DNA of 64,000 bases from Stramenopiles sp. TOSAG23-3. Taxonomy: Eukaryota. How positions within the stretch are numbered: the first letter of the stretch is position 1; every line of letters begins with the position of its first letter. Shown one piece after another: positions 1-64,000 of the stretch. The stretch lies in assembly GCA_900128585.1 (NCBI GenBank), contig LT642147.1, positions 1 through 64,000 on the forward strand, written 5' to 3'. A program made the translations under genes and the position numbers. The notes beneath the pieces are model-generated. The model ran no database searches and was not told where the DNA came from. It saw nothing but the letters and a program-made list of their open reading frames with translations.

Positions 1-299
1 GAGGAGAGGGTGGTGGTTGTGTTGTGGGTGGCGCATGGGACTGACTTTTTTTGAATTTGGAATTAGCATTAGTAGCTTCTTATAGGACTTAGAGACTTAG
101 AGTGACAATGACAGCAGTGACTGTGGGGATAGTCGTCTATCAATTTAATTACAAATTATTTTTTATCTTGTACTTTTGTTTGAAAATGGAGAACCATTTA
201 TTGAGTTGGAAAAGGATAAGAGGAAGAAAAGAACGAGTGCAACTTGTATTTACTATTAGATAGGTACGACGGTATGACTGCACGGTGAAGAATATCAGG

Positions 300-1478
300 A
301 TGTTGAAAACGAAAGAGGTGGGGGCCTCTCGGGAGGGAGCATTCTCGTGCTGCCCGGCAAACTTACCGCGAAGTGTCTACAAACACCTGCTGCTGGCACA
401 GGGTGTAACCGTTGGGGGTGTTTCCATCGGCCATGTCTCTAGACGGCATCGTTACAACGCTCAAATTAAAGAGGAGAAAGTAGCGTCTTTTGACGACTGG
501 TTCTTTCCAGCGGAAGAAACACTGTACGTCAACGGAAAAGCAGTGGTAGTCGCAAACGAGACTTACGACGTGTCCAGCGCCAGGATATTTGCCTATCACA
601 AGCCGGAGAATGTGGTCGCAGACGCTAACAGAGGGTCGAAACTGTACGACATTGGCAGTGAGATCATGACGCGATATGGTGTGGAGAACCGACCATTTCC
701 CATCGGACAATTGGACAAAAACACCACCGGTCTCCTTCTTTTCACAACCAACGGCCACGTCGCCAACTTTATAAACTTGCCAGGGCGCGTTCGGAAGACG
801 TACTTGTCAACTTACAATGCACCGGCGGGCAACGAGCCTACAGATGTTCAGATGGCCATGCTTGTTGGGCCCGGGGTAGACGTGAGTAGAAAGGGGGAGA
901 AAAGAATCGTAAAGCTGGAAAGCTGCAAACTGCTGGCGGTTCGGCCTGCAACAAACTCAAAAAAGCGGAAAGCGCCAATGTCGTTGGAGGAGCAATCCCA
1001 CCAGGTGCACCGAAGAAAATTCAAATACGATCTTGAAATGACGATAAAGTCGGGAGCAAACCATATTATTAAGCGTGTTATGAACGCCGCCAAGCTTCCA
1101 CCATGCGCGAAACTGCAAAGGCAGGCAATTGGCGATCTTTGTCTTAACCCTGGCGGCAAAGGAGGCGCAGAAGCACTAGCATTGGGTGTCGGAGAGACTG
1201 CAGAGTTGACGATGCGGCAAAAGAAACTCATTGGCCTTCCATCGGAAAAGGATCTGCTTCAGCTGAGAATGTGCCAATTGCTGTGCCAATTCCGGGCGAT
1301 GCGTAACGACAATAGGGGAGAATCGAGCGATAGGAGTCTCCAAGCATCCCGACTTGAAGGTTTCTTAAAAGAAAATTTTCGGATTGATGGGTCTTGCTTT
1401 ATGGAATTTCCTGGGTTGGGTTGCAGGTGGTGCAATCGCAAGAAAGTATCTTTGAACCCTAACTATAACTCTAAATAA
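300..1478 (+). CDS. RsuA/RluB/E/F-family pseudouridine synthase
   Basis: Family motifs AYHKP, RPFPIGQLDKNTTGLLLFTTNG (catalytic Asp; canonical GRLD), KTY, TIKSGANHIIKRV and LQRQAIGDL. First ATG at 300. Confidence 0.85.
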   Translation: MLKTKEVGASREGAFSCCPANLPRSVYKHLLLAQGVTVGGVSIGHVSRRHRYNAQIKEEKVASFDDWFFPAEETLYVNGKAVVVANETYDVSSARIFAYHKPENVVADANRGSKLYDIGSEIMTRYGVENRPFPIGQLDKNTTGLLLFTTNGHVANFINLPGRVRKTYLSTYNAPAGNEPTDVQMAMLVGPGVDVSRKGEKRIVKLESCKLLAVRPATNSKKRKAPMSLEEQSHQVHRRKFKYDLEMTIKSGANHIIKRVMNAAKLPPCAKLQRQAIGDLCLNPGGKGGAEALALGVGETAELTMRQKKLIGLPSEKDLLQLRMCQLLCQFRAMRNDNRGESSDRSLQASRLEGFLKENFRIDGSCFMEFPGLGCRWCNRKKVSLNPNYNSK

Positions 1479-1962
1479 TATATAATTTTAAAATCCGTTA
1501 TATTTAAAGCTTTTCTGAAAAATAATGAATTGAATCTGCGTGCGTAATTAAATATAAAAATTTACAACAAAAATATCGTCTAAAAAAAGAATAAATAATT
1601 AAAGATTTAATATCTTCTTCTCTCTCTCTCTGATGGTGGGCTGTTGTGGGTTGAAGAATATATTTTAATTTTTACTATTTTCCTCACTTTCGGTGCAGGG
1701 TACGTAGTGTAATAGAGATGATGTTTTTTTATTTCAGGATATATTATGCATCAAGTGTGTACGACAAAACGAAGTCATCTTATTAATTCATTGAAGAAGG
1801 TGTCAGTTATTACGATTCCTTGTGGTTTGTTTCTGTTGTTAGAATTTACTTGCGGTTGTCTAAGAAAAAGTTAGGGTACGAGCGACAGAGCGATACAAAG
1901 AGTTGTTAAAACATCCCATTCAGAGCAGGGTGAATTGGAATGTTAATCGGTTGATGTAGAAC

Positions 1963-4900
1963 ATGGGCTCGGGCTTGTCAAAAGCGCAGCGCGATTGTTA
2001 CCAAAAATATGGTGGCCCCGGCAGCGAGCAGCACGCCGTTGTCGTGCAGAAGTACACCCGTCGGCGATTGGCGCAATTACGGGTGGCACGGATCAGATTT
2101 AAACTAGAAAAGGAAAAGGTGATGCAGAAGTTAAACATGTGGAAGACGAAAAGGCAAACCGAAAATGCGGCAGCTGCAAAGCTGCAGGCTATTCTTCGCG
2201 GCCATCGAGTCCGGAAAAGAGCGAAAAAGAAAATGGATAAATTAAGAATAGAAAAGGAGAAAAGAGACAAATTAGCAGAAGAGAAGCGTTTGCGGGAAGA
2301 GGAAGAGAGGAGAAACAGGGAAGAGGAACGGCTCGCAGAGTTGAAGCGCAAGGAAGAAGAGCGACTGCGATTAGAACAAGAGGAAGCCAGGAGAATAGAA
2401 GCTCGTAAACGACGCAAATCATGGGGCCTGTTTGAGCCGGAGGAAATCGAAGATATTTACAAGGATGCCGCAGACCAGCGCGCAGCGAAGAATCTCGACG
2501 CTGCCGTGGACTTGTACGAGCAGCTATCGTCGTGTGCACGGAAGACCAAGAACATCCAATTGGAAATGGACGCATACTTCGAAATTGGTTGCACGCACGA
2601 GGCGATCAACCGGGATTACCAGGAGGCCATAGTACACTACAACAAGAGCATGATGAAAGCCGTGCACTTGAAGCACGACGAGGGCGAGTTGCGCAGTTTA
2701 ATGCACATAGGTCACTGCTACGTGTCGAAGAACGAGAGAGAGGAAGCCATAAAAAATTACAAGTTGGCCCTTCGGATCACGTCCAATCGCACGAAGGAAC
2801 CCCCCCCAACCAAACGCACTAACGATGGAGCGTCCGTGCCTGAAGAGGCAAGTTTACTATGCACGTGTGCCTTCTTGGACGCGTCGGCGGCGTGCTGGTG
2901 CCAGTGCTCCGATGTGTCCTTTGGATGTCGCAAACGAGCGGAAGGGTGCTTTCATGGAACATTACCAAACGATGGGAGAAATGGTCGAAGCAAGCGGTTA
3001 ATGAGGAATGAAAGTGTGATTAATGGAAAATTAGGCCGACTTCACGATTTGCAGGGCAGCATTCCGGACGCGCTGCTGTGTTACGAGAAGGAGCTGGAGA
3101 TTGCAACAGAGCTGGGGGACCACGAACGGGAAATTAAAAGCGCCACAAATATAGGGATCATACGGGCAGGATACTTAGAGTACGATACCGCCTTGGAGCA
3201 CTTTGACCTCGCGCTTGACCGTGCTTTACAACACAGCACTTGGCACGCGTACCAAGCGCGGGCGCACGGCAACGTCGGCAACATGCTTGCGAAGCGTTTG
3301 AAGTTCCAGAAAGCGCTAGAAAACCACAAAAAAGACTTACGCATTACTCTGCAGCACATTCCAGAGGATAAGATAGGGACCAGCGTGGCATACTCTAACG
3401 TTGGGTCCTGCCTTTGCGTTCTTGGCAGGCACGAAGAATCATTGGAGTTTCACTTTAAAGACTTGAAATTGTTAGAAGAGTTTTTGGAAGAGGGGGAGGG
3501 GACGGAGAAGAGAATTGTTATTTACAATAACATTGCTGACGTTTACCGAGAAATGGGAACGCACGAAAAGGCATTGGAGTTTCACGAGAAATCATTAGCC
3601 CTTGCCATTCAATGCGGGAGTCGTAGACACGAAGCTTTGGCGTACGAACATTTTGCCAATACATACTTGCGCATTGGCGGTAAATCCGAGGATGCGCTGG
3701 ATTATGCGCATATGTTTTCCGAAATAGTGACGACGATAGATGATAAAGAAGGCGAAGGGAGGGCATTTGGACTTGTGGCATCGGTGTACCAAGCAAGGGG
3801 GAAATATTCTAGGGCGACAGAGCACTTTAACAAAGCCATAGAATCATGCCATGAGACTAACCAGTTCGGTGCGGCGCGGGAAAATTTGAACAAGCTTGAC
3901 GCTATGACAAAGGATATTGAAGACATTGGAGAGGGGGACTCGGAGAGAGATGACAAAATAGCGACAACTTCGCCAGCAATATCGCAGGAGTCCATACTAC
4001 TCTTCGCGGCCGAAAATGGTTTTATTCAATACATACAGCAAGTGCTGAACAGAGGGGTGGACCCGAACATAAACATCACAAACAGAGAAACCAAAACGAT
4101 TCACGTTGCTGCTGAAAATGGACACTTGGACATTGTCCAGCTTTTGGTGGCCAGCGGAGCCGACCCGAACGCCGAAACATATCTGTTTGAGAAAGCGATA
4201 GACCTCGCAAATGTAAATGGCCACCAACACGTTGTGGACTTTTTTGTGGACGAGTGCGGCAATGCAAATTCGTACCAATATTCTAGGCGGACAGTTCAGG
4301 AGCGCCAGAGAAAAAGGTTGGTGATGCGATGGGGAAGCGATGTATCCCGGCCAGCTCGAGAAAGTGTTATTTCGGCCAACCGAACAATTGACGAATTCGA
4401 CATCGATCAAAGAAAAGACATTTACCGACGCACGCCATTCATGTTTGCGTGCATTAGCCAGCATTTTGACTGGATCAACCAGATATTAACGAACCAGCTC
4501 GACGAGGACAACGCAATGCTTGAGCAGCGGGATAATTTTGAAAGATGGACCGTCCTGTTTTATTTAGCATTTTGCAGGGACGAACATGTTGCGTGTAGAA
4601 TTGCGGAGTTGATACTGAAGCACAAACCTGAATTGCAAAAATTAAAGGATCGCTTCGGGAAAATGGCGTATGAATACGCTGAGTCGCAAAACAAATTGCA
4701 TTTGAAGAAGATTCTGGCTCAAAACACTTCTAGACAAATCATCCAAACTGCACTGAGAAAAATTGAATTTGCATGCCGCGCATTTTTTATTGGGTTTATT
4801 ACGCCAACGATGCTTCTCGCCAGCTTTATGAAGAGGCGAACACTATCAAGGCCATCAATAGTGTTGTTTGAAGACAACATAGAGACATCTATGTTGTCAA

Positions 4901-5949
4901 GCGTGTGGAGAAAGGTGCCAGGTAGATCGTGCTGCGACATTTGGTTCAACGTTGCCGCAATTATCATCATTCTCGCCATTGCCATTGTTTTGTTTGTCGC
5001 GTACTTTGCCACCAATGTCGTTGGATTAGCCATAGACGCCCTTTATTTATCCATAGCAAAGCACGTTCTTGTGTTTGCATTCTGTGTGCTCCTACCGTTT
5101 TTGCTGGCAAAGCAAGCGGCAAAGGACCCGTCCCTGATGACAACGAAACATCCAAGAGGTTGCTTGAAGTTGACGCTGTTAAATGTTCTTTCATTAGGCG
5201 AAAATGTGATCAAGTTTATCATTAGTGTAGGGGTAGTGTGCACAGAAAATGTAGGCTCAAGGTCATCTGTTTCCAACATAATCCCTCCGAATTTCTGGTC
5301 AATGCTTCCAAGTGCATTGCTGAGCAAAGTTGATTTTGTGCACGTGTTCTTTGCTGCTGTTTTTGCAGTTTTCTGCTGGTGCAGTGTATTTTCTTGGATG
5401 GCCGCAAATACATTTGCACTGGAACGCAAATTATGGAGGGAAAAGTTTGTTTTTGTCAACGCCGATTTTCTGCAGGATTCAATTGCAGCAAGATGCACTG
5501 TTAGCATTTGTACCGACGTGGGCTTTCTGTTGTTGTTGCAGCAATTGATGGGGGTCTTTGAATGCGATGGTAGCAAAAGCACAATGGCAGCAAGTGCTAC
5601 CGTGGAATGCTGGGGCATTCTTCATCAGATAATGGCTTATACGGCGCTTTTCGTGCTGTATCTGTTCCTGCCTACGACTTTGCTCATGGGTAGCTTGATG
5701 CGTGAAAAGCAGACCCATGACAGCCAACTTGAGTTTTTGCCAGCGTACAAATTGCTTAGGCGCTCGAGTGATATCGCGATTGGGTCCGTCTGCGTTCTTT
5801 TTGCCTCAGATTCAATTTTTCGTCTGATTGTTGTCCTTGTAGTATGTTGCACAGCAGCGGAGTGTTCTCACAAATGGCAAGCCTGTCGGCACATCTGGTC
5901 AGTGAACCACTGGATGAGAGCATCACACTTTATGGGATCGACCTTGTGA
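1963..5949 (+). CDS. Large IQ + coiled-coil + TPR + ankyrin + multi-pass transmembrane protein (main part)
   Basis: MGSGLS (N-myristoylation-like), IQ-like LQAILRGHRVRK, many TPRs (AHGNVGNML, AYSNVGSCL, IYNNIADVYREMG), ankyrin repeats (IHVAAENGHLDIVQLLVASGADPN) and several hydrophobic helices at the C-terminus. Confidence 0.85.
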   Translation: MGSGLSKAQRDCYQKYGGPGSEQHAVVVQKYTRRRLAQLRVARIRFKLEKEKVMQKLNMWKTKRQTENAAAAKLQAILRGHRVRKRAKKKMDKLRIEKEKRDKLAEEKRLREEEERRNREEERLAELKRKEEERLRLEQEEARRIEARKRRKSWGLFEPEEIEDIYKDAADQRAAKNLDAAVDLYEQLSSCARKTKNIQLEMDAYFEIGCTHEAINRDYQEAIVHYNKSMMKAVHLKHDEGELRSLMHIGHCYVSKNEREEAIKNYKLALRITSNRTKEPPPTKRTNDGASVPEEASLLCTCAFLDASAACWCQCSDVSFGCRKRAEGCFHGTLPNDGRNGRSKRLMRNESVINGKLGRLHDLQGSIPDALLCYEKELEIATELGDHEREIKSATNIGIIRAGYLEYDTALEHFDLALDRALQHSTWHAYQARAHGNVGNMLAKRLKFQKALENHKKDLRITLQHIPEDKIGTSVAYSNVGSCLCVLGRHEESLEFHFKDLKLLEEFLEEGEGTEKRIVIYNNIADVYREMGTHEKALEFHEKSLALAIQCGSRRHEALAYEHFANTYLRIGGKSEDALDYAHMFSEIVTTIDDKEGEGRAFGLVASVYQARGKYSRATEHFNKAIESCHETNQFGAARENLNKLDAMTKDIEDIGEGDSERDDKIATTSPAISQESILLFAAENGFIQYIQQVLNRGVDPNINITNRETKTIHVAAENGHLDIVQLLVASGADPNAETYLFEKAIDLANVNGHQHVVDFFVDECGNANSYQYSRRTVQERQRKRLVMRWGSDVSRPARESVISANRTIDEFDIDQRKDIYRRTPFMFACISQHFDWINQILTNQLDEDNAMLEQRDNFERWTVLFYLAFCRDEHVACRIAELILKHKPELQKLKDRFGKMAYEYAESQNKLHLKKILAQNTSRQIIQTALRKIEFACRAFFIGFITPTMLLASFMKRRTLSRPSIVLFEDNIETSMLSSVWRKVPGRSCCDIWFNVAAIIIILAIAIVLFVAYFATNVVGLAIDALYLSIAKHVLVFAFCVLLPFLLAKQAAKDPSLMTTKHPRGCLKLTLLNVLSLGENVIKFIISVGVVCTENVGSRSSVSNIIPPNFWSMLPSALLSKVDFVHVFFAAVFAVFCWCSVFSWMAANTFALERKLWREKFVFVNADFLQDSIAARCTVSICTDVGFLLLLQQLMGVFECDGSKSTMAASATVECWGILHQIMAYTALFVLYLFLPTTLLMGSLMREKQTHDSQLEFLPAYKLLRRSSDIAIGSVCVLFASDSIFRLIVVLVVCCTAAECSHKWQACRHIWSVNHWMRASHFMGSTL

Positions 5950-6257
5950 CAGATGCGCAAGCGAGACAACTGGTTCGGTACTCATGGGCTGCGATTTGGG
6001 GCCTTATCATAATTTTCTTTCTAGTAAAACATTGCCAGCATGATGTAGACCGTAGGCGTAGAATCATTCCCTCCAAACTTCGTTACGCCGTCACTTCGCA
6101 TGGCACTCGAAATGCATACGTACGTACTTACAAACGCCGAAAAGGCGAACGGGAAGGTGGAGATATTCATGACAAAACATGGGAACCAAAAGCAGCTATT
6201 GAAATCAAATTCAAAGATGATAATGATTTTGATTTCTCTCGTGAACTTGGGAAATAA
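5933..6257 (+). CDS. Probable out-of-frame C-terminal continuation of the TPR-ANK-TM gene
   Basis: The adjacent frame encodes a further TM helix plus basic stop-transfer (YSWAAIWGLIIIFFLVKHCQHDVDRRRR) starting where the main frame stops. No intron that would join the frames is visible. Confidence 0.45.
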
Positions 6258-6510
6258 TGAGTTAAGAGCTTATTGACGGTGGAAAGTACCCTTTTGACAG
6301 GTCCGAGTGCAAATGGCAAGACAACTATTATGGAAACTCTTTTGGTAGGGGAGAAACAAAAGCAATACTTTTAAGACGAGGACACCGCCAACATCGATGT
6401 GGAGGACAGCCTTCGGTCCGCGATCGACAATGCCTTTCACCTTGCCGACACCCTGAAGAATCTCCCCCAGGACAAAAAGTCAATCCAATATTACAAGTAC
6501 GCATCGTACA
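6258..6510 (+). pseudogene. Stop-interrupted P-loop NTPase-like relic
   Basis: In the same frame, after TAA TGA, it reads STLLTGPSANGKTTIMETLL (Walker A GxxxxGKT at 6300-6323), followed by another TAA. Confidence 0.3.
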
Positions 6511-6897
6511 TTCTTCCCTTAAATTATTATAGCTACGTAGCTCTATTACTGTTGGAATTAAATATTATAATACATAAACACAGCATCAGGAAGAGTTAGA
6601 GATTATTTTATTTTTTGTTGTTGTACTTTTTTTAATAGGGGCTTAGTAGTAGGTGGTGTGGATATTTTTTTGATTATTGGATCACCGGTGATCGGTGACC
6701 AGGTATAGTTGAATATTATCTATTTAAATGTAAGGTTGTTTCACGACGGTTATTTATAAAGGACCAATAACAAAATAAGTCTAGAAGCGTTTGAATCTTT
6801 GCGTTTTCAATTCACATTTACTTGTAGCCATAGATAGGTACACGAAAGTCATTTGATTGAGTGGTAAGCAAATAGAATTGGTACGAGTTAAAGCATT

Positions 6898-9771
6898 ATG
6901 GCAACAAGCCACCTTGCGGACGCGATCGTGCGTTTGGTGAGTGCTGACGAGGCAAGGTTTGGTGGGGCTTATAACGAGGCATTGCCCCCTGATTTTAATA
7001 GGGGTGATAATGGCGTATCCAATAATAGAAAAATAGAAACAGAGTCCGACAAAGCTGCGCCGTCCAACAAGGAAGACATCGCAACTGGTGACTCAGACAC
7101 TGGTGCTTCCTCCAGTGCAGTTGATACAGAGGGAACGGACAAGCTGACAAAACCTTCGGTCCGTACAACCTTGTCGCAGTCCAGGATCGTCGCTGGCAAG
7201 AAGAAGAGAGAAACAATTGCGTCCCTCCTTCAAGCATCGAAGCCAAACTCCAAGAGCGTAATGCAGCTGGTGTACAGTATTCTGAACAACGAGTGGGCAA
7301 ATGCCCAAACTCGCATGGTAATTGTAGAATACATAATTCAGGTATCGAAGGGGAAGCTTCCGGTTTTCTTTAGTGCCAATTTCAATGGTGATTTTGCTAT
7401 GTACTACAAAGAAGACCACGTCGTCTTTTTCTTGGAGCTGCTTGTACGTCTAGAGTGTGGCGAAGTATTAGCTCGGAATAAATTGAATTTTTTGAACTGG
7501 CTTGACAGCCCGTCTGTACGAATGCGCATCTTGTCGTTCTCCAGCTTAGTCCGGCTGGCTGAAACCGAACCAAGTGTATTGTACTCGTTGGATGGTTTGC
7601 TTGAGTCAATCGAATCAAAATTTTGTGCAATGATAACAAATGCGCCGCTCGTCGGGTCGGAGAAACAGTCCGGCTCCAGCCTTGGTGGCTTTTTTGGGCG
7701 GCTTGGGTATGGTATACTTAGCAGTAGCGTGGGGCCGTCACTGCTTGAGCCAAGCGGAGACCCGGCACGGGAGTTCTTTACAGTACTGAATACCGTCCCT
7801 TCTTTGAATCATGATTATCAGGCAGCTCACGTGGCCCATATAAATTTAATATCTATGGTGCACTCGTGGTTTATGGCGCTGTACCATCCCAACAATGACA
7901 ACGCTATGAACGACAAACATTTACCTCTGGTTTTAGGGAAAGAGCTGGAAGAAACGATCGTGCGGTATTGCGTACGGTTGTTGGACCAGGTCGCAATGCC
8001 GAAACCTGCGGCCTACGCGTCCGGCACAGGGCTGCTAGATCCTAGATTGCAAGACGATTTGCACGAATCAGTGACGGTGGAAGCCTTGCGCCTCCTTGAC
8101 CTTCTGTGCCAGCAAAATTCTTCCCTTGTAACGCGGTTGTTTCCAATTGTAAAGAGGTTTGCAATCGACAAGTTCAATGCACACATAAAGCGCACGGAGA
8201 GCCGGCACGGACCAGTGGTGTTTCTTACGGCTATTCAATTTTTCGTAAACCACAACGAAGTCACCACTATGTTTGACGTTGAACCGGTGTTCCGGTCCTT
8301 CTTTCACGATTATCTTAGGCGACATTACCGGAACAGCCTTCTTGCGTTCGAGACAATTCGCTTTTGCATATTTAACAAGCGCAAGCTGTTGACTCACACC
8401 AGCATGCTTTTCTTATACTTTCCTGCCATTCTGAAGTTAATCGCGTGGCACCCTCACTCCTTTAAGAATGAGCTAATCGAGCTCTTGCCTGCACTAATTA
8501 GCCCACCTTCGTGCATGGAGTTGTTTCACTCCATCCTGGATCTTCCCCTGCTTGCATCAATTATGGAATCGTCCGCAGAAAACCCCCGTGCTCTGATGAG
8601 AAGCCACAGTGTAAACTTTGATACCACGGGACCGTTGAAGCATAGGGCACCAAATACACCGTTGGGGAGCGGGCAAAGTGTGGACGAGCCTGATGGCAAC
8701 GGTGGTGACAACAGTTACAGAAGTGGCGCAGCCGGGTCGGAAGCTAGGCTTTCCCAGCTAATTGATTACATGCTTCGTGATGAGTCTGCGAGTTACGGGT
8801 CATCTGGTCCACAGAAGCTTAGTCGAAAAGGTGCATTCGACTCGCTGAATGGCATGGACGGTTGTATTTGGAGCGTTCCTGGGATGAGGGCAACAGTTCA
8901 GAAATTATGCCACTCCTCGAACGTTACTGTGCGCGTCCATGAAGTTTGCCTTCTCGTCCCTGCATTATTGAACACTTATTTTGATGTAATGCTCGTCGAT
9001 GCTCCACAGGAATGTGTGTGTGCTATGCTGACCATTATCTACGAAAGGTTTGGCGTTTTGTTCGGACCAAAACTTTTCCAAGGTCGCGTTAGGCGAGTTC
9101 TGATGGATAGACTGTTGGCTTCGTTTGCTAAGTTTCCAAACTTTTTAATGCCAATGAAGAAAAATATCGGCAAAGTTGTATCCGCTGCCCAGACAGAGGG
9201 AGATAACGCAGAACTTGCCCTGCACTCGTGCTGGATCGTTGGGGAATATGCCCACGTAAATAAAAACCAACCTGCGATGATAAGTGATTTTTTTCAAGCC
9301 ATTGAGACGATCGTCTACGAACGGCTTTTTGTGAGCACAATGTCTACGCAGGTCGGACATTCAAACCGTTCTAAAAACTTGTCTGGCCATTATTTTGAAA
9401 GTCAGGCGTCCTGGAGCAGAAGCAACGATGATGCTAGAAGCAAACTGTACGGGATCCGCATCATGCACGTCCTTATCAGCACGCTGACCAAGCTTGGTGC
9501 TTGCTCCTCAGACTTGGCCCCAAGAGCCCAACTTTGCTTGGCAAAGATAATTAGCAGCCACGACAAATTCCACGAAAGCGTCATTTCCCGGGCAAAAGAG
9601 TCCGTCCGTTTGTTGAAACTTTCTAGCGTAGCTTCTAATGTTTTTGGCCTTGGAAGTGCATCTGGAAACAACCGAAACAACATAGATGAGTTGACATCAT
9701 CTTTAACATTTTTACTGCAGCCCAGCGCTACATTTCTTCCTGGAAATAAGTTGCACGATTTTTCGTTGTAA
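6898..9771 (+). CDS. AP5Z1: AP-5 complex subunit zeta (SPG48 family)
   Basis: FPAILKLIAWHPHSFKNELIELLPALISPPSCMELFHSILDLPLLA matches the SPG48 core. Also CWIVGEYA, LISTLTKL and RAQLCLAKI near the C-terminus. Confidence 0.85.
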   Translation: MATSHLADAIVRLVSADEARFGGAYNEALPPDFNRGDNGVSNNRKIETESDKAAPSNKEDIATGDSDTGASSSAVDTEGTDKLTKPSVRTTLSQSRIVAGKKKRETIASLLQASKPNSKSVMQLVYSILNNEWANAQTRMVIVEYIIQVSKGKLPVFFSANFNGDFAMYYKEDHVVFFLELLVRLECGEVLARNKLNFLNWLDSPSVRMRILSFSSLVRLAETEPSVLYSLDGLLESIESKFCAMITNAPLVGSEKQSGSSLGGFFGRLGYGILSSSVGPSLLEPSGDPAREFFTVLNTVPSLNHDYQAAHVAHINLISMVHSWFMALYHPNNDNAMNDKHLPLVLGKELEETIVRYCVRLLDQVAMPKPAAYASGTGLLDPRLQDDLHESVTVEALRLLDLLCQQNSSLVTRLFPIVKRFAIDKFNAHIKRTESRHGPVVFLTAIQFFVNHNEVTTMFDVEPVFRSFFHDYLRRHYRNSLLAFETIRFCIFNKRKLLTHTSMLFLYFPAILKLIAWHPHSFKNELIELLPALISPPSCMELFHSILDLPLLASIMESSAENPRALMRSHSVNFDTTGPLKHRAPNTPLGSGQSVDEPDGNGGDNSYRSGAAGSEARLSQLIDYMLRDESASYGSSGPQKLSRKGAFDSLNGMDGCIWSVPGMRATVQKLCHSSNVTVRVHEVCLLVPALLNTYFDVMLVDAPQECVCAMLTIIYERFGVLFGPKLFQGRVRRVLMDRLLASFAKFPNFLMPMKKNIGKVVSAAQTEGDNAELALHSCWIVGEYAHVNKNQPAMISDFFQAIETIVYERLFVSTMSTQVGHSNRSKNLSGHYFESQASWSRSNDDARSKLYGIRIMHVLISTLTKLGACSSDLAPRAQLCLAKIISSHDKFHESVISRAKESVRLLKLSSVASNVFGLGSASGNNRNNIDELTSSLTFLLQPSATFLPGNKLHDFSL

Positions 9772-10084
9772 ACGATCGTAACGAAGTGAATGCATGAACA
9801 GTACATTTTCTGAGAGCGTTTTAGTACGACAACAAATTCCAGTGTAAGAAAACCAAATATATGTGTCAACAAAGTTTAAAGTTGTGATTTAATGCATAAA
9901 AAGCAAAAAGAAGGTGTCAGTTCATACTCTTTTTTCTTGCTTAAAAAAGTAATTCTTATTTAGACAGACAATTAACACAATATCTCTTTAAGTTTACAAT
10001 TTTGAGATGAAAAAAACGAAGTTTGCGGCGAAGATTATTTTTTAGCATTCACGAAAAATGTATACTTTGTTGACTCTGTAAACA

Positions 10085-13063
10085 TTACTGTTGCTGGGCC
10101 TTGTTTTTTCGCTCCAACGCTTCCTTTTTACGTTTTGCAAGTTCTAACTTTTTGCGCAAAAGGAAAGCCTTTTTGGCAGCTAAATTTTTTTCTTTTTGCA
10201 GCCGTTCAGCCAACTCTGCTTTGCTTGGACCAGCACGACTTACAGAATCGCTTTGGTTTGGTTTGGTAGGGACTGCTTTGGGTGCACTGTTGCTCTTGGA
10301 ATGTGAGGCGATTTTTGTTTGCAGCAACTCAATTTTCTTCATTGCTGCTGAATGCATGGAAGTGTTTTTGTCGCGCTCATCCTGTACCCTTTTCAACTCT
10401 TCTTTCACCTCTCCCAACTCTTTGTTACACTTCCCATACTTTGCCTCTATTTCCCCGACTTGTTTTGAAACGGACGCCTTCATTGTTGTCGATTGTTTTT
10501 CTGACAAAGATTTTAACGCTGTGTACGACTCTTCTTTCTTGGAAAGTAACCCATTTAACTCCCTAATTTTCTGTTCCAGCCTATCGGTTTTCTTTGAATG
10601 ATTCGCGCTGATCGCGGATAGTTTTTGTTTGCTATTTTCTAGTTTTTCCCGCATTTCCTGGAGCTTACCGTCCTTTGATTTTAAATCTGCCTCCATGGTT
10701 GTGATTTGGCGCTTGCTCTCCGCGATCGTATTGCCGTGTTTTGATGAATCCGATTTACTCTGTTGAATCGAATTTTGCATTTCTGCAATGCGACTCTGCA
10801 AAGCTGCGTTTTCCTCGATTGCAGCCTTTTCTGCTGCAGTAATTTCTATCAGCTTCTTAATGGCACCGTCTTTCTCTGCTCTGGTTTCCTGAAGCTCGGC
10901 TTTCAGTGATGTTCCCCGGTCTTCACTACTGCTGTATTTTTTTCTCTCCTGCGAGAGTTTTATTTCAAGCGATTTGACATTCTGCTGCAATTCTTTTTCA
11001 CGGGACGAAAGCTTCTGCAAAAGGTTTTCGTGCTCGCTGTCAAGCGATTCCTTTGACGACGATATTGTCTGCAATTGGTTTCGCACCGCGGCCAGTTCTT
11101 TTTCGCTATCCGACAATTTTCCGTTCGTTCTTTTCAATGCAAGCTTTACATTCGTAAGCTCGACATTTAGACCAGATATGGTGCTGTTTTGGGAACTGGT
11201 TGCACTGGAAGCTTGGCTCTCGAATGCCTTCAATTGCCTTTCCAGCGATTTCGTTTCTTCGCTTAAGTCTTTCACGCGTGCTTTCAGAGTTTGTGTTTCC
11301 GCTTCTTTCTTGCTCGACACATCCTGCAATGTTTGGTGTGCCACGGCTGCCGCTTTTTCGCTTGCTGAAAATTTCCCGTTCATTTTCTTCAGCTCAAGTT
11401 TTGCATTTTTCAGCTCGTCTTTTAAGCCGGAGATGGCGCTGCTTCGCGAATCGGCTGAGTTGGCAGCTTGGTTTTCAAACGCCTTCAATTGCTTTTCCAG
11501 CGATTTCGTCTGTTCGTTAAAATCTTTCACGCGCTTTTTTAAGCCTGTAATTGCTTCGTTTCCCGAAGTCTTGGACGCTCTCATCTCCGATAGGAGTTTG
11601 TTTCTCTCTTTGTTGGATTCATTCGTAAGTGCTTGGTATTTTGATTCGAGTTCGGAGAGCAGAGTTTGTGCTTGAGCCGCTTTCTGTTTCATCTGGTCGT
11701 TTGCTTCGATAAGTTCCCTTTCTTTCTTCTTTGATGCTGTATGCCCGTCTTTCAGTTTCGCCTCCAGGGTGCGAACTTGCTCTTTCAGTCCAGCGGCAGC
11801 AGATGCCCCCTTTGCCTTGGACGCTTTCGCCTTCAGTGCCTTTTTGAGCGCTTGGATCTCGGCTTTGAATTTCTTTGAAGATTCTTTCGATTTGGCCTTC
11901 TCTTCGTTCAGTTGGCCTTGCAAATCTTGCAGCAGCTCTGCAGCGGTCTCCTCCGCCGCCGAAATCGATTGGACGTTTGCTTCTTTCAACCCAATAATTT
12001 CTTCGTCTTTTGCGCTCATTTCCGTTTTCAGTTTAGCGACAGCATCCTTTCTTGAGTTTGCAGATAGTGCCAACGACTTTGTCATAGTTCCTAGTTGTTT
12101 TTCGAGTTTGTTGCATGCCTTCTTCAAAGTTTTGTTCGTTTCCTGAGAGTTCTGCAATTGCTTCTTCACCGAACCGAACTCTGTTTTCGAAACGGTTTTG
12201 GATTTGGCAGACGTCATTTTTTTCACCTCGCCACTTGCCTTGGTTAATTTCTTTTCGGCTTCCTTCAATTTCTTCTGCAAATCGGACGCTTTCTTCTCCG
12301 CTGTAACCTTTGCACTCTTGACTTTGCCAAATTTGGCGGCCAATTGTTTCGCGTCATTCTCTCGTTTCTTCAACACCTTTTCCAACTCTCTGCGTTGCTG
12401 TTTTGCTTCCGCGAGATCTTCTATTGCTTTCGAAGCCTTCTTTTCCATAGCGTCTACTTTGTGGAACAGGTTAACCTGCGTCCTCTCTGTGCTTGCCAAA
12501 TCCTTTCGCACTTTTGCCAGCTCTTCCATGAGCTGCTCCTTTTGCATCTGACCGTCCCGAAAAATTCGCAGCTTTTCGATGCGGTGGGACCGTCGTTCTT
12601 TGGCTTCAAACGCCACAACATTGTCAACGCCTAAGCGACGGAGCAACGCGTTGGATCTTTGTGGCGTCTCAGTTTCCTCCTTTCTTGCAACCTTTTTCCT
12701 CGGTTGTTGGACTGGACTTTCGTCGCTTCCATCGACGCGAGAGCCGCTCTCCCCTCCAGCCCCAGCTTGCTCTGGCGTCGAGGAAATCGTTTCTAGGGAT
12801 CGTTTCTTGGACGTGGACGCTGCAGATGTTTTCTTCGCCGGGGGAGATAAGGCAGACACGGTTACCTCGTTCTTGACGACACTGACAGGGGTTGTGCTGG
12901 AGCCTTCATTAGCACCACCGTCAACGATATCGATTGGACTATTATCAAAAACAAAACTATCATCGAGCAAGTCAACGACTACCGCCTCTGGTTGAAGCTG
13001 TGGAAGGAACACAACATCGTCGCCAAGGTTCGTCTCGCTGTGCCCTGAAGTAGTAGAGTCCAT
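10085..13063 (-). CDS. Long K/E-rich coiled-coil protein of unknown function
   Basis: 992-aa ORF: disordered N-terminus with acidic/hydrophobic motifs and a KKVARK basic patch, then continuous heptad-like sequence containing an internal ~85-aa duplication. Confidence 0.8.
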   Translation of the reverse strand: MDSTTSGHSETNLGDDVVFLPQLQPEAVVVDLLDDSFVFDNSPIDIVDGGANEGSSTTPVSVVKNEVTVSALSPPAKKTSAASTSKKRSLETISSTPEQAGAGGESGSRVDGSDESPVQQPRKKVARKEETETPQRSNALLRRLGVDNVVAFEAKERRSHRIEKLRIFRDGQMQKEQLMEELAKVRKDLASTERTQVNLFHKVDAMEKKASKAIEDLAEAKQQRRELEKVLKKRENDAKQLAAKFGKVKSAKVTAEKKASDLQKKLKEAEKKLTKASGEVKKMTSAKSKTVSKTEFGSVKKQLQNSQETNKTLKKACNKLEKQLGTMTKSLALSANSRKDAVAKLKTEMSAKDEEIIGLKEANVQSISAAEETAAELLQDLQGQLNEEKAKSKESSKKFKAEIQALKKALKAKASKAKGASAAAGLKEQVRTLEAKLKDGHTASKKKERELIEANDQMKQKAAQAQTLLSELESKYQALTNESNKERNKLLSEMRASKTSGNEAITGLKKRVKDFNEQTKSLEKQLKAFENQAANSADSRSSAISGLKDELKNAKLELKKMNGKFSASEKAAAVAHQTLQDVSSKKEAETQTLKARVKDLSEETKSLERQLKAFESQASSATSSQNSTISGLNVELTNVKLALKRTNGKLSDSEKELAAVRNQLQTISSSKESLDSEHENLLQKLSSREKELQQNVKSLEIKLSQERKKYSSSEDRGTSLKAELQETRAEKDGAIKKLIEITAAEKAAIEENAALQSRIAEMQNSIQQSKSDSSKHGNTIAESKRQITTMEADLKSKDGKLQEMREKLENSKQKLSAISANHSKKTDRLEQKIRELNGLLSKKEESYTALKSLSEKQSTTMKASVSKQVGEIEAKYGKCNKELGEVKEELKRVQDERDKNTSMHSAAMKKIELLQTKIASHSKSNSAPKAVPTKPNQSDSVSRAGPSKAELAERLQKEKNLAAKKAFLLRKKLELAKRKKEALERKNKAQQQ

Positions 13064-13730
13064 ATGGACAGGAAAAAGGTAAACGCCTGATCGTCGATTA
13101 ATACGAAATGGCCAATTTCTATTTCGGGATTCCGTTTGTTTCTAATTTCAACCGTTTCTTTCTTTTCTAAAAATACAATCATAATTGAAAATTTAAGTGG
13201 GTTATCATTTCGTGTTTGCAAAAATTCTGCTGATGATGATGATATAATATACCAGATATAATGGAATATATTTATTAAATAATAAAAAAAGAAAAAAAAG
13301 TAACGATTAAAATTCAAAGTGGTCTGCCGCCATACTCGTAGGTCTATCTAAATTATAAGGTAAATAACAAAATTAATGATTTCAATTGAATATAAATAAA
13401 TAGTGATAAAATATGTAAATATTTTTTAATAATTAATATGAATTATGTATAATAAATATAAATGCAATTAGAATAATAAAAAAAAAGAAGAAGAAGAAGA
13501 AGAGTTTAAATAAAATAGGATATGATATCAGCACTATTATTATATTTGTGGTACTTGTAATTATATATAATTAAAGGCCATTTTTTATAGTAATAAATAT
13601 ACAAAGAGAGAGTGCAGAGGTTCGTGATTTTAGCATTACGTTTAATAGAAGACGACTATATACACAGTAGGGTATATACGTCCTCGTAAATACTCAAATA
13701 AAGAATATTAATTACGCGTATCTCCTCACC

Positions 13731-13924
13731 TTTTTTTTTTCGTTCTTCTTTCTTCTTTCTTCTTCTTCTTCTTTCTTCTTTCTTCTTTCTTCTTTCTTCT
13801 TCTTCTTCTTCTTCTTCTTTCTTCTTTCTTCTTTCTTCTTTCTTCTTCTTCTTCTTTCTTCTTTCTTCTTCTTCTTTCTTCTTTCTTCTTCTTCTTTCTT
13901 CTTTCTTCTTTCTTCTTCTTCTTC
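13731..13924. repeat. (TTC/TTTC)n polypyrimidine microsatellite
   Basis: About 190 nt almost exclusively T and C, between divergent genes. Confidence 0.95.
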
Positions 13925-14199
13925 AACTCATTTTCTCTTCATCTATTGTACGTACAGGTACCGTACCGTAGTACTGTCGTACCATTTAATTTTTTATTAG
14001 TTGTCCATCCTTCCATAACAAAACAAAAAGATATTTCAATCCCGTAGTTACTATTTACAAAACATTTAAAAATCACCACTGGTTACTTAAAACAAACCCG
14101 ACCTGCCCCGATCGTAGACCAACCTGTTCCTGTTACGCTCTGTCTCATTTTTTGTAATATTTGGAGTTGTTTGCGTGTTTTGTTTTACGCTTGTTTACG

Positions 14200-15897
14200 A
14201 TGGGGCGAACGTTGTCCAAGTACGCTGACCAAGGAGTGAACTTGTACCCCTTCTACATCCTACTGGCCCAAGGCCGCACCTCGCTGTTTTCGTCGAGCAA
14301 ATGGTACCGTGCGTTCACGTTTTGGGCGCAGTACGCCCTTTTTAAAGTGTGGACTCGCGCCATGCGTGACGTCCTGGACCTAGGGATAGCAGGGTCTGCA
14401 ATGGCGTTGGTTGCGAGCGTCATTCGCGTCGCGAAGAAGCTTCCGTTTATTTCCCAAATCCTTGCCGGGGAACAGGCAAGCACGCTGGAAAGCATAGAGA
14501 AGCACGTCCTTGGCAGCGCCCCCGACTGCGGCAAGGTCTTTCTCAAGCTGCCGGACGTCGGCCTGACAAAAGGCGAAACAATGGAGATGGTACGAAAATC
14601 CCGAGGCGTTCAGAAAAAGTACGACGACGGCGTGGCGGCCGGTGGGATATACCACTACGAGAAGGAAGAGCTGACGGTGCTGCAAGGCGAGGCAATGTCG
14701 ACATTTTCCTGCACAAACGCGTTGTACCCGGGCACGTTCCCCGGGATTCGAAAGATGGAGTCGGAAATAGTCAGCATGGTGCTCCACATGATGAACGGTG
14801 ACCCATCGAAGGGCCATTGCGGCTGCCTGACTTCGGGGGGAACAGAGTCGGTCCTGATGGCCATGCTCGCGCACCGGGAGTACTTTCGGGACGTTCATGG
14901 GATTCACCAGCCCGAAATCGTTGCTTGCACGACTGCGCACGCCGCCCTGGACAAAGCCTGCCATTACTTCGGCATCAAGCTGGTGCACACGCAACCAGAT
15001 CCGCTCACCATGCGCGCGAGTGTCTCCGCGTTCCGGAAAGCTATTACCAACAACACCATCTGCCTGTACGTCAGCGCCCCGTCGTTCCCGCACGGGACCA
15101 TAGACCCCGTCGTGGAAGTCGCCGCCCTTGCGAAGCAGTACGGCGTCGGATGCCATGTGGACAACTGCCTGGGGGGCTTTCTTCTCTCCCATATGAAGTT
15201 GAAAGGCTACTTGCAGAACGACCAGAATTTTGATCTGACCGTTCCTGGTGTAACTTCAATTTCGGTCGACGTCCACAAATACGGCAATTCTTCGAAGGGC
15301 ACGAGCGTGGTGCTTTACAGCGACCCAGAGATTCGACGAGGGCAGTATACAACCGTCACGGACTGGCTCGGTGGACTTTACTGCACGACCGGGGCGGGGG
15401 GAAGCCGGGGCGGAGGCCCCATCGCGTCCGCCTGGGTCACGTTGGTGTACAATGGGATCCGCAGCTACACCGACAGCGCGGAGTTGGTCCACGAGACGTT
15501 CATGAAGCTTAGGGAAGAGATCCCGAAGATCAAAGGCTTGCGACTTCAGGGCTCTCCAGCCGCCGCCATAATCGCGTACACCAGCGATGATTTTGACATT
15601 TACAAGGTTGCAGACGAGATGTCTGCTTCTGGCGGCTGGGAAATTCCGAGAATGCAGCGACCGCCCTGTTTGCACATTTGTGTGTCCGTAAAGACGCCGT
15701 CTGTCGTAGCCAAGTATTTGGCCGACTTGAGGGCAGCAGTTGCCAAGTGCCGGGACACTCCCGCCTTGGTAAAAGACGGCCTTGCTGGGATATACGGCCA
15801 AGCGTCGATCGTCCCCGATCGCAGCGTTGTCGGCGACATTTTGAAAGGATACCTCGACGTGCTGTACAAGCCGCAATCGGCACCAAGCAAGCCCTAA
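14200..15897 (+). CDS. SGPL1: Sphingosine-1-phosphate lyase (PLP-dependent)
   Basis: FPGIRKMESEIVSM, LTSGGTESVLMA, SAPSFPHGTIDPV, HVDNCLGGF and SISVDVHKYG (PLP lysine). N-terminal hydrophobic anchor; first ATG at 14200. Confidence 0.93.
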   Translation: MGRTLSKYADQGVNLYPFYILLAQGRTSLFSSSKWYRAFTFWAQYALFKVWTRAMRDVLDLGIAGSAMALVASVIRVAKKLPFISQILAGEQASTLESIEKHVLGSAPDCGKVFLKLPDVGLTKGETMEMVRKSRGVQKKYDDGVAAGGIYHYEKEELTVLQGEAMSTFSCTNALYPGTFPGIRKMESEIVSMVLHMMNGDPSKGHCGCLTSGGTESVLMAMLAHREYFRDVHGIHQPEIVACTTAHAALDKACHYFGIKLVHTQPDPLTMRASVSAFRKAITNNTICLYVSAPSFPHGTIDPVVEVAALAKQYGVGCHVDNCLGGFLLSHMKLKGYLQNDQNFDLTVPGVTSISVDVHKYGNSSKGTSVVLYSDPEIRRGQYTTVTDWLGGLYCTTGAGGSRGGGPIASAWVTLVYNGIRSYTDSAELVHETFMKLREEIPKIKGLRLQGSPAAAIIAYTSDDFDIYKVADEMSASGGWEIPRMQRPPCLHICVSVKTPSVVAKYLADLRAAVAKCRDTPALVKDGLAGIYGQASIVPDRSVVGDILKGYLDVLYKPQSAPSKP

Positions 15898-16226
15898 CTT
15901 ACGATTCGAAGTGGGGAGGGTGCATCATTCGGTATGCTCTCAAAAACAAACCCAAGAAAAGGAAATAAAAGATACAGCTATTTTAAACATTTTAAAAGAT
16001 ACCATGGTAAATGCCATAAGAAGTACGTATCTTATTCGTACTTAACATATCATATCATACCATAAAAATAAAATGTTTTTGTGTAAAGTTTGTATCTTAT
16101 TTATATCATCTACTAGTACGTATTCTTATATGATATACGAAGTGCTTCGCGCGTCTTACACGGCCTGAGTGAGCGGCACTTTGTTTATCGAATCGTAACC
16201 TCGCACATACTCCCGCGCACAGCTTT

Positions 16227-16892
16227 TTACTTCTTCCCAGAACTCTTCCGTCGTTTCTTCTTTTTCTTGGACGCCGCCGCCGCTTTTCGCTTCCTCTGCT
16301 TCCTTTCGTCTTCTTCTACGTTTTCCAAGTCCAACGTCCCGCGCACAAGTTTCCCTTGCACGGCGTTGAGAAGGTTCATATCGTAGGCGAGGGGGCAAAA
16401 GTCCGAAACCAAAGTGGACACTCTCCCCGCATCCTTCTGCATGGTCACAACCATGCACGACACGGTCGGGCACAGCGGCCCACTGTAACGCACGCCACCA
16501 ATGTCAAGCGTCAGCTGGTTCTTCTCTACCAGCATACGACCCAGCGCGCCGCTATGGTGGCTTAAATTTTCCACCGGCGCCCCGGCAAGTTGTGCCAGAA
16601 CGGTCGCTTGGTTTTTCCACGACTTGGGGAGGAGCAGGGGTAGTCCCTCGTGAGAGTGCATGTTACTCACGACGGCCTCCTTGACTTTCTTTTTCTTGGC
16701 CGCCTCCGGCTCGGGAAGACTGCTCGAGCTCCCGGCGCCTCCACCTTTCGGCGGCTTTTCAACCACTTCTGTTTTCGCGTCCCTTACAAAAGGAACAAAC
16801 TCTTGCGACGATGGGACTGCTCCTGCCTCTTCGGGCTTTACGTCCTCGTCATCTGATATGAGACATACTATTTCCTCTTCCTGTTTCGACAT
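16227..16892 (-). CDS. BIN4: BIN4/MIDGET-like topoisomerase VI accessory protein
   Basis: LPLLLP...NLSHHSGALGRM...LTLDIGGVRYSGPLCPTVSCMVV...RVSTLVSDF parallels the plant BIN4 C-terminal domain (LPLVL...DLSGDMGAVGR...LDLKGTIY...IEAIMNDF). Lys-rich tail. Confidence 0.7.
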   Translation of the reverse strand: MSKQEEEIVCLISDDEDVKPEEAGAVPSSQEFVPFVRDAKTEVVEKPPKGGGAGSSSSLPEPEAAKKKKVKEAVVSNMHSHEGLPLLLPKSWKNQATVLAQLAGAPVENLSHHSGALGRMLVEKNQLTLDIGGVRYSGPLCPTVSCMVVTMQKDAGRVSTLVSDFCPLAYDMNLLNAVQGKLVRGTLDLENVEEDERKQRKRKAAAASKKKKKRRKSSGKK

Positions 16893-17289
16893 GTTTCGAC
16901 CCAAGCCAACCAGCCTTCTTTCGTAGCTCTATTTATATACTATATTTGCGTATATCCTTCTCTTGGATGCTGCACGCACACGCCAAAAACCGTTTTGGTT
17001 TTAGACCGTTTGAAAATCTGCTTGACTGCGTACGTAACAAAACAATATGGTAAGAAATAATCCACTAATCGCTTGTTTTAATTCCTTATCGCTACACCCT
17101 TCTCCCTCTTACAACTTCTCTCTCCACTCTCTCTCATTCGTTGTTTCCTTCCTTCCTTCCTTCATTTTTATTATTTTTTATTATTATTTATTGAGAGTGT
17201 TTTGGATGATGTTTATCCATCTTCTTCTAATTCATCATCATTCAATTCAATTAATAATAATATAGTTTTTTTATAATATCCACATCATC

Positions 17290-17451
17290 TCTTCTTCTTC
17301 TTTCTTCTTCTTTCTTTTTCTTTCTTCTTCTTTCTTCTTCTTTCTTCTTCTTCTTCTTTCTTCTTCTTTCTTCTTCTTCTTTCTTCTTCTTTCTTCTTCT
17401 TCTTCTTTCTTCTTCTTCTTCTCTTCTTCTTTCTTCTTCTTCTTTTTCTTC
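17290..17451. repeat. (TTC/TTTC)n microsatellite
   Basis: Pure T/C tract upstream of the 17785 gene. Confidence 0.95.
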
Positions 17452-17784
17452 AAAATTGAATAGGGTATTATCGTACTTGTATTATAAATTAATATAAAGT
17501 ATCTTTCACTCATCATCACTCGCAACAATTTGAATTTAATATAATAATTCTTCTTGATTTGATCATCATCAAGAAGAAGAAGAGTGAGTATATATACCTT
17601 GCACTAAAAAATCTTAGACGACGAACGAATGAATATAATAGTAGTACTAATTATATATAAATGCTCCCAAACAACTGCACGCTTTAGGTTATAACTTATT
17701 GAACATCGGTTCGTTTTGAAGATAGATAGTTCGTTAGAGAGAGAGATAATATACCCAGGAACGTCTCAGTGGTTTGACCTTGGG

Positions 17785-19890
17785 ATGGACGACGGAGCGG
17801 TTGAGGTGAGTCGCCCGGCACGGCCGGAAAAATACGATGCGTTAGGAAGAAGCATACGGACGTGGTGGGAAGACGGGAACGGTGGCGGTGGATTTTTTGA
17901 GGCGATCGTGTACAACTATGATTCAACTAGCAACAAGCACATGGCCCGTTACCTTGCGGATGGAGCGCTGGAGTCAATTAATGTTCTTGACCAAGACGTG
18001 ACCTTTTTGGACGAAGGTTTTAACGCGAACAGAAATAGCTACCTTTGGAAACTGTTTTTGGCGGAAGCGGAAGCGGGGGCGCCTCTCCCGCCATCGAACC
18101 CGCTTGAGATTTACATAAAACACACGAAGAAGTCACTGCTTTCACCAACGCCCACGGGCGAACAGGAGCGCAAGCTGACCCAGTACGCTTGTGAAAACTT
18201 TTCCAAGATAAGCTCGCAGGAGCGCGAAGCGTATGAAACCCAAGCAGCACACGACCACCAGCGTTTTTCAAAGGAGTTTGATGCGTACTTCAAAGCGGTT
18301 CACGGGAGGCTCCCCCCGAACAATTTGTTGCGGAAGGAAAAAGTGGAGAAGAAGAAATTGAAATTGAAACTTGTCGTGAAGAGGACGAAGCCTAAGCCGC
18401 CGAAGTCTTCTGGAGAGCCATCCCGCAAGCGCCGAAAGCCGAGCCAGCCGACTGGGGTGAAAAAGGAACCGGCAAAGAAAATGCCGAGCGTTCTTCTTCA
18501 CCCCCCGCGCCCAGAGGGACCGTACGCTTTGGGCCACCGAGTGGAGGTTTACTGGGCAGGCGACAAAAGGTTCTACCCCGGAAAAATTGTAAAGTTTAAT
18601 GCGGAAACAAGTATGCACACGGTCCGCTACGAAGAGGACGGCAACAAAGAAGAGATCGATTTGGAGGACACCAAAATCAACTTTTTTGTCAAAAGCCAAG
18701 AGGAGGAAGATGAACTTCAGTGGCAGCGCTACTTTGCAAAGTTGCACAGCAAACGGGTCCCATTCGAGCGGCCTAGGAATGCTTTCCAACTGTACTGCAG
18801 AAAAAACACGGAGTTTTTGAAGCAGACGTACCCGGCGTTGCCTTTGCAGAAGGCCGCTGGGAAGCATTGGAAACAAGTATCGGCGGACGCCAGGCTTCCT
18901 TTAGAGGAGGAGGCCCGGGCTAACATGGTGGTGTACAACCAAAAGCTGGAGGCCTACTTGAAAGCAATGCCGCGAGGGGGTTACCCCCCGTTGCCACCAA
19001 AAGAAATCCCGCTGAAGGTGTGGCACACGGAGAGACTGAAACACGCTAGACCAGAATGGAGGGGACCGATGACGTCGCTGTTTAAGCGGGGGTTTGCGGT
19101 CTTTGAAAATGTTCTTTCCCATGCTGTCATGGACCTCCTTCTGGACGGCCCGAAAGAGAAAGAAACGACGCCCGATACCCATTCTAACAGCGAGGAGGAG
19201 CAGGAAAACCGGTGCAACGGGCGGAGGGTTTTGCGAAAGCGGAGTGCCATGCAGACGTGGCATGGGGCAAAGGCTACGATCGCAGCGCATATTGACAGAC
19301 GGTCTAGCGGGCAAATAACGATAAAAGCGCCGTTGTGCACACGGAGCAGTGGTAGGTATGACATGCCTCTAAGCAACGACGTAGCATCGCCAATTTTCAT
19401 GTCTCTTCAGAAGGCCGGGCTGATAGACTTTGTCCAATTTTTGTTGAGCAATCGGGGCACAATCCGTACACAAAACATCATGCTGTCCGAGCCGGGATCT
19501 CAGCGGCAACCCATTCACACCGACAGCAACTGGGACCGCCACTGCAAGCGCGATCCCAAACCCCATTACTATACAATATTAATCCCGTTTGTGGACCAAA
19601 ACAAATTCACGGGAGGAACCATGCTCTATCCAGAAACCCATCGTACCACAAAACTCGCTGCTGTCGAAGACGGTGGCAGCGTGAAAGGGATTGAGCCACC
19701 TCAGAAAGCAGGGAACGCGTTGGTGTTTGATGGGCTGCTACAGCATCGTGGCACAGAGAACGTGAGTGGCGAGGAGGGAAAGGGGGACCCCGTCGATCGC
19801 TACTTTTATTACATGGCGATATGCATCGGGAAAGACCCAAACACGTACGTCACTGGGTATGGCGGTAAGCGCCAACAAAGCCGCCGCTAG
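17785..19890 (+). CDS. [Tudor-HMG box]x2 + PhyH-type 2OG-Fe(II) dioxygenase fusion protein
   Basis: Tudor-like segments (LGRSIRTWW..FFEAIVYNYD; LGHRVEVYWAGDKRFYPGKIVKF..HTVRYEEDG). HMG boxes (RPRNAFQLYC..GKHWKQVS). Dioxygenase triad QPIHTD...LLQHRG and a C-terminal R. First in-frame ATG at 17785. Confidence 0.8.
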   Translation: MDDGAVEVSRPARPEKYDALGRSIRTWWEDGNGGGGFFEAIVYNYDSTSNKHMARYLADGALESINVLDQDVTFLDEGFNANRNSYLWKLFLAEAEAGAPLPPSNPLEIYIKHTKKSLLSPTPTGEQERKLTQYACENFSKISSQEREAYETQAAHDHQRFSKEFDAYFKAVHGRLPPNNLLRKEKVEKKKLKLKLVVKRTKPKPPKSSGEPSRKRRKPSQPTGVKKEPAKKMPSVLLHPPRPEGPYALGHRVEVYWAGDKRFYPGKIVKFNAETSMHTVRYEEDGNKEEIDLEDTKINFFVKSQEEEDELQWQRYFAKLHSKRVPFERPRNAFQLYCRKNTEFLKQTYPALPLQKAAGKHWKQVSADARLPLEEEARANMVVYNQKLEAYLKAMPRGGYPPLPPKEIPLKVWHTERLKHARPEWRGPMTSLFKRGFAVFENVLSHAVMDLLLDGPKEKETTPDTHSNSEEEQENRCNGRRVLRKRSAMQTWHGAKATIAAHIDRRSSGQITIKAPLCTRSSGRYDMPLSNDVASPIFMSLQKAGLIDFVQFLLSNRGTIRTQNIMLSEPGSQRQPIHTDSNWDRHCKRDPKPHYYTILIPFVDQNKFTGGTMLYPETHRTTKLAAVEDGGSVKGIEPPQKAGNALVFDGLLQHRGTENVSGEEGKGDPVDRYFYYMAICIGKDPNTYVTGYGGKRQQSRR

Positions 19891-20155
19891 AAAATCCACA
19901 AATCGCGAAACTCCAACCGGCAACGAATTCAATTTCAGGTAAATTTCATTTCTAGGAAGACGTAAAGCATATTATGTACAGAAATATTGGGCGTAAACAA
20001 TTTCTCGGAAATACTTTTTTTAAAGATCTTTAGTTATAATAATATTTAAAAAGCGACAAGACTATAAGCGCACGTCGGTGCACCGTTTGCAAAAATACTC
20101 CTCGGGCCTCTAGTCACCGGGTCCGTGCGTAACCCTGGCTCTGTGCTCGTCTCCT

Positions 20156-21780
20156 CTAATAGCACTGGGACTCTACAAAGTCTTTGAAAGTGGAAGATGG
20201 GGCGCTGAATTTTCTTCTCGAGTGTCTTTTTGAGTCGTTCAACAACATCTTGTTTGCATTAGAATTAATTCTCTCTGCCAATTTACGTTTGGGAACTGGG
20301 CGAGTAACGATGCGCTCTTGGACCTTTGCCGAGAGGGTTGAGCGCCTCTTTATCTTTATCTTCTTTTTCGGTGTGACACGGAGTTGTTGCTTCATATTTT
20401 CGTTATCCTCTACTTCAGTGTCTGCGTCATCGTCTGAACTATTCTTCTTGATGCTTTCGCAGCGATTCAGAAACTTGCGGGCGTCTTCCGTTTTTGATTT
20501 TTTAACGTCATATGTGGCGCTATTGTGTTTCCCTTTCTTAATCAAATAGGCGTGAAATTCTAAATGGGTTAGCACCGCATCGACGACGTCCTTAGGGTAT
20601 TTCTTCATTTTTCCTCGAAGCACAGTTGCAGATATTTGTTTCCTCCTTTTACCCCCGAAAAATATATGACGTAAACTATCTTCCAGAGCGGACTGTTCTT
20701 GGGCATCTTCCATTTCGAAACCATTCTTGAACGAGTCCATCATATCATCGACCGGATTCACAGGAGTGGCAAAAGGTTGACTACTTGGAGCTTTGAATTC
20801 GGAAGTAGGAAGGATTCCAACTGGGGTTTCAGGGACTACTTGGGCCCGGCGTTCTTGTGCAACTATTTTTTTCATATCCTCGTCTGCAAGGGTGTCATCC
20901 AACAGTCGAATGTTTAGCTCTACGGAGCAATGAGGCGTTGAAAGCGTTCCAGTGGGAAACTTTACATGGTTTCCAAAGGTGGCAGAAATACCAGTCTCCT
21001 CATCAAAAAATGCTTCCGTGAACAGGGGGGCTTGGTAGCCTGAAGGCGAGTTTAAAACATTTGTTAGTAGCGCTCTCATCATTCGAACGTGAAGGGCGAA
21101 CAAAAAAGATACTTACCTGGCGGCGCCTTCTCGTTAAAATCCACTTCAAGCCTGACTGCGACAGAGTTTGGCAATGGCGAAGCAGTGTACGTCAGCGCGC
21201 TCACAGCTCGTATGACAGACGCAGTTTGTTTTTGCAAGCTTGTGTTCCAATTGATAGGGTGAACGTTTTGCTGTTCTCCCCCGCTGTTGCGGCCGTGCAT
21301 GGTAAAACGCCCGTCTTTGTCGTAGTCATACGTCATCGTGTACGATTCGAAAGTCTTCCACTCGCCGGCTTCTTTCCGATCGGTTCCACCGGCGTTTGGG
21401 CTAGTTGATTCGCCAGTGTTTTGGGCAAGCGATAGGGTTACCTCTTTGAGAAACTGCTTATCGATCATATCGTACAAACCTTTTTCAACCCACTGCAAAA
21501 ATTTGTCAGGGGGATCAATAATCTTCTTTGCAGATGCCATCGACAGCTTCGAGTGCCTGTGTCTCTCCGGGTTTGGGGTGCTTAGGACAGTGATATCGAG
21601 ATCTCCGTACTTAGTTGACCGAAAGTGTTTCGTCTCAAACAATCCTCGGTAGAAACAAATAGACGATAGAAACGCTTTTGTTCCATTTTTGACGACTTGA
21701 AGACTTTGACTGATCGTCAGAGATTCCGTGCGTTGCTGTTGCCGCGTCCGTTGCTTCTGCTTCATGCTGCTGCGTGGCAT
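20156..21780 (-). CDS. HOP1: Meiotic HORMA-domain protein (Hop1/HORMAD/ASY1); 2 exons, 21780-21117 and 21039-20156
   Basis: HORMA motifs SSICFYRGLFETKHF, LQWVEKGLYDMIDKQFL and ESYTM. Splicing a 77-nt GTAAGT..TACTAAC..CAG intron restores KAPPGYQAPLF. Winged-helix-like segment and C-terminal closure-motif-like RRKFSAP. Confidence 0.88.
21040..21116 (-). other. Spliceosomal intron in HOP1 (77 nt)
   Basis: GTAAGT donor, TACTAAC branch point, TTCAG acceptor; removal joins two HORMA ORFs in frame. Confidence 0.9.
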
Positions 21781-22617
21781 TTTGGAACGGTTGATGCGTT
21801 TCGGTGATGTATTCGCGAAGGATCTTCTGGGAAGGTTTTTAAGGGAAGTAAATAAGTGGGGTAATCGCTTGCGGTTCTTTCTTGTTGGAATCGATTTTAA
21901 TTTTTCAATTGCTTTCAGTTTCCTTTCTGTGATTTTGTATCGGGTAATAAAATGAAAACAGAAAAACTGGACTCCTCCGAATGATTCCTTCGAACTAAAG
22001 AAAGAAAGAAAACTATGCGCACAACAGTAATGCTATAATAATAATATATTTTAATTTTATCATCGACGAAGAAGAAAGAAGAAAAGAAGAAAGAAAAGAA
22101 GAAAAATTATATTTTTTTTTGATTTTTTGTGTTGTTGATGTTGTGTTGTTTGTTGTTGTATTCTTCTTCTTCTTTTTATTATAATATAATAATAATACTA
22201 GTAATATAAATAGCAGAACACAACAAGAAGCAGCAGCAGAATGAAGGAATGAATGATGATTCTTCTTTCTTTTCTTCTTCTTCTATTTATTTTATATTTC
22301 AAACTATCATCGGCATAGCAAAGGAAGTGGCTATTATTATTCTGCTAGTGGTACCGGTACCGTAGTCGAAGTAGTATTTTTGTATTACCTTGTGGTGGTC
22401 TAAAAACAACAAATTATATATAGTTTGCATGGTGTGGTCTAATAAAATACCCCCCGATAAATAGGAAACACGCCGTTCGCTTAATTCGATGTATACACTT
22501 GAATTTACTACTAAACTACCCTTGGTAAAAGGAAAAAGGTTAAAAAATAAAGTGGTGAACAAAGAACAAATTGCCAAAACAATTTTCGTGGTTCAACTAA
22601 ATTACTACAGCTTCTTT

Positions 22618-24432
22618 TTACCTTTTCCCAATCCGAGTGTAATGCTTGACCATGCGCTCTCGCAATTGGGAGGGAGTTATCCTGGCTCTATTGAGATCGG
22701 TCTTGAAAATCCAGCGTCTGGCAATAAATTCATCGAAGGATTTTATCGTCCACGAATATTTCAAAGAACTAGGTTTGGCGTTTGATATGACACGTTTGAT
22801 ATCGTTTATCTTTTCTTCTTCTTTCCAGCTGCCAATGCGCGACTTCAGGCGCGCAATTCCGCCGATTTCCGGCAGCCATCTCTGAACAGCATCGTAAGAC
22901 CATTCGGGATTTCTGTACGGCAAAGAATGTTGTTGATAGTCTTCCGAGTACCTGTTTGTTAAAGCGTGATGCAATAACTCAACAAGCGACCGCAAACGCT
23001 TGTGCTCGTAGTAACGGCCTGCATAATGCATCTCCTTCGTGAGACCATCGCTCAGACGACCTTCCCCCAGCCAACTTGAATTGCCCGCTTTCGGCTCTGC
23101 TGTGCGAATCCAGTACAGTTCGTACACGCTCTCAATCCCCCATTTTACTAATCGCTCTGCCATGTGACCTATACCATGGTAGAAAAGGAGCTTACGGAGA
23201 TCCATCTGATCCCTTAGTTTCTTCATGGCAGCATATGTACCACACCCCCATTTGCATTTCAATAGCTCTTTTGGGAAAATTTGAAACTTGTTTCCCGTGA
23301 CTACCCGGGTAACCTTTGGGTCGGGAACAACGCCAAGGGGGTTCTTCGTCGAGTGGTCTTCAAACCACGCGGAAACTTCACCAACGACGAGGCGAAAATA
23401 TTGCCGACGTTCTCCGTTCAAAACGGGCAACGATTCATGGGGCGTCTTGTCAGTCATCCAAATCATTTCACCAGCTTCCAGTAAGCGGGTTGGGGGGCCC
23501 AAGAGGCCACGACATCTTTCGATATCCCCGTGAGGACCAATGACATTTCCTGACGGATCGTTCACGTGCATGTTCCACACAGCGGTCGTATTGGCGACGT
23601 TCGATACCATAAATATACCTCCATCGATGACTTCATGTCGCATCATAAGTCCCCCACCCCAGTGATGCTCTGCCCCCGGCACAAACGTGCCCCCCCGCAC
23701 CGTTCGATGGTGTCGGCCCCAGTCGTACGCGGTGTCGGCCGACGACGCTTTATTCGGGCTTATTGGAACAGGCAGGACACCGGGCGATTCCGTGTGCAGC
23801 CCGCCGCGTCTCTGCGAGCTACCTAGAGAGCTGACTGGGCGTTCGTCTATAGTCAAGTATCCAATATGCGATGCGGGCAATTTTAGATAATCAAAACATG
23901 CCATAACAATCTCGTAGTATTGCCGGCAGCCTTCTGGTAACTCTTCTGGACCTTTCCGGACAAGATCCATGTCAATTGGCATCATATTCACGTACAAATG
24001 CTTCCCATCTCCATTTTCAGAAAAAAGCTCCTTGGCATAACTTGCACCCCCAAACTGGTAAAGGCCAGGGAATACAATCCCCTTTTTTACGATGGCGCAC
24101 GGGCAACCTGCGCACCCTGTTCTTTCTCGGGGGTAGTTAGCATTTCTGTCAAAAGTTCCAAGGAGCTGGGGAATATTTTCACCGTAAAACCGTTCGATAT
24201 GCGCTTCCCACCATTCTTCACACACAAACATCCATATGCTTCGAAGTACATCGGTATGACCTCGAAGCAACGATACGGGAGAATTTACCAAATCGATTGT
24301 TCCAAGCAGGAACGTCGTAAGGGATCGGCTCTGGTCCTCGTTGGCCATGGCGTTTTCCTCGCGTGGTGTCTTCTCATCGCTCGTCCCGAGGGCCTCCATT
24401 TTAAACAGTAGTGCTTCAAGTATCGATGCCAT
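22618..24432 (-). CDS. Uncharacterised HxE-type 2OG-Fe(II) oxygenase-like protein
   Basis: VNMMPI, YLTIDE, SQRRGGLHTESPG, GGIFMVSN, WMTDKTPHESLP and RQYFRLV give an HxE...H...R double-stranded beta-helix pattern. Confidence 0.65.
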   Translation of the reverse strand: MASILEALLFKMEALGTSDEKTPREENAMANEDQSRSLTTFLLGTIDLVNSPVSLLRGHTDVLRSIWMFVCEEWWEAHIERFYGENIPQLLGTFDRNANYPRERTGCAGCPCAIVKKGIVFPGLYQFGGASYAKELFSENGDGKHLYVNMMPIDMDLVRKGPEELPEGCRQYYEIVMACFDYLKLPASHIGYLTIDERPVSSLGSSQRRGGLHTESPGVLPVPISPNKASSADTAYDWGRHHRTVRGGTFVPGAEHHWGGGLMMRHEVIDGGIFMVSNVANTTAVWNMHVNDPSGNVIGPHGDIERCRGLLGPPTRLLEAGEMIWMTDKTPHESLPVLNGERRQYFRLVVGEVSAWFEDHSTKNPLGVVPDPKVTRVVTGNKFQIFPKELLKCKWGCGTYAAMKKLRDQMDLRKLLFYHGIGHMAERLVKWGIESVYELYWIRTAEPKAGNSSWLGEGRLSDGLTKEMHYAGRYYEHKRLRSLVELLHHALTNRYSEDYQQHSLPYRNPEWSYDAVQRWLPEIGGIARLKSRIGSWKEEEKINDIKRVISNAKPSSLKYSWTIKSFDEFIARRWIFKTDLNRARITPSQLRERMVKHYTRIGKR

Positions 24433-24663
24433 TGTATTCCTGTCGCTACATATACTATACGTCTCAGACTTGGTGAGCTAGGTTTCAATCCCTGTCTATT
24501 ATAATTAATACGACACACATTCGTACAAATTTTTGATCACGTTGGACAACATTTCGATTTAAATACCATAATATAGTAAAAGTTATTAATCATTTTTATT
24601 TAATATAATAATTATTATTATTATATCATCACAACAAAAAATAAATAAAAAAACAACACTTCA

Positions 24664-24720
24664 ACAAGAAAGAAGAAAAGAAGGAAGAAGAAAAAAAAGA
24701 AAAAGAAGAAGAAGAAAAAA
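24664..24720. repeat. GAA/A-rich polypurine tract
   Basis: Purine-only tract upstream of the minus-strand 24432 gene. Confidence 0.85.
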
Positions 24721-25287
24721 GACAAGCACTCATCTCTCCTCTTTCTTCTTCTTTTGGTCTTTTGGCTGCTATTATTTATTACTTAAATTACTTAAATATT
24801 ATTTAGAGTAAAAGAAATAAAAGAAGAAGACAAAAAAAAAAACAGAGGAGAATAGCCACACAGCACACGACCATCCTCGTATTACGTAAATATTAATACA
24901 CGCACGCACACACGCACACCAAAATATAAAAAGAAGAAGAAGAATCCGAATCAAAATCTTATTTTTCAGTTTTTAGAAAGCAGCTGCATATCGAATCTCG
25001 AAAAGAAGAAGAAGCGAATTTATTTATATTAAAAAAAAGCAACAAAAAAGAAAAAAACAAACCAACAACTACATATTAAGGACATTATAAGTAAATAGAA
25101 TAAATGATAGTTATTTATATGTAATATATATACAATATTGGATATTTAAATTATATACCTTAATTAAAGAAGTGTTCATCTCTTTCTGTAGTATCGTAGT
25201 CATCTCTACCATATTTTATTATTACAACAGAATAAATATATATGTATAAATATAACAACAACATGACATCATCGTATAATTATTATT

Positions 25288-25317
25288 TCTTTTTCTTTCT
25301 TTCGTTCTTTCTTTCGT

Positions 25318-25350
<33 letters not shown>

Positions 25351-25392
25351 TTTCTTCTTCTTCTTTTTCTTCTTCTTTCTTCTCTCTTCTTC
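25288..25392. repeat. (TTTC/TTC)n microsatellite
   Basis: T/C tract upstream of the 25601 gene. Confidence 0.9.
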
Positions 25393-25600
25393 ACTCCCCT
25401 CTTCTATTATATTTTAATAATACGCACGACGAACGATGCGAGAAAGTGTGTCTCTCTTTCCAATAATTATTGTAGAAGGTGCACTTCTTCTTCAAATGTA
25501 TTCATGCGCTTTGAACAATTGCAAGCACAGCAGCTTTTGATCTTCGAACTGCCGCGAGAAATATTACAACGTACATTCAGAAACCGAAACGAAAGAACAG

Positions 25601-26323
25601 ATGAATCGATTCACAATATTTTGCGTAGTACTCTTGGCCATCACGCAAGTGGATGATGCCCTTGGCCAAGAAAATTGCTACATGGCGCAGGTGTTCTCCG
25701 GGCGTTACTACGGGACGGATGCAGAATTAAATGACATTTCCACGTGCATAAAGATTGATTTGGAGGACAACCGAATAACATTTGAGATGGTGAAGACCTT
25801 GGCAGATGCGTTGTCTCAAACAGCACCGAAACTGAAGACGTTGAACATGAAAGACACGACCCTGACCGATGAAGGAGTAAAGTTACTTTTGGCAGCGTTA
25901 GAACATCGGCCGAACCTGAAAACGATCGATTTTTCAAACAACGACATTACCGCAACAGGGGCTGTCGAAATCTCCTCATTTCTGCGAAAGAAGGGCGTTT
26001 CCGTCGAAAACATACAGTTAGCTGTAAACTCGATAGGGGACGAAGGAGCCGTAGCGTTGGCGCAAGCATTGCAGGAGACGCCCGCAAACGCCGTGACGAC
26101 GCTCGTGCTGCGATCGAACAAGATCGGTGCCGATGGTATGAAGGCTTTTGCAGCTTACGTGCTGGAGCAGGACAACAAGAAGTTGGTGGAGTTGAATCTG
26201 AAGTACAATAAGTTTGAGAAATCTTCACTGACCTTCATTAACATGCAAAACCACATCCACGCAAATAAAGCGGCGGCGGCAGAGAAAGGCCCTTTAAAAA
26301 TAAAAAACAGCGACAGTTTATAA
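25601..26323 (+). CDS. Secreted ribonuclease-inhibitor-type leucine-rich-repeat protein
   Basis: Signal peptide MNRFTIFCVVLLAITQVDDALG; ~28-aa LRRs (LKTIDFSNNDITATGA, IQLAVNSIGDEGAVALA, LVLRSNKIGADG). Confidence 0.8.
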   Translation: MNRFTIFCVVLLAITQVDDALGQENCYMAQVFSGRYYGTDAELNDISTCIKIDLEDNRITFEMVKTLADALSQTAPKLKTLNMKDTTLTDEGVKLLLAALEHRPNLKTIDFSNNDITATGAVEISSFLRKKGVSVENIQLAVNSIGDEGAVALAQALQETPANAVTTLVLRSNKIGADGMKAFAAYVLEQDNKKLVELNLKYNKFEKSSLTFINMQNHIHANKAAAAEKGPLKIKNSDSL

Positions 26324-27083
26324 TCTGCGTTCAACGATGCTAACGCGCAGGAGGGAAATGGGCTTAGAAATCTGCAAAGAATGGCAATGCACAATTAGCA
26401 TCACAAAAAATTGCATAGAGAGTATAAAGTATAAAAAAATATGAAAAATCCTTTTTTTCTTTGGCAATCAATATATATTATTATATATTTACTTCCCATC
26501 ACCACCACACACTGTACCTTCATATTCTTTTCCTTTGTTTTCTTTCTCTTCTTCTTTGTTATTCCCTCTATATTACTTTTTTATAATGGTGTTGACCTAT
26601 AATATTAATATTAATAATACTACGTACACCAGACACCAGGCGGCGAAAAATAGTAAGGAATAATAGTAAATTATATAATTATAAAAGCAGAAGAAGAAGA
26701 AGAAAAAATCCAAAATCCAAAATCCAAAAAAGAAGAAAAAAAAAAGAGAAAGAAATATTATAACAAACAAAATAGTAGACAGACGACGACTACTAATTTT
26801 TATTTTTTTTAAATAATTTATTATAATTATTTAATAAACAACGTCATAGTAGTAAGTGTATAATAATATTAATATAGTATATGTAGAGATTTATTGAATT
26901 ACGAACCACCCTGAATGAGGAGAGGAGGAGTGGTTGATGAAAGTAATTACGCACATAAAATTGGACGAACACTTCTTTAAGACATTCGTATAATGAAACA
27001 GAACATCCATAATTATTTCTTGACACTGTGAAATATTTTACTTGGACAAGAGAGAGAGAGAGAGTTGTTTAACATTGAGTAGG

Positions 27084-27884
27084 ATGGAACCTGTTGACTC
27101 CGATGAGGACACCTCTATTCTGCTTGAAGAAGGTGCTGGGTTGGGGGATATTGAGGCTAGGCTGGAGGAAATCGACCCCGACGATGATGGCATGGACGAT
27201 AATATGTCCGAAGATGATAGTTTGATACAGGATGCTGTGAACACGAAGAATATTTCAGGGTCGTTCAAGTATCCACGGCACACACCAACGGAAGAGTTGT
27301 CCTGTATTCCGGATATGCCAGGGGGGCTTCCCCGGGTTGGACAACTGTACGTCTGTTGCACGGGCGAGGCCCGCGATGATGATGGTGGCTTGCAGCGGGA
27401 CCAAATCGGTTGGACAGTCGGCCCCTGCTGGCCTATGCTGTGCGTCACGTACTCGCTAATTATTGGCATATCTGGAATGGTCTACATTAACTATTGCCCC
27501 AATTTGCCCATTATTTTTTGGTTCGCTGGGATAGCATTGACAACCACCGTTGTAGTCGCGCTGACCAAAACTGCTTGTAGCAACCCAGGGGTTCTGCCGA
27601 GAGTAACAGAGGCGCCGGATGATACATGGCGGTGGAGTGAGAACGCGCAGTCATACTACCCGCCAGGTGCCACTTACTGCAGAGAAAGTCAGGTCATCGT
27701 TACCGATTACGACCATTTTTGTCCGTGGACTGGTACAACTATCGCGGGAGGAAACATTGGTTGGTTCGGCTGTTTTGTGTCAAGCCTGGGCGTTCTCTGT
27801 GTCTTCGTTATGTTTGTTGCCATAGGAGGCAGCGCTGTTGCGGCATCAGAATACGGAAAAACAATGACAAGCGCAAAACCGTAG
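27084..27884 (+). CDS. DHHC-like palmitoyltransferase (DHFC variant)
   Basis: VGPCWP, TACSNPGVLPR and DYDHFCPWTGTTIAGGN, flanked by TM helices. First ATG at 27084. Confidence 0.8.
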   Translation: MEPVDSDEDTSILLEEGAGLGDIEARLEEIDPDDDGMDDNMSEDDSLIQDAVNTKNISGSFKYPRHTPTEELSCIPDMPGGLPRVGQLYVCCTGEARDDDGGLQRDQIGWTVGPCWPMLCVTYSLIIGISGMVYINYCPNLPIIFWFAGIALTTTVVVALTKTACSNPGVLPRVTEAPDDTWRWSENAQSYYPPGATYCRESQVIVTDYDHFCPWTGTTIAGGNIGWFGCFVSSLGVLCVFVMFVAIGGSAVAASEYGKTMTSAKP

Positions 27885-28350
27885 TACGAAGACACTGCAA
27901 GATAAATACCGAAGCTCGCCAGTAGTGAATATTTTGCACGTCGGTGAATAAAACACTTATAACGACCATTGCACGCTCGCGTCATATCATATCTTAAAAA
28001 CTATTTTTTAAAACAAAAAACTGGCTGTCATTATATTATTTTTTAAAAACAAAAAAATGGCTGTTATTTAAAGGATAATTAAAATTAGCTTTCTCATATA
28101 CCGCGAAAATGAATCTACTCAACATTTGTCCATTAGAGGTTTACATATTTATATTTTTTTAAACATTGAAAACTTTATGGCCTCGTTTTAAACTTTGTTA
28201 AAAAATTCTTAATACAAAAACTACGCGGGTAAAAACAAAATTTCTTAGGAAGATTTTTATATAAAAATATTTAAAAAGTACAAAGTACCTACATGATCCC
28301 TTTCCGATTGTCAAGTCATACTCGATTAATTTATTTTTTTGTGTCTGACT

Positions 28351-31300
28351 CTAGAGATTCTGCCCCAGAAGCAACCCGGCTTCATCCTCAGTGTCCACGA
28401 TCTTGCTTTTACCAGAGGTACCAATAAACAGGTTCTTTCCAGCTGACTTGAGTAGAGAGTTTATAACATGCCACTGCAGCTCTTTCAAAAAATTCTGCCA
28501 CGTCAAAAGTGCAGCACTTTTGGAAAACGGGGAAACTTTCAATCTCCACGCGTTGAGATTAAGCCCTTTTGCAAACCCTTGTGCACTTACCTTGACCTGA
28601 ATTTCCCCAACTCGTGCCCGTTTAAAGTAGACAAACTGGTCTTTCGTGCCTTGCGCATCTTCCTCGTCGTCAGCTTCATTTTCATCATCGGAATTGCCTT
28701 CACTTTGGTCCTCTTCGGAGTCTTCCTCCCTCGACACCAGGGTCCCAAGCAATATTTCTTCCGCGCATAGCTCCGTCTCCTCTTCAAAGACGGCATTTGT
28801 CGCTTCTTCGCCAAAAAAAAACTGAGACAAGGCTTTGGCCACCGTGTCTGTCAATTGGACCGAGAGGAAATAATTGGTCCCAGGAAACAGCACGATCTCA
28901 ATACGATCGTATATACTCACTTCATTATTGCGGACATCTATCTGGGGCGATATGTGTGCACGAACTTCAATCAAGTTTTCAGTGGATTGCTTGCGATCTT
29001 CCAGTACGGAGCGCAGCACCATGCTCGAGTCCTCGAAGTGGATAGCGGCCAATGCACCAGGCTTCATGTCCACGATGCAAAGATTTGACACGTCAATTTT
29101 AACCTCAGTAGAAGTGTCCTCATAAAACAAATGTTCCCCGTGTACGCCTCTGATCCCTAAATCTATTGGTGGTCCGTCGTTCATGGACTGCAGCGTCCAG
29201 ACCAGCCCTTCCAACTCATAGGACAAGACAGACAACAAATTGGACTCCCCGTTTGCAGATTGCTGGTTTTCAAGTATATCTTCTACCTCGTCCACGGATA
29301 AAGCGTCCGTCGCAGCATCCTTTTCCTCATTAACTTCTGCATTTGCAGACGACGTTTTGTCGCCACCGCTGCTATTTGCCGCTTTCGGTGGTGCAAGCAG
29401 CACGTTTCGAACCACGTCTAGTATTTGATAAAACTCCGGAGATATTGTCTTCGCCTTTATGGTTTCAATTCGCAGGCGGACCCATGGCGCATAATTAGTG
29501 AATGATTGGTTTGCCAGTTGTATCTTTGGGGAAGACAATGCAAGCCGGTAAATATTTTGATCTTCACTCGATACAGCATTGGGCGCTAAGGCCCCAAGCA
29601 AGTCCCCTTCTATCGTATACGACGCTTTCTTTTCTATCGGCGTCTCCTTTGATTTCCCAGAAAGAGGGTCAGGCGAAGATTGACTTGGCGACTCCTGATT
29701 TTGGCCAAGCCATGGGTCCCGGCGCATTTCTACGTCGCCAGGGGCAACGTAAATTTCTACATTAGAGGTCTCAACGTACAGCTCGTCCATCCTCTCCTTG
29801 CCCATCAATGAACTCACTCCGTCTTCAAATTTATGGCGACCCGCCACTTCTACGCTGGGGGTCGAGAGCAACATCCCGGAGTGAGTAATGGTACTCAAAA
29901 AGTACACCTGAAGCTCGAACACCATCACTTTGTAATCATACGTAAAGTCGATGTCTTCCCACCATTTTGCTGCGACTTTGCTTCCTGCTCTACTCTTTCG
30001 TGCAACCGGGGACGGTCCCGCACTTTCAGAACTCTTGCGCCGGCGATGGAGGTTTGATGGACGGGGACCACCGAATTCCCGATGAACCGATCGTGGTGTA
30101 TTTGGCTCTGAGGTGTCATAGCTATCCTCCCTAGTCCGTCTCGTCTCTATTGAAAGAGCAGATGGCGAGTCGCTCTCTTCTTGGAATTGCCGCTTGGTCA
30201 ACAGATTTAGGAGCGACATCTCATCATGTTCAGGCTCCGTCGATAATGTTCGCTGGTGCAACATTCGATTCGTAAGCGGGGTTGACTGGGAGACCTCCAG
30301 GCGTTTTCCTTCCCCCAAAGCAAGGCCAGCATCTTCGGAGGAGGATACAGAAACCTTCTCCAAAATGGGCGATGTGGGGTCCGCATCGGCGCCACTTTCG
30401 CTGTGGCTCTCCGCAAGGCCGGTGGAGTTTCTACTGTCGCCTTGAGTACCACCATTGTTAAGGTGGTGCTCTTCCGTGACTTTTTCAAGCCCTGCGTCGT
30501 CATCGATATCACCTGGGGAGGTCCAGAGCAGATTGATCAGGTCCACAACAAGATCACGGGCGTCGACTGTCCAACGAAGGCGCCCACTTCTAATAGTTGT
30601 AATATTTGCGATATTCTCGTTGTGGTTCAAAGTCCAATACAAGGACTTTGAATCAAACACGGGTGGGTCAGTAATTGCATCGATGCGCCGGACACCAGTT
30701 GGGGTGAAGTATAGATGGGCACCCGTTAGGTCAACGTATACTTGGTTCATTTCCCCTGGCTCAAAAGAAGACATTTTATAACGCGCCGAATAAAATACCC
30801 GGAGAACGTCTGATGTTATAATCGCGTCTTGCTTTTCACCAATTGAGTCATCATCGATGGCCAAAAACACATTGCCCAGCTTCATGTCAAAACTGTAGCT
30901 CGACATGATGTACCCAATGGTAGGGATAGTTCTCGGGGGTGTTGTCCAATACGCTTCTAAAGGATCCATAAACGAATTGTAAACGTCTGTGAACCACGAA
31001 ATATGACGATGCCATTCGACCACAGCAGTCGCCGATTCCGCGCCCAAGAAAATGTCAATTTCCATTCCTTTGGCACGAAACGCGGCAAAAACATCCCTTA
31101 GTTGCTTTCCTTTCCTCAATACCTTTACCCTATGCTCATGGAGCTGCACGTAGTGGTCGAATCCCTCGGCGTCTGGGACGTGCCATACGTACCCTATGGC
31201 CAGCGCCAAGCTTTTCATCTCCACCAAGCATTGGCCAACGTCAGCTGCAGCACTGCTCGGTACAATCTTTTTCCTCTGGATGGAACCCTTTGCACTTTTG

Positions 31301-33996
31301 CATTCCACGCGCCCCTGTTTATGCAAAAAACAATCTAAATCTTCCAGCACCAGGCATGCGTAATCGTCGATGTGGCTGTTCACCCCAGGTCCGTACGCAA
31401 TGTAGTGAAAAACGGCGGAGGAAAACCTGAACGGTCCGTGGAACATGTACCGATAAAGGTCCCAGAACTTCATCGGAGCGCTGGGATCGATAGATTTAGG
31501 GAGGCATCTTCCCAGAGTACGACTCCAGGCATTCAATGCAAAGTTCAAGCACGGGCCCCAGGCAGCAGTTGCAAATTCCGAATGTGCCGTGAGATCGAAG
31601 TAAGGCTTCATCGGGGTGGAGGCCGTCACAATTTCAAACACTTTGTAGTCCGTGCTTCCTGCCAGCATAACGTCGCGTTTCCAAGTGCACCACGGTGTCG
31701 AGTTCAACACGGCCAAGACAACCCCTCCACGGACACGGAGCTTGTCTGCACGAAAAAGGCTGTGGTAAAAATTGCGAACTGTAATATCGATGGCACCTAT
31801 GTCAATGCACGCATCACCGGCATACACATCGACGAACCCGTGCTCTACGGGCGGATCTGTGCAAGAGTCCCAGCTGATTAGTTTTTGGATAGCAACGTGC
31901 CGTGGGTAATCGTGTGTAGAAACGTCGATACCGATATTCGTCGCGTCTATGTTGAACAAGGCCTTGCGCTTTTTGGTTTGACTATCTATCTTGTCACTTT
32001 CGTCCTGGTACTCGTTCGGCAATTGGGTTTCTTCATCCTCAAACCTGAGGGACAGGTGTTTGACCACAATTTTGAACCACTTCCCTTTGTGGGACAAGGT
32101 CGCCGCCAACGCTTCGTCCTCGCTCAGCACAGATTTCTTCCGCTTTATTTTTATGCTCAGTAAAGAAAAGACGCGGGCCTTTATCCCTTTGAGTTGCAAC
32201 AAGAAAATTGAGATTAAATTCCCGAGAGGCACTCGATTGTCCACGTATGCATGTGCACTATCCACCGAAACCTTTCCGAACATTCCCACCTTCCCCGACG
32301 GTTCGTGCGTAACGGAGGGTTCGAACGTGACGATCAGGCCCCCTAATTTGGCCAGGTCGAAATGTTTGGTGTGTTGAAAGGCGGAGAGATGAAAAATTGG
32401 AAGGGCGTGAACCTTCACCTCCCCTCTCGTCGTTTTTGCGCTGCTGATGACTAAACGATCGGCTTCTCCAGAGAACCCGGTGTCCTTCGCCACATAATAT
32501 TTCAAAAGGAACTGCAAGAATTCTATATTAGTATCACACAGTATCGTTTTCCTCCGTTTTCTGGCGTCTCGTTTCCCTTCATCGGCACCCCCGACTGCTC
32601 CCCCAGGCGGGACCGCAACCGTCGACTCCCTAAATGCAAAAAGTCGTTTCAGCAACAGGGCATCCGAAATCAACGTCTCCACGAGTGCCGGAAATATAAC
32701 AACTTGGCAGTCTTTCGCGTTCGCTCTGAACTTGCATGCGATCTCTGAAGACTCGCCCTGGATCTCGGGGAGCGTCGGGCCCTCTAACTTTGCTGTCAGA
32801 TCTTCTATCCTAATGTTCGAGTAGTAGGTTGAATTCGCGTACTGTCGCACGTCTTTGAAGTTCAGGCGTTCTACTTCGACGGCAGCCTCTGTCGAGTTGC
32901 CGTCTGACAGCACGACAGAAGCATTGTCTACGACAAGCTCTAACGAACTTGGGGATTCAATCTTAAACTCAATTACGTTTAGCTCCAGCCGTCTCTGTTT
33001 CGGCGTGTGGCCCTCCGGGACAATTGTAAACGCCGACTTAAACATGGACTCAATGCGGAGAAGGGTCCGGTTTGCCCCCCGACTACTGTCGCTGCCCCCA
33101 ACAAGAAGAAATTCTACGGATCGGACATCAACAGAGCCCGCTCTTAAGGTTATAGCAGGCGTTTTGGTCCCCACTGACGTTTTCTTCCCCATCCTTTTCG
33201 GGGGGCTTTGGGGCAGCATTTTAAGAACGTGCTGGTTAATCATCACAGAAATATTTTTAGGAAAAGCTATGCCGACGGACTCCAAGACTATCCCGCCCTG
33301 GTTTGCTGTACGAAACGAGATGTTGGCACTGCACGACGGCAGCACAAGGGGGGAAAACCCAGGGTCCTCCGTTAGAATATTGCACCCGACGACGGACAAC
33401 GCATTGGCGCAGATTCCCGCAAGCTCATCGTCGGCGCCGTGCTGCCAACTTATACATTTTAGCGAGAACGACACGTGGTCCGCGCTGTCCACGCTGTCTG
33501 CGTGCACGACTACATGCACGTCTTCCACGCGAAAGCAAATGGCCGCAAATAGTGCAGCGAGGCGCCCGCCTGGTGATTTTGGCTTTGCCCCATGCCCTTT
33601 TACGGTCTCTGCGTTCCCTGGCTTGCCCTGTCTCCCAGCAAAACTTTTCCGCGTGAATTTTGCACTAACGCCGCTCACTTTAATACTTATGGGACTCTTG
33701 CGCTCAAAGTCCCCAAAAATTATACGCCTGACTTCGCATTCTATCTTGATCAATTTTATGGACAGCACTTCATCGTCCCTCCCACAAAAATCGATGCCGT
33801 GCACTTCCTTTTTTAAAACATCGATGGACTTGACCGTGACCCGCTTCGCAATAAACCCCGGCGGACGCGTCGAGATTACGTACGCAATCAAATGGTTTAC
33901 TGCGGCAGCAAGCAGGTCTGGCGACAGCAAAAGCAAGATAAGCCCGCCTATTAAGGTTGCAGACAAGACGCTAAGAATGATTGTGCTCCACCACAT
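28351..33996 (-). CDS. BLTP2: Bridge-like lipid transfer protein of the Hobbit/Fmp27/SABRE family
   Basis: N-terminal TM anchor; KSIDPSAPMKFWDLYRYMFHG (Fmp27 GFWDK-type motif); Apt1-like C-terminus YFKRARVGEIQVKVS...TWQNFLKEL. 1881 aa. Confidence 0.75.
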   Translation of the reverse strand: MWWSTIILSVLSATLIGGLILLLLSPDLLAAAVNHLIAYVISTRPPGFIAKRVTVKSIDVLKKEVHGIDFCGRDDEVLSIKLIKIECEVRRIIFGDFERKSPISIKVSGVSAKFTRKSFAGRQGKPGNAETVKGHGAKPKSPGGRLAALFAAICFRVEDVHVVVHADSVDSADHVSFSLKCISWQHGADDELAGICANALSVVGCNILTEDPGFSPLVLPSCSANISFRTANQGGIVLESVGIAFPKNISVMINQHVLKMLPQSPPKRMGKKTSVGTKTPAITLRAGSVDVRSVEFLLVGGSDSSRGANRTLLRIESMFKSAFTIVPEGHTPKQRRLELNVIEFKIESPSSLELVVDNASVVLSDGNSTEAAVEVERLNFKDVRQYANSTYYSNIRIEDLTAKLEGPTLPEIQGESSEIACKFRANAKDCQVVIFPALVETLISDALLLKRLFAFRESTVAVPPGGAVGGADEGKRDARKRRKTILCDTNIEFLQFLLKYYVAKDTGFSGEADRLVISSAKTTRGEVKVHALPIFHLSAFQHTKHFDLAKLGGLIVTFEPSVTHEPSGKVGMFGKVSVDSAHAYVDNRVPLGNLISIFLLQLKGIKARVFSLLSIKIKRKKSVLSEDEALAATLSHKGKWFKIVVKHLSLRFEDEETQLPNEYQDESDKIDSQTKKRKALFNIDATNIGIDVSTHDYPRHVAIQKLISWDSCTDPPVEHGFVDVYAGDACIDIGAIDITVRNFYHSLFRADKLRVRGGVVLAVLNSTPWCTWKRDVMLAGSTDYKVFEIVTASTPMKPYFDLTAHSEFATAAWGPCLNFALNAWSRTLGRCLPKSIDPSAPMKFWDLYRYMFHGPFRFSSAVFHYIAYGPGVNSHIDDYACLVLEDLDCFLHKQGRVECKSAKGSIQRKKIVPSSAAADVGQCLVEMKSLALAIGYVWHVPDAEGFDHYVQLHEHRVKVLRKGKQLRDVFAAFRAKGMEIDIFLGAESATAVVEWHRHISWFTDVYNSFMDPLEAYWTTPPRTIPTIGYIMSSYSFDMKLGNVFLAIDDDSIGEKQDAIITSDVLRVFYSARYKMSSFEPGEMNQVYVDLTGAHLYFTPTGVRRIDAITDPPVFDSKSLYWTLNHNENIANITTIRSGRLRWTVDARDLVVDLINLLWTSPGDIDDDAGLEKVTEEHHLNNGGTQGDSRNSTGLAESHSESGADADPTSPILEKVSVSSSEDAGLALGEGKRLEVSQSTPLTNRMLHQRTLSTEPEHDEMSLLNLLTKRQFQEESDSPSALSIETRRTREDSYDTSEPNTPRSVHREFGGPRPSNLHRRRKSSESAGPSPVARKSRAGSKVAAKWWEDIDFTYDYKVMVFELQVYFLSTITHSGMLLSTPSVEVAGRHKFEDGVSSLMGKERMDELYVETSNVEIYVAPGDVEMRRDPWLGQNQESPSQSSPDPLSGKSKETPIEKKASYTIEGDLLGALAPNAVSSEDQNIYRLALSSPKIQLANQSFTNYAPWVRLRIETIKAKTISPEFYQILDVVRNVLLAPPKAANSSGGDKTSSANAEVNEEKDAATDALSVDEVEDILENQQSANGESNLLSVLSYELEGLVWTLQSMNDGPPIDLGIRGVHGEHLFYEDTSTEVKIDVSNLCIVDMKPGALAAIHFEDSSMVLRSVLEDRKQSTENLIEVRAHISPQIDVRNNEVSIYDRIEIVLFPGTNYFLSVQLTDTVAKALSQFFFGEEATNAVFEEETELCAEEILLGTLVSREEDSEEDQSEGNSDDENEADDEEDAQGTKDQFVYFKRARVGEIQVKVSAQGFAKGLNLNAWRLKVSPFSKSAALLTWQNFLKELQWHVINSLLKSAGKNLFIGTSGKSKIVDTEDEAGLLLGQNL

Positions 33997-34307
33997 ATTG
34001 AGCAGCAGGGCCCTAAGAGTGTTCTCCCTCTTCGAAACTCAATACGTACCGCACGTGCTTGGCGTTGGTTTCGTGGAACAAGGAAGAGTAGTATGTTTAT
34101 AGATCATCTCTCCTAAAAAAATCTTTAATCGTGTAAAATGTTAGCTCTGATGAATTGTTTTCTTTCCAATAAAATGTCGACAGGTGGTTGGTTATAATAA
34201 TTTTCAAATTTTCTTTTCTCTTCCTTTCTTCTTTTTTTTGTATTTTAATAATATTAATAATATTTTATTATTATATTATTTTTTTATTCACACACCACCA
34301 CCATCAT

Positions 34308-34383
34308 CTTTTTCTTCTTCTTCTGTCGTCTTCCTTCTTTTTTTCTTCTTTTCTTTCTTCTTCTTCTTCTTCTTCTTCTTCTC
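34308..34383. repeat. (TTC)n microsatellite
   Basis: T/C tract in a divergent intergenic region. Confidence 0.85.
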
Positions 34384-35343
34384 GGCTCGGTCGGACTGTG
34401 TGCATTAAAGCTTTAAGGAAGAAAGTAAACAAAAGAATAAATCCTACAATGATAATACTATATTTTGTATTATTCATACACCGTGTTCTTTCCTATAATT
34501 AATATAACAATTACATAGTAGACCTATTTGATTCTATTCTAAATATATTTAAGGGTTAATTTCCTTCCTTTATATCGATCTGTCATCTGTCATTTTGAAA
34601 CTACTTTTTTGGTTCATTCATTCATTCTTCTCGAAGCATTTATATTTATACTCTTCTTCTATTTTTTCCCTTCTATTTCCATATTAGTAATTAATTTAAA
34701 AAAAAAACGATTTTTTGAAAATTATACCAATGCTCTCTTCTAGTTATGGAATTAATAATAAAAGGGGAGGGTTTTTTTCAATAAAAATATTTTATTTTTT
34801 TAATTATGTTTACTATTCCTAAAAAAGGGATATTGATAATGATTCAATATGTATAGAACATTTATATTAAATAAATATAACATTATGATAATTATTAATT
34901 TTATAAATATTGTTAGATATATAATAATGACAAATTATTATTTTATTTTTGTATTGAAATGTCCACCATCCATCATCGAAGAGAACAATGAAAATAATAG
35001 TAATAATTATTTTTATTATTATTATTAACTTTTAATTTATAACGACCCTTCCTTCCCTGTGCTGCTGCTTCATCCCTCATCAAGTTTTCATTTTTTTTAT
35101 ATTATTTGCTTGCTTGCTTTTTTTTAACTTTTCTTTCTTCCATATAAGTAACTGAAGAGAGAAGCGTCGTGTGAAACGGTTCAATGGGAATAGATAGTTG
35201 GAATAAGAAATAGATAGTTGGAAAACGAAGTAGGAACGGACTAACGATTGCACATTCAAAAAGATACTGCACAAACGAATTAAAATTACACTTTGTAATA
35301 CACAACCGTTTGAATAAGTAAACACACAGAACAACGTAGCACT

Positions 35344-36270
35344 ATGGATATGCGAAGCAGAGCCAGGCGGATGGCGGACGAGCAAGAGAAGGCCAGGCCG
35401 ACGTACAGACCAACTGCGGGGGGGGCAACCGACGTGGACGGGTTGAAAACTTTTGTGAAGATGGGGGATGATTATCACTACGGAAGACTGGCAGAAAACA
35501 CCATTATGGTAACGTGTACCCACTCCAACTTGAATCAAAAGCATGTCGACCTTCGCTTCGACCTTCATACAACTGTGTTCGACGTGAAGAAACGCCTCGC
35601 CCTTCACAACGGGACGCCCCCAGGGGACCAAAAGTTGTACATCAAGGATGGCGACATGATCATCGGGGAGCTGGACGACGACTCCCGCATGATGGGATTC
35701 TACTCGATACAGAACGGTCAGGTCTTGCACGTTGTCGACACGAACCCGTTTTCCATGTCTGCGAACGGGGGATTGGAGGACACTAGCCTGGTCAAGAAGT
35801 ACGAAATGAGCGACGAAGAATACAACAAACGCAAGAACACGCTGCGCTCCTACAAGCGCGAGATGTTAAAAAAAGACCCAAACTTCAAGTTCGATTGGAG
35901 TCAGGCAGGGAAAGACGGCCTTAAGGGCGTCAAAGGCAAAGAGAACAAAGCGGAGAAGGTGTACCCAGGCCCCGAATCGGTAGCGAGCATGGCCGTCGGG
36001 AACCGCTGCGAGGTGAACCCGGGCGGTCGACGTGGAGAAGTCATGTACCTTGGCACCGTTTCTGAAATTGCCCCGGGCCACTGGGTTGGGGTAAAGTTTG
36101 ACGAGCCTTTGGGAAAGAACGACGGGTCCGTGAAGGGCAAGCGTTACTTTCAATGCCCCAACCGATACGGTGGCTTCGTCCGCCCCATGAACCTGCACGT
36201 TGGCGATTTTCCGGAAAAAGATTTGTTCGACGATAGTGATCTAGATAGCTCCGACGAAGATGAAATTTAA
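35344..36270 (+). CDS. TBCB: Tubulin-folding cofactor B (Ubl + CAP-Gly)
   Basis: Ubl domain ending LHVVDTNP, then VKKYEMSDEEYNKR, then CAP-Gly WVGVKFDEPLGKNDGSVKGKRYFQC. Confidence 0.93.
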   Translation: MDMRSRARRMADEQEKARPTYRPTAGGATDVDGLKTFVKMGDDYHYGRLAENTIMVTCTHSNLNQKHVDLRFDLHTTVFDVKKRLALHNGTPPGDQKLYIKDGDMIIGELDDDSRMMGFYSIQNGQVLHVVDTNPFSMSANGGLEDTSLVKKYEMSDEEYNKRKNTLRSYKREMLKKDPNFKFDWSQAGKDGLKGVKGKENKAEKVYPGPESVASMAVGNRCEVNPGGRRGEVMYLGTVSEIAPGHWVGVKFDEPLGKNDGSVKGKRYFQCPNRYGGFVRPMNLHVGDFPEKDLFDDSDLDSSDEDEI

Positions 36271-37058
36271 ATTCGACCGAGGGTGTATTTTTCGGCGTAT
36301 ATTTTTGAGTGTGCGTGCGTGTGTGTGTTTGTATGAAATGGGCAAGATCCTAGTGTTCTGTGTTCGATCGATGCTGGTGCTGGTTCGACTGGGAGCCATC
36401 AAATAAATATAAATTTAAGAACTCTTAAGATTTTACTTTCATATAGACCATAGCTAAAAAATTTATATTCATCTTTTTTTTATCACACGCACCCGTACGA
36501 GCAGAAGGAATGCTCCTCCTGTTTAGTATTTTACATAGCAATATATATGATAAACTATACATATATATTGTATTACATTATATTATAATAGAGCAATAAA
36601 CAGTATTATATTATATTTCAAGTATACAATATAAACAAATCAAATAGGAAATAATAATTCAATGAAGAAATAATAAAATAGAAGGGACACAACATTAGGT
36701 TCATATATTATTAGAGAGAGCTATCTATATTATAATAAGAAATATTGAATCAATAAAGAAGAAGAAAAAAAAGGAAAGAAAGAAAGAAAGAAAGACGGAG
36801 GAAGACGGAGGAAGAGGAAGATATAAATGGTGGATGTGGATGTGGATGATATGATGGGGCTGTGGTGAGCTCCTCCTCAAAATATAATATGGTGGGTGGA
36901 AAATAAAAACAAAGCAATAATCATATTCTTCGTAAATAATTCCCGTTTGATTGAATTATAATATAGAAGCAAAGAAACCTAGTGACTAGCAGAGAGAGAG
37001 AGAGAGAGAAACAGTGTAACCAAGGTAAAAATTACCGTGTTATTTACGAGAAGAAACC

Positions 37059-37871
37059 ATGTCACTTCTACTTTTTCAAAAGCAAAAGGCTGACCATGCG
37101 CAGCTCCGGGAGCAGTTTGAAGGTGAGTTCGAGGAACTTTTTGAATCCGTGGCGCAAAACTGCCAACAAATTGGCGTGCTGGACGAACATCGAGAGACCC
37201 TGAAGAAATTGGTGGACAAGGCCATCTTGATAGACATGCGCGCAAAGACGTTTTCCGATGCAATAGATTCTGGGAAAAGTCAATACAATGACTACCTTAT
37301 GAGGAAGCAGGAGGCGGCGGCCGGCCGTGCCTCGGAAAGCATCAACGAAAACGACGACGGTGCAGGGAGCAGTAGCGGCGCTTCCTCGAGGAAGCGCTCG
37401 GCCCCGTCGCCGTCCCCGGACTCCAGCGCTGGGGGGGAGCCGGTAGCGCCCTGTTTGTCGAAAGTCGTGGAACAATACATGGCAGAAAACGCAGCGGAAG
37501 AGCTGTCCGAGGAAGACGCAAAGTCCCATCGATTCAGCGCCTCTTGCGGATCCAAATTGGGGGCGAACGAAGAATTGGGGGATGACGAAGAGCTGCGCAT
37601 CGAAGAGGAAACGATAAGCCTTAGGTGCCCCATTACTCGGCAAAAGATGGTGGAGCCGATGAAGTCGAAAGTTTGCGGACACGTTTACTCGAAAATAGGC
37701 ATATTCTCCCTTCTCAAAGGGAAGAGAAACGTAAAGTGCCCGATAGCTGGGTGCAACAAGCAGATTTCGAAAGGGAGCCTGGTGCTCGACAAGGAACGGG
37801 AAAAGTTTATAATTAGGGAGAGCAACAAGCGTGCAAGGCACGCTTCGCAAGCGTCCTCGTCTCAGTATTAG
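37059..37871 (+). CDS. NSMCE2: NSE2/MMS21 SP-RING E3 SUMO ligase (SMC5/6)
   Basis: Helical N-terminus, acidic DDEELRIE linker, then SLRCPITRQKMVEPMKSKVCGHVYSK...CPIAGC. Confidence 0.85.
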   Translation: MSLLLFQKQKADHAQLREQFEGEFEELFESVAQNCQQIGVLDEHRETLKKLVDKAILIDMRAKTFSDAIDSGKSQYNDYLMRKQEAAAGRASESINENDDGAGSSSGASSRKRSAPSPSPDSSAGGEPVAPCLSKVVEQYMAENAAEELSEEDAKSHRFSASCGSKLGANEELGDDEELRIEEETISLRCPITRQKMVEPMKSKVCGHVYSKIGIFSLLKGKRNVKCPIAGCNKQISKGSLVLDKEREKFIIRESNKRARHASQASSSQY

Positions 37872-38607
37872 CATTGAAACACCCCCCCGTGTACATACAT
37901 ACCATACCTGTGTGAGATGTTACAATTTCATTTCATATCTCTAATCTTGCTAATTTGAACAAAGATCTCTTATACTTAATATTTTAATAAATAAAATAAA
38001 AAAATTTACTAATAATAATAATTCGTACTATTTCGTATACTCTACCGTTTTTAAATATACTATACATATAGGCAATACGTTAAGTAAGAATATGAAACAA
38101 ATATAAGAATAATAATAGCTATAGTAACCGGTATGAATCAACCACAACAATAGGAAGTATTTTTATGTAGAAGTACTACTATACTAGTCTATAATACAGT
38201 ATCAGCCCTTTAATTGTTAAATTATTTTAAAAATCCAATTTCAAAAGCAAACATACTAATGTTTGATACATTTTATAACATTTATATGTATATTATTAAT
38301 CTATATTATATTATATATAAACTATGTAATTACATTATATTATTTTTTTAGTTTGTTCTTAAAACATTTTCCCTCCTCCTCCTCTGTTGGTTGTGGCTGC
38401 TTAATCTATCTCATTTTAATTAATTTTTTTGTGTATTACCAAACGAAAGAAGAATGAATGAAACGTACGAGGATTGAAGGGTTCATGAAAGAAAAAAGAT
38501 CCCATCGGTGCCTTGCTGAAAGAAACGTTGCCCGAGATAGTTTAATCGTGTCCACAATAGCCAGATTATCAAAACAGTTCCCTCCCTTCCTACAAGGTGC
38601 AAAAACC

Positions 38608-38850
38608 ATGTCGAACGACCGGAAGAGTGCGTCAGAACACGCTGCAATAAATTACGGCGGGTCCACTAGTGACTCCAGCCTTAGCGCGAGTGAACTTCGG
38701 AGGCGTCATGGAGTCAGGGACAACAAACGACAGTGGGCCAGTACCGCTGCGCCAGGAGTTAGTACTGGCGATGGGGATGGGGGCGTGGTTATGGTTGCGA
38801 TCGTCGCGGTTGTATTTGTTATCGCTATAGTCGCCTACTTCATGCGGTAA
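38608..38850 (+). CDS. Small single-pass membrane protein; possibly extended by a 44-nt intron (38847-38890) to a stop at 38966
   Basis: GC-richer coding-like island, ELRRRH motif and TM helix VVMVAIVAVVFVIAIVAYF. The stop codon overlaps a GTAAGT donor. Confidence 0.55.
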   Translation: MSNDRKSASEHAAINYGGSTSDSSLSASELRRRHGVRDNKRQWASTAAPGVSTGDGDGGVVMVAIVAVVFVIAIVAYFMR

Positions 38851-39344
38851 GTTTGTATGGGCATGAAAGTAGTTGGGCCATTGAAACCAGTGAGAAGACA
38901 CTGCCCAGCTCGAAACGACCTCTTGCCCCTGGTGAAACGGGTGGGCGTGCAGTGCCAGAGGCTTAACGACACAATTTACTGGAAAGACGAGATTTACTTC
39001 AGAGGTAATATTCTATACGAACGAGTACACCTGTGTATTTTAAATACAGACTCTATTTTTTAATCATTTTAAGCCATTATTTTTTCCCCCTTCTCTTCTG
39101 AAAACCACTCCGTGGCTATGGTCCACAACAAACACCTCGGTTGGTTCAAGGGTGTGGCATCACGTCTTCGTGGCGACTCCCTTTCTTCTTATGGAGAATG
39201 GGTCTTCCGCTCGAAAAGTGCCCAATAACTCCCTGTCCCCGTTTCCGTGGTCCGAAAATCCTCTCTCTAGCAGTGCACAGCGTGTGTGCGTTTACTCGTT
39301 TCGCTCGAGCCAAACGCTGCCCGGAGGGACGCCTCCCCGATCAT

Positions 39345-40034
39345 CTATGCCAGTAAATTTCGTAGAAACATGGCAACCACAAAAAATATACACATGGAAT
39401 GGGTGGCCAAGACATTGCCAATGCCGCAATCTAGCTCATCATAAAAGTTCTCCGGCTCGGCCTGCGCGGCGCCACAGCTTGCGCACCAGTGGGGCTGGTA
39501 TTGCTCGTTGTAATCGAGATCGTTTGACCCCAGGCACTCCCACAAAATTTTGCACAGCCAAAACATGGAGGACTTGTAGCACGTGTTCGTCTCCTCGCAG
39601 TTGCACTTGGCATTGCGCTTCCCCTTAAACACGAGGTTGTCGTACGAGGCGCACATCCCATCGCAACTTGCGGACCGCTTCTCAAACCTTCCTGGTGGGC
39701 CAAATCTTTCCCTTTTCAGCGCATCTAAATTATCTTTACAGCATTTCTCCATCTCGTAAACGTGACGTTCGCGACTGAGGACCAACTTTCTAGGCTTGCA
39801 CTCCGAGCCCGGGGGGCAATCCGCTTTTGTATCGCAAATCTTTAAAGGGTTTTGTATGTAGTCGTCGCACCGTTTGAAACACGACCGTCCAGTGGCCTCA
39901 GTAGCCATGTAATCTTGATACACGACAATGTTGCATTTCGACGCTGTCCCCGCCCCCCCCTGGCCTTTTGCAAACGAAAACAAGCCGGCCAATAGGACAA
40001 GTAAGTTGGCGAGGAACCGTTTGGACCCTGTCAT
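39345..40034 (-). CDS. Secreted Cys-rich protein with a possible GPI-anchor signal
   Basis: Signal peptide MTGSKRFLANLLVLLAGLFSFAKG, many cysteines, hydrophobic C-terminus MCIFFVVAMFLRNLLA. Confidence 0.7.
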   Translation of the reverse strand: MTGSKRFLANLLVLLAGLFSFAKGQGGAGTASKCNIVVYQDYMATEATGRSCFKRCDDYIQNPLKICDTKADCPPGSECKPRKLVLSRERHVYEMEKCCKDNLDALKRERFGPPGRFEKRSASCDGMCASYDNLVFKGKRNAKCNCEETNTCYKSSMFWLCKILWECLGSNDLDYNEQYQPHWCASCGAAQAEPENFYDELDCGIGNVLATHSMCIFFVVAMFLRNLLA

Positions 40035-41044
40035 TGCGCTGCGACTGAGAACAAACAAAATGGTCACTGCGCACACTTTCCCCCGCGCCTGTGTGTAAGG
40101 TTGGTGATAGAAGTTGCCTTTCTTTCGGTTTGCCTTCTTGCAATGGTAACGGTGGTTGTCAACGCTTTTGGCACTATCGTGTTTTATGCATTCACACACT
40201 TGTTTCTTTCAAGTCATCAGTCTATTTATCTGCTGTGTATTATTAATTTAAAAACATTTATTATTAATAATATTATTATTATTATTATAAAAGAAGAAGA
40301 AGTCGAGAGTTGATTCTCTTCTTCTTCTTCCTTCGTTGTTGTTGTTGTTTGATGCTATTTTTTTAATTATATAATTTATTATTATTATTTATTATGGCTT
40401 CTCTGTGCTGGCACAACAAAACAGAACAAAACAAATATAAGAAAACAAACACCATCATCCACATTTTCTTCTATCCAATTATCGTTCTTTAATTAATTTG
40501 CTCTTTGCTGTGTGGTACGTACGAGGTCCTGGCATTTTGAAGTTTCCTCTTCTACTCGTAGCGGTCAGAATTATTTATTATTTGCAATAAGTAAAGTAAC
40601 TAGGACAATATTAATAACTATAGACGAAGACGACTATTAATTAACACTCTCTTCTCGAATCAGATTTTCCCTTTGCTGTTTTGTTGCTATAATACCGTAC
40701 TTCGTTTAATATTTTATTGAATTTATTATATATTTGTTCTGGTTTTGCTTTTACAAAATTGCAAGACACACTATATTCATATAGTCTATCTAATATACGC
40801 AAGTTATTTGTATTGTTGTAACAAAGTAAATATTCTATTACGGTCGGTTTGGTGTATTACTCTAAAGTATAATATTAACTTTTTAATGCTAAATAACTTG
40901 ACGTTAAATTATTTAACCCCTCTATAATTCTAATACTCTCTCTGTCAACAACAACGAATGAACAAAAACTGGAACACAATGCATGTGCAAGGAGGCGCAA
41001 AAGAGCAGGCGGGGAATTCCAGACGAACTCCCCATACAACCTCT

Positions 41045-41974
41045 CTACAGCCCGACCCCTGCCCCTTGGGGGAAAAAATCTCTCAACGTCGCGTTTGCAC
41101 CTTCGACTTCGGGGTCAATGTGGTACGTAAACCCAGGAACCTTCGGATCCGTCGCCCTTTGAAACGCAAAGCAAAGTACTGCCCGGGCCCTCTCGCTTTT
41201 GTTTCCCCCGCCCAGATGGGCACAGCGCGAATCCATGACGTAAACATCGCCCCCTTTGCACTCGATCGCAGCGTCCCTGATTATTTCGTCCGTGAACACG
41301 ACCCGCTTCGATGGCGTCGATCCCTCCCCGCCGTCGTTGTCTCCCACGATCATGTCCTCCAGCTCCCCCTCGCTGTTGTACGTCTCTTTTTTCACTACGA
41401 CAGTTTCGTGGAAGGACGGTAGGTGAGTCTTTTCGAGCACGTGGGTCGGCCCCATATTCAGGTTAATATCATGGAGCGCCACGAACACGCTGGCGAGCCC
41501 CGGCAGCCCCGTCGCAGGGTCGTCGTCCAGCTTGCCGAAGGGAATATCGGAATGCAATCCCTGGGGCGCGGCGCCGGGGAAGGTGAGCAAGACGCTTAGC
41601 TCGACCAACGGTCCGTCATCCCCGCAAAGGCTTTGAAACATCGCTTTCGCACTCCTGTCCGCCCCGCAAACATGGTCCAGGATGGGTTTGATTTCAGGGG
41701 ACAAAGGAACGGGGAAGGAGTGCCTGTTTTTCGGGGAGTCCACAATATCAAATATTCTCCCGAGCTTGTACCGAAGCGATGAACTTTTTTCCTCCTGAAG
41801 CCGCAAAACAAAGTCCAGCGCCCGCGAAGTAACATCTTCTGGCAAACTGTGCCGAAAAACAGTGAACCCGCGCCGAACCAATTCGTCAGTGTATACATTG
41901 GACGAGGCGCCCGTTCCCTCCCGTGCGAGGGACCCGAAACACCTCGCCGCTGCCAAGAACGGACGCAGAAGCAT
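41045..41974 (-). CDS. PhyH-family 2OG-Fe(II) dioxygenase, possibly mitochondrial
   Basis: GFTVF, PGAAPQGLHSD, SVFVALHDINLNMGPT, GDVYVMDSRCAHLGGGN and RAVL. Arg/Ala/Leu-rich N-terminus. Confidence 0.85.
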   Translation of the reverse strand: MLLRPFLAAARCFGSLAREGTGASSNVYTDELVRRGFTVFRHSLPEDVTSRALDFVLRLQEEKSSSLRYKLGRIFDIVDSPKNRHSFPVPLSPEIKPILDHVCGADRSAKAMFQSLCGDDGPLVELSVLLTFPGAAPQGLHSDIPFGKLDDDPATGLPGLASVFVALHDINLNMGPTHVLEKTHLPSFHETVVVKKETYNSEGELEDMIVGDNDGGEGSTPSKRVVFTDEIIRDAAIECKGGDVYVMDSRCAHLGGGNKSERARAVLCFAFQRATDPKVPGFTYHIDPEVEGANATLRDFFPQGAGVGL

Positions 41975-42834
41975 GGTCTGGGTGGCAACCGGCTGTGTTA
42001 CAGAACATCCAACGCTGCCGTTCTAAACTCGCCAAACGAAGTGTGTAGTGTGTATTGTTCTAAGTTTATGTGGGTTTTAATTGTTTGAACAACAGTGGCG
42101 TGTGCGTTTAAGTGATCGTTTGTATTTATGGTGGTGGTTTATTATTATTAGATTATGCAGTAGTATATATAAGAAGAAGTAATGTAATATATTTGTTGAT
42201 GATTATTGAGAATTGAGAAGCATTGTTCTTCTAGTAGTAGTGCTATACCAAAAATAATTTTAAAAAAAAGAAGAGGAGAAGACTAATAAAAAATAATAAT
42301 TGATTTAATAGCTAGACTATACAGTGTAATAAGAAGAGAAGAAGAAGACAACATCCTTTTTTTTTCTTCTTCTTCTTCCTTTCTTATAAAAAGAAGGTAT
42401 AAAATAACAAAACATCTTCTTCTTTCTAAAAAAATAAAAAATAATAATTAAAAAATATCAATCCCACCACCGTGTAATAATATATATAAATAATAATAGC
42501 GAATCTATATAATAAAATAATAAAAGAAGAAAAGCAAATTAATTATATATATTATGCTATGGCTATATAATATAATAAAATAATAAAAGAGAAGAAGAAG
42601 AGAGAATTCAATAAATAAATAAAAAATAAAAGAGAAGAAGAAAAAAGAAGATGATGAACTACGAATAACTTATATTAGATTAAACTAAACGTAGTCATTT
42701 ATACTATTCTCCCTATTTAATTAATAGAATAGAAATTGTAATAATAGACATATGCTGTGTCTATTTAATATATATATATAGGTGCTACAATAGTATTAGA
42801 CTATGGAATAATAAATTGGAAGAATGAATATTTA

Positions 42835-42920
42835 CTTTTTTTTAAACTTTTTTTTTTTTTTAATTTTTTTTTTTTCATCTCTTCTTTTTTTTTTTTGTTT
42901 CTTCTTCTTCTCCTCCTCTC
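42835..42920. repeat. Poly-T/TTC tract
   Basis: Long T runs and TTC units upstream of the kinesin gene. Confidence 0.85.
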
Positions 42921-43380
42921 TGTTGTGTGGTGTGGTGGTGATAAAAAAATAAAATATTATTATAATAATTTTTATTATTATTATTATTTTATTAAAAAAC
43001 ACAAAGTATCTTTTCAACCGATAGTATAAATTACGAAGATTGTACTTTTAAAAGAAACAAACAACAATATTGAATATCTTTTTACTATTTTCTCTTCTCT
43101 CAATGAATAAATAATAGTCATCTATGTGTGTGTACGTTGTACATTAAAAAGATACGGAAGAACTGTTCCATTGTTTCCTGGAGAAGGGCCAGGCGTATAC
43201 AACCTACCTACCGTACTACCCTCCCTGCCTACCCCCGTTACACGCGCCAACCACCGTTTGCTTTGCGTATCTTTCCTATACAATCGTCGAACCTTTTCTA
43301 GCCGATAGCGAACGCCAAGGGACGAGACCGCGGGCACGGGCGGGCGAGGGGGAAAGGGGGGGATAGTAGGACTAGGACAT

Positions 43381-46092
43381 ATGGAGGCCGAGCTTCAGGC
43401 GGCCGTGCTGGAGCACGCAAAGTACCTCGGGCTGGACCCCGCCGTCGACGGCAAGTACATGCACTTGGCGAAAGAGGCCCTGTTGGCCCAGGTCCCGGCA
43501 CCGTGGGTCCAGTACGAGAGCGAGGAAGGCATCCCGTACTACTGCAACGAGGAAACCGGCGAATCCAGCTGGGAAAACCCCATGGACAACGTCTACTTTG
43601 AAAAGATAAGGGCGCTCAAGGAGCGGGACGGCGGGGTGCAGCCCCCGGCGAGCGCCCCCGTGGCCCCGCCCGCCGTGCCGCCCCCGGCGCTCCCGCTGCC
43701 GCCGCTGTCGCCGCCCGCGGCCGCCGCCCCCGACCCCGCGCCGGGGACGGGCAAAGCCGAGCCCAAGGCAGAGCCCGAAGGCGAGGACGACATAGAAAGT
43801 ATAGTGGGCAAGCGAGTCCTTGGGGGGGGCGTGGTCGAGTACAAAGTTCACTGGAGAGGGACCGGCCCGTCCGAGGACGAGTGGTTCGGCCGGGACGACC
43901 TGTTCGCGGAGTTCCCCCAGCACGTCCGCGATTACGAGGCCGCCCGCGACGCGCACGGGGCCTCGAAGCGCCGCCCCCCTCCCCCCCTCGCTGCCGCGTC
44001 CCCCGCCGGCAGCAACGCCGCCGCCGCCGCCGCCATGGAGTCCATGGAGCGCACGATCGACGAGCTGGAGGAGGAGGTGGTGCAGGCGAGGAAGCAGCTC
44101 ATGCGCGCCAAGGAAGAAGGGGACCGGGCGGCGCGCGGGAAGCGCCGGGCCGAGAGGGAGCTGAAGGACGTCTCGGACTCCTTGGAACGGCTGCGGGAAG
44201 AACTGGAGAGGGAGGCGGAAGAGAACGACGCCATGCGCTCGAACGTTCGCCGGATGGAGGCAGAGATCAAGCGGCACGAGCGGGCCTCGCAGGTGGCCTC
44301 GGGCGCCGGGCCGGGGCCCGCGGAGGCCGCGAACGCGGAGGAGGTGCTGGCCCTGCAGAAAGAGCTGAGCGGGGCACGGGGCGAGGTCAGCACGCTGAAA
44401 GCCGAGGGCGCCGCGGCCCGCAGGGAGGCCAGGGCGCTCCAAGAGGAGGCCTCGGCCCTGTCGGAGTCCCTCGAAAAGCGCAAGGCCGAGCTCGAGCAAG
44501 AGATGCACGCGTCCGCGGAGCTGCGGAAACGGCTCTTGGCCGCGGAGGCCACGGTCCCGGACGAGGGCAAGGGCCCGGACCCGGAGGCCGCGAAGGAGCT
44601 GGAAGAGCTTCGGGGCCGGTGCGAAGCGTCGGAGAACAGGATCAGCGACCTGAAGGGCGAGCGGCGCGCGCAGAAGGAGCAGCTTGGGGTGATGCGCAGC
44701 CTCCTTCTGCAAGCGCAGTCCGAGCTGAAGACCCGGGCCGCGGAGTCGGCCGAGCTCCAGGCGACGATCGAGACCGTCCGGGCGTCCGCCGCGGCCAACC
44801 TGGACCAGGCGGAGAAGGAGAAGGCCGCGGAGATCGAGCGGGTGGTGCAGGGCCGCCTCGCCGCGGCGCGGAGCGTCGCCGACGCGGAGATCGCCGCCGT
44901 CCGGGGACAGCTCGAAGCGGCCGAGGCGAAGCTGGTCGAGGAAATGACGAAGCGGCGGCGGCTGCACAACCGGGTCATGGAGCTGCAGGGCAACATACGC
45001 GTGTACTGCCGGGCCCGCCCGGTCAGCGCGACCGAGGAGGGGTTCGGGGACGAGAAGGCGGCCGTCGTGGTGCGCATGCCCGCGAACGACGACGGGTCCG
45101 TCCTGGTCCGCGCGTCCCTGGAGCAGCGAGAAATACGGTCCGACTTTGACTTTGACGCGGGGTTCTGGACCGGGTCGACGCAGGCGGGCGTGTTCGAACG
45201 GGTCCACCCGTTTGTGGTGAGCGCGATGGACGGGTACAACTGCTGCATATTCGCCTACGGCCAGACGGGGAGCGGGAAGACGTACACCATGGAGGGCCGG
45301 GCGGCCGACCGGGGCGTGAACGTGCGCGCGCTGGACGCCATGTTCGAGGAGGCCGGGAGCCGGGCGAAGAATTTGGGAATGCAGTACACGTTTGCGGTGA
45401 CCATGTGCGAAATATACCAGGAAGAGGTGTACGACCTTCTCCCGGAGACGAAGGTCGCCACGAGGACGAAGATCCAGCTTCGCCAAGGGAAGGGCGGGGC
45501 CGTGTACGCGGAGGGGCTGAACTCGGTCCCCGTCGCCACCACGGAAGACGTAGAACGCCTCGTCAAGCGCGGGCACAAGAACCGCTCCGTGGGGGCCCAC
45601 AACTTCAACGAGCACTCGTCCCGGTCCCACCTGGTGGTCGCCGTGGAGATACGGCGAGAAATCGTTCGGGACGACGGCCGAACGATGGTCCGGGTCTGCA
45701 CGCTCAACTTGGTCGATTTGGCGGGGAGCGAAAGGATCAGCAAGACCGACGCCAAGGGGGTGCGGCTGAAGGAGGCCCAGAGCATCAACAAAAGCCTGTC
45801 CGCGCTGGGCGACGTGATCGGGGCGCTGGGGGGCGCGAGCAAGCACGTCCCGTACCGGAACTCCAAGCTGACCTGGCTGCTGAGCGGGTCCCTCAGCGGC
45901 AACTCGAAAGTCCTGATGTTCGTGTGCATTTCGCCGACGAAAATGTGCGTGTCCGAGACCATGTGCTCGCTCAATTTTGCGCAGCGCTGCCGGTCGACCG
46001 AGCTCGGCCGGGCCAGCAAAGTTGGGGAGAGCTCGGGGGGGGGCGCGGGAGGCGCAAGGGGGCACCTGAGGCGCGGCAGCGGGAGGCGGTGA
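43381..46092 (+). CDS. Kinesin-14 (C-terminal motor) with N-terminal CEP164-like WW region and chromodomain
   Basis: Neck RRRLHNRVMELQGNIRVYCR; P-loop FAYGQTGSGKT; NEHSSRSH, LVDLAGSER and HVPYRNSKLT. WW domain PAPWVQY..YYCNEETGESSWENP. Chromo-like IESIVGKR..EYKVHWRG..DEW. Confidence 0.9.
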   Translation: MEAELQAAVLEHAKYLGLDPAVDGKYMHLAKEALLAQVPAPWVQYESEEGIPYYCNEETGESSWENPMDNVYFEKIRALKERDGGVQPPASAPVAPPAVPPPALPLPPLSPPAAAAPDPAPGTGKAEPKAEPEGEDDIESIVGKRVLGGGVVEYKVHWRGTGPSEDEWFGRDDLFAEFPQHVRDYEAARDAHGASKRRPPPPLAAASPAGSNAAAAAAMESMERTIDELEEEVVQARKQLMRAKEEGDRAARGKRRAERELKDVSDSLERLREELEREAEENDAMRSNVRRMEAEIKRHERASQVASGAGPGPAEAANAEEVLALQKELSGARGEVSTLKAEGAAARREARALQEEASALSESLEKRKAELEQEMHASAELRKRLLAAEATVPDEGKGPDPEAAKELEELRGRCEASENRISDLKGERRAQKEQLGVMRSLLLQAQSELKTRAAESAELQATIETVRASAAANLDQAEKEKAAEIERVVQGRLAAARSVADAEIAAVRGQLEAAEAKLVEEMTKRRRLHNRVMELQGNIRVYCRARPVSATEEGFGDEKAAVVVRMPANDDGSVLVRASLEQREIRSDFDFDAGFWTGSTQAGVFERVHPFVVSAMDGYNCCIFAYGQTGSGKTYTMEGRAADRGVNVRALDAMFEEAGSRAKNLGMQYTFAVTMCEIYQEEVYDLLPETKVATRTKIQLRQGKGGAVYAEGLNSVPVATTEDVERLVKRGHKNRSVGAHNFNEHSSRSHLVVAVEIRREIVRDDGRTMVRVCTLNLVDLAGSERISKTDAKGVRLKEAQSINKSLSALGDVIGALGGASKHVPYRNSKLTWLLSGSLSGNSKVLMFVCISPTKMCVSETMCSLNFAQRCRSTELGRASKVGESSGGGAGGARGHLRRGSGRR

Positions 46093-46730
46093 TGCGAGGG
46101 GGAGGGGGGAGGGAGGGGGCCAACGTAACGTATTAAAACAAAAAAATACATACGAAGTAAGGTAAGCGAATGTAACAACGTAATGCCTGCAATTTAGGTA
46201 CGTTATTTAAAATTTATCGTCTTCATGCACCGCGAATGTAAATCTGCTCCTTCGGTCCAGGAAAAAATAAAAATGAAATATATACTTTTGATACAAGAAA
46301 ATTGGCTGTTATTTAAGTAATTAAATTAATGTACTGCGAACTGAAATCTAGATTTAGACATTCTAGGTTTACATTCCTTCATGACTAATCGATATACCCT
46401 TGCCACTTAGTCTTGACTATCATTCTCAGATGAACTCCCTTCATAATCTGAACCAGTAGATGGATTAGCATTGTATACTTTTCGTATCCTCTTTATTCCC
46501 GTGTGGTGGGACCAAGTTATATAAGAAATACCAGTTTAATAAACACGACATGGAAAAAATTGAAGATCAAGATTTTTACAGGTACTCTTGTATTATAAAA
46601 TCTTAAAGTTTAATATCGTACGAAATAAGCCCTAAGTATATTTTAGTATGGAGGCGTTCTCGAGGTTTGGTTTGCCCGCACCGCCACGAAAAGGCTCCTC
46701 GTGCGCACGATACACGCCCGCCGCCCGGCC

Positions 46731-49700
46731 TTAAATCTGTTGGGTTTTTGGCTCGGGAGACGAGGGCAGCTGAAAGCTGGACGCCTTTGCCCCTGCGGAC
46801 GCTTTCACGGATTTCTTCTTCGTCTTCTTCTTCTGCCCGGCCGAGGACTTCTTCTGGCCCGCGCTTTTCGTCTTGGACTTCCTCGCCCCCTTCTTCTCCG
46901 GGCCCTTCTCCGCGTCTGGCCCGTCCCCGCCTTCCAGGTCCACCATGGCAATCTCTTTCTCCCCGTCGGATTTTTTGGCCGGCTTGGGCTTGCTGGCGAC
47001 CTTCTTCAACGCCAACTCCTTCGCCTCGATGCGGGCAAGCACCTCCGTCTGCTCCGTCTCCAGCTCCCCGATGCTCTCCTCGATGGAGTCCCCCTCGTCG
47101 CCTTCGTCCAGGGCCTTCTTCTTTTCCCGCAGCGCCTTCATTTCCGCGTCGATCTCCACCAAGCGCTCCACGTCCGGGTCGCTCGAGGCAAGCGGGCCCT
47201 TGTACACGGGGTCGTCGCCCTTCCTGCCCAGCATGAAGAACAACCCAAAGCACACCAGCCCGATCAAGATGACAATCGCGACGATGATCAGCCAGGTCAA
47301 GTCGAAGGCCCCGGTCCCGGCGGCGGCGGCGGCGTCGTCCGTGGCGGGCGACGGTTTGGGGGTGCACACGTCACCGGTATCGCAGTACGTGGCAACGCTG
47401 CCCATGGCGCTCCCGCAAAAGCACGCCTGCGAGGCTTCCTCGCCTTGGGTGCAGGGGCGGCGCTGCGGCACGGCTCCCCCGTTCGCGTCGTACTTGCACA
47501 CTTGCCCGGGTGCCAACAGGTCGGGGATGGCCGAGCTGGTGCCACACTTGCACGCCACGGAAACGATCACGTCTGCGGGGCAGTCCACAACGTTGGCAAG
47601 GCGAGCCACGGTGCTTTCGTCGCTGCTGGAAGTCCCAAAGCCCGGGACGAGGCACGTCTGCAGCGGCCCTTGGGCCACCTTGCACTTGAGACCCTGCTCG
47701 TTGCAGCAGGCGCACGGGAGCCCGGTCAACGCGTTGCCGTCGGTGGAGCACCGTCCCAGGGCCGTGTCTTTCAGGACCGTGTGCGCGCACACCTGCCCAC
47801 TGGCGATCATGGCACTCCCGCACCTGCAGGGGAGCGAGGCAACTGCAGACCCATCGCTGGAGCTGCATGGCGCGACTTCGGACGTGGCGCCGCCCGCGCA
47901 AGCCTGCCCTGCCTGGGCGATGGTGCATTGGGTGCCGTCCGTGTTGCAGCATGCGCACTCGGACGTTGTTACTGCTCCGTCGATGCACTTGGTAAGGGTG
48001 CCGTCGGTTTTGATGGAGTGGTAGCACACGCCGCCGGGCACAATCGTCTTTGCGCCGCACGTGCACGTGACTTTGGTAGCCGCCGTGCCGTCTTGGTTCG
48101 CGCAGTCCGTGAACGCGCTCACGGCCGCCGTTGACGCGCCCGTCAGGCACGTATCTGTCGTGGTGGCCAGTTTGCAGGCTCCCCCGTCGGTGCTGCAGCA
48201 GAAGCACTCTGCGGTCGGCCGGTTCCCGTCGGTGGTTGTGCACTTTGCAATCTTGTACGAGTCCTCGGCGTTTTTCAGGTTGCAAACGTCTCCGCTCACG
48301 GCGTTGGGCGCCGTGGGCACCCCGCACGTGCACGACTTCGTTGTGGCGCTGATGCCGTCCCTGGGGCTGCATGTGCTCAACAGGGACACGGCGCTGTTCA
48401 GGCACACCCTTCCCGATTCCGCTTGGTTGCACGCCTGCCAGGCGTTGCAGCACGCGCAAAACCCGGTGTTGACGCTGCCGTCGCTCTTCGCACACTTCGA
48501 CAGGACTTTCTTCGAGTACCGGTTGTGGATGCACAGATCCCCGCTCGCAATCGCCGGCGTTTTTCCGCCGCACTTGCAGGCTCGAGGGGCGGCGTGGTAC
48601 CCGTGCTGGAATCTTTCGTTGTTTTGCATGTCGATCTGAACGTCGTCGCAGTTTTGGACGTTGTCCACCCGGGAGGAACCGCCGACGAGCTTGTCCTCTC
48701 GGTCTGTGCCAGACTGACCAGTAAACCCGGTCCTCAACCCTGCATTTGCAGTATTGCACGCCCCGGTCGCTAACAATGCGTGCAACCGGAAAGTACTCCC
48801 TTCTGCGTTTATGTTTTGAACACAGTACGTTGTTCCATCGCGCAGCCCGTTGGGGATATTTGAAGATGCAAGGTGTGTATCAGCCTCGTTTCCGAGGGCG
48901 TAGGTCACATTTTGGCCATCGGAAAACCCGTGATTTTCGATGGTGAACGTGTCGCCGTTAAATGCTTTGAGAAAGTAGTACGTCAGCCCGCACGTCTGCC
49001 CGACCTTGGCGTAGTTGCACTGGCGAGGGTAGGTGCCTGCGACTGGGCAGCACGCTTGGGCCGTAGTGGCGACGATCCCCCCGCCCCCTGCGAATATGGT
49101 CATCGATTGCATCGCTTTCGTCTCGCACACCTCGCCCCTTCCCATCGGCGATCCCCTGGTAGTTGGCACGCCCGTGTTGAGGCAGTAGCACTCCGTGGCC
49201 GTCTGCCGGATGTTGTCCCCGGCGGTCTTGGGCGTGCTGGTTAGGAAACACTGCAAGCCCCCTTTCCATGCGTCAGTGGATGATATTGCAGTACTAGTGA
49301 ACAGCCCCCCAGCCGCGTTTGGCGAGGTAAGGGTGATTGGAGAGCCCGTGGAAGCAATAGCGTCTCGGTGCCAAAATGTCAATGTTCCTTTGGTCGGTGA
49401 AAGCTTTGCCTTGGCGTTGTTGTTCAAGACGAACGTGGACCCCGCCGACGTTGTGTACGCCAAGGTACCGGTGGGCGCCAAGGACTCCGTGACACTCATG
49501 TAAATGGGGTCTCCGTTAGCAATAGTAGTGTCTGTTGGAGTTCCCCTGGTTACCGTGACTGTAGTTGAACCACCAGTTGACGTAACTGTCATGATTTCGC
49601 TTTTGATTTTGATCAGTAAACGTAGTCCCAGTTCCCGAGAGCGTATTAGTAACGACTGTCGTCTTTGCAGTGGTGAGCAAAATAGGGTCGGTGTCGGCGT

Positions 49701-52700
49701 CAAGTATAGTTGCCGGAGAACTATGCCTCACAACCGTGACCTCGTCTGGGTCGCCACTATTATCAACTGAAGCAACTCTCATGATTTCGCCGTCGATTTG
49801 GATTACATCTCCTGCGCTGAACCTAGTTCCTTCGCCATCAGCGACATTAAACGTAGTCCCACTGGAGAGCGTACTCGAAACAACAGAAGCGAGCGCCACG
49901 GTAGCGATAGCCTCGTCTATCCTGGTCACCGCTAAGTTGTACGTCACTGCCGTGTTCGCTCGCGCGTTTGGTTGAAAGATATCGGGGGACGATTGCGTGT
50001 CCGTGCACACAATTGTCACTTCAGTGTTTGCGGCGATGGCGGTCATGGTGTTGCCGTTAGCATCCGTGCGCCCCGGAATTACCGTTAAAACTTTTCCTGT
50101 TGATCCTGAAACTGCAAATGTTGTTGAAGTCCCAAATACGGTCCCTCCTGCCGAGCTTGATTGACAGTACTGGGCGAGTGTGGTACTCGCATGGTCATCA
50201 CGAAACACTTGCGTGGCAAAGGTCGCCACAATAGAATCTTCGCCCACGGTGAATGGCCTTGCCGTTGTAAACGTAAGGGTAAGCTGCGTGGGGCGCAAGT
50301 GCTCCTTCAGGCTGCTCGTGCCCAGTTGCACCGTCGGTACCCCTGTCGTTTGGTATGCGAACGTTCCCATCGGGGAAAACACGGTGGCCTTGCTGGCAGT
50401 ATCCTGGTAATATGGTTTGCCAATGTTGGCAGTAGTCCCTGCGCGCGCACGGTACGTCACGACTGTGTTTGCCGCGGGGTTGGCGTTGTACATGGTAGCA
50501 GCTTCGCAAGCGATGGTGACGGTTGAATGTTTTGCGATTGCGCCGGCGGTGACTACTTCAAGCACCGATCCTTTCTGGTAGGCGTAAATGGGGTCTCCGG
50601 CAGCAATAGCGTCACTCGCGGTACTCCCCCTGGTTACCATTACTTGGTCTGCACTAGTAGAACTAGTACCATCAACCGCGTCAGTCGCTTGAACGACCGT
50701 CATGATTTCGCCGCGAATTTGGATGCGCATACCGGGTTGAAAAAGTGTTGCTTTGCCATTAGGAATGGAAAACGTAATATCAGTGGCAGCTGGGGTAAAA
50801 GCAGTTGTGACTGTGGTTAGCTGGGCCTGAAAGTAAATGGGGTCTCCGTTAGCAATAGTAGAGTCTTTTGGAGTTCCCCTGGTTACCGTGACTGTAGTTG
50901 AACCACCAGTTGACGTAACTGTCATGATTTCGCTTTTGATTTTGATACAGTAAACGAAGTCCCAGCTCCGGAGAGCGCATTAGTAACGACTGTCGTCTTT
51001 GCAGTGGTGAGGTAAATAGGGTCGGTGGCACCGGCGGCAAAACTTCCTGGCGTTGAATGCCGAGCTACCGCGACGGTTGTCACGGTACCATCTGACGTAA
51101 CTCTCATGAATTCGGTGCCGATTTTGATAACCCTACCTTCTGGGAAAAGCGCCACATCACCATTAGCAACATAGATCGAGGTCCCTGTATTACCACTGTC
51201 TGCGAAGTTATTACTGGCGGCCCCACCCCCATCCGCATTAGTTGTGGTTAGGGTAAAAAGCGCCACGGTAGCGATAGCCTCGTCTATCCGGTCCAACTTC
51301 ATCCCGCTCGACGTAAAGATGGACCCCGACGCAAAATTGGTGGTTCCACCAATTTTGCTGAGCGTGCTGCACCTGGTCGTTTCGACCTCCTCGTTCGCAA
51401 AGATCCCGTGGCTAAACTCGAACCGTATCCTGTCGTCCACGGCAAGTGCCGCCGGCGCAGTGAATTGCATCGTCAGCCTCGTCGGTTGCATTCTTTCGCC
51501 CGTCTTATCGATGCTTACGGTGGATAGTGCGGTGGACGTGAAGCCAGGCGTGGAAGGAGCGGACACGGCATAGTCAGCCCCTGCGTTGTTATCGGTATCG
51601 ATTCCAATCCCGAAAGTGAGCGAATTGTTAGCAGCAGGGTTCTTGGTGAATATGCCGTAGTGCTGGACCGTATCGCCGGAACTATGTGCGGCGAAGGCTC
51701 CAACTCCAAATAAGCTCGTCCTTGAAGCAACGGTCAATGTGTTGCCAGCCACGGTTGTGACCCGCATCACTTCATTGTTAATTCTGATGTATTTATTCAC
51801 AAGGCCGCTTCCCCCAAGGATACTAGCATCCGCTACTGGCACGGACACGTCCGTGGCGGCGTTGTTGTTGGCCACATTGGCCGTCAGGGTGGTAGTGGCG
51901 CTCCGGCGAAGATCGACGCAACGTATGAGGACTGTTGCGCCCTTGGCAATATTGTTCACCTTTGGCGTCACGGTCAAAACATTCCCGTTTCCGTTCACAC
52001 TGAAAATGGACGTGGCAGCCATCGTACTTCCTGCAGCCATGCTCTGTCTGCACATCGTGGAAATGTCGACAGTGGCGGTGGTATCGAATATTTTGCGAGA
52101 GAATGTGATGATTATGTCATGATTGGTGTGTGTTATTGCTTGAGGGGCTTTAAAGGTCACTTGCAAGTCCATCGGTGTCATTTCTTCCCTAGAATCATCA
52201 ATGGTAAGCTCGGACGCCGACAACGTCGTGTATGCTGGCATCGTCACGTCCCCAATTGCAGTCCCAGTTCCACCCGAAACAGTATCACCTGCTGCTCTTA
52301 ATTGGTATTTCACCAGGGTATTTGCCGCGGCATTCGGTTGGAAAATATTGCTTGACGCTCTGGTGTCCGTGCAAACAATCGTTACGTCAGAGTTCTTAGG
52401 AATGTCATCGGGAGTGGTCTTCGGAGTTATTGTCAATATTTGTCCCACACCAAAATTAGTAACCCCATTCCCAGTCACTTCAAACGTTGACGCGGCGTCA
52501 ATGGTGACCGTGCCCCCTGTCGCGGTTCTTATTGTGCTGCTTGCTTTACAGTACGTGTTGAGAACAGTATCGGCGTGGTCGAGGGAAAAAATTTTTGTGT
52601 TAAATTTTAGAACAATAGTGTGCGGGGCCGATTCATCGATAAGGGCCGGCGCGGTGAACGCAAGGGTCAGGGTTGTGGGGTTGAACCCCTCCCTCAATTC

Positions 52701-55700
52701 ATTCACTGTGACGGTCGACACCCGCGACACGTCGTACGTAGAAGGGTAGTTGGTGCTCGACGGGAGCCCGAGCGTGTAAGTCGGCAGCTTGGCAAAGTAC
52801 TGGTCTTTCGTGCCCATGTTGGCTTTGTCGAACTGGATGTTTGCACCACCAGTGTGGTACTTGCTAAGTTTGAACGTGTCAGCAGTTATCTCTTTCAAGT
52901 AGTACTTGCCAAGGTGTTCCAGCCCGCCGACTGGAGCACGGGACAGGGTGGTACCCGATGCCGACGTTTGCGTTTGCCCATCGTTTCCAGCATAGTATTG
53001 GACCACATCATTATTGTTATTGTTTGTCCAGCCATGACTTGCGCTGTAAAATATAACGTCGTTTGTCGGTATCACGGACGCCCCGACAGGCGGCGCGGTC
53101 GTTGGAAAACCCTCCGATGCGAGGTACGTCACGAGGCCCGCATTCGATTTCCCTGGTACAGTAGATGTAGAATCAGCAATGGTGTAAATTTTGTTTTCAA
53201 TTCGAACCTTTGAGCCGGCGCCGCCAATCTGGGAAGCGTCGGCAACTCTGAAAGCTTTGGTTGTTGCAGTCGGTGGAGGGACGACGACGGTGGTCCCTTT
53301 TCTGGGCAAAAACGTGACCCTCGAACCTAGAGCATGGTTGATTATCTCCTGCGTTCTCCCCGCAGTAATTCCATTTCTCACACACGTCAGGGCATTTGCA
53401 CTCACTGAAGTAACTAATATGATCTCAGATCCAATTTGAATGTATGCGTTCTTAGTGCTACTTGTAAAACCCAAAGCAGCCGCACTTTGGACATTGATGA
53501 CTCCATTTGAAGTACCCGACCCGCTGTTCGACCCGCCGCTGGCAGTTGTTACAGTCCCCACAATGGCAGGCTTCAAAGCCAATTCGGCCGGACGAAAATG
53601 CGTCGTCGGTGTCGTGTCGGTGCACACCATTTGAACCTTGGACCCTGCTGTCGACTGCTGGGAAGGGGTTGTAGTTAGCACAACGTTGGTAGAGACGACT
53701 GCTTTTACTTTCATGGCTGCCATGCTGTCGCACGTTTGAATCGGGGCAACACCGTTCCTATCTACGCCTAGGTTGTCGCACGTTTGCGTGTTCGACGCGA
53801 CAGTGCAGCTTGCTGCGGAGATTGGATTGCTCAACGGACTCCCCGCGGCATCGAACTGGTTTTGGCAGCACGCGCAATTCGCGGGGGTGGCAGAAGAAGA
53901 GGTAGTAGAACGGCTCTGGAGCCCCTTTCCGTCGCACTTTTCAAGTATATCGTTGTTGTAGCACACCTCGCCGGGCTTCAGGTCGGTCCCGATATTGGTT
54001 CGTGTCGTCGTACGCCCCGGGCACGTGCACTGCACGGCAGTGGTCGAGGTCCCCGTTATGGACGAGCAGGTCGTGAAATCGGCCACGTTGTACGCTGGCG
54101 ACACAAAATTGTCGCACGTCTGTGCGGTGGGCGAGCTTACGGCGAGCTTGCAGTTTCTCGGGTGGCCGCTGGTGGCCGTGGTCTTCTGGCAGCACGCGCA
54201 CGTTCCGCTGGTAACCTTCGCCCCGTCCCCGGCGCACTTGGCTATGAGCCCAGTCGCACCGCATACTTGGCCGGGCTGGATAGTGACACTTGTGGAGGTG
54301 CCTTGTACGGTGCACGTGCACGCGACTTCCGTCGTTTTCGTACCAATCGTGTTGACGCAGGCGGCCAGGTTCGCGGCCGTCCCAGGGTTCGTGCCCGTGC
54401 CGGTCGTTATGCACGTCTGGCCCGATTGTGCTATCGTGCAGAATGGAGAGTCGTAGTAGTTCGTGTCGGTAGAGCAGCACGCACACTTCGACGAAACCAC
54501 TTGCCCGCTCACGAACGTCCCGGCGTTGCACTTTTGCAGTCTCGTCGGCGTGGCTCCCACGGAGGCCGTGTGGCACACTTGGCCGGGAAGGAGCGTCGTG
54601 TCGCCGCACTTGCACTCGACCGGCGTCTCCTTCGACCCATCGACGGCCTCGCAAGTGGTGAACGCGTCCTTCTTTCCCTTGGTGGTGCACGTATCGTCCT
54701 TCGTCGCGGGCTGGCAGGCCGTCTTGTCCTTGTTGCAGCACGCGCAGTCCGTGTTCCACCGGCGTCCCGCGCCGTCCCACGAAGCCGGAGGGCCGGCCGT
54801 GTACCCGCAAGGGGGAAGCTTGGTGAGGTCGCCGTTGTCCAAGTTGCACACGGACCCCGAGGACACCTCCACGGTCCCGCACTGGCAATCTTTGGTCGAT
54901 TCTCTCTGTCCGTTGGTTGACTCGCACGCCGCGTAGTCCGACACCTGGCCGTTCAGGCACACCTGGCTGTTGCTCGTGAGTTCGCAGACCTGTCCGCTCG
55001 CATCGCAGCAGCTGCAGCCTTTCCCCTCGGGGCCACGCTCTCCGTTTCCGGCGCACTTGGCTATGCTGAAGACTTGCTGCGCGGGGGTCAAATTGCAGAC
55101 TTGGCCCGCGTTGATCTGCTTGGGCCCGCACTGGCAGGCGCTGGTCTCCTTCTGTACGCCGGCGGTATCGGCGCACGCGTTCACCGATTGGCTCGACGGG
55201 GTATTCGCCGGGCTATCGGTGCTGGCACTGACCACGCACGTCCTCCCTGCCAGAACGTCCGTGCACACCCCCGCGGTGCTGCTTGAAAGGTCCGAACAGC
55301 ACGCGCAAAACTGCGTTGCAACCGACCCTGCGGTGCATCGCGGAAGGTTCGTGTTGGAGCGACGACGATGGTTGCAGACCTCGCCCGGACCGATTTCAAG
55401 GGTTCCGCACAAGCACGATTTCGTGGTCCGTTGCTGCCCGTTTTCGCTGCCGCACGTAGCAATGGTGGACACTGGCGTTGATGACGTCGTGATGTCCGAT
55501 GCGAGGGTGTTGACGCCAGTTACGTAGCAGATTTGCCCCACCTGCGCTACGGCGCACTGGTTGGCCTGGGAGGCAGTGCTGGGCAGGCAGCAGGCGCACC
55601 TTTCCGACGTCCTGGTACCGTCGGGGCTCCCGCGGACTCCGTTCGCATTCTTGCACTCCGGGTATACCGTTCCCGATATGCACACGTCGCCCGGGGATAT

Positions 55701-58700
55701 CCCGGTCGCACCGCACGAGCAGGCAACTGCGGCCTTGTGAGGGGTGGAAGCGCACGCCGCGTACGGGGCTGTCTGGCCATTGTTTCGGCACGTCATCAGG
55801 TTTTGGGCAAAGTTGCAGGCACCTGTGGAAGCGGCGCAAACGCCGTTGACAAGCGCAGAATCACAAGCGCAGCACGCACAAGTCCCCTGGACTTGTTTCC
55901 CACCGCCGTTACCGGGCATGTTCCCGCAAACGAACTGCACCTCGTTGTTTATGCATACCCTCCCAGACGTCATTTCCACGCCGTTGCATGTGCACGCGCG
56001 TAGCTGCACAGCAGTCAAAGAGCACGAAGCAGAGGCTAAGGTCGGAGTATTGTGCTGGGTCCCCGATTCTGAGGTAAGACACGTTTCGCCCGGTTTCAGC
56101 GCGCGGCAGAGCCCGTTGTTTCGAGTTTGGCAGCACGCACACCTGTGGGTGACTTTCTTGCCCCCCTCGACACACTTTTCAAGCTTCTGCGTGTCGCCAT
56201 CTACAGTCGCGCACACGCTTCCGGGGTTGATGATCGAAATCCCGCATTGGCAGGCTGTGAAAGTGAGGACATTGTACGGTTAGTGTGTGGAGTGTTGGGA
56301 GGCATTTGGGCAATGATAAAAAAAATACTTACCCTCCGTGACCTTTCTACCAGGTAGCCAATTGGCTGAATTGGAATCCAACCCAGTGATTTCTATCCGA
56401 TCGCGTGGATTTGTTGTACCAGATGGGCATGCGGCAACTGTTTTTTTAATCAACACAGTACCAGATGCTTCGGCGCTGGTACAGACATCCCCGGGCACGG
56501 CGATCCTGCACAACAGTCTGTCTCTTCCGCCTGAGACTGCAGCGTTTAGACTCGTCGCCAAAATGCCAGGTAGCTCGCAGCAAGCGCAAGCCTTGTTTTC
56601 CACCTTCTTCCCCTTCCCCCACCCCGGGTAGTGCTGGCAGATGTCGATGATTTTGTTCGGGTCGTTGTCGTGGTTGCACACTTGCCCCGCTTTGATCAAT
56701 GTGTTCCCGCAATTGCAATCCACCGCCGCCCGGCCCGTTCCGTCCGTGACAACGCACGTTGTCACTGCTGCTACCGCCGGGGTCCCGGACGCGCTAAACG
56801 TACACGTCTTTGTGCTGTCGGCGTACGAGCAGGTCGTCCCGCCGTCCCTGCAGCACGCGCACCCTTCGGGCGGCGCCTGGGCCCCCGTGAGCCACAAGTA
56901 CGGGTGGGCCCCGGCGGTGGCTGAGGATGTTGCTCGACAGTCCGTCAGACTCCCCTTGTTGCTCGTGACGTCCACAAGCGTGCTCCCTGCCGTCGCTTGG
57001 TTGTAGCATCGCCCTTTGCATTGATCAAGGACCAAGTACCCCAATTGGTTGTTGTAGTTGCACACTTGGCCCGGGACCAGGGCAACGTCTCCGCACAAAC
57101 ACTGCACTTTGGTGGCCGCGGTACCCACCATGTTAAGGCACTGGGCCAACGGCGTTACGACCCCGTCGCGGCACATCTGAAGGTTGGTTGCGAGCGTGCA
57201 CGCGCCCGTGCCGGCCTTGCAGCAGCTGCATTGTTCGGTCGAGCTCATAACGGTTGGTTGGCCGTTTGGGGCCTGCTTGAATCCCCTGTACCCTTGGCCA
57301 AAGCAGTGCTCCACTGTTTGCGATGCGGTCATCGAGTTGCAGTACTCCCCGGGCTGAAGCGGTACCCCGCCGCAAAGGCAGGCGATCATGGAGGGCGACG
57401 CCCCGTTGGTTATGCCGCACACTCCGTAATCGGCCACGGCGCCGCTACTTGCGCAAGTTTGTCCCTTAGAAGCCACTTTGCAGGTCCTAGTGGCGGCGTT
57501 GCAGCACGCCTGGTGTGGTGTTGGGTCGGTGAAGTGTTAGGCGAAGCGAACGAAAAATGGGGTGAAGAAGAGAGAAGTTGAAGAAAACTTACGCATTTGC
57601 TTGTCGTCTGCAGGCCGGCGCCGTAGCATATGTTTATCGGTTTGTTCGGCGTCAGGCCGTCGTAGCAGACTTCGCCGGCAGATATTGTTGTCGCCGTGCC
57701 GCAGAGGCACGGGACGGCGGTCGCCTTTGTCCCGTCGGAGGCCTCGCACGCTGCAAGAGGGACGGCTGTCCCCTCCACGTTGCACGTGTCTCCCGCGTTC
57801 GCGACCATGCACACGCCGGATACGGAGCAGCACGCGCACTTGGCGGAGACTGCCCCTGTGGTGCTGACCGCGCACTGTTGGATGGCCTTGTCCGGCCAGA
57901 CGGAGTGGTAGCATATTTTCCCTGCTTTCATCGGCAAAGTGCCGCACTTGCAGTCGACGGTCGAAATCTTCGTCCCAGTCGTGTCCTGGCAGACTCCGTA
58001 AGTCGCCTTGGAACCGCTGCTTAGGCATGTATCGTCGTTGGAGGCTACCGCGCAGGCCGTCCCTTGAGGGTTGCAACATGCACAGCGGGCACTAGTCTTT
58101 GCCCCGCCCCCTTGGCACTCCGACAGGACCTTGTTCGGATTGTTGCCGTTGTCGCAGATGTCCCCGGTGTTTATCGCCAGCTGCCCGCACATGCAATCCC
58201 TGGTGGTCTTGGAAGTGCCGGAAGAGCTCGCGCAGTTCCCGTACGCCTGCAGTTTCGAATTGCTATTCAGCATTGGCAAACAGGTCTGGGCGTCGGTACT
58301 AGAACTGGAACTAGTGGAAATCTCGCACGGCTGCCCCCCTGTCCACGTGTTTCCACCACTCTCGCATTCTGCGCGGGTCGTCTTGGATGGGTCCGAGCAC
58401 GCGGGGGCGCAGCAAGCGCATCTGGCAGTGATTCGTTTCCCCCCTCCCGCGCACTTTGACATTTTCTTCGGGGCCACCTCGGTAGGTGGTCCGGAGTTAT
58501 AGTTTTCCACGTAGCAGACATCGTCAACGGAGATGCTCACGGGAGATCCCGAGGCAGGGTTTGCCGCCGCGCACTGGCACTCGATCGTAGACATGGGGCC
58601 CGAGACCTGGGGGCAGGCCACAGTCTTGATCCGTTTGTAGTTGTACGCGTACACGTTGGTCCCCGGGGAGGCCGTTTCACAGGTCTCCCCGGCCGCGGTG

Positions 58701-59540
58701 GTGGCACAGTCGTTGCCATCACTAAGGCAACAGGCGCAACGGCTCGACTCTGCCAGTCCGTAACGGGTGCACTTGGCAATTCTGCTGTTTGGCGAGTAGT
58801 CGTGGTTGCAGACTTCGCCCGGTGCGATTTCGGTGGTTCCACACAGGCACGAAACGGTGGTCTGCGCAGAAGCCATGGTGTTGACGCAGGCAGTCAGCGC
58901 AGTGACGGTGCCATCGTTACTGCAAACCTGATTTCGCTTTGCAGGCGTGCAGGATCCGCTTCCAGAGGACGGGCAGCACTACAAGTCGAGGAAGGGAGAC
59001 GATCGATCGTGTTAGTCGCGGAGCAGAGGGGGAGAGAAAGACAACGTTGATCGGGAGTACTTACGGTACAGTCCTGGGAGGCTTTTTTGCCCCCGCCCGC
59101 GCACGGCTTGAGGACTATATCGCTCAGCTGGCAGACCTCGCCAATGCCAACGATTGAATCGGCGCACCGGCCTAAGTAGAAGAAAGGGTAATTTTGTTGT
59201 CGCGAAGGGACGATGAAAATTGTTAGCACAAGGGCAAAAGGTTGGTCGGCAAAAGAAGGGTGCGAGGGGCGGGCGGCTGGCTCTACTTACAGGGCTGCGA
59301 AGCGGCGCGCGTGCCGTCCACGTTCGTGCAGGCGCTGGGGTCCAAGCACATGGTCGCGGATGCAACGGCAAGGGCCCGTTCTTTATGTTCCATTTTTGCC
59401 AGAAAATCCACCCCACGGAGTTGCCGGAAACTGTGGGGGTACGCTGGCGACCTTTGCAGGCCGTGGAGCTGCTGCGCCTTCTGCGCGCTAGCGCACACGA
59501 GAAGGGCGCACGCCAGCAGCGTGCGCAGCGTTTGGGACAT
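46731..59540 (-). CDS. Giant Cys-rich type-I membrane (surface) protein, ~4,150 codons; exons 59540-59291, 59171-59065, 58978-57593, 57509-56333, 56254-46731 (frame breaks at ~50947 and ~49614)
   Basis: Signal peptide at 59540. Four GTAAGT..CTAAC..YAG introns join the ORFs in frame. About 22 repeats with CxCG..G.VC..CxCC..C..TC. C-terminal TM WLIIVAIVILIGLVCFGLFFML and a charged cytoplasmic tail. Confidence 0.82.
49500..49693. repeat. Internal ~195-bp direct repeat, copy B (copy A at 50833-51027)
   Basis: Near-identical nucleotide sequence, e.g. ttggagttcccctggttaccgtgactgtagttgaaccaccagttgacgtaactgtcatgatttcgcttttgattttgat in both copies. Confidence 0.95.
50833..51027. repeat. Internal ~195-bp direct repeat, copy A
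   Basis: Matches 49500-49693, offset by 1333 nt. Confidence 0.95.
56255..56332 (-). other. Intron 4 of the giant surface-protein gene (78 nt)
   Basis: GTAAGT..CACTAAC..CACAG; the splice gives KVTEACQCG. Confidence 0.9.
57510..57592 (-). other. Intron 3 of the giant surface-protein gene (83 nt)
   Basis: GTAAGT..CCTAAC..CCAG; the splice restores SKCACCN. Confidence 0.9.
58979..59064 (-). other. Intron 2 of the giant surface-protein gene (86 nt)
   Basis: GTAAGT..GACTAAC..TGTAG; the splice restores DCTCCP. Confidence 0.9.
59172..59290 (-). other. Intron 1 of the giant surface-protein gene (119 nt)
   Basis: GTAAGT..GCTAAC..TTAG; the splice gives QPCRCAD. Confidence 0.88.
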
Positions 59541-61281
59541 TGGTCTTTGTCTTGCTTTGTTGTTCTTTCTTTTGCAGTATTGTTTGAATAGTGCAAATTA
59601 TGCAAATTTAGTGTGCAGTCGGCAGGATTTGCTCTTTAAAATAACGCGCCGTTTCATTCACGAAAGTAACAGCGTGGGAACGCAGCAACATCATGGTTGC
59701 GGAAGCTGCCCAAAAAGCTCGGCTTACGTGCAGCATATCATCGGTACCGGGCACTTTGTTGTTGTTCTTCTTCTTTGTGAGCAGCTGCTGGTGCCGGCAC
59801 AATAAAAAAATAATTAAACCACCACCATCCTGTTGTCCTGCTATCGGTAGTTTACTCGTTGGTTCTACTTCCATATCTATAGCTCCTGTTCTGTGGGTGT
59901 TGTTTGGGTGGTGAGTGGGCGGCGTGAGCTCGAGAAAGTTTCCTGTTACAGGCGCATAGGCAGAACATTAACGTGTAAAAAGATTATCCAAAACCGACGG
60001 ACCGCAACAACAAAAAGATCGAAATTTTGGATTCGAGAACCATTATTTTGTACCTTAACATGGAGAAGCAACCGGGAGAGCTCTTCTGAGAATATAGTAA
60101 TTGTAAATAAACTAGACGAGCGACGACACCAATGTATCATTAAGGATAATTGTTCAAATAGGAGAGAATCACTGGACGAACCATTTCGAACGGATTAAAA
60201 AAAACTCAGCAGAGACTCCTCTCCCTCCCCTTTCCTATTTTCTTGCAGTTTTAGTTTTCTTCAATGGTATGGAAGCAGCAGCCGGGACAACTCCTCGCTT
60301 GGGTTCCGAGAGATTTGACATATTTCCCAACACTGTTCCGATGTATATAACCAACTGGTTCGTTTGGGTTCGAAGGTTCAAAAGTTTGGTTTTGCAGAAG
60401 TATACACAGTTGCATAGTTGTCTTGCGATGCCCCCCTATGGAGCAAAAATCGACGAAAATTTTGCCAGTCATTTGTTTTTTTTTTGTGGAGAGGAAACGC
60501 ACGCAAAAGAAAGGATGATTCTGCTTCGAGCTTCGAGGAACAATAATAAGTAGGAGGAACACTGAACAAAACGCTTGCCGGTAAACTTACACGCCACTTC
60601 TTTGATTCTTTTGATGCATAAGAAGAAATACCGTCCCCTCACCATTAAATTGTTTTTCTGATTAGTCTAACATTAACATGGAAGGGGGAATCGTATATAG
60701 TTTATTTACTCCGGAGACCACGCACAGCAATGGTGTAATTTACAAAGACATAACAGCTGCGCTAGAGTCCATATCACAATAGTATACATTGAACAGTATG
60801 GGATATATAGATAGGTTACAGAATGGCACTTTTACCTGCCAAAAAGTGGTGTTATTTTTTAAATAAATAAAAAACATTGAAGTAAGAAATAATTGTATAC
60901 TCGATGACATAATCGTCCTATAATATAATTAAATTTGAATTATTCTATAGTCTGTCTACCTTTTATGAAACAAAGCAGTACACAAGTTGAATAATTATTC
61001 AGACAAACAACATAGAGGAAGGAGGGCAGAGAGAGAGAGAGCAGGATACCATTTGTTTTTAGAGGTCCTTAATATAAATTAATATGTCACTATAATATGT
61101 ACGACGTAAGGGAAATAGGTCTTCTCTAATACCCTACTTTCTGTAATCCTCACCTTCACCTATCTAAAGACAATGACATTATGTATTAATAAAGAAAGAG
61201 AAAACCTTAAAATCAAAATAAAGAAGAAGAAGAATTGTACAATGGTGTGATACCGTATCTCTCAACAACAAAAAAATCCGC

Positions 61282-61368
61282 GAAGAAGAAGAAGAAGAAG
61301 AAGAAAGAAGAAGAAGAAAGAAGAAGAAGAAGAAAGAAGAAGAAAGAAGAAGAAGAAAGAAAGAAGAA
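61282..61368. repeat. (GAA/GAAA)n microsatellite
   Basis: Purine-only tract upstream of the GST gene. Confidence 0.95.
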
Positions 61369-61625
61369 GTTTAAGTTTAAGTTTATATAGTATTAATAAT
61401 TAAAATCAGGAAGTGGTGTGTGTGCAACCTTCATGCAATGTTCTTCTCTATTTTTTGGGTACCCATATATAATTTTGTTCGATAGGATACTACTCGGCAG
61501 CCCTATCCGTGTTCGTCTGACATCATCATCGGCGATTTTGTTTGTTGTGGGGGCTTCGTATTTTCTTTCCACGATTGATTAAAAAAGAAAAGAACGAGGG
61601 CAGAACTATTCGATACAAGCTGGCC

Positions 61626-62484
61626 ATGTCGCACTTGAACCTTGCAAACTCGACCAAACGATGCAACGACTCGTCTTGGAACCCCTTGCAGAATTGGAGT
61701 AAGACTCGACCGCTGCAGATCGCCGTTGCGACAGGCGGTGCGCTAGGGTACTACCTTGGCGAGGCTAGTAAGGTGCAGGGGGGGGGCGGCCACCTTGACC
61801 TACTTCTGTGGCCGTGGAAAGGCCGAGACAACGCGGTGGATGCTGGCGGCAACGGGCGTGAAATTTTGCAACTCCGGTCTGCGGACGCACAAAGAGTTCG
61901 TTGACCTGAAGGAGAAGCAAGGGAAGCTTCTGTTTGGTCAGCTGCCTATTTTGGAACTGGACAATCATGTCTTCACCCAAAGCGCGTCCATGGTAGAGTA
62001 CCTTGCCAAGCGCGCCAACCTCTGCGGCAAAGACTTGTTCGAGGAGACCCGGTGCTCAGAGATTGCGGGCGCCGTGAGGGACTGGGCGCAAGGGCCGATG
62101 GCAGTGGCCTTCCAGGAGGACAAAGGCGCGTACAAACAGGGGCACTGCACCACGCTGTTCAAGAAGTTCGGGGATTACATGGAGAAAATTTTAAAAGAAA
62201 ACCCGAGTGGTTTCATGGTGGGGGAAAACGTCACGTACGCAGACATTTTGGTGGCCGAGTGCCTGACAAGCTACGAGGAGATGATCCCGGGAATCATCGA
62301 TTCGTTCCAGTACGAGCGGTTGAAGATGCTAAAGAACGTCGTGTGCAGCCTGCCGAGCTTAAAGGAGTACTTGAACTCCCCGCTGCGGTATGATTTTCCA
62401 GACGACACGTACGTCACCAATGTCCGAACGGTCCTAGGGCAACCGCTGCCTCCGCACCTGAAGCGTAATGGCGAGAACCCGTAA
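61626..62484 (+). CDS. Glutathione S-transferase (Tyr-type, alpha/sigma-like); apparent frameshift at the G9 run 61778-61786
   Basis: TLTYFCGRGKAETTRWML, LLFGQLPILE..TQSASMVEYLA and FMVGENVTYADI. No in-frame ATG lies upstream of the catalytic Tyr; the ATG at 61626 is in another frame. Confidence 0.85.
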
Positions 62485-62736
62485 GCTGCGCGCGGGCTCC
62501 CAGCGGAACGTCTGCCGCCGGGCGATGCCGAAACCGACGAATGCGTCAGCGCAGGGAGTGCGTCGTTTACAAAGTGCTCGTAGTGGGTGTACGGGCTCGT
62601 CTGCGAGCCTTGCTTTCAATTGCACTTTTATGTATAATTCTTAATATTTTGATACTTATAATAACGCTGCTTGGTTTTAAATATTTACCCTTCGCTCCGA
62701 CGACGTCGTAAAAATAAATAACTAAGAACCGTCCCG

Positions 62737-63405
62737 TTAACCCACCGCAAAATAATCAGAAAACTCTGGGACGGTCATGCACATTCCATAGGGCATCCCT
62801 CCGTCGATTGCCCCTTTCACGGCGTGTCTCCACTCCTTCTCCCCCCCCATCGAAGGGCATTCCGACCCCGCCGTGGTCCAAAATTTATCCAAGTTGTTGC
62901 CCGGTGCCCCAATCGGCGCATACGACGGTGGCGCGCTCTGGTACTTCCCGTTATCGCCAATCATGTGCGACCGGTCGGACGCGAACGTCTCCAGAAAATG
63001 CCGCGCCGACACCACACGGACCATTTGCCTCAGTTTGTCCGGGATTCTCATGTTGGGGGGTGATAGTGCCGCTTCAACGTATTGCTGCAGCGAGCAAGGA
63101 AAGTCTAGCCTCGTGTCGAGATCGAACACAAGGGCGTCGGACGCTTTGCTTGCGACGACGTAGATCACATGGTAGTCCCAGACTACCAACCCGTCGCCTG
63201 GTCGCCCACTCTTTTGCTGAAACACGGGGCACGTTCTTGGAGGGTTTGATATGAAAACGGCAAAAGCGTCCTGGGTTTCCGCGTCGCTTATGCCAACACC
63301 TTGCTGGCACAGAAAGTACACGTTCTCCTCACAATAACAGGAGGTGTAAACACACTCGTCCCGAGCGGGAACCCGGACGGGTGCAGCACCAGCGGCCAAC
63401 TCCAT
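62737..63405 (-). CDS. NTAQ1: Protein N-terminal glutamine amidohydrolase (WDYHV1)
   Basis: YTSCYCEENVY, VVWDYHVI, VFDLDTRLDFP and FASDRSHM. Confidence 0.95.
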   Translation of the reverse strand: MELAAGAAPVRVPARDECVYTSCYCEENVYFLCQQGVGISDAETQDAFAVFISNPPRTCPVFQQKSGRPGDGLVVWDYHVIYVVASKASDALVFDLDTRLDFPCSLQQYVEAALSPPNMRIPDKLRQMVRVVSARHFLETFASDRSHMIGDNGKYQSAPPSYAPIGAPGNNLDKFWTTAGSECPSMGGEKEWRHAVKGAIDGGMPYGMCMTVPEFSDYFAVG

Positions 63406-63715
63406 CCTTGCCTGGTTGGTATAGTATGTGGTTTGGTTGGTACTTTATGCTCGCATGTTGTTTCACGCACATGCGTACCCCTCCACTTTTTCTCCAACCA
63501 CCGTTTGTTATTCGGTTTCACTAAAAAAACTAATAGCCCCAAAGGAATTTTCTCTTTCTTCCTTAATATATATATACATACTTGGTACAGTTTTTAAATT
63601 GTAATCGAATATAATATTTATATAATACTTGGTACTTTAATAATTATTATTGTTGAGCTCGCTCGACGACGATATTATATATAATAAAAAAATATTATAT
63701 TTTTTTTATTAGTAG

Positions 63716-63800
63716 AGGAGAGAAGAAGAAGAAGAAGAAGAAGAAAGAAGAACGAAGAACAACGAACGAAAAGAAGAAAAAAAGATAAGAAGAAAAGAAG
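63716..63800. repeat. (GAA)n purine-rich tract
   Basis: Located upstream of minus-strand NTAQ1. Confidence 0.85.
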
Positions 63801-64000
63801 TGTATTTATTATTTTATGATGAGAAGAAAGATGAAAAAAAAGTATTAAAAAATAATTTATTATATTTAAAATTAAGAAGAAGGAAGAAGAAGACCTATTA
63901 TTACTGATATTTACTTTATTTATATTATTCCTCTGTTAAAATTGTTTTCAAATAATAATAATTTTATTCTTACAGTAGTATTAATAGTCCTTCTTGGAAG

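Follow-up and report, generated by a model that had tools for sequence, protein, structure and literature searches.

A stramenopile PhyH-type dioxygenase fused to Tudor and HMG modules: candidate chromatin-targeted member of a reader-swapping family

The oxidative enzymes known to act on chromatin are 2-oxoglutarate (2OG) oxygenases of the JmjC, TET/JBP, and AlkB lineages, plus LSD1. In a 64,000-nucleotide stretch of contig LT642147.1 from Stramenopiles sp. TOSAG23-3 (hereafter, the window), one gene (17785..19890, + strand) appears to join chromatin-reader modules to a dioxygenase of the PhyH type, normally a small-molecule enzyme, which raises the question of whether this fusion is genuine, to which branch of the oxygenase fold it belongs, and what it might oxidize. 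The gene runs from an ATG at 17785 to a stop at 19890 as a single uninterrupted, intron-free reading frame of 701 aa (P0001). From N- to C-terminus the product is ordered Tudor-HMG-basic linker-Tudor-HMG-PhyH, as the sequence-only reading had proposed, and Pfam, the alignment of the repeats, and an AlphaFold model agree on this architecture in one gene. Pfam applied to the whole protein places HMG_box (aa 329-391, E 6.8e-9) and PhyH (aa 436-662, E 7.9e-7; 30 bits versus a cut-off of 22) over their cut-offs. The model shows a beta-barrel, three helices, disorder, a second beta-barrel, three helices, and the enzyme; with a mean pLDDT of 69 and a pTM of 0.46, it does not resolve the arrangement of the domains relative to one another. 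The first Tudor-HMG unit gives weak matches when searched alone (best PDB match 7de9, E 0.043), and its identity is confirmed by its alignment to the second unit (171 aa, 23% identity, E 2e-13) together with the barrel and helices of the model. Judged by this alignment, the two units are an old internal duplication.

Five further full-length records are nearly identical to P0001, differing from it at 3-5 residues each. Mapping of four sequencing runs to the gene gave zero joints, with 29 of 30 bins covered in a DNA run from a different study; the runs containing this DNA were marine in 20 of 24 rows (16 studies; two are possibly the source). Tudor-HMG-PhyH occurs in one ORF in four other clusters at 41-43% identity, and only the P0001 cluster showed the full [Tudor-HMG]x2 arrangement. 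Because of the near-identical records, the joint-free DNA run, and the same fusion in four clusters, the P0001 fusion is not an assembly artefact; Tudor-HMG-PhyH is a real, conserved architecture. Nor was it borne out that two separate transcripts might have been read as one gene, a possibility raised with the sequence-only reading: no intron joint was observed, and RNA-library contigs from two studies (18897-19047 and 18750-19023) span the boundary between the second HMG box and the enzyme, with DNA carry-over possible in these libraries and with Tudor 1, HMG 1, and the flanks uncovered by the RNA runs. The surroundings of the gene are intron-poor and contain sphingosine-phosphate-lyase-like, HORMA, and LRR genes; a comparison of its neighbors with the ORFs in 17 loci gave zero matches.

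The two Tudor domains lie at 17830..18009 (+ strand, aa 16-75) and 18517..18687 (+ strand, aa 245-301), with putative cages of W28, F38, and Y56 plus D59 and E63 in the first and of W257, Y264, and Y282 plus D285 and E289 in the second. Pfam Tudor family PF21743 matches aa 250-295 below its cut-off in the whole protein and above it (31 bits) when the domain is scanned alone. A six-copy Tudor profile searched against the PDB retrieved Arabidopsis RDM15 first (7de9, E 2.2e-8), followed by LBR, TDRD3, and SMN. According to PMC8184781, RDM15 binds H3K4me1 via W616, Y623, Y641, D643, and D645, and H3R2 via E647 and Q654. Our alignment finds counterparts of W616, Y623, Y641, D643, and E647 in both P0001 Tudors; in all six copies the W, Y, D, and E of the cage set are invariant and the Y623 position is Y or F. 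Both Tudors, as far as alignment can tell, look like working methyl-lysine readers whose mark is uncertain: they have in common with the RDM15/PDS5C Tudor the aromatic cage plus D643/E647, but D645, which is part of its mono-methyl selectivity, is not kept and has no acidic residue at its position in the aligned Tudors, so that they may read a mark other than that of RDM15.

The second HMG box (18769..18966, + strand, aa 329-394) follows a conserved helix at aa 307-323; it scores 36.5 bits against a Pfam cut-off of 25.4 and is helical in the AlphaFold model. The first (18100..18303, + strand, aa 106-173) is divergent, with an HMG-like Pfam match (aa 109-151) below the cut-off, and is supported by a purpose-built profile (E 3.8e-4), by its three helices in the model, and as a repeat of the second box. 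The best matches of the boxes are HMGB-type proteins. Between the two units lies a basic linker (18304..18504, + strand, aa 174-240) with 23 K/R versus 4 D/E in 67 aa, low pLDDT in the model (disordered at aa 179-239), and clusters resembling nuclear localization signals, as which they may function. Basic clusters of this kind (5 or more K/R in 6) were found in 13 of 31 members of the family described below and in 6 of 24 of a second, more distant clade, versus 0 of 24 stand-alone relatives.

The PhyH-fold Fe(II)/2OG dioxygenase domain occupies 19009..19857 (+ strand, aa 409-691) and includes a family-specific basic segment (aa 481-497) and a C-terminal DPNT-x-VTG motif; the positions previously given for the reader modules held, but the enzyme, at about 19009-19857, is longer than had been claimed. 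Its predicted iron ligands are H578-T-D580 (19516..19524, + strand), which aligns with the HxD of SptF, and the distal H654 (19744..19746, + strand), and we take R672 (19798..19800, + strand), from general knowledge of the fold, to be the 2OG-binding arginine. This set is intact in P0001 and in 31 of 31 aligned near-full-length family members. The family also has motifs of its own, namely FDGLL, HTDSxW, RYFYY, and DPNT-x-VTG. The structure model of the domain (pLDDT 91) most resembles TlxI and AsqJ (Z 21.2; 7vbq_B with rmsd 2.5 over 202 aligned residues), AndA and KanJ (Z 20.6), and PHYHD1 (Z 16.6). These PF05721 enzymes (TlxI/J 7vbq, AsqJ 6k0e, AndA 5zm2, KanJ 7cl2, human PHYHD1 3obz, and PAHX 2a1x; Z 16.5-21.2) have the fold and the HxD...H...R pattern in common with P0001, but are only 12-17% identical to it and act on small molecules; to our knowledge, none carries chromatin readers.

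That the enzyme is of the PhyH type rather than JmjC, TET, or AlkB, as had been suggested, is upheld by a Pfam PhyH match above its cut-off and by top folds that are all PhyH-type. The Pfam scan of P0001 gave no match at E≤0.1 to the Tet_JBP, JmjC, or AlkB-type 2OG-FeII_Oxy_2 profiles, and PhyH enzymes filled the lists of two wide fold searches, with no TET or JmjC chain among the best 50 rows of either. AlkB enzymes (ALKBH5 4nj4, ALKBH6 7vjv) have the classical 2OG fold, as P0001 does, and some are fused to readers (PMC4738411, in part), but in the same fold search they reached a Z of about 10.9 versus 18.6 for the best PhyH match (ALKBH5: Z 10.9, rmsd 3.8, 170 aligned, rank 47). KDM4/JMJD2 likewise carries Tudor and TAM/MBD readers on a 2OG oxygenase (PMC2938197, in part), a reader fusion like that of the P0001 family; P0001 differs in lacking a JmjC match and in having the C-terminal arginine typical of classical 2OG oxygenases. 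TET/JBP enzymes follow a logic that may be shared, with DNA-binding modules directing a 2OG oxygenase to bases in DNA (PMC4738411 and PMC3417536, in part), but they form a different branch of the fold, and base oxidation by P0001 is a proposal only. By every feature tested P0001 is a member of the PhyH family and, by Pfam profile, not of TET/JBP, AlkB, or JmjC, although it may work like any of these.

A search of 1.84 billion representatives with the catalytic domain gave 147 matches, of which 48 had E≤1e-10 and 29 had E≤1e-30. In quick tree searches (both trees with SH-aLRT support only and midpoint rooting, omitting P0084, P0002, and rows covering <130 profile positions), the close matches grouped together (43 rows, SH-aLRT 91) and were separated, with a support of 99, from six outgroup rows. 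By catalytic domain they make up a eukaryotic family of their own, in which the targeting modules vary. Among the 31 near-full-length members, Tudor-HMG is found in five (P0001, P0003, P0004, P0005, and P0184, the last with two Tudors), MBD-like modules in six by a strong leave-one-out profile match (up to three copies; weak in four more) and RAMA in one (E 5.9e-15), whereas modules that are weak or recognized by eye occur in five and no reader was detected in 14. The MBD-like module of P0025 matches MBD in structure (TM 0.75), and that of P0032, when aligned to MBD2, lacks the Asp and Tyr of the methyl-CpG contact set. Our first tree had suggested MBD as the ancestral module; this was dropped when leave-one-out profiles gave no support to P0022 and P0026 and weak support to P0020 and P0042. 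In databases the members appear as hypothetical or as "Dioxygenase andA."

Among 20 close members whose records were consulted, the named ones are the thraustochytrids Hondaea and Mucochytrium plus two with fungal labels; the correctly labelled members are thraustochytrids. Judged by these named relatives, the host of P0001 is probably a heterotrophic stramenopile. P0042 is filed, unlike the other named members, under the chytrid Batrachochytrium salamandrivorans and is possibly mislabelled or from a mixed assembly, and P0030 is a marine transcriptome record whose taxid, that of a basidiomycete, is probably a label error. Beyond eukaryotes, none of 61 pattern matches in prokaryote genomes was a relative and 2 of 13 viral contig stretches gave one weak locus (E 6e-4), which, with a single short motif as the query, is weak evidence of absence. 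PHROG and NCBIfam profiles gave zero matches; an Atlas feature search with the enzyme domain returned generic bacterial and phage PhyH clusters, and a BFVD search folds at 9-19% identity only. Fusions longer than 1227 aa were absent among 1252 candidates, again weak evidence.

One locus, L009, shows that readers of this family may lie on a separate exon. The readers encoded by its upstream exon are four HMG boxes, a Tudor, and a canonical MBD (Pfam E 2.9e-12; MBD2/MBD3 E 1e-10). Removal of three GT-AG introns places this exon in one frame with the enzyme, giving 973 aa with zero internal stops (1146-4422, + strand). In the resulting model an HMG box and an acidic tract come first, then the MBD, then the other three HMG boxes, the Tudor, and the enzyme; for intron 1, 2 of 12 tried GT-AG pairs were in frame, so that this junction is a model, and the 3' end is incomplete. 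L010 and L011 are 99% identical to it. The MBD keeps, in the MBD2 alignment, two arginines, an aspartate, and a tyrosine that presumably serve in methyl-CpG reading. Since the L009 readers sit upstream in this way, reader-less records may be truncated gene calls, and the stored proteins of its subclade (P0007 and P0039) contain the catalytic exons only; some of the 14 reader-less members may be explained in this manner.

A second PhyH clade also bears readers. It comprises 26 distant rows (SH-aLRT 92), of which 11 (P0059, P0061, P0063, P0064, P0066, P0076, P0097, P0098, P0100, P0119, and P0152) carry PHD (5), chromo (2), or MBT-like (4) domains, several below the Pfam cut-off, versus none of the other distant relatives (26 of 28 scanned). 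Two of ten looked up carry names, Thecamonas and Paulinella. The tree does not show this clade and the Tudor/HMG/MBD family as sisters, and two separate recruitments are therefore possible. We regard it as possible rather than probable that PhyH oxygenases came to eukaryotic chromatin separately from TET/JBP, AlkB, and JmjC, and probably on two occasions, once as a basal-stramenopile HMG/MBD/RAMA/Tudor family that would oxidize a DNA base and once as a broader protist PHD/chromo/MBT clade (apusozoan, rhizarian, and others).

What the enzyme acts on depends first on where it is sent. Because three kinds of DNA or chromatin reader are attached to one orthologous, catalytically intact domain, we consider it likely that the P0001 family is targeted to chromatin, a suggestion of the sequence-only reading that gains from the intact RDM15-type cages and from the MBD or RAMA on the same enzyme in relatives. 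As for the substrate, we favor, tentatively, a nuclear, chromatin-tethered Fe(II)/2OG oxygenase that oxidizes a methylated or otherwise modified DNA base, which is ranked first because DNA binding is common to the readers and basic segments surround the active site. The basic clusters would carry P0001 into the nucleus, the Tudors would dock on methyl-lysine, most likely of histone H3 as in RDM15, the HMG boxes would bind and bend linker or distorted DNA, the basic lid segments would contact the DNA backbone, and the methyl group of 5mC, thymine, 6mA, or an alkyl lesion would be hydroxylated at the iron centre, so that a mark is written or erased. A role in repair would be included, with a precedent for a Tudor guiding a DNA-acting enzyme in plant MSH6-Tudor, which is present in stramenopiles too (bioRxiv 2024.10.15.618488, in part).

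Several observations argue for a base. A DNA-binding module, be it HMG, MBD-like, or RAMA, is part of every reader set that is well supported in the family; no histone reader was detected by Pfam in the MBD-like and RAMA members; and the L009 model joins four HMG boxes, a canonical MBD, and a Tudor to the enzyme. The shared core is also net basic (+1.2 per 100 aa, n=31) versus that of stand-alone relatives (-2.0, n=24), with the strongest contrast in the loop after HxD (+6.9 versus -6.0), but the comparison is not phylogenetically independent and the contrast in segment 601-676 runs the opposite way. Adenine methylation is suggested by the RAMA fusion, RAMA being a predicted modified-base reader (PMC4738411, in part), and by genomic 6mA, present and mapped in the thraustochytrid Aurantiochytrium (PMC12695648, in part); a labyrinthulomycete has DNMT6 (PMC9998398, in part). 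For 5mC, the sole MBD-like module aligned to MBD2, that of P0032, is degenerate, and the undepleted CpG (observed/expected 1.13 in the window and 1.01 in L009) argues weakly against heavy methylation. Against a base of any kind stand the top structural matches, all small-molecule enzymes, and the 14 members without a reader and five with a weak one; moreover, no PhyH-type enzyme is known to flip a base. DNA readers also occur on histone enzymes, as in KDM4 with Tudor plus TAM/MBD and RAMA with SET and JAB.

These last fusions, of KDM4 in some lineages (PMC2938197, in part) and of RAMA (PMC4738411, in part), also serve a rather unlikely but serious alternative, that P0001 is a hydroxylase or demethylase of histones or other chromatin proteins, whose readers hold it to nucleosomes, as those of KDM4 do, and whose active site takes lysine, arginine, or another residue. 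It would fit the intact methyl-lysine cages of the Tudors, the histone-type readers that are the only ones in the second clade, the Z of 15-16 to protein-acting prolyl hydroxylases, and the aromatics W492, W583, Y595, and Y676, invariant or nearly so in the family, which could form a methyl-ammonium pocket. However, the lid segments, being basic, fit a polyanion better than they fit a histone tail, which is itself basic; no histone reader was detected in members whose only module is MBD or RAMA, and there is no JmjC profile match.

Less probable still is a nuclear small-molecule enzyme acting on a free nucleotide, nucleoside, or metabolite, or a sensor of oxygen, iron, or 2OG parked on chromatin. 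We retain it, as quite unlikely, because every close structure is of the small-molecule kind; it would also accommodate P0036, P0041, and P0050, which have short N-termini and no reader, and the RxxGRxD motif, common to the family and its stand-alone relatives. The PhyH fold can moreover serve as a pseudoenzyme organizer in a nucleic-acid complex, as in trypanosome RESC14 of mitochondrial RNA editing (Z 16.8 to the P0001 enzyme domain; PMC12936278, in part), but P0001 differs from RESC14 in keeping its catalytic residues, and their presence in 31 of 31 members argues, on sequence grounds, that it is probably not a pseudoenzyme. A diffusible substrate would not readily explain why an orthologous domain carries three types of reader, and the reader-less records may, as with L009, be truncated. 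Finally, an assembly artefact or recent neutral accident is scarcely credible, for although the exact [Tudor-HMG]x2 layout is confined to one cluster, the single ORF recurs in several independent assemblies, the fusion is kept in four other clusters, the HMG/enzyme boundary lies within RNA-library contigs of two studies, and in full-length members the Tudor is nearly as conserved as the enzyme (26-28 of 61 positions identical).

Iyer et al. (2009) are said to have predicted algal 2OG families with varied fusions, and an earlier in silico mention is therefore possible. Nevertheless, the reader-swapping PhyH subfamily is apparently undescribed: a full-text literature search, mostly of titles and the openings of abstracts, found no description of reader-fused PhyH enzymes and, in particular, no prior characterization with a metabolite substrate, which would have undercut the sequence-only reading; the supplement of PMC2938197 may bear on this point. 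PhyH or phytanoyl occurs zero times in the supplement of PMC4738411. PMC2938197 ties phytanoyl-CoA-type enzymes to bacterial secondary metabolism, and PMC3417536 lists no histone demethylases other than LSD1 and JmjC. If a chromatin role is true, the family would be a fourth chromatin 2OG-oxygenase lineage, built on a metabolic PhyH scaffold, and would widen the epigenetic toolkit and point to repeated recruitment of oxidative chemistry to chromatin. Base oxidation would make it a new class of DNA-base oxidase, perhaps generating an undescribed base in abundant marine protists, and its members are candidate erasers or writers for lineages where these are unknown. Orthologues in the cultured thraustochytrids Hondaea and Mucochytrium make these proposals directly testable.

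Elsewhere in the window, a stand-alone PhyH protein (41045-41974, - strand, E 4.5e-10) is distant from the P0001 family (35 bits) and has an N-terminus that, by eye, resembles a mitochondrial presequence. A 604-aa ORF (22618-24432, - strand) with zero Pfam or NCBIfam matches shows, by eye, an HxE...H...R pattern like that of a 2OG oxygenase, and its aa 149-356 match phrog_8970, a phage family of unknown function (E 4.5e-18). The HORMA-domain ORF near the fusion gene (20156-21780, - strand) is directly followed by a second ORF, and the two are probably exons of one Hop1/HORMAD-like gene. Positions 44000-60000 have a GC content of 0.52-0.69 versus about 0.44 elsewhere and contain, with domains recognized by eye, a WW/chromo/kinesin-like ORF along with several long ORFs of cysteine-rich repeats.

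Follow-up and report, generated by a model that had tools for sequence, protein, structure and literature searches.

The closest described counterparts of two of the modules analysed here are found in virions and in bacterial surface proteins. A six-stranded barrel domain occurs in tailed phages as domain VI of the JBD30 baseplate hub gp53 (8rk3 chain o, ~490-564), in the phage Chi tail tip (8vjh), and in the sheath inserts and tail fibres of cyanophages; in PHROGs it is part of phrog_11439, 1101, 7578, 4406, 9851, 8469 and 38058. The same domain, here termed module A, is present in giant bacterial surface and Tad-pilus (TadG-like) proteins, where it is partly labelled Pfam PF25274 (MJ0548_C) or PF19944 (DUF6406). 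A second barrel, the E1 FCCH-like one (Pfam PF16190 fused to PF08813), decorates siphophage tail tubes (PMC13576161).

In the window, i.e. the whole 64,000-nucleotide stretch of DNA that was analysed, module A shares with the phage barrel domain the sequence motif, reciprocal profile matches, a small barrel (model of copy A3) and tandem multi-copy use. Unlike the phage domain, it lies in a eukaryotic, intron-bearing, putatively membrane-anchored protein between Cys-rich arrays, and the C-terminal strand motif differs, with G-D-P-I-Y in the phage modules instead of H-x-x-G-x-x-V. The window copies have also diverged too far to be detected by whole-protein PHROG scans or by tblastn. As in the bacterial proteins, module A appears to sit in a very long extracellular multi-domain protein; however, none of the bacterial partner Pfam domains (RTX, cadherin, FG-GAP, PA14, invasin D3) is present, and the copies stay below Pfam cut-offs (best DUF6406 at E 0.13).

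Gene structure and integrity of the assembly

The motif-bearing region consists of three adjoining open frames (50922-56279, 49516-50979 and 46731-49727), and all the peptides quoted in the first-pass annotation were found there, on the minus strand. The encoded protein comprises, in order, a putative signal peptide, a Cys-rich array, a Cys-poor central block, a second Cys-rich array, a putative transmembrane helix and a cytoplasmic tail (Table 1). By inspection of the first exon, the N-terminus is signal-peptide-like (Met, basic residue, hydrophobic run, small residues); together with the C-terminal hydrophobic helix and the charged tail, it would fit a type-I membrane protein. The nine-Cys units follow the pattern C-x-C-G...G-x-V-C...C...C-x-C-C...C...C...C, and the Pfam scan gave no match for the N-terminal array or the Lys/Glu-rich 165-aa tail. 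The Cys-poor, Thr/Ala/Gly-rich nature of the block between the two arrays is borne out by its 20 Cys in 1661 aa, compared with 6-14 Cys per 100 aa in its flanks, and by its composition (T 16.5%, A 11.3%, G 8.7%, S 8.4%).

Table 1. Features of the gene, listed in the direction of transcription.
Feature	Position	Strand	Evidence or remark
Whole gene	46734..59540	minus	~4,170 codons as assembled, summed from exons; ~12.8 kb
First exon	59283..59540	minus	putative signal peptide, then first Cys-rich unit; read off translation by inspection
N-terminal array of ~80-100-aa nine-Cys units	53724..58975	minus	sequence inspection
Intron, 83 nt, GTAAGT...CAG	57510..57592	minus	joins '..SKC' to 'ACCNA..'
Intron, 78 nt, GTAAGT...CAG	56255..56332	minus	5' boundary provisional; takes out in-frame stop between frames 56280-57536 and 50922-56279
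Central block, Cys-poor, Thr/Ala/Gly/Ser-rich	48740..53723	minus	1661 aa as assembled, plus 28 codons absent from assembly
Module S, half copies	53532-53723; 50365-50577	minus	repeat alignments
Module A copy 1 (A1)	53307..53507	minus	external-only HMM i-E 2.2e-10; phrog_11439 E 0.037
Module A copy 2 (A2), degenerate, candidate only	53064..53261	minus	aligns with other copies; external HMM i-E 2.6
Module B copy 1 (B1), H-G-W..V-Q-Y..G-L..Y-Y-L..T-F-K-L	52857..53066	minus	ESM Atlas 0.94
Partial unit after B1	~52764-52862	minus	shifted-register BLAST
Module S copy 1 (S1), ~130-150 aa, beta-rich, two conserved Cys	52284..52736	minus	repeat alignments
Module S, other copies	51870-52232; 51237-51548 (partial); 49879-50367; 49170-49475 (partial)	minus	repeat alignments
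Module A copy 3 (A3), most canonical, copy folded	51657..51854	minus	external HMM 4.6e-13; phrog_11439 tail fiber E 2.8e-5
Module A copy 4 (A4)	51006..51185	minus	external HMM 2.5e-6
Assembly gap 1	50946..50947		reads carry 40 letters absent from window
Module A copy 5 (A5), first strand lost to assembly gap	50827..50946	minus	external HMM 5.1e-9, profile positions 21-60
Module A copy 6 (A6)	50578..50784	minus	external HMM 1.3e-6
Module A copy 7 (A7)	49672..49860	minus	external HMM 1.9e-11; phrog_4406 E 0.028
Assembly gap 2	49613..49614		DNA unitig (run X1) carries 41 letters absent from window
Module A copy 8 (A8), first strand lost to assembly gap	49494..49613	minus	external HMM 5.9e-9, profile positions 22-61
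Compact partial unit before B2	~48939-49049	minus	shifted-register BLAST
Module B copy 2 (B2)	48777..48956	minus	ESM Atlas 0.95
C-terminal array, nine-Cys units as in N-terminal array	47370..48740	minus	sequence inspection
Putative transmembrane helix, 24 hydrophobic residues, then G-R-K	47229..47300	minus	by inspection
Putative cytoplasmic tail, 165 aa, Lys/Glu-rich	46734..47228	minus	open-frame translation

The two apparent frameshifts are assembly gaps: the reads contain 40-41 additional letters, which bring the sequence back into frame. At gap 1, the extra letters (seen in runs X3 and X4) and two stray bases make 14 codons, and frame 50922-56279 then continues into 49516-50979; by hand translation, the 40 letters supplied by the X3 RNA contig are open in the upstream frame and give the missing first strand of A5, VPAAQKALFKADVL. 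At gap 2, in A8, 1 + 41 = 42 letters again make 14 codons, restoring the frame.

In DNA run X1, Logan unitigs span 46500-49564 and 51260-59200 with zero mismatches, so the block is contiguous with the Cys-rich arrays on either side. In other studies' poly(A) RNA libraries, which can contain DNA, contigs cover parts of the gene (e.g. X2 at 49892-50171 and 50226-50584, X3 at 50194-50566 and 52890-53153), and one from X4 (48614-49272) bridges B2 and Cys-rich sequence. The indels of relatives in the RNA libraries are net multiples of 3, and one relative's RNA contig skips 160 nt, using the same acceptor as the 78-nt intron (joint 56255->56416; weak). A kinesin gene (PF00225, E 1e-102) adjoins. The GT-AG introns, the kinesin neighbour, the continuous unitigs and the RNA contigs show that the host gene is genuinely eukaryotic and no chimera.

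It is extremely improbable that the locus is an artefact, whether a chimeric misassembly, which the first-pass annotation had considered, or phage or bacterial DNA contaminating the single-cell assembly. The two local assembly errors do fall inside the central block, and the window itself may derive from the best DNA run, which would then not be independent. However, a 10,051-nt unitig covers the N-terminal array with A1-A3, B1, S1 and S2, a 3,162-nt unitig covers B2, the C-terminal array and the transmembrane helix, and the X4 contig links B2 to Cys-rich sequence; a single frame runs through all parts after gap filling, and neither module S, with its Cys pair, nor the linkers resemble any phage match.

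Module A and its relatives

Seven copies of module A satisfy the strict pattern and an eighth is degenerate, in agreement with the seven to eight initially counted. The module is longer than first described, starting ~20 residues earlier with the strand T-x-F-x-V-A-D/N ... F-x-x-G. A profile built only from the eight window copies matched 462 proteins at E<=0.001 among 1.84 billion representatives (64 at <=1e-10, 1 at <=1e-30), and the 150 matches listed contain 603 module A stretches, with a median of 3 and up to 12 per protein. When the short matches (<=900 aa) were compared with PHROGs, 76 of 87 matched, and the match always fell on one and the same short segment of profiles for tail, tail-fibre, baseplate or virion proteins; A3 by itself matches phrog_11439 within this shared segment.

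Conversely, an HMM built from 42 non-window sequences, which had been picked with the window-derived profile so that the test is not fully independent, recovered 7 of the 8 window copies with independent E-values of 4.6e-13 to 2.5e-6. It detected nothing further in 1189 six-frame window stretches and matched 0 of 20 shuffled sets. Among cyanophage genes, the window-only profile matched the P-RSM6 tail sheath (two matches), the 2150-aa tail fibre of S-CAM9 and a sheath stabilizer (E 9e-9 to 1.5e-5), and the enlarged profile matched the phage Chi tail tip 8vjh (4e-6), the JBD30 hub 8rk3_o (1e-3) and the VP1 capsid 9in6 (1.5e-3). Whole-frame Pfam and PHROG scans of the gene's frames and tblastn against 50,697 phage records yielded no match, so the window copies are far from any known phage sequence.

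Though divergent, module A truly belongs to a still unnamed 'display' domain family with a six-stranded beta-barrel fold, which in prokaryotes and their viruses is inserted in the outward parts of phage tail sheaths, tail fibres, baseplate hubs and capsids, and also in giant bacterial adhesins and Tad-pilus proteins. The phage-type label initially given to it holds in that the family occurs in tail sheath, tail-fibre, baseplate-hub and capsid proteins, including those of marine cyanophages, but it is not phage-specific: among the relatives' other recognisable domains, phage markers are no more frequent than the bacterial surface and pilus types (Tad, RTX, cadherin, FG-GAP, N-methyl pilin and invasin). 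Since the family is also found in bacterial surface and pilus proteins, the label is better read as 'phage and bacterial surface-display type'.

The AF2 model of A3 (pLDDT 78.5) predicts a six-strand barrel, which by its best matches is most like domain VI of the JBD30 baseplate hub. The best VIA-wide match is 8rk3_o, residues 490-564 (72 aligned, 25% identity), with a Z of 6.4; phage virion proteins make up nine of the ten best entries. The Z values obtained, 5-6.4, fall within what the tool calls common for small barrels, and in Foldseek no E-value reached significance (best PDB 0.062, best BFVD 0.0073). One may ask whether the likeness goes back to a small barrel that is old and universal, or to convergence, with no transfer into eukaryotes. 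Barrels of riboflavin synthase, EF-Tu domain 2-like and ATPase N-terminal type score almost as high, the module A tree is poorly resolved, and two of the top matches derive from the transcriptome of the cryptophyte Rhodomonas salina, although these could be contaminants. We nevertheless consider this explanation unlikely: the profile matches (E 1e-9 to 1e-31) share the motif I-x-I-x-x-E-x-M-x-V-T ... T-V-x-R-G, convergence or fold sharing alone would not yield such sequence-level matches, and Pfam holds no eukaryotic family for module A.

Modules B and S

Both copies of module B that had been quoted are present, with 33% identity when aligned by MAFFT. BLAST pairs them only with the register shifted (E 0.001), which points to two further partial units beside them. 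The module resembles the E1 FCCH-like barrel in its motif, H-G-[FW]..G..V.Y...G-L..G..Y.V...T-F.L, and in shared ESM Atlas clusters, both copies falling on the same Uroviricota clusters near the E1_FCCH viral cluster (0.95/0.94, 0.91/0.88). This language-model look-up agrees with the earlier assignment to a phage E1 FCCH-like type, whereas no alignment-based test gave a match, be it against Pfam PF16190 (at E<=10), PHROGs or the PDB, in a word-index search for homologues, in a search of phage genomes or with a profile of phage tail-fibre modules. Module B may be a barrel of FCCH-like type, such as those that decorate phage tail tubes.

A third repeat, module S, had been missed. It spans ~130 aa, carries the motif P-T-x-L-T-L-x-F-T-A-P ... 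V-T-I-V-C-T-D, and occurs in 5 full or partial copies and 2 half copies, with no match in Pfam, PHROGs or the PDB.

Origin and putative role

We favour, with moderate confidence, the interpretation that this is a nuclear gene of an uncultured marine protist, coding for an adhesive type-I surface protein of ~4,200 residues whose barrel module A was acquired by transfer. Module A most likely entered the eukaryotic lineage horizontally, from bacteria or phages, because members of the family abound in prokaryotes and phages and the search for whole-protein relatives in eukaryotes found none (no full-length one among 8000 candidates of 244-777 aa). Capture specifically from phage, as first proposed, is not borne out by the module A tree, which points to no donor and does not demonstrate that the copies arose only once (5 changes, 24 of 47 branches open). 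Its only supported clade unites A5 to A8 (98/90), and an internal duplication is evident (C1423-1782 vs D16-460, E 4e-28). After the transfer, module A may have multiplied within the gene as multi-module units (A-A-S-S-A) were duplicated in tandem.

The predicted ectodomain is a long chain of small disulfide-rich units, broken by a ~1,700-residue Cys-poor block built of at least three kinds of beta modules. With its Thr/Ser-rich linkers probably O-glycosylated, this block may be an extended 'beads on a string' region kept off the membrane. Decoration domains on virions and adhesins are thought to make weak, multivalent surface contacts. By analogy, the barrels could make such contacts with polysaccharide or cell surfaces, namely those of prey bacteria, particles or substrate.

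It is less probable, though still a serious candidate, that the block is mainly a passive, heavily glycosylated spacer, such as a mucin-like glycocalyx or stalk, in which the barrels give stiffness and length with no specific binding. The block is 16.5% Thr and 45% T+A+G+S, and the strong divergence of the module A copies (14-45% identity to one another) suits a scaffold. Furthermore, the JBD30 report describes the equivalent barrel as stabilising the baseplate architecture, not as receptor-binding (PMC11445458). On the other hand, receptor-facing tail fibres contain members of the family, as do adhesins of the RTX, cadherin and invasin types.

A virus decoy or virus receptor on the protist surface seems very unlikely. 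Only the phage-virion affinity of module A and, possibly, of module B speaks for it, whereas such modules are virion decoration or insertion domains and not known ligands of other viruses, protists are not known to be infected by phages, and no giant-virus relative stood out in the BFVD search with the A3 model. The favoured reading, that of a transferred barrel module in an adhesive block, implies that a eukaryote uses a surface module of prokaryotes and viruses, probably for adhesion.

Gene and protein architecture

The locus is a eukaryotic nuclear gene of approximately 12.8 kb, encoding a type-I membrane protein of approximately 4,200 residues whose topology was read by inspection. The assignment follows from the introns, the signal-peptide-like start, the transmembrane helix with its tail, and the kinesin gene (PF00225, E 1e-102) that neighbours it on the plus strand. 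Five stop-to-stop frames all encode the same kind of protein. A signal-peptide-like N-terminus in a first exon upstream of them, one C-terminal transmembrane helix and a cytoplasmic tail give the single-pass type-I layout. The neighbouring kinesin is unusual in that its C-terminal motor is combined with two further domains, WW (E 3.6e-9) and chromo (E 1.5e-6), and a long coiled-coil lies between them. On the other side of the gene lies an AT-rich intergenic region with a purine/pyrimidine-skewed low-complexity tract, whose translation in several frames is poly-Lys/Glu/Arg or poly-Ser/Phe/Leu.

Features of the gene, its modules and its surroundings
Feature	Position	Strand	Description
Gene studied	46734-59540	-	
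First exon	start near 59540	-	Met, basic residue, hydrophobic run, small residues; signal-peptide-like (translation, by inspection)
Stop-to-stop frames	57410-58978; 56280-57536; 50922-56279; 49516-50979; 46731-49727	-	
Intron	57510-57592	-	GTAAGT...CAG ends; with 56255-56332 links the first three frames
Intron	56255-56332	-	GTAAGT...CAG ends, 78 nt
Stretch with weak joint	56255-56416	-	RNA-library contig (related strain) omits 160 nt
Nine-Cys repeat	53724-58975 and 47370-48740	-	C-x-C-G...G-x-V-C...C-x-C-C...
Central block	~48740-53723	-	
Module A copy A1	53307-53507	-	
Module A copy A2	53064-53261	-	degenerate
Module A copy A3	51657-51854	-	
Module A copy A4	51006-51185	-	
Module A copy A5	50827-50946	-	
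Module A copy A6	50578-50784	-	
Module A copy A7	49672-49860	-	
Module A copy A8	49494-49613	-	
Module B copy B1	52857-53066	-	
Module B copy B2	48777-48956	-	
Hydrophobic helix	47229-47300	-	24 residues, then 165-aa Lys/Glu-rich tail
Kinesin gene	43309-46092	+	
Low-complexity tract	61180-61400		

The central block contains 20 Cys in 1661 aa, with 16.5% Thr, as against 6-14 Cys per 100 aa in the flanks. This agrees with the first-pass annotation, which had described a Cys-poor, Thr-rich block between Cys-rich arrays, and all the peptides quoted there were found in the block frames. The flanks are built of units of 80-100 aa with nine Cys; approximately 18 or more such units make up the bulk of the ectodomain, and the repeat has no match in Pfam in any frame tested. 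Larger units are also duplicated, residues 1423-1782 of one translated frame (C) aligning with residues 16-460 of another (D) at E 4e-28. The block carries a further repeat absent from the first-pass annotation, module S, of about 130 aa with two conserved Cys, in three full, two partial and two half copies. Module S finds no match in Pfam, PHROGs or the PDB, nor among 206 phage and bacterial proteins.

Frame breaks and continuity of the assembly

The block is read in three frames, whose phase changes at two near-identical junctions, and at both of them the next copy of module A lacks its first strand. The junctions coincide with the borders of direct repeats of 114 nt and 127 nt. Tiny GT..AG introns of 22/23 nt are the sole splice solution at these breaks, and were rejected because they would delete a conserved I-K-I-K strand, because the genuine introns are 78-83 nt long, and because reads show 40-41 absent letters.

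For the read check, contigs from one DNA run (X1) and three RNA-library runs (X2-X4) were placed on 46500-59200. The additional letters between the junction and the shared sequence number 41 in a DNA unitig at 49614 and 40 in two RNA contigs at 50947; 2+40 and 1+41 make 14 codons each. The letters from X3, translated by hand, form an open frame, VPAAQKALFKADVL, which fits the absent 'F..G..' strand. Both apparent frameshifts are assembly gaps at repeat borders, and pseudogenisation is rejected since the 40-41 extra letters in the reads restore the frame. Contig placements that go back or skip 1333 were likewise not accepted as evidence for a variable number of 458-codon units: both junctions are followed by an identical stretch of 79 nt, which denies these contigs a unique position, and such placements are uninformative on copy number. 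The two apparent frameshifts of this gene serve as a practical warning.

A chimeric misassembly, in which case the first-pass reading would have failed, is contradicted by contigs that join the block to Cys-rich sequence. X1 unitigs of 3,162 nt (46500-49564) and 10,051 nt (51260-59200) connect it to both Cys-rich arrays with zero mismatches, the run being possibly the window's own source. RNA-library contigs from other studies cover parts of the block at roughly 92-99% identity with net indels in multiples of three, and two of them run from module B2 into Cys-rich sequence. They are consistent with expression, short of proof because such libraries can hold DNA. Two joints are weak. One is a 6626-nt joint in the read contigs; the other, in a single RNA-library contig from a related strain, leaves out 160 nt up to the acceptor of the 78-nt intron, so that in relatives the end of the exon before this intron may be intronic or absent.

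Family, fold and origin of module A

Seven copies of module A conform to a strict pattern, and an eighth copy is degenerate. The repeat outlined in the first-pass annotation was thus recovered, and its extent was revised, the alignment placing the start about 20 residues earlier. In a 50-row alignment the E, V and R of the core motif, [IV]-x-[IV]-x-x-E-x-[MIL]-x-V ... [TV]-V-x-R, are nearly invariant (at least 90%); seven of the eight window copies have the motif, and copy 2 lacks the Glu.

Significant reciprocal sequence-profile matches place module A in a widespread family. A profile of the eight window copies, searched in 1.84 billion representatives, retrieved 462 proteins at E<=0.001, 64 at <=1e-10 and one at <=1e-30, mostly with several stretches each (603 in the 150 listed matches). 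Conversely, an HMM of 42 non-window stretches recognised seven of the eight window copies at E 4.6e-13 to 2.5e-6, with nothing else in the window and 0/20 shuffles. Copy A3 alone matched phrog_11439 (E 2.8e-5). On cyanophage genes the window-only profile gave E 9e-9 to 1.5e-5, matching the P-RSM6 tail sheath twice, the S-CAM9 tail fibre protein and the S-CAM9 sheath stabilizer. Against solved structures it returned noise alone (MtrB, E 2.1), and every solved protein matched by an enlarged profile was from a phage (Chi tail tip 8vjh, JBD30 hub 8rk3, VP1 capsid 9in6). Whole-frame Pfam and PHROG scans gave nothing, tblastn of two block segments found no match in phages, a word-index homologue search with a 444-aa unit recovered 0/8000 candidates, and comparing the block with the 150 listed matches by local BLAST gave nothing beyond module-sized matches. 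The best Pfam match of the copies, DUF6406 (PF19944) in A7, stays below the gathering cut-off (E 0.13, 13 bits vs 26.9), and MJ0548_C (PF25274) has no match in them.

A family-library survey covered 107 of the 150 listed matches, i.e. all 87 with at most 900 aa and 20 out of 63 above that length. Among the short proteins, 76/87 have a PHROG match at E<=1e-5, the same short stretch repeatedly matching profiles of tail protein, tail fiber, baseplate wedge and virion structural protein. Any Pfam match occurs in 13 of these 87 (MJ0548_C 5, DUF6406 3, Tad 3, RTX 2, and N_methyl, Invasin_D3, Beta_helix and Kelch 1 each). Phage-fibre markers were found in three of the 20 long relatives (Peptidase_S74 twice, DUF4815 once) and bacterial surface types in seven (RTX and/or cadherin 3, FG-GAP 2, Tad 2); one has Tc-toxin-type domains, nine have nothing, and MJ0548_C recurs in two. 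Since both phage structural matches and bacterial surface partners occur among the relatives, the family spans phage virion and bacterial surface proteins and is not phage-specific. The modules had been called phage-type; the affinity to phage tail, fibre and virion proteins stands, and exclusiveness to phages does not, given the RTX, Tad, cadherin and FG-GAP partners.

Individual relatives illustrate these contexts. In the gp18-like P-RSM6 tail sheath of marine cyanomyophages (HQ634193.1, 5674-8472 of cyanophage locus L001), two copies lie near the N-terminus, implying that the module decorates the sheath exterior. The S-CAM9 protein of 2150 aa annotated as tail fibre (KU686205.1 17779-24231; 3780-10232 of cyanophage locus L011) has a copy at E 9e-9. 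Copies of module A also occur in a bacterial Tc-toxin-A-like protein (P0037, 2404 aa; ABC_toxin_N, Neuraminidase-like, VRP1).

AlphaFold2 with the 50-row alignment models a small barrel (pLDDT 78.5), in which DSSP calls five strands and a short one; the predicted fold resembles domain VI of the JBD30 hub, likewise a small closed beta-barrel. In an exhaustive VIA search the first entry was 8rk3_o residues 490-564 (Z 6.4, rmsd 3.8, 72 aligned), a modest Z for a common fold, and phage virion proteins made up nine of the top ten. Foldseek against the PDB and BFVD returned nothing at E<=0.001, and a single-sequence AlphaFold2 model of A1-A2-B1 was unusable (pLDDT 35.5).

The 30 top matches come mostly from metagenome contigs; a Rhodomonas salina transcriptome accounts for two, an archaeal MAG for one, and a further one lies on a contig of 4.4 Mb. 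The two Rhodomonas salina proteins, P0004 (753 aa) and P0009 (1016 aa), are among the ten best matches and contain 8 and 10 module stretches, respectively, with no domain of another kind. They represent either a second eukaryotic example or contamination of the culture. In a module tree (50 rows, 65 columns kept), 24/47 inner branches are open, the window copies are scattered (5 changes) with A5-A8 as their sole supported grouping, and the tree points to no donor. From the distribution we infer that module A was transferred into a eukaryote.

Module B and the possible role of the block

Both quoted copies of module B are present, and when BLAST aligns B1 with B2 the register is shifted (E 0.001), a sign that further partial units may adjoin each copy. 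The label 'E1 FCCH-like' given in the first pass found no profile support, as PF16190 matches neither copy at E<=10. Module B has no match in Pfam, PHROGs or the PDB, no homologue among 1119 candidates, and is absent from the 150 module A proteins and two cyanophage genomes; hhalign gives no relation to module A. PDB profile matches to designed 'Pizza' propellers were rejected as summed low-complexity repeats, every stretch having E>80. The S-CAM9 tail fibre protein contains a sub-threshold E1_FCCH match (E 3.6e-4) and a module, 'E-N-H-E-L..G-E-S-I-R-V...L-P-D-G-I..Y-Y-A-V', that is module B-like by eye and not by statistics: BLAST of module B against this protein was not significant, and a profile of the look-alike from 38 cyanophage tail-fibre orthologues did not recognise module B. 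In the ESM Atlas the two copies fall beside shared, unnamed Uroviricota clusters, at 0.95 and 0.94, and close to a viral E1_FCCH cluster, at 0.91 and 0.88; these scores come without alignment or E-value and, for B1, from a recognition below the tool's 2300 mark. According to PMC13576161, FCCH barrels decorate siphophage tail tubes. An FCCH-like identity of module B is a lead.

The architecture, the family to which module A belongs and the internal duplication are shown, and we consider the structural and homology part of our explanation very probable. The block would form an extended chain of small barrels and sandwiches, which disulfide-rich units might hold away from the membrane and which could make weak multivalent contacts with cell or polysaccharide surfaces. 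Such an adhesion role is proposed tentatively, and its main rival is a passive glycosylated spacer. A fuller version of the adhesion reading seems unlikely, namely that a bacterivorous marine protist has domesticated barrels with which phages and bacteria recognise surfaces (modules A and B), increased their number and now displays them on a giant stalk in its membrane, where they act as a multivalent adhesin for prey recognition or capture. If true, the adhesin would reuse the parts by which phages and bacteria touch bacterial envelopes.

In our literature search, no publication described modules of phage type in the surface proteins of protists. The protein is a first documented eukaryotic setting for an unnamed, very widespread domain, which spans 462 representative clusters, is present in sheath and fibre proteins of cyanophages as well as in bacterial adhesins, and is covered by Pfam only in fragments. 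Giant protist surface proteins can combine prokaryotic or viral display modules with lineage-specific Cys-rich and two-Cys modules. Should the modules bind to the surfaces of bacteria, they would offer a concrete handle on prey recognition by uncultured grazers.
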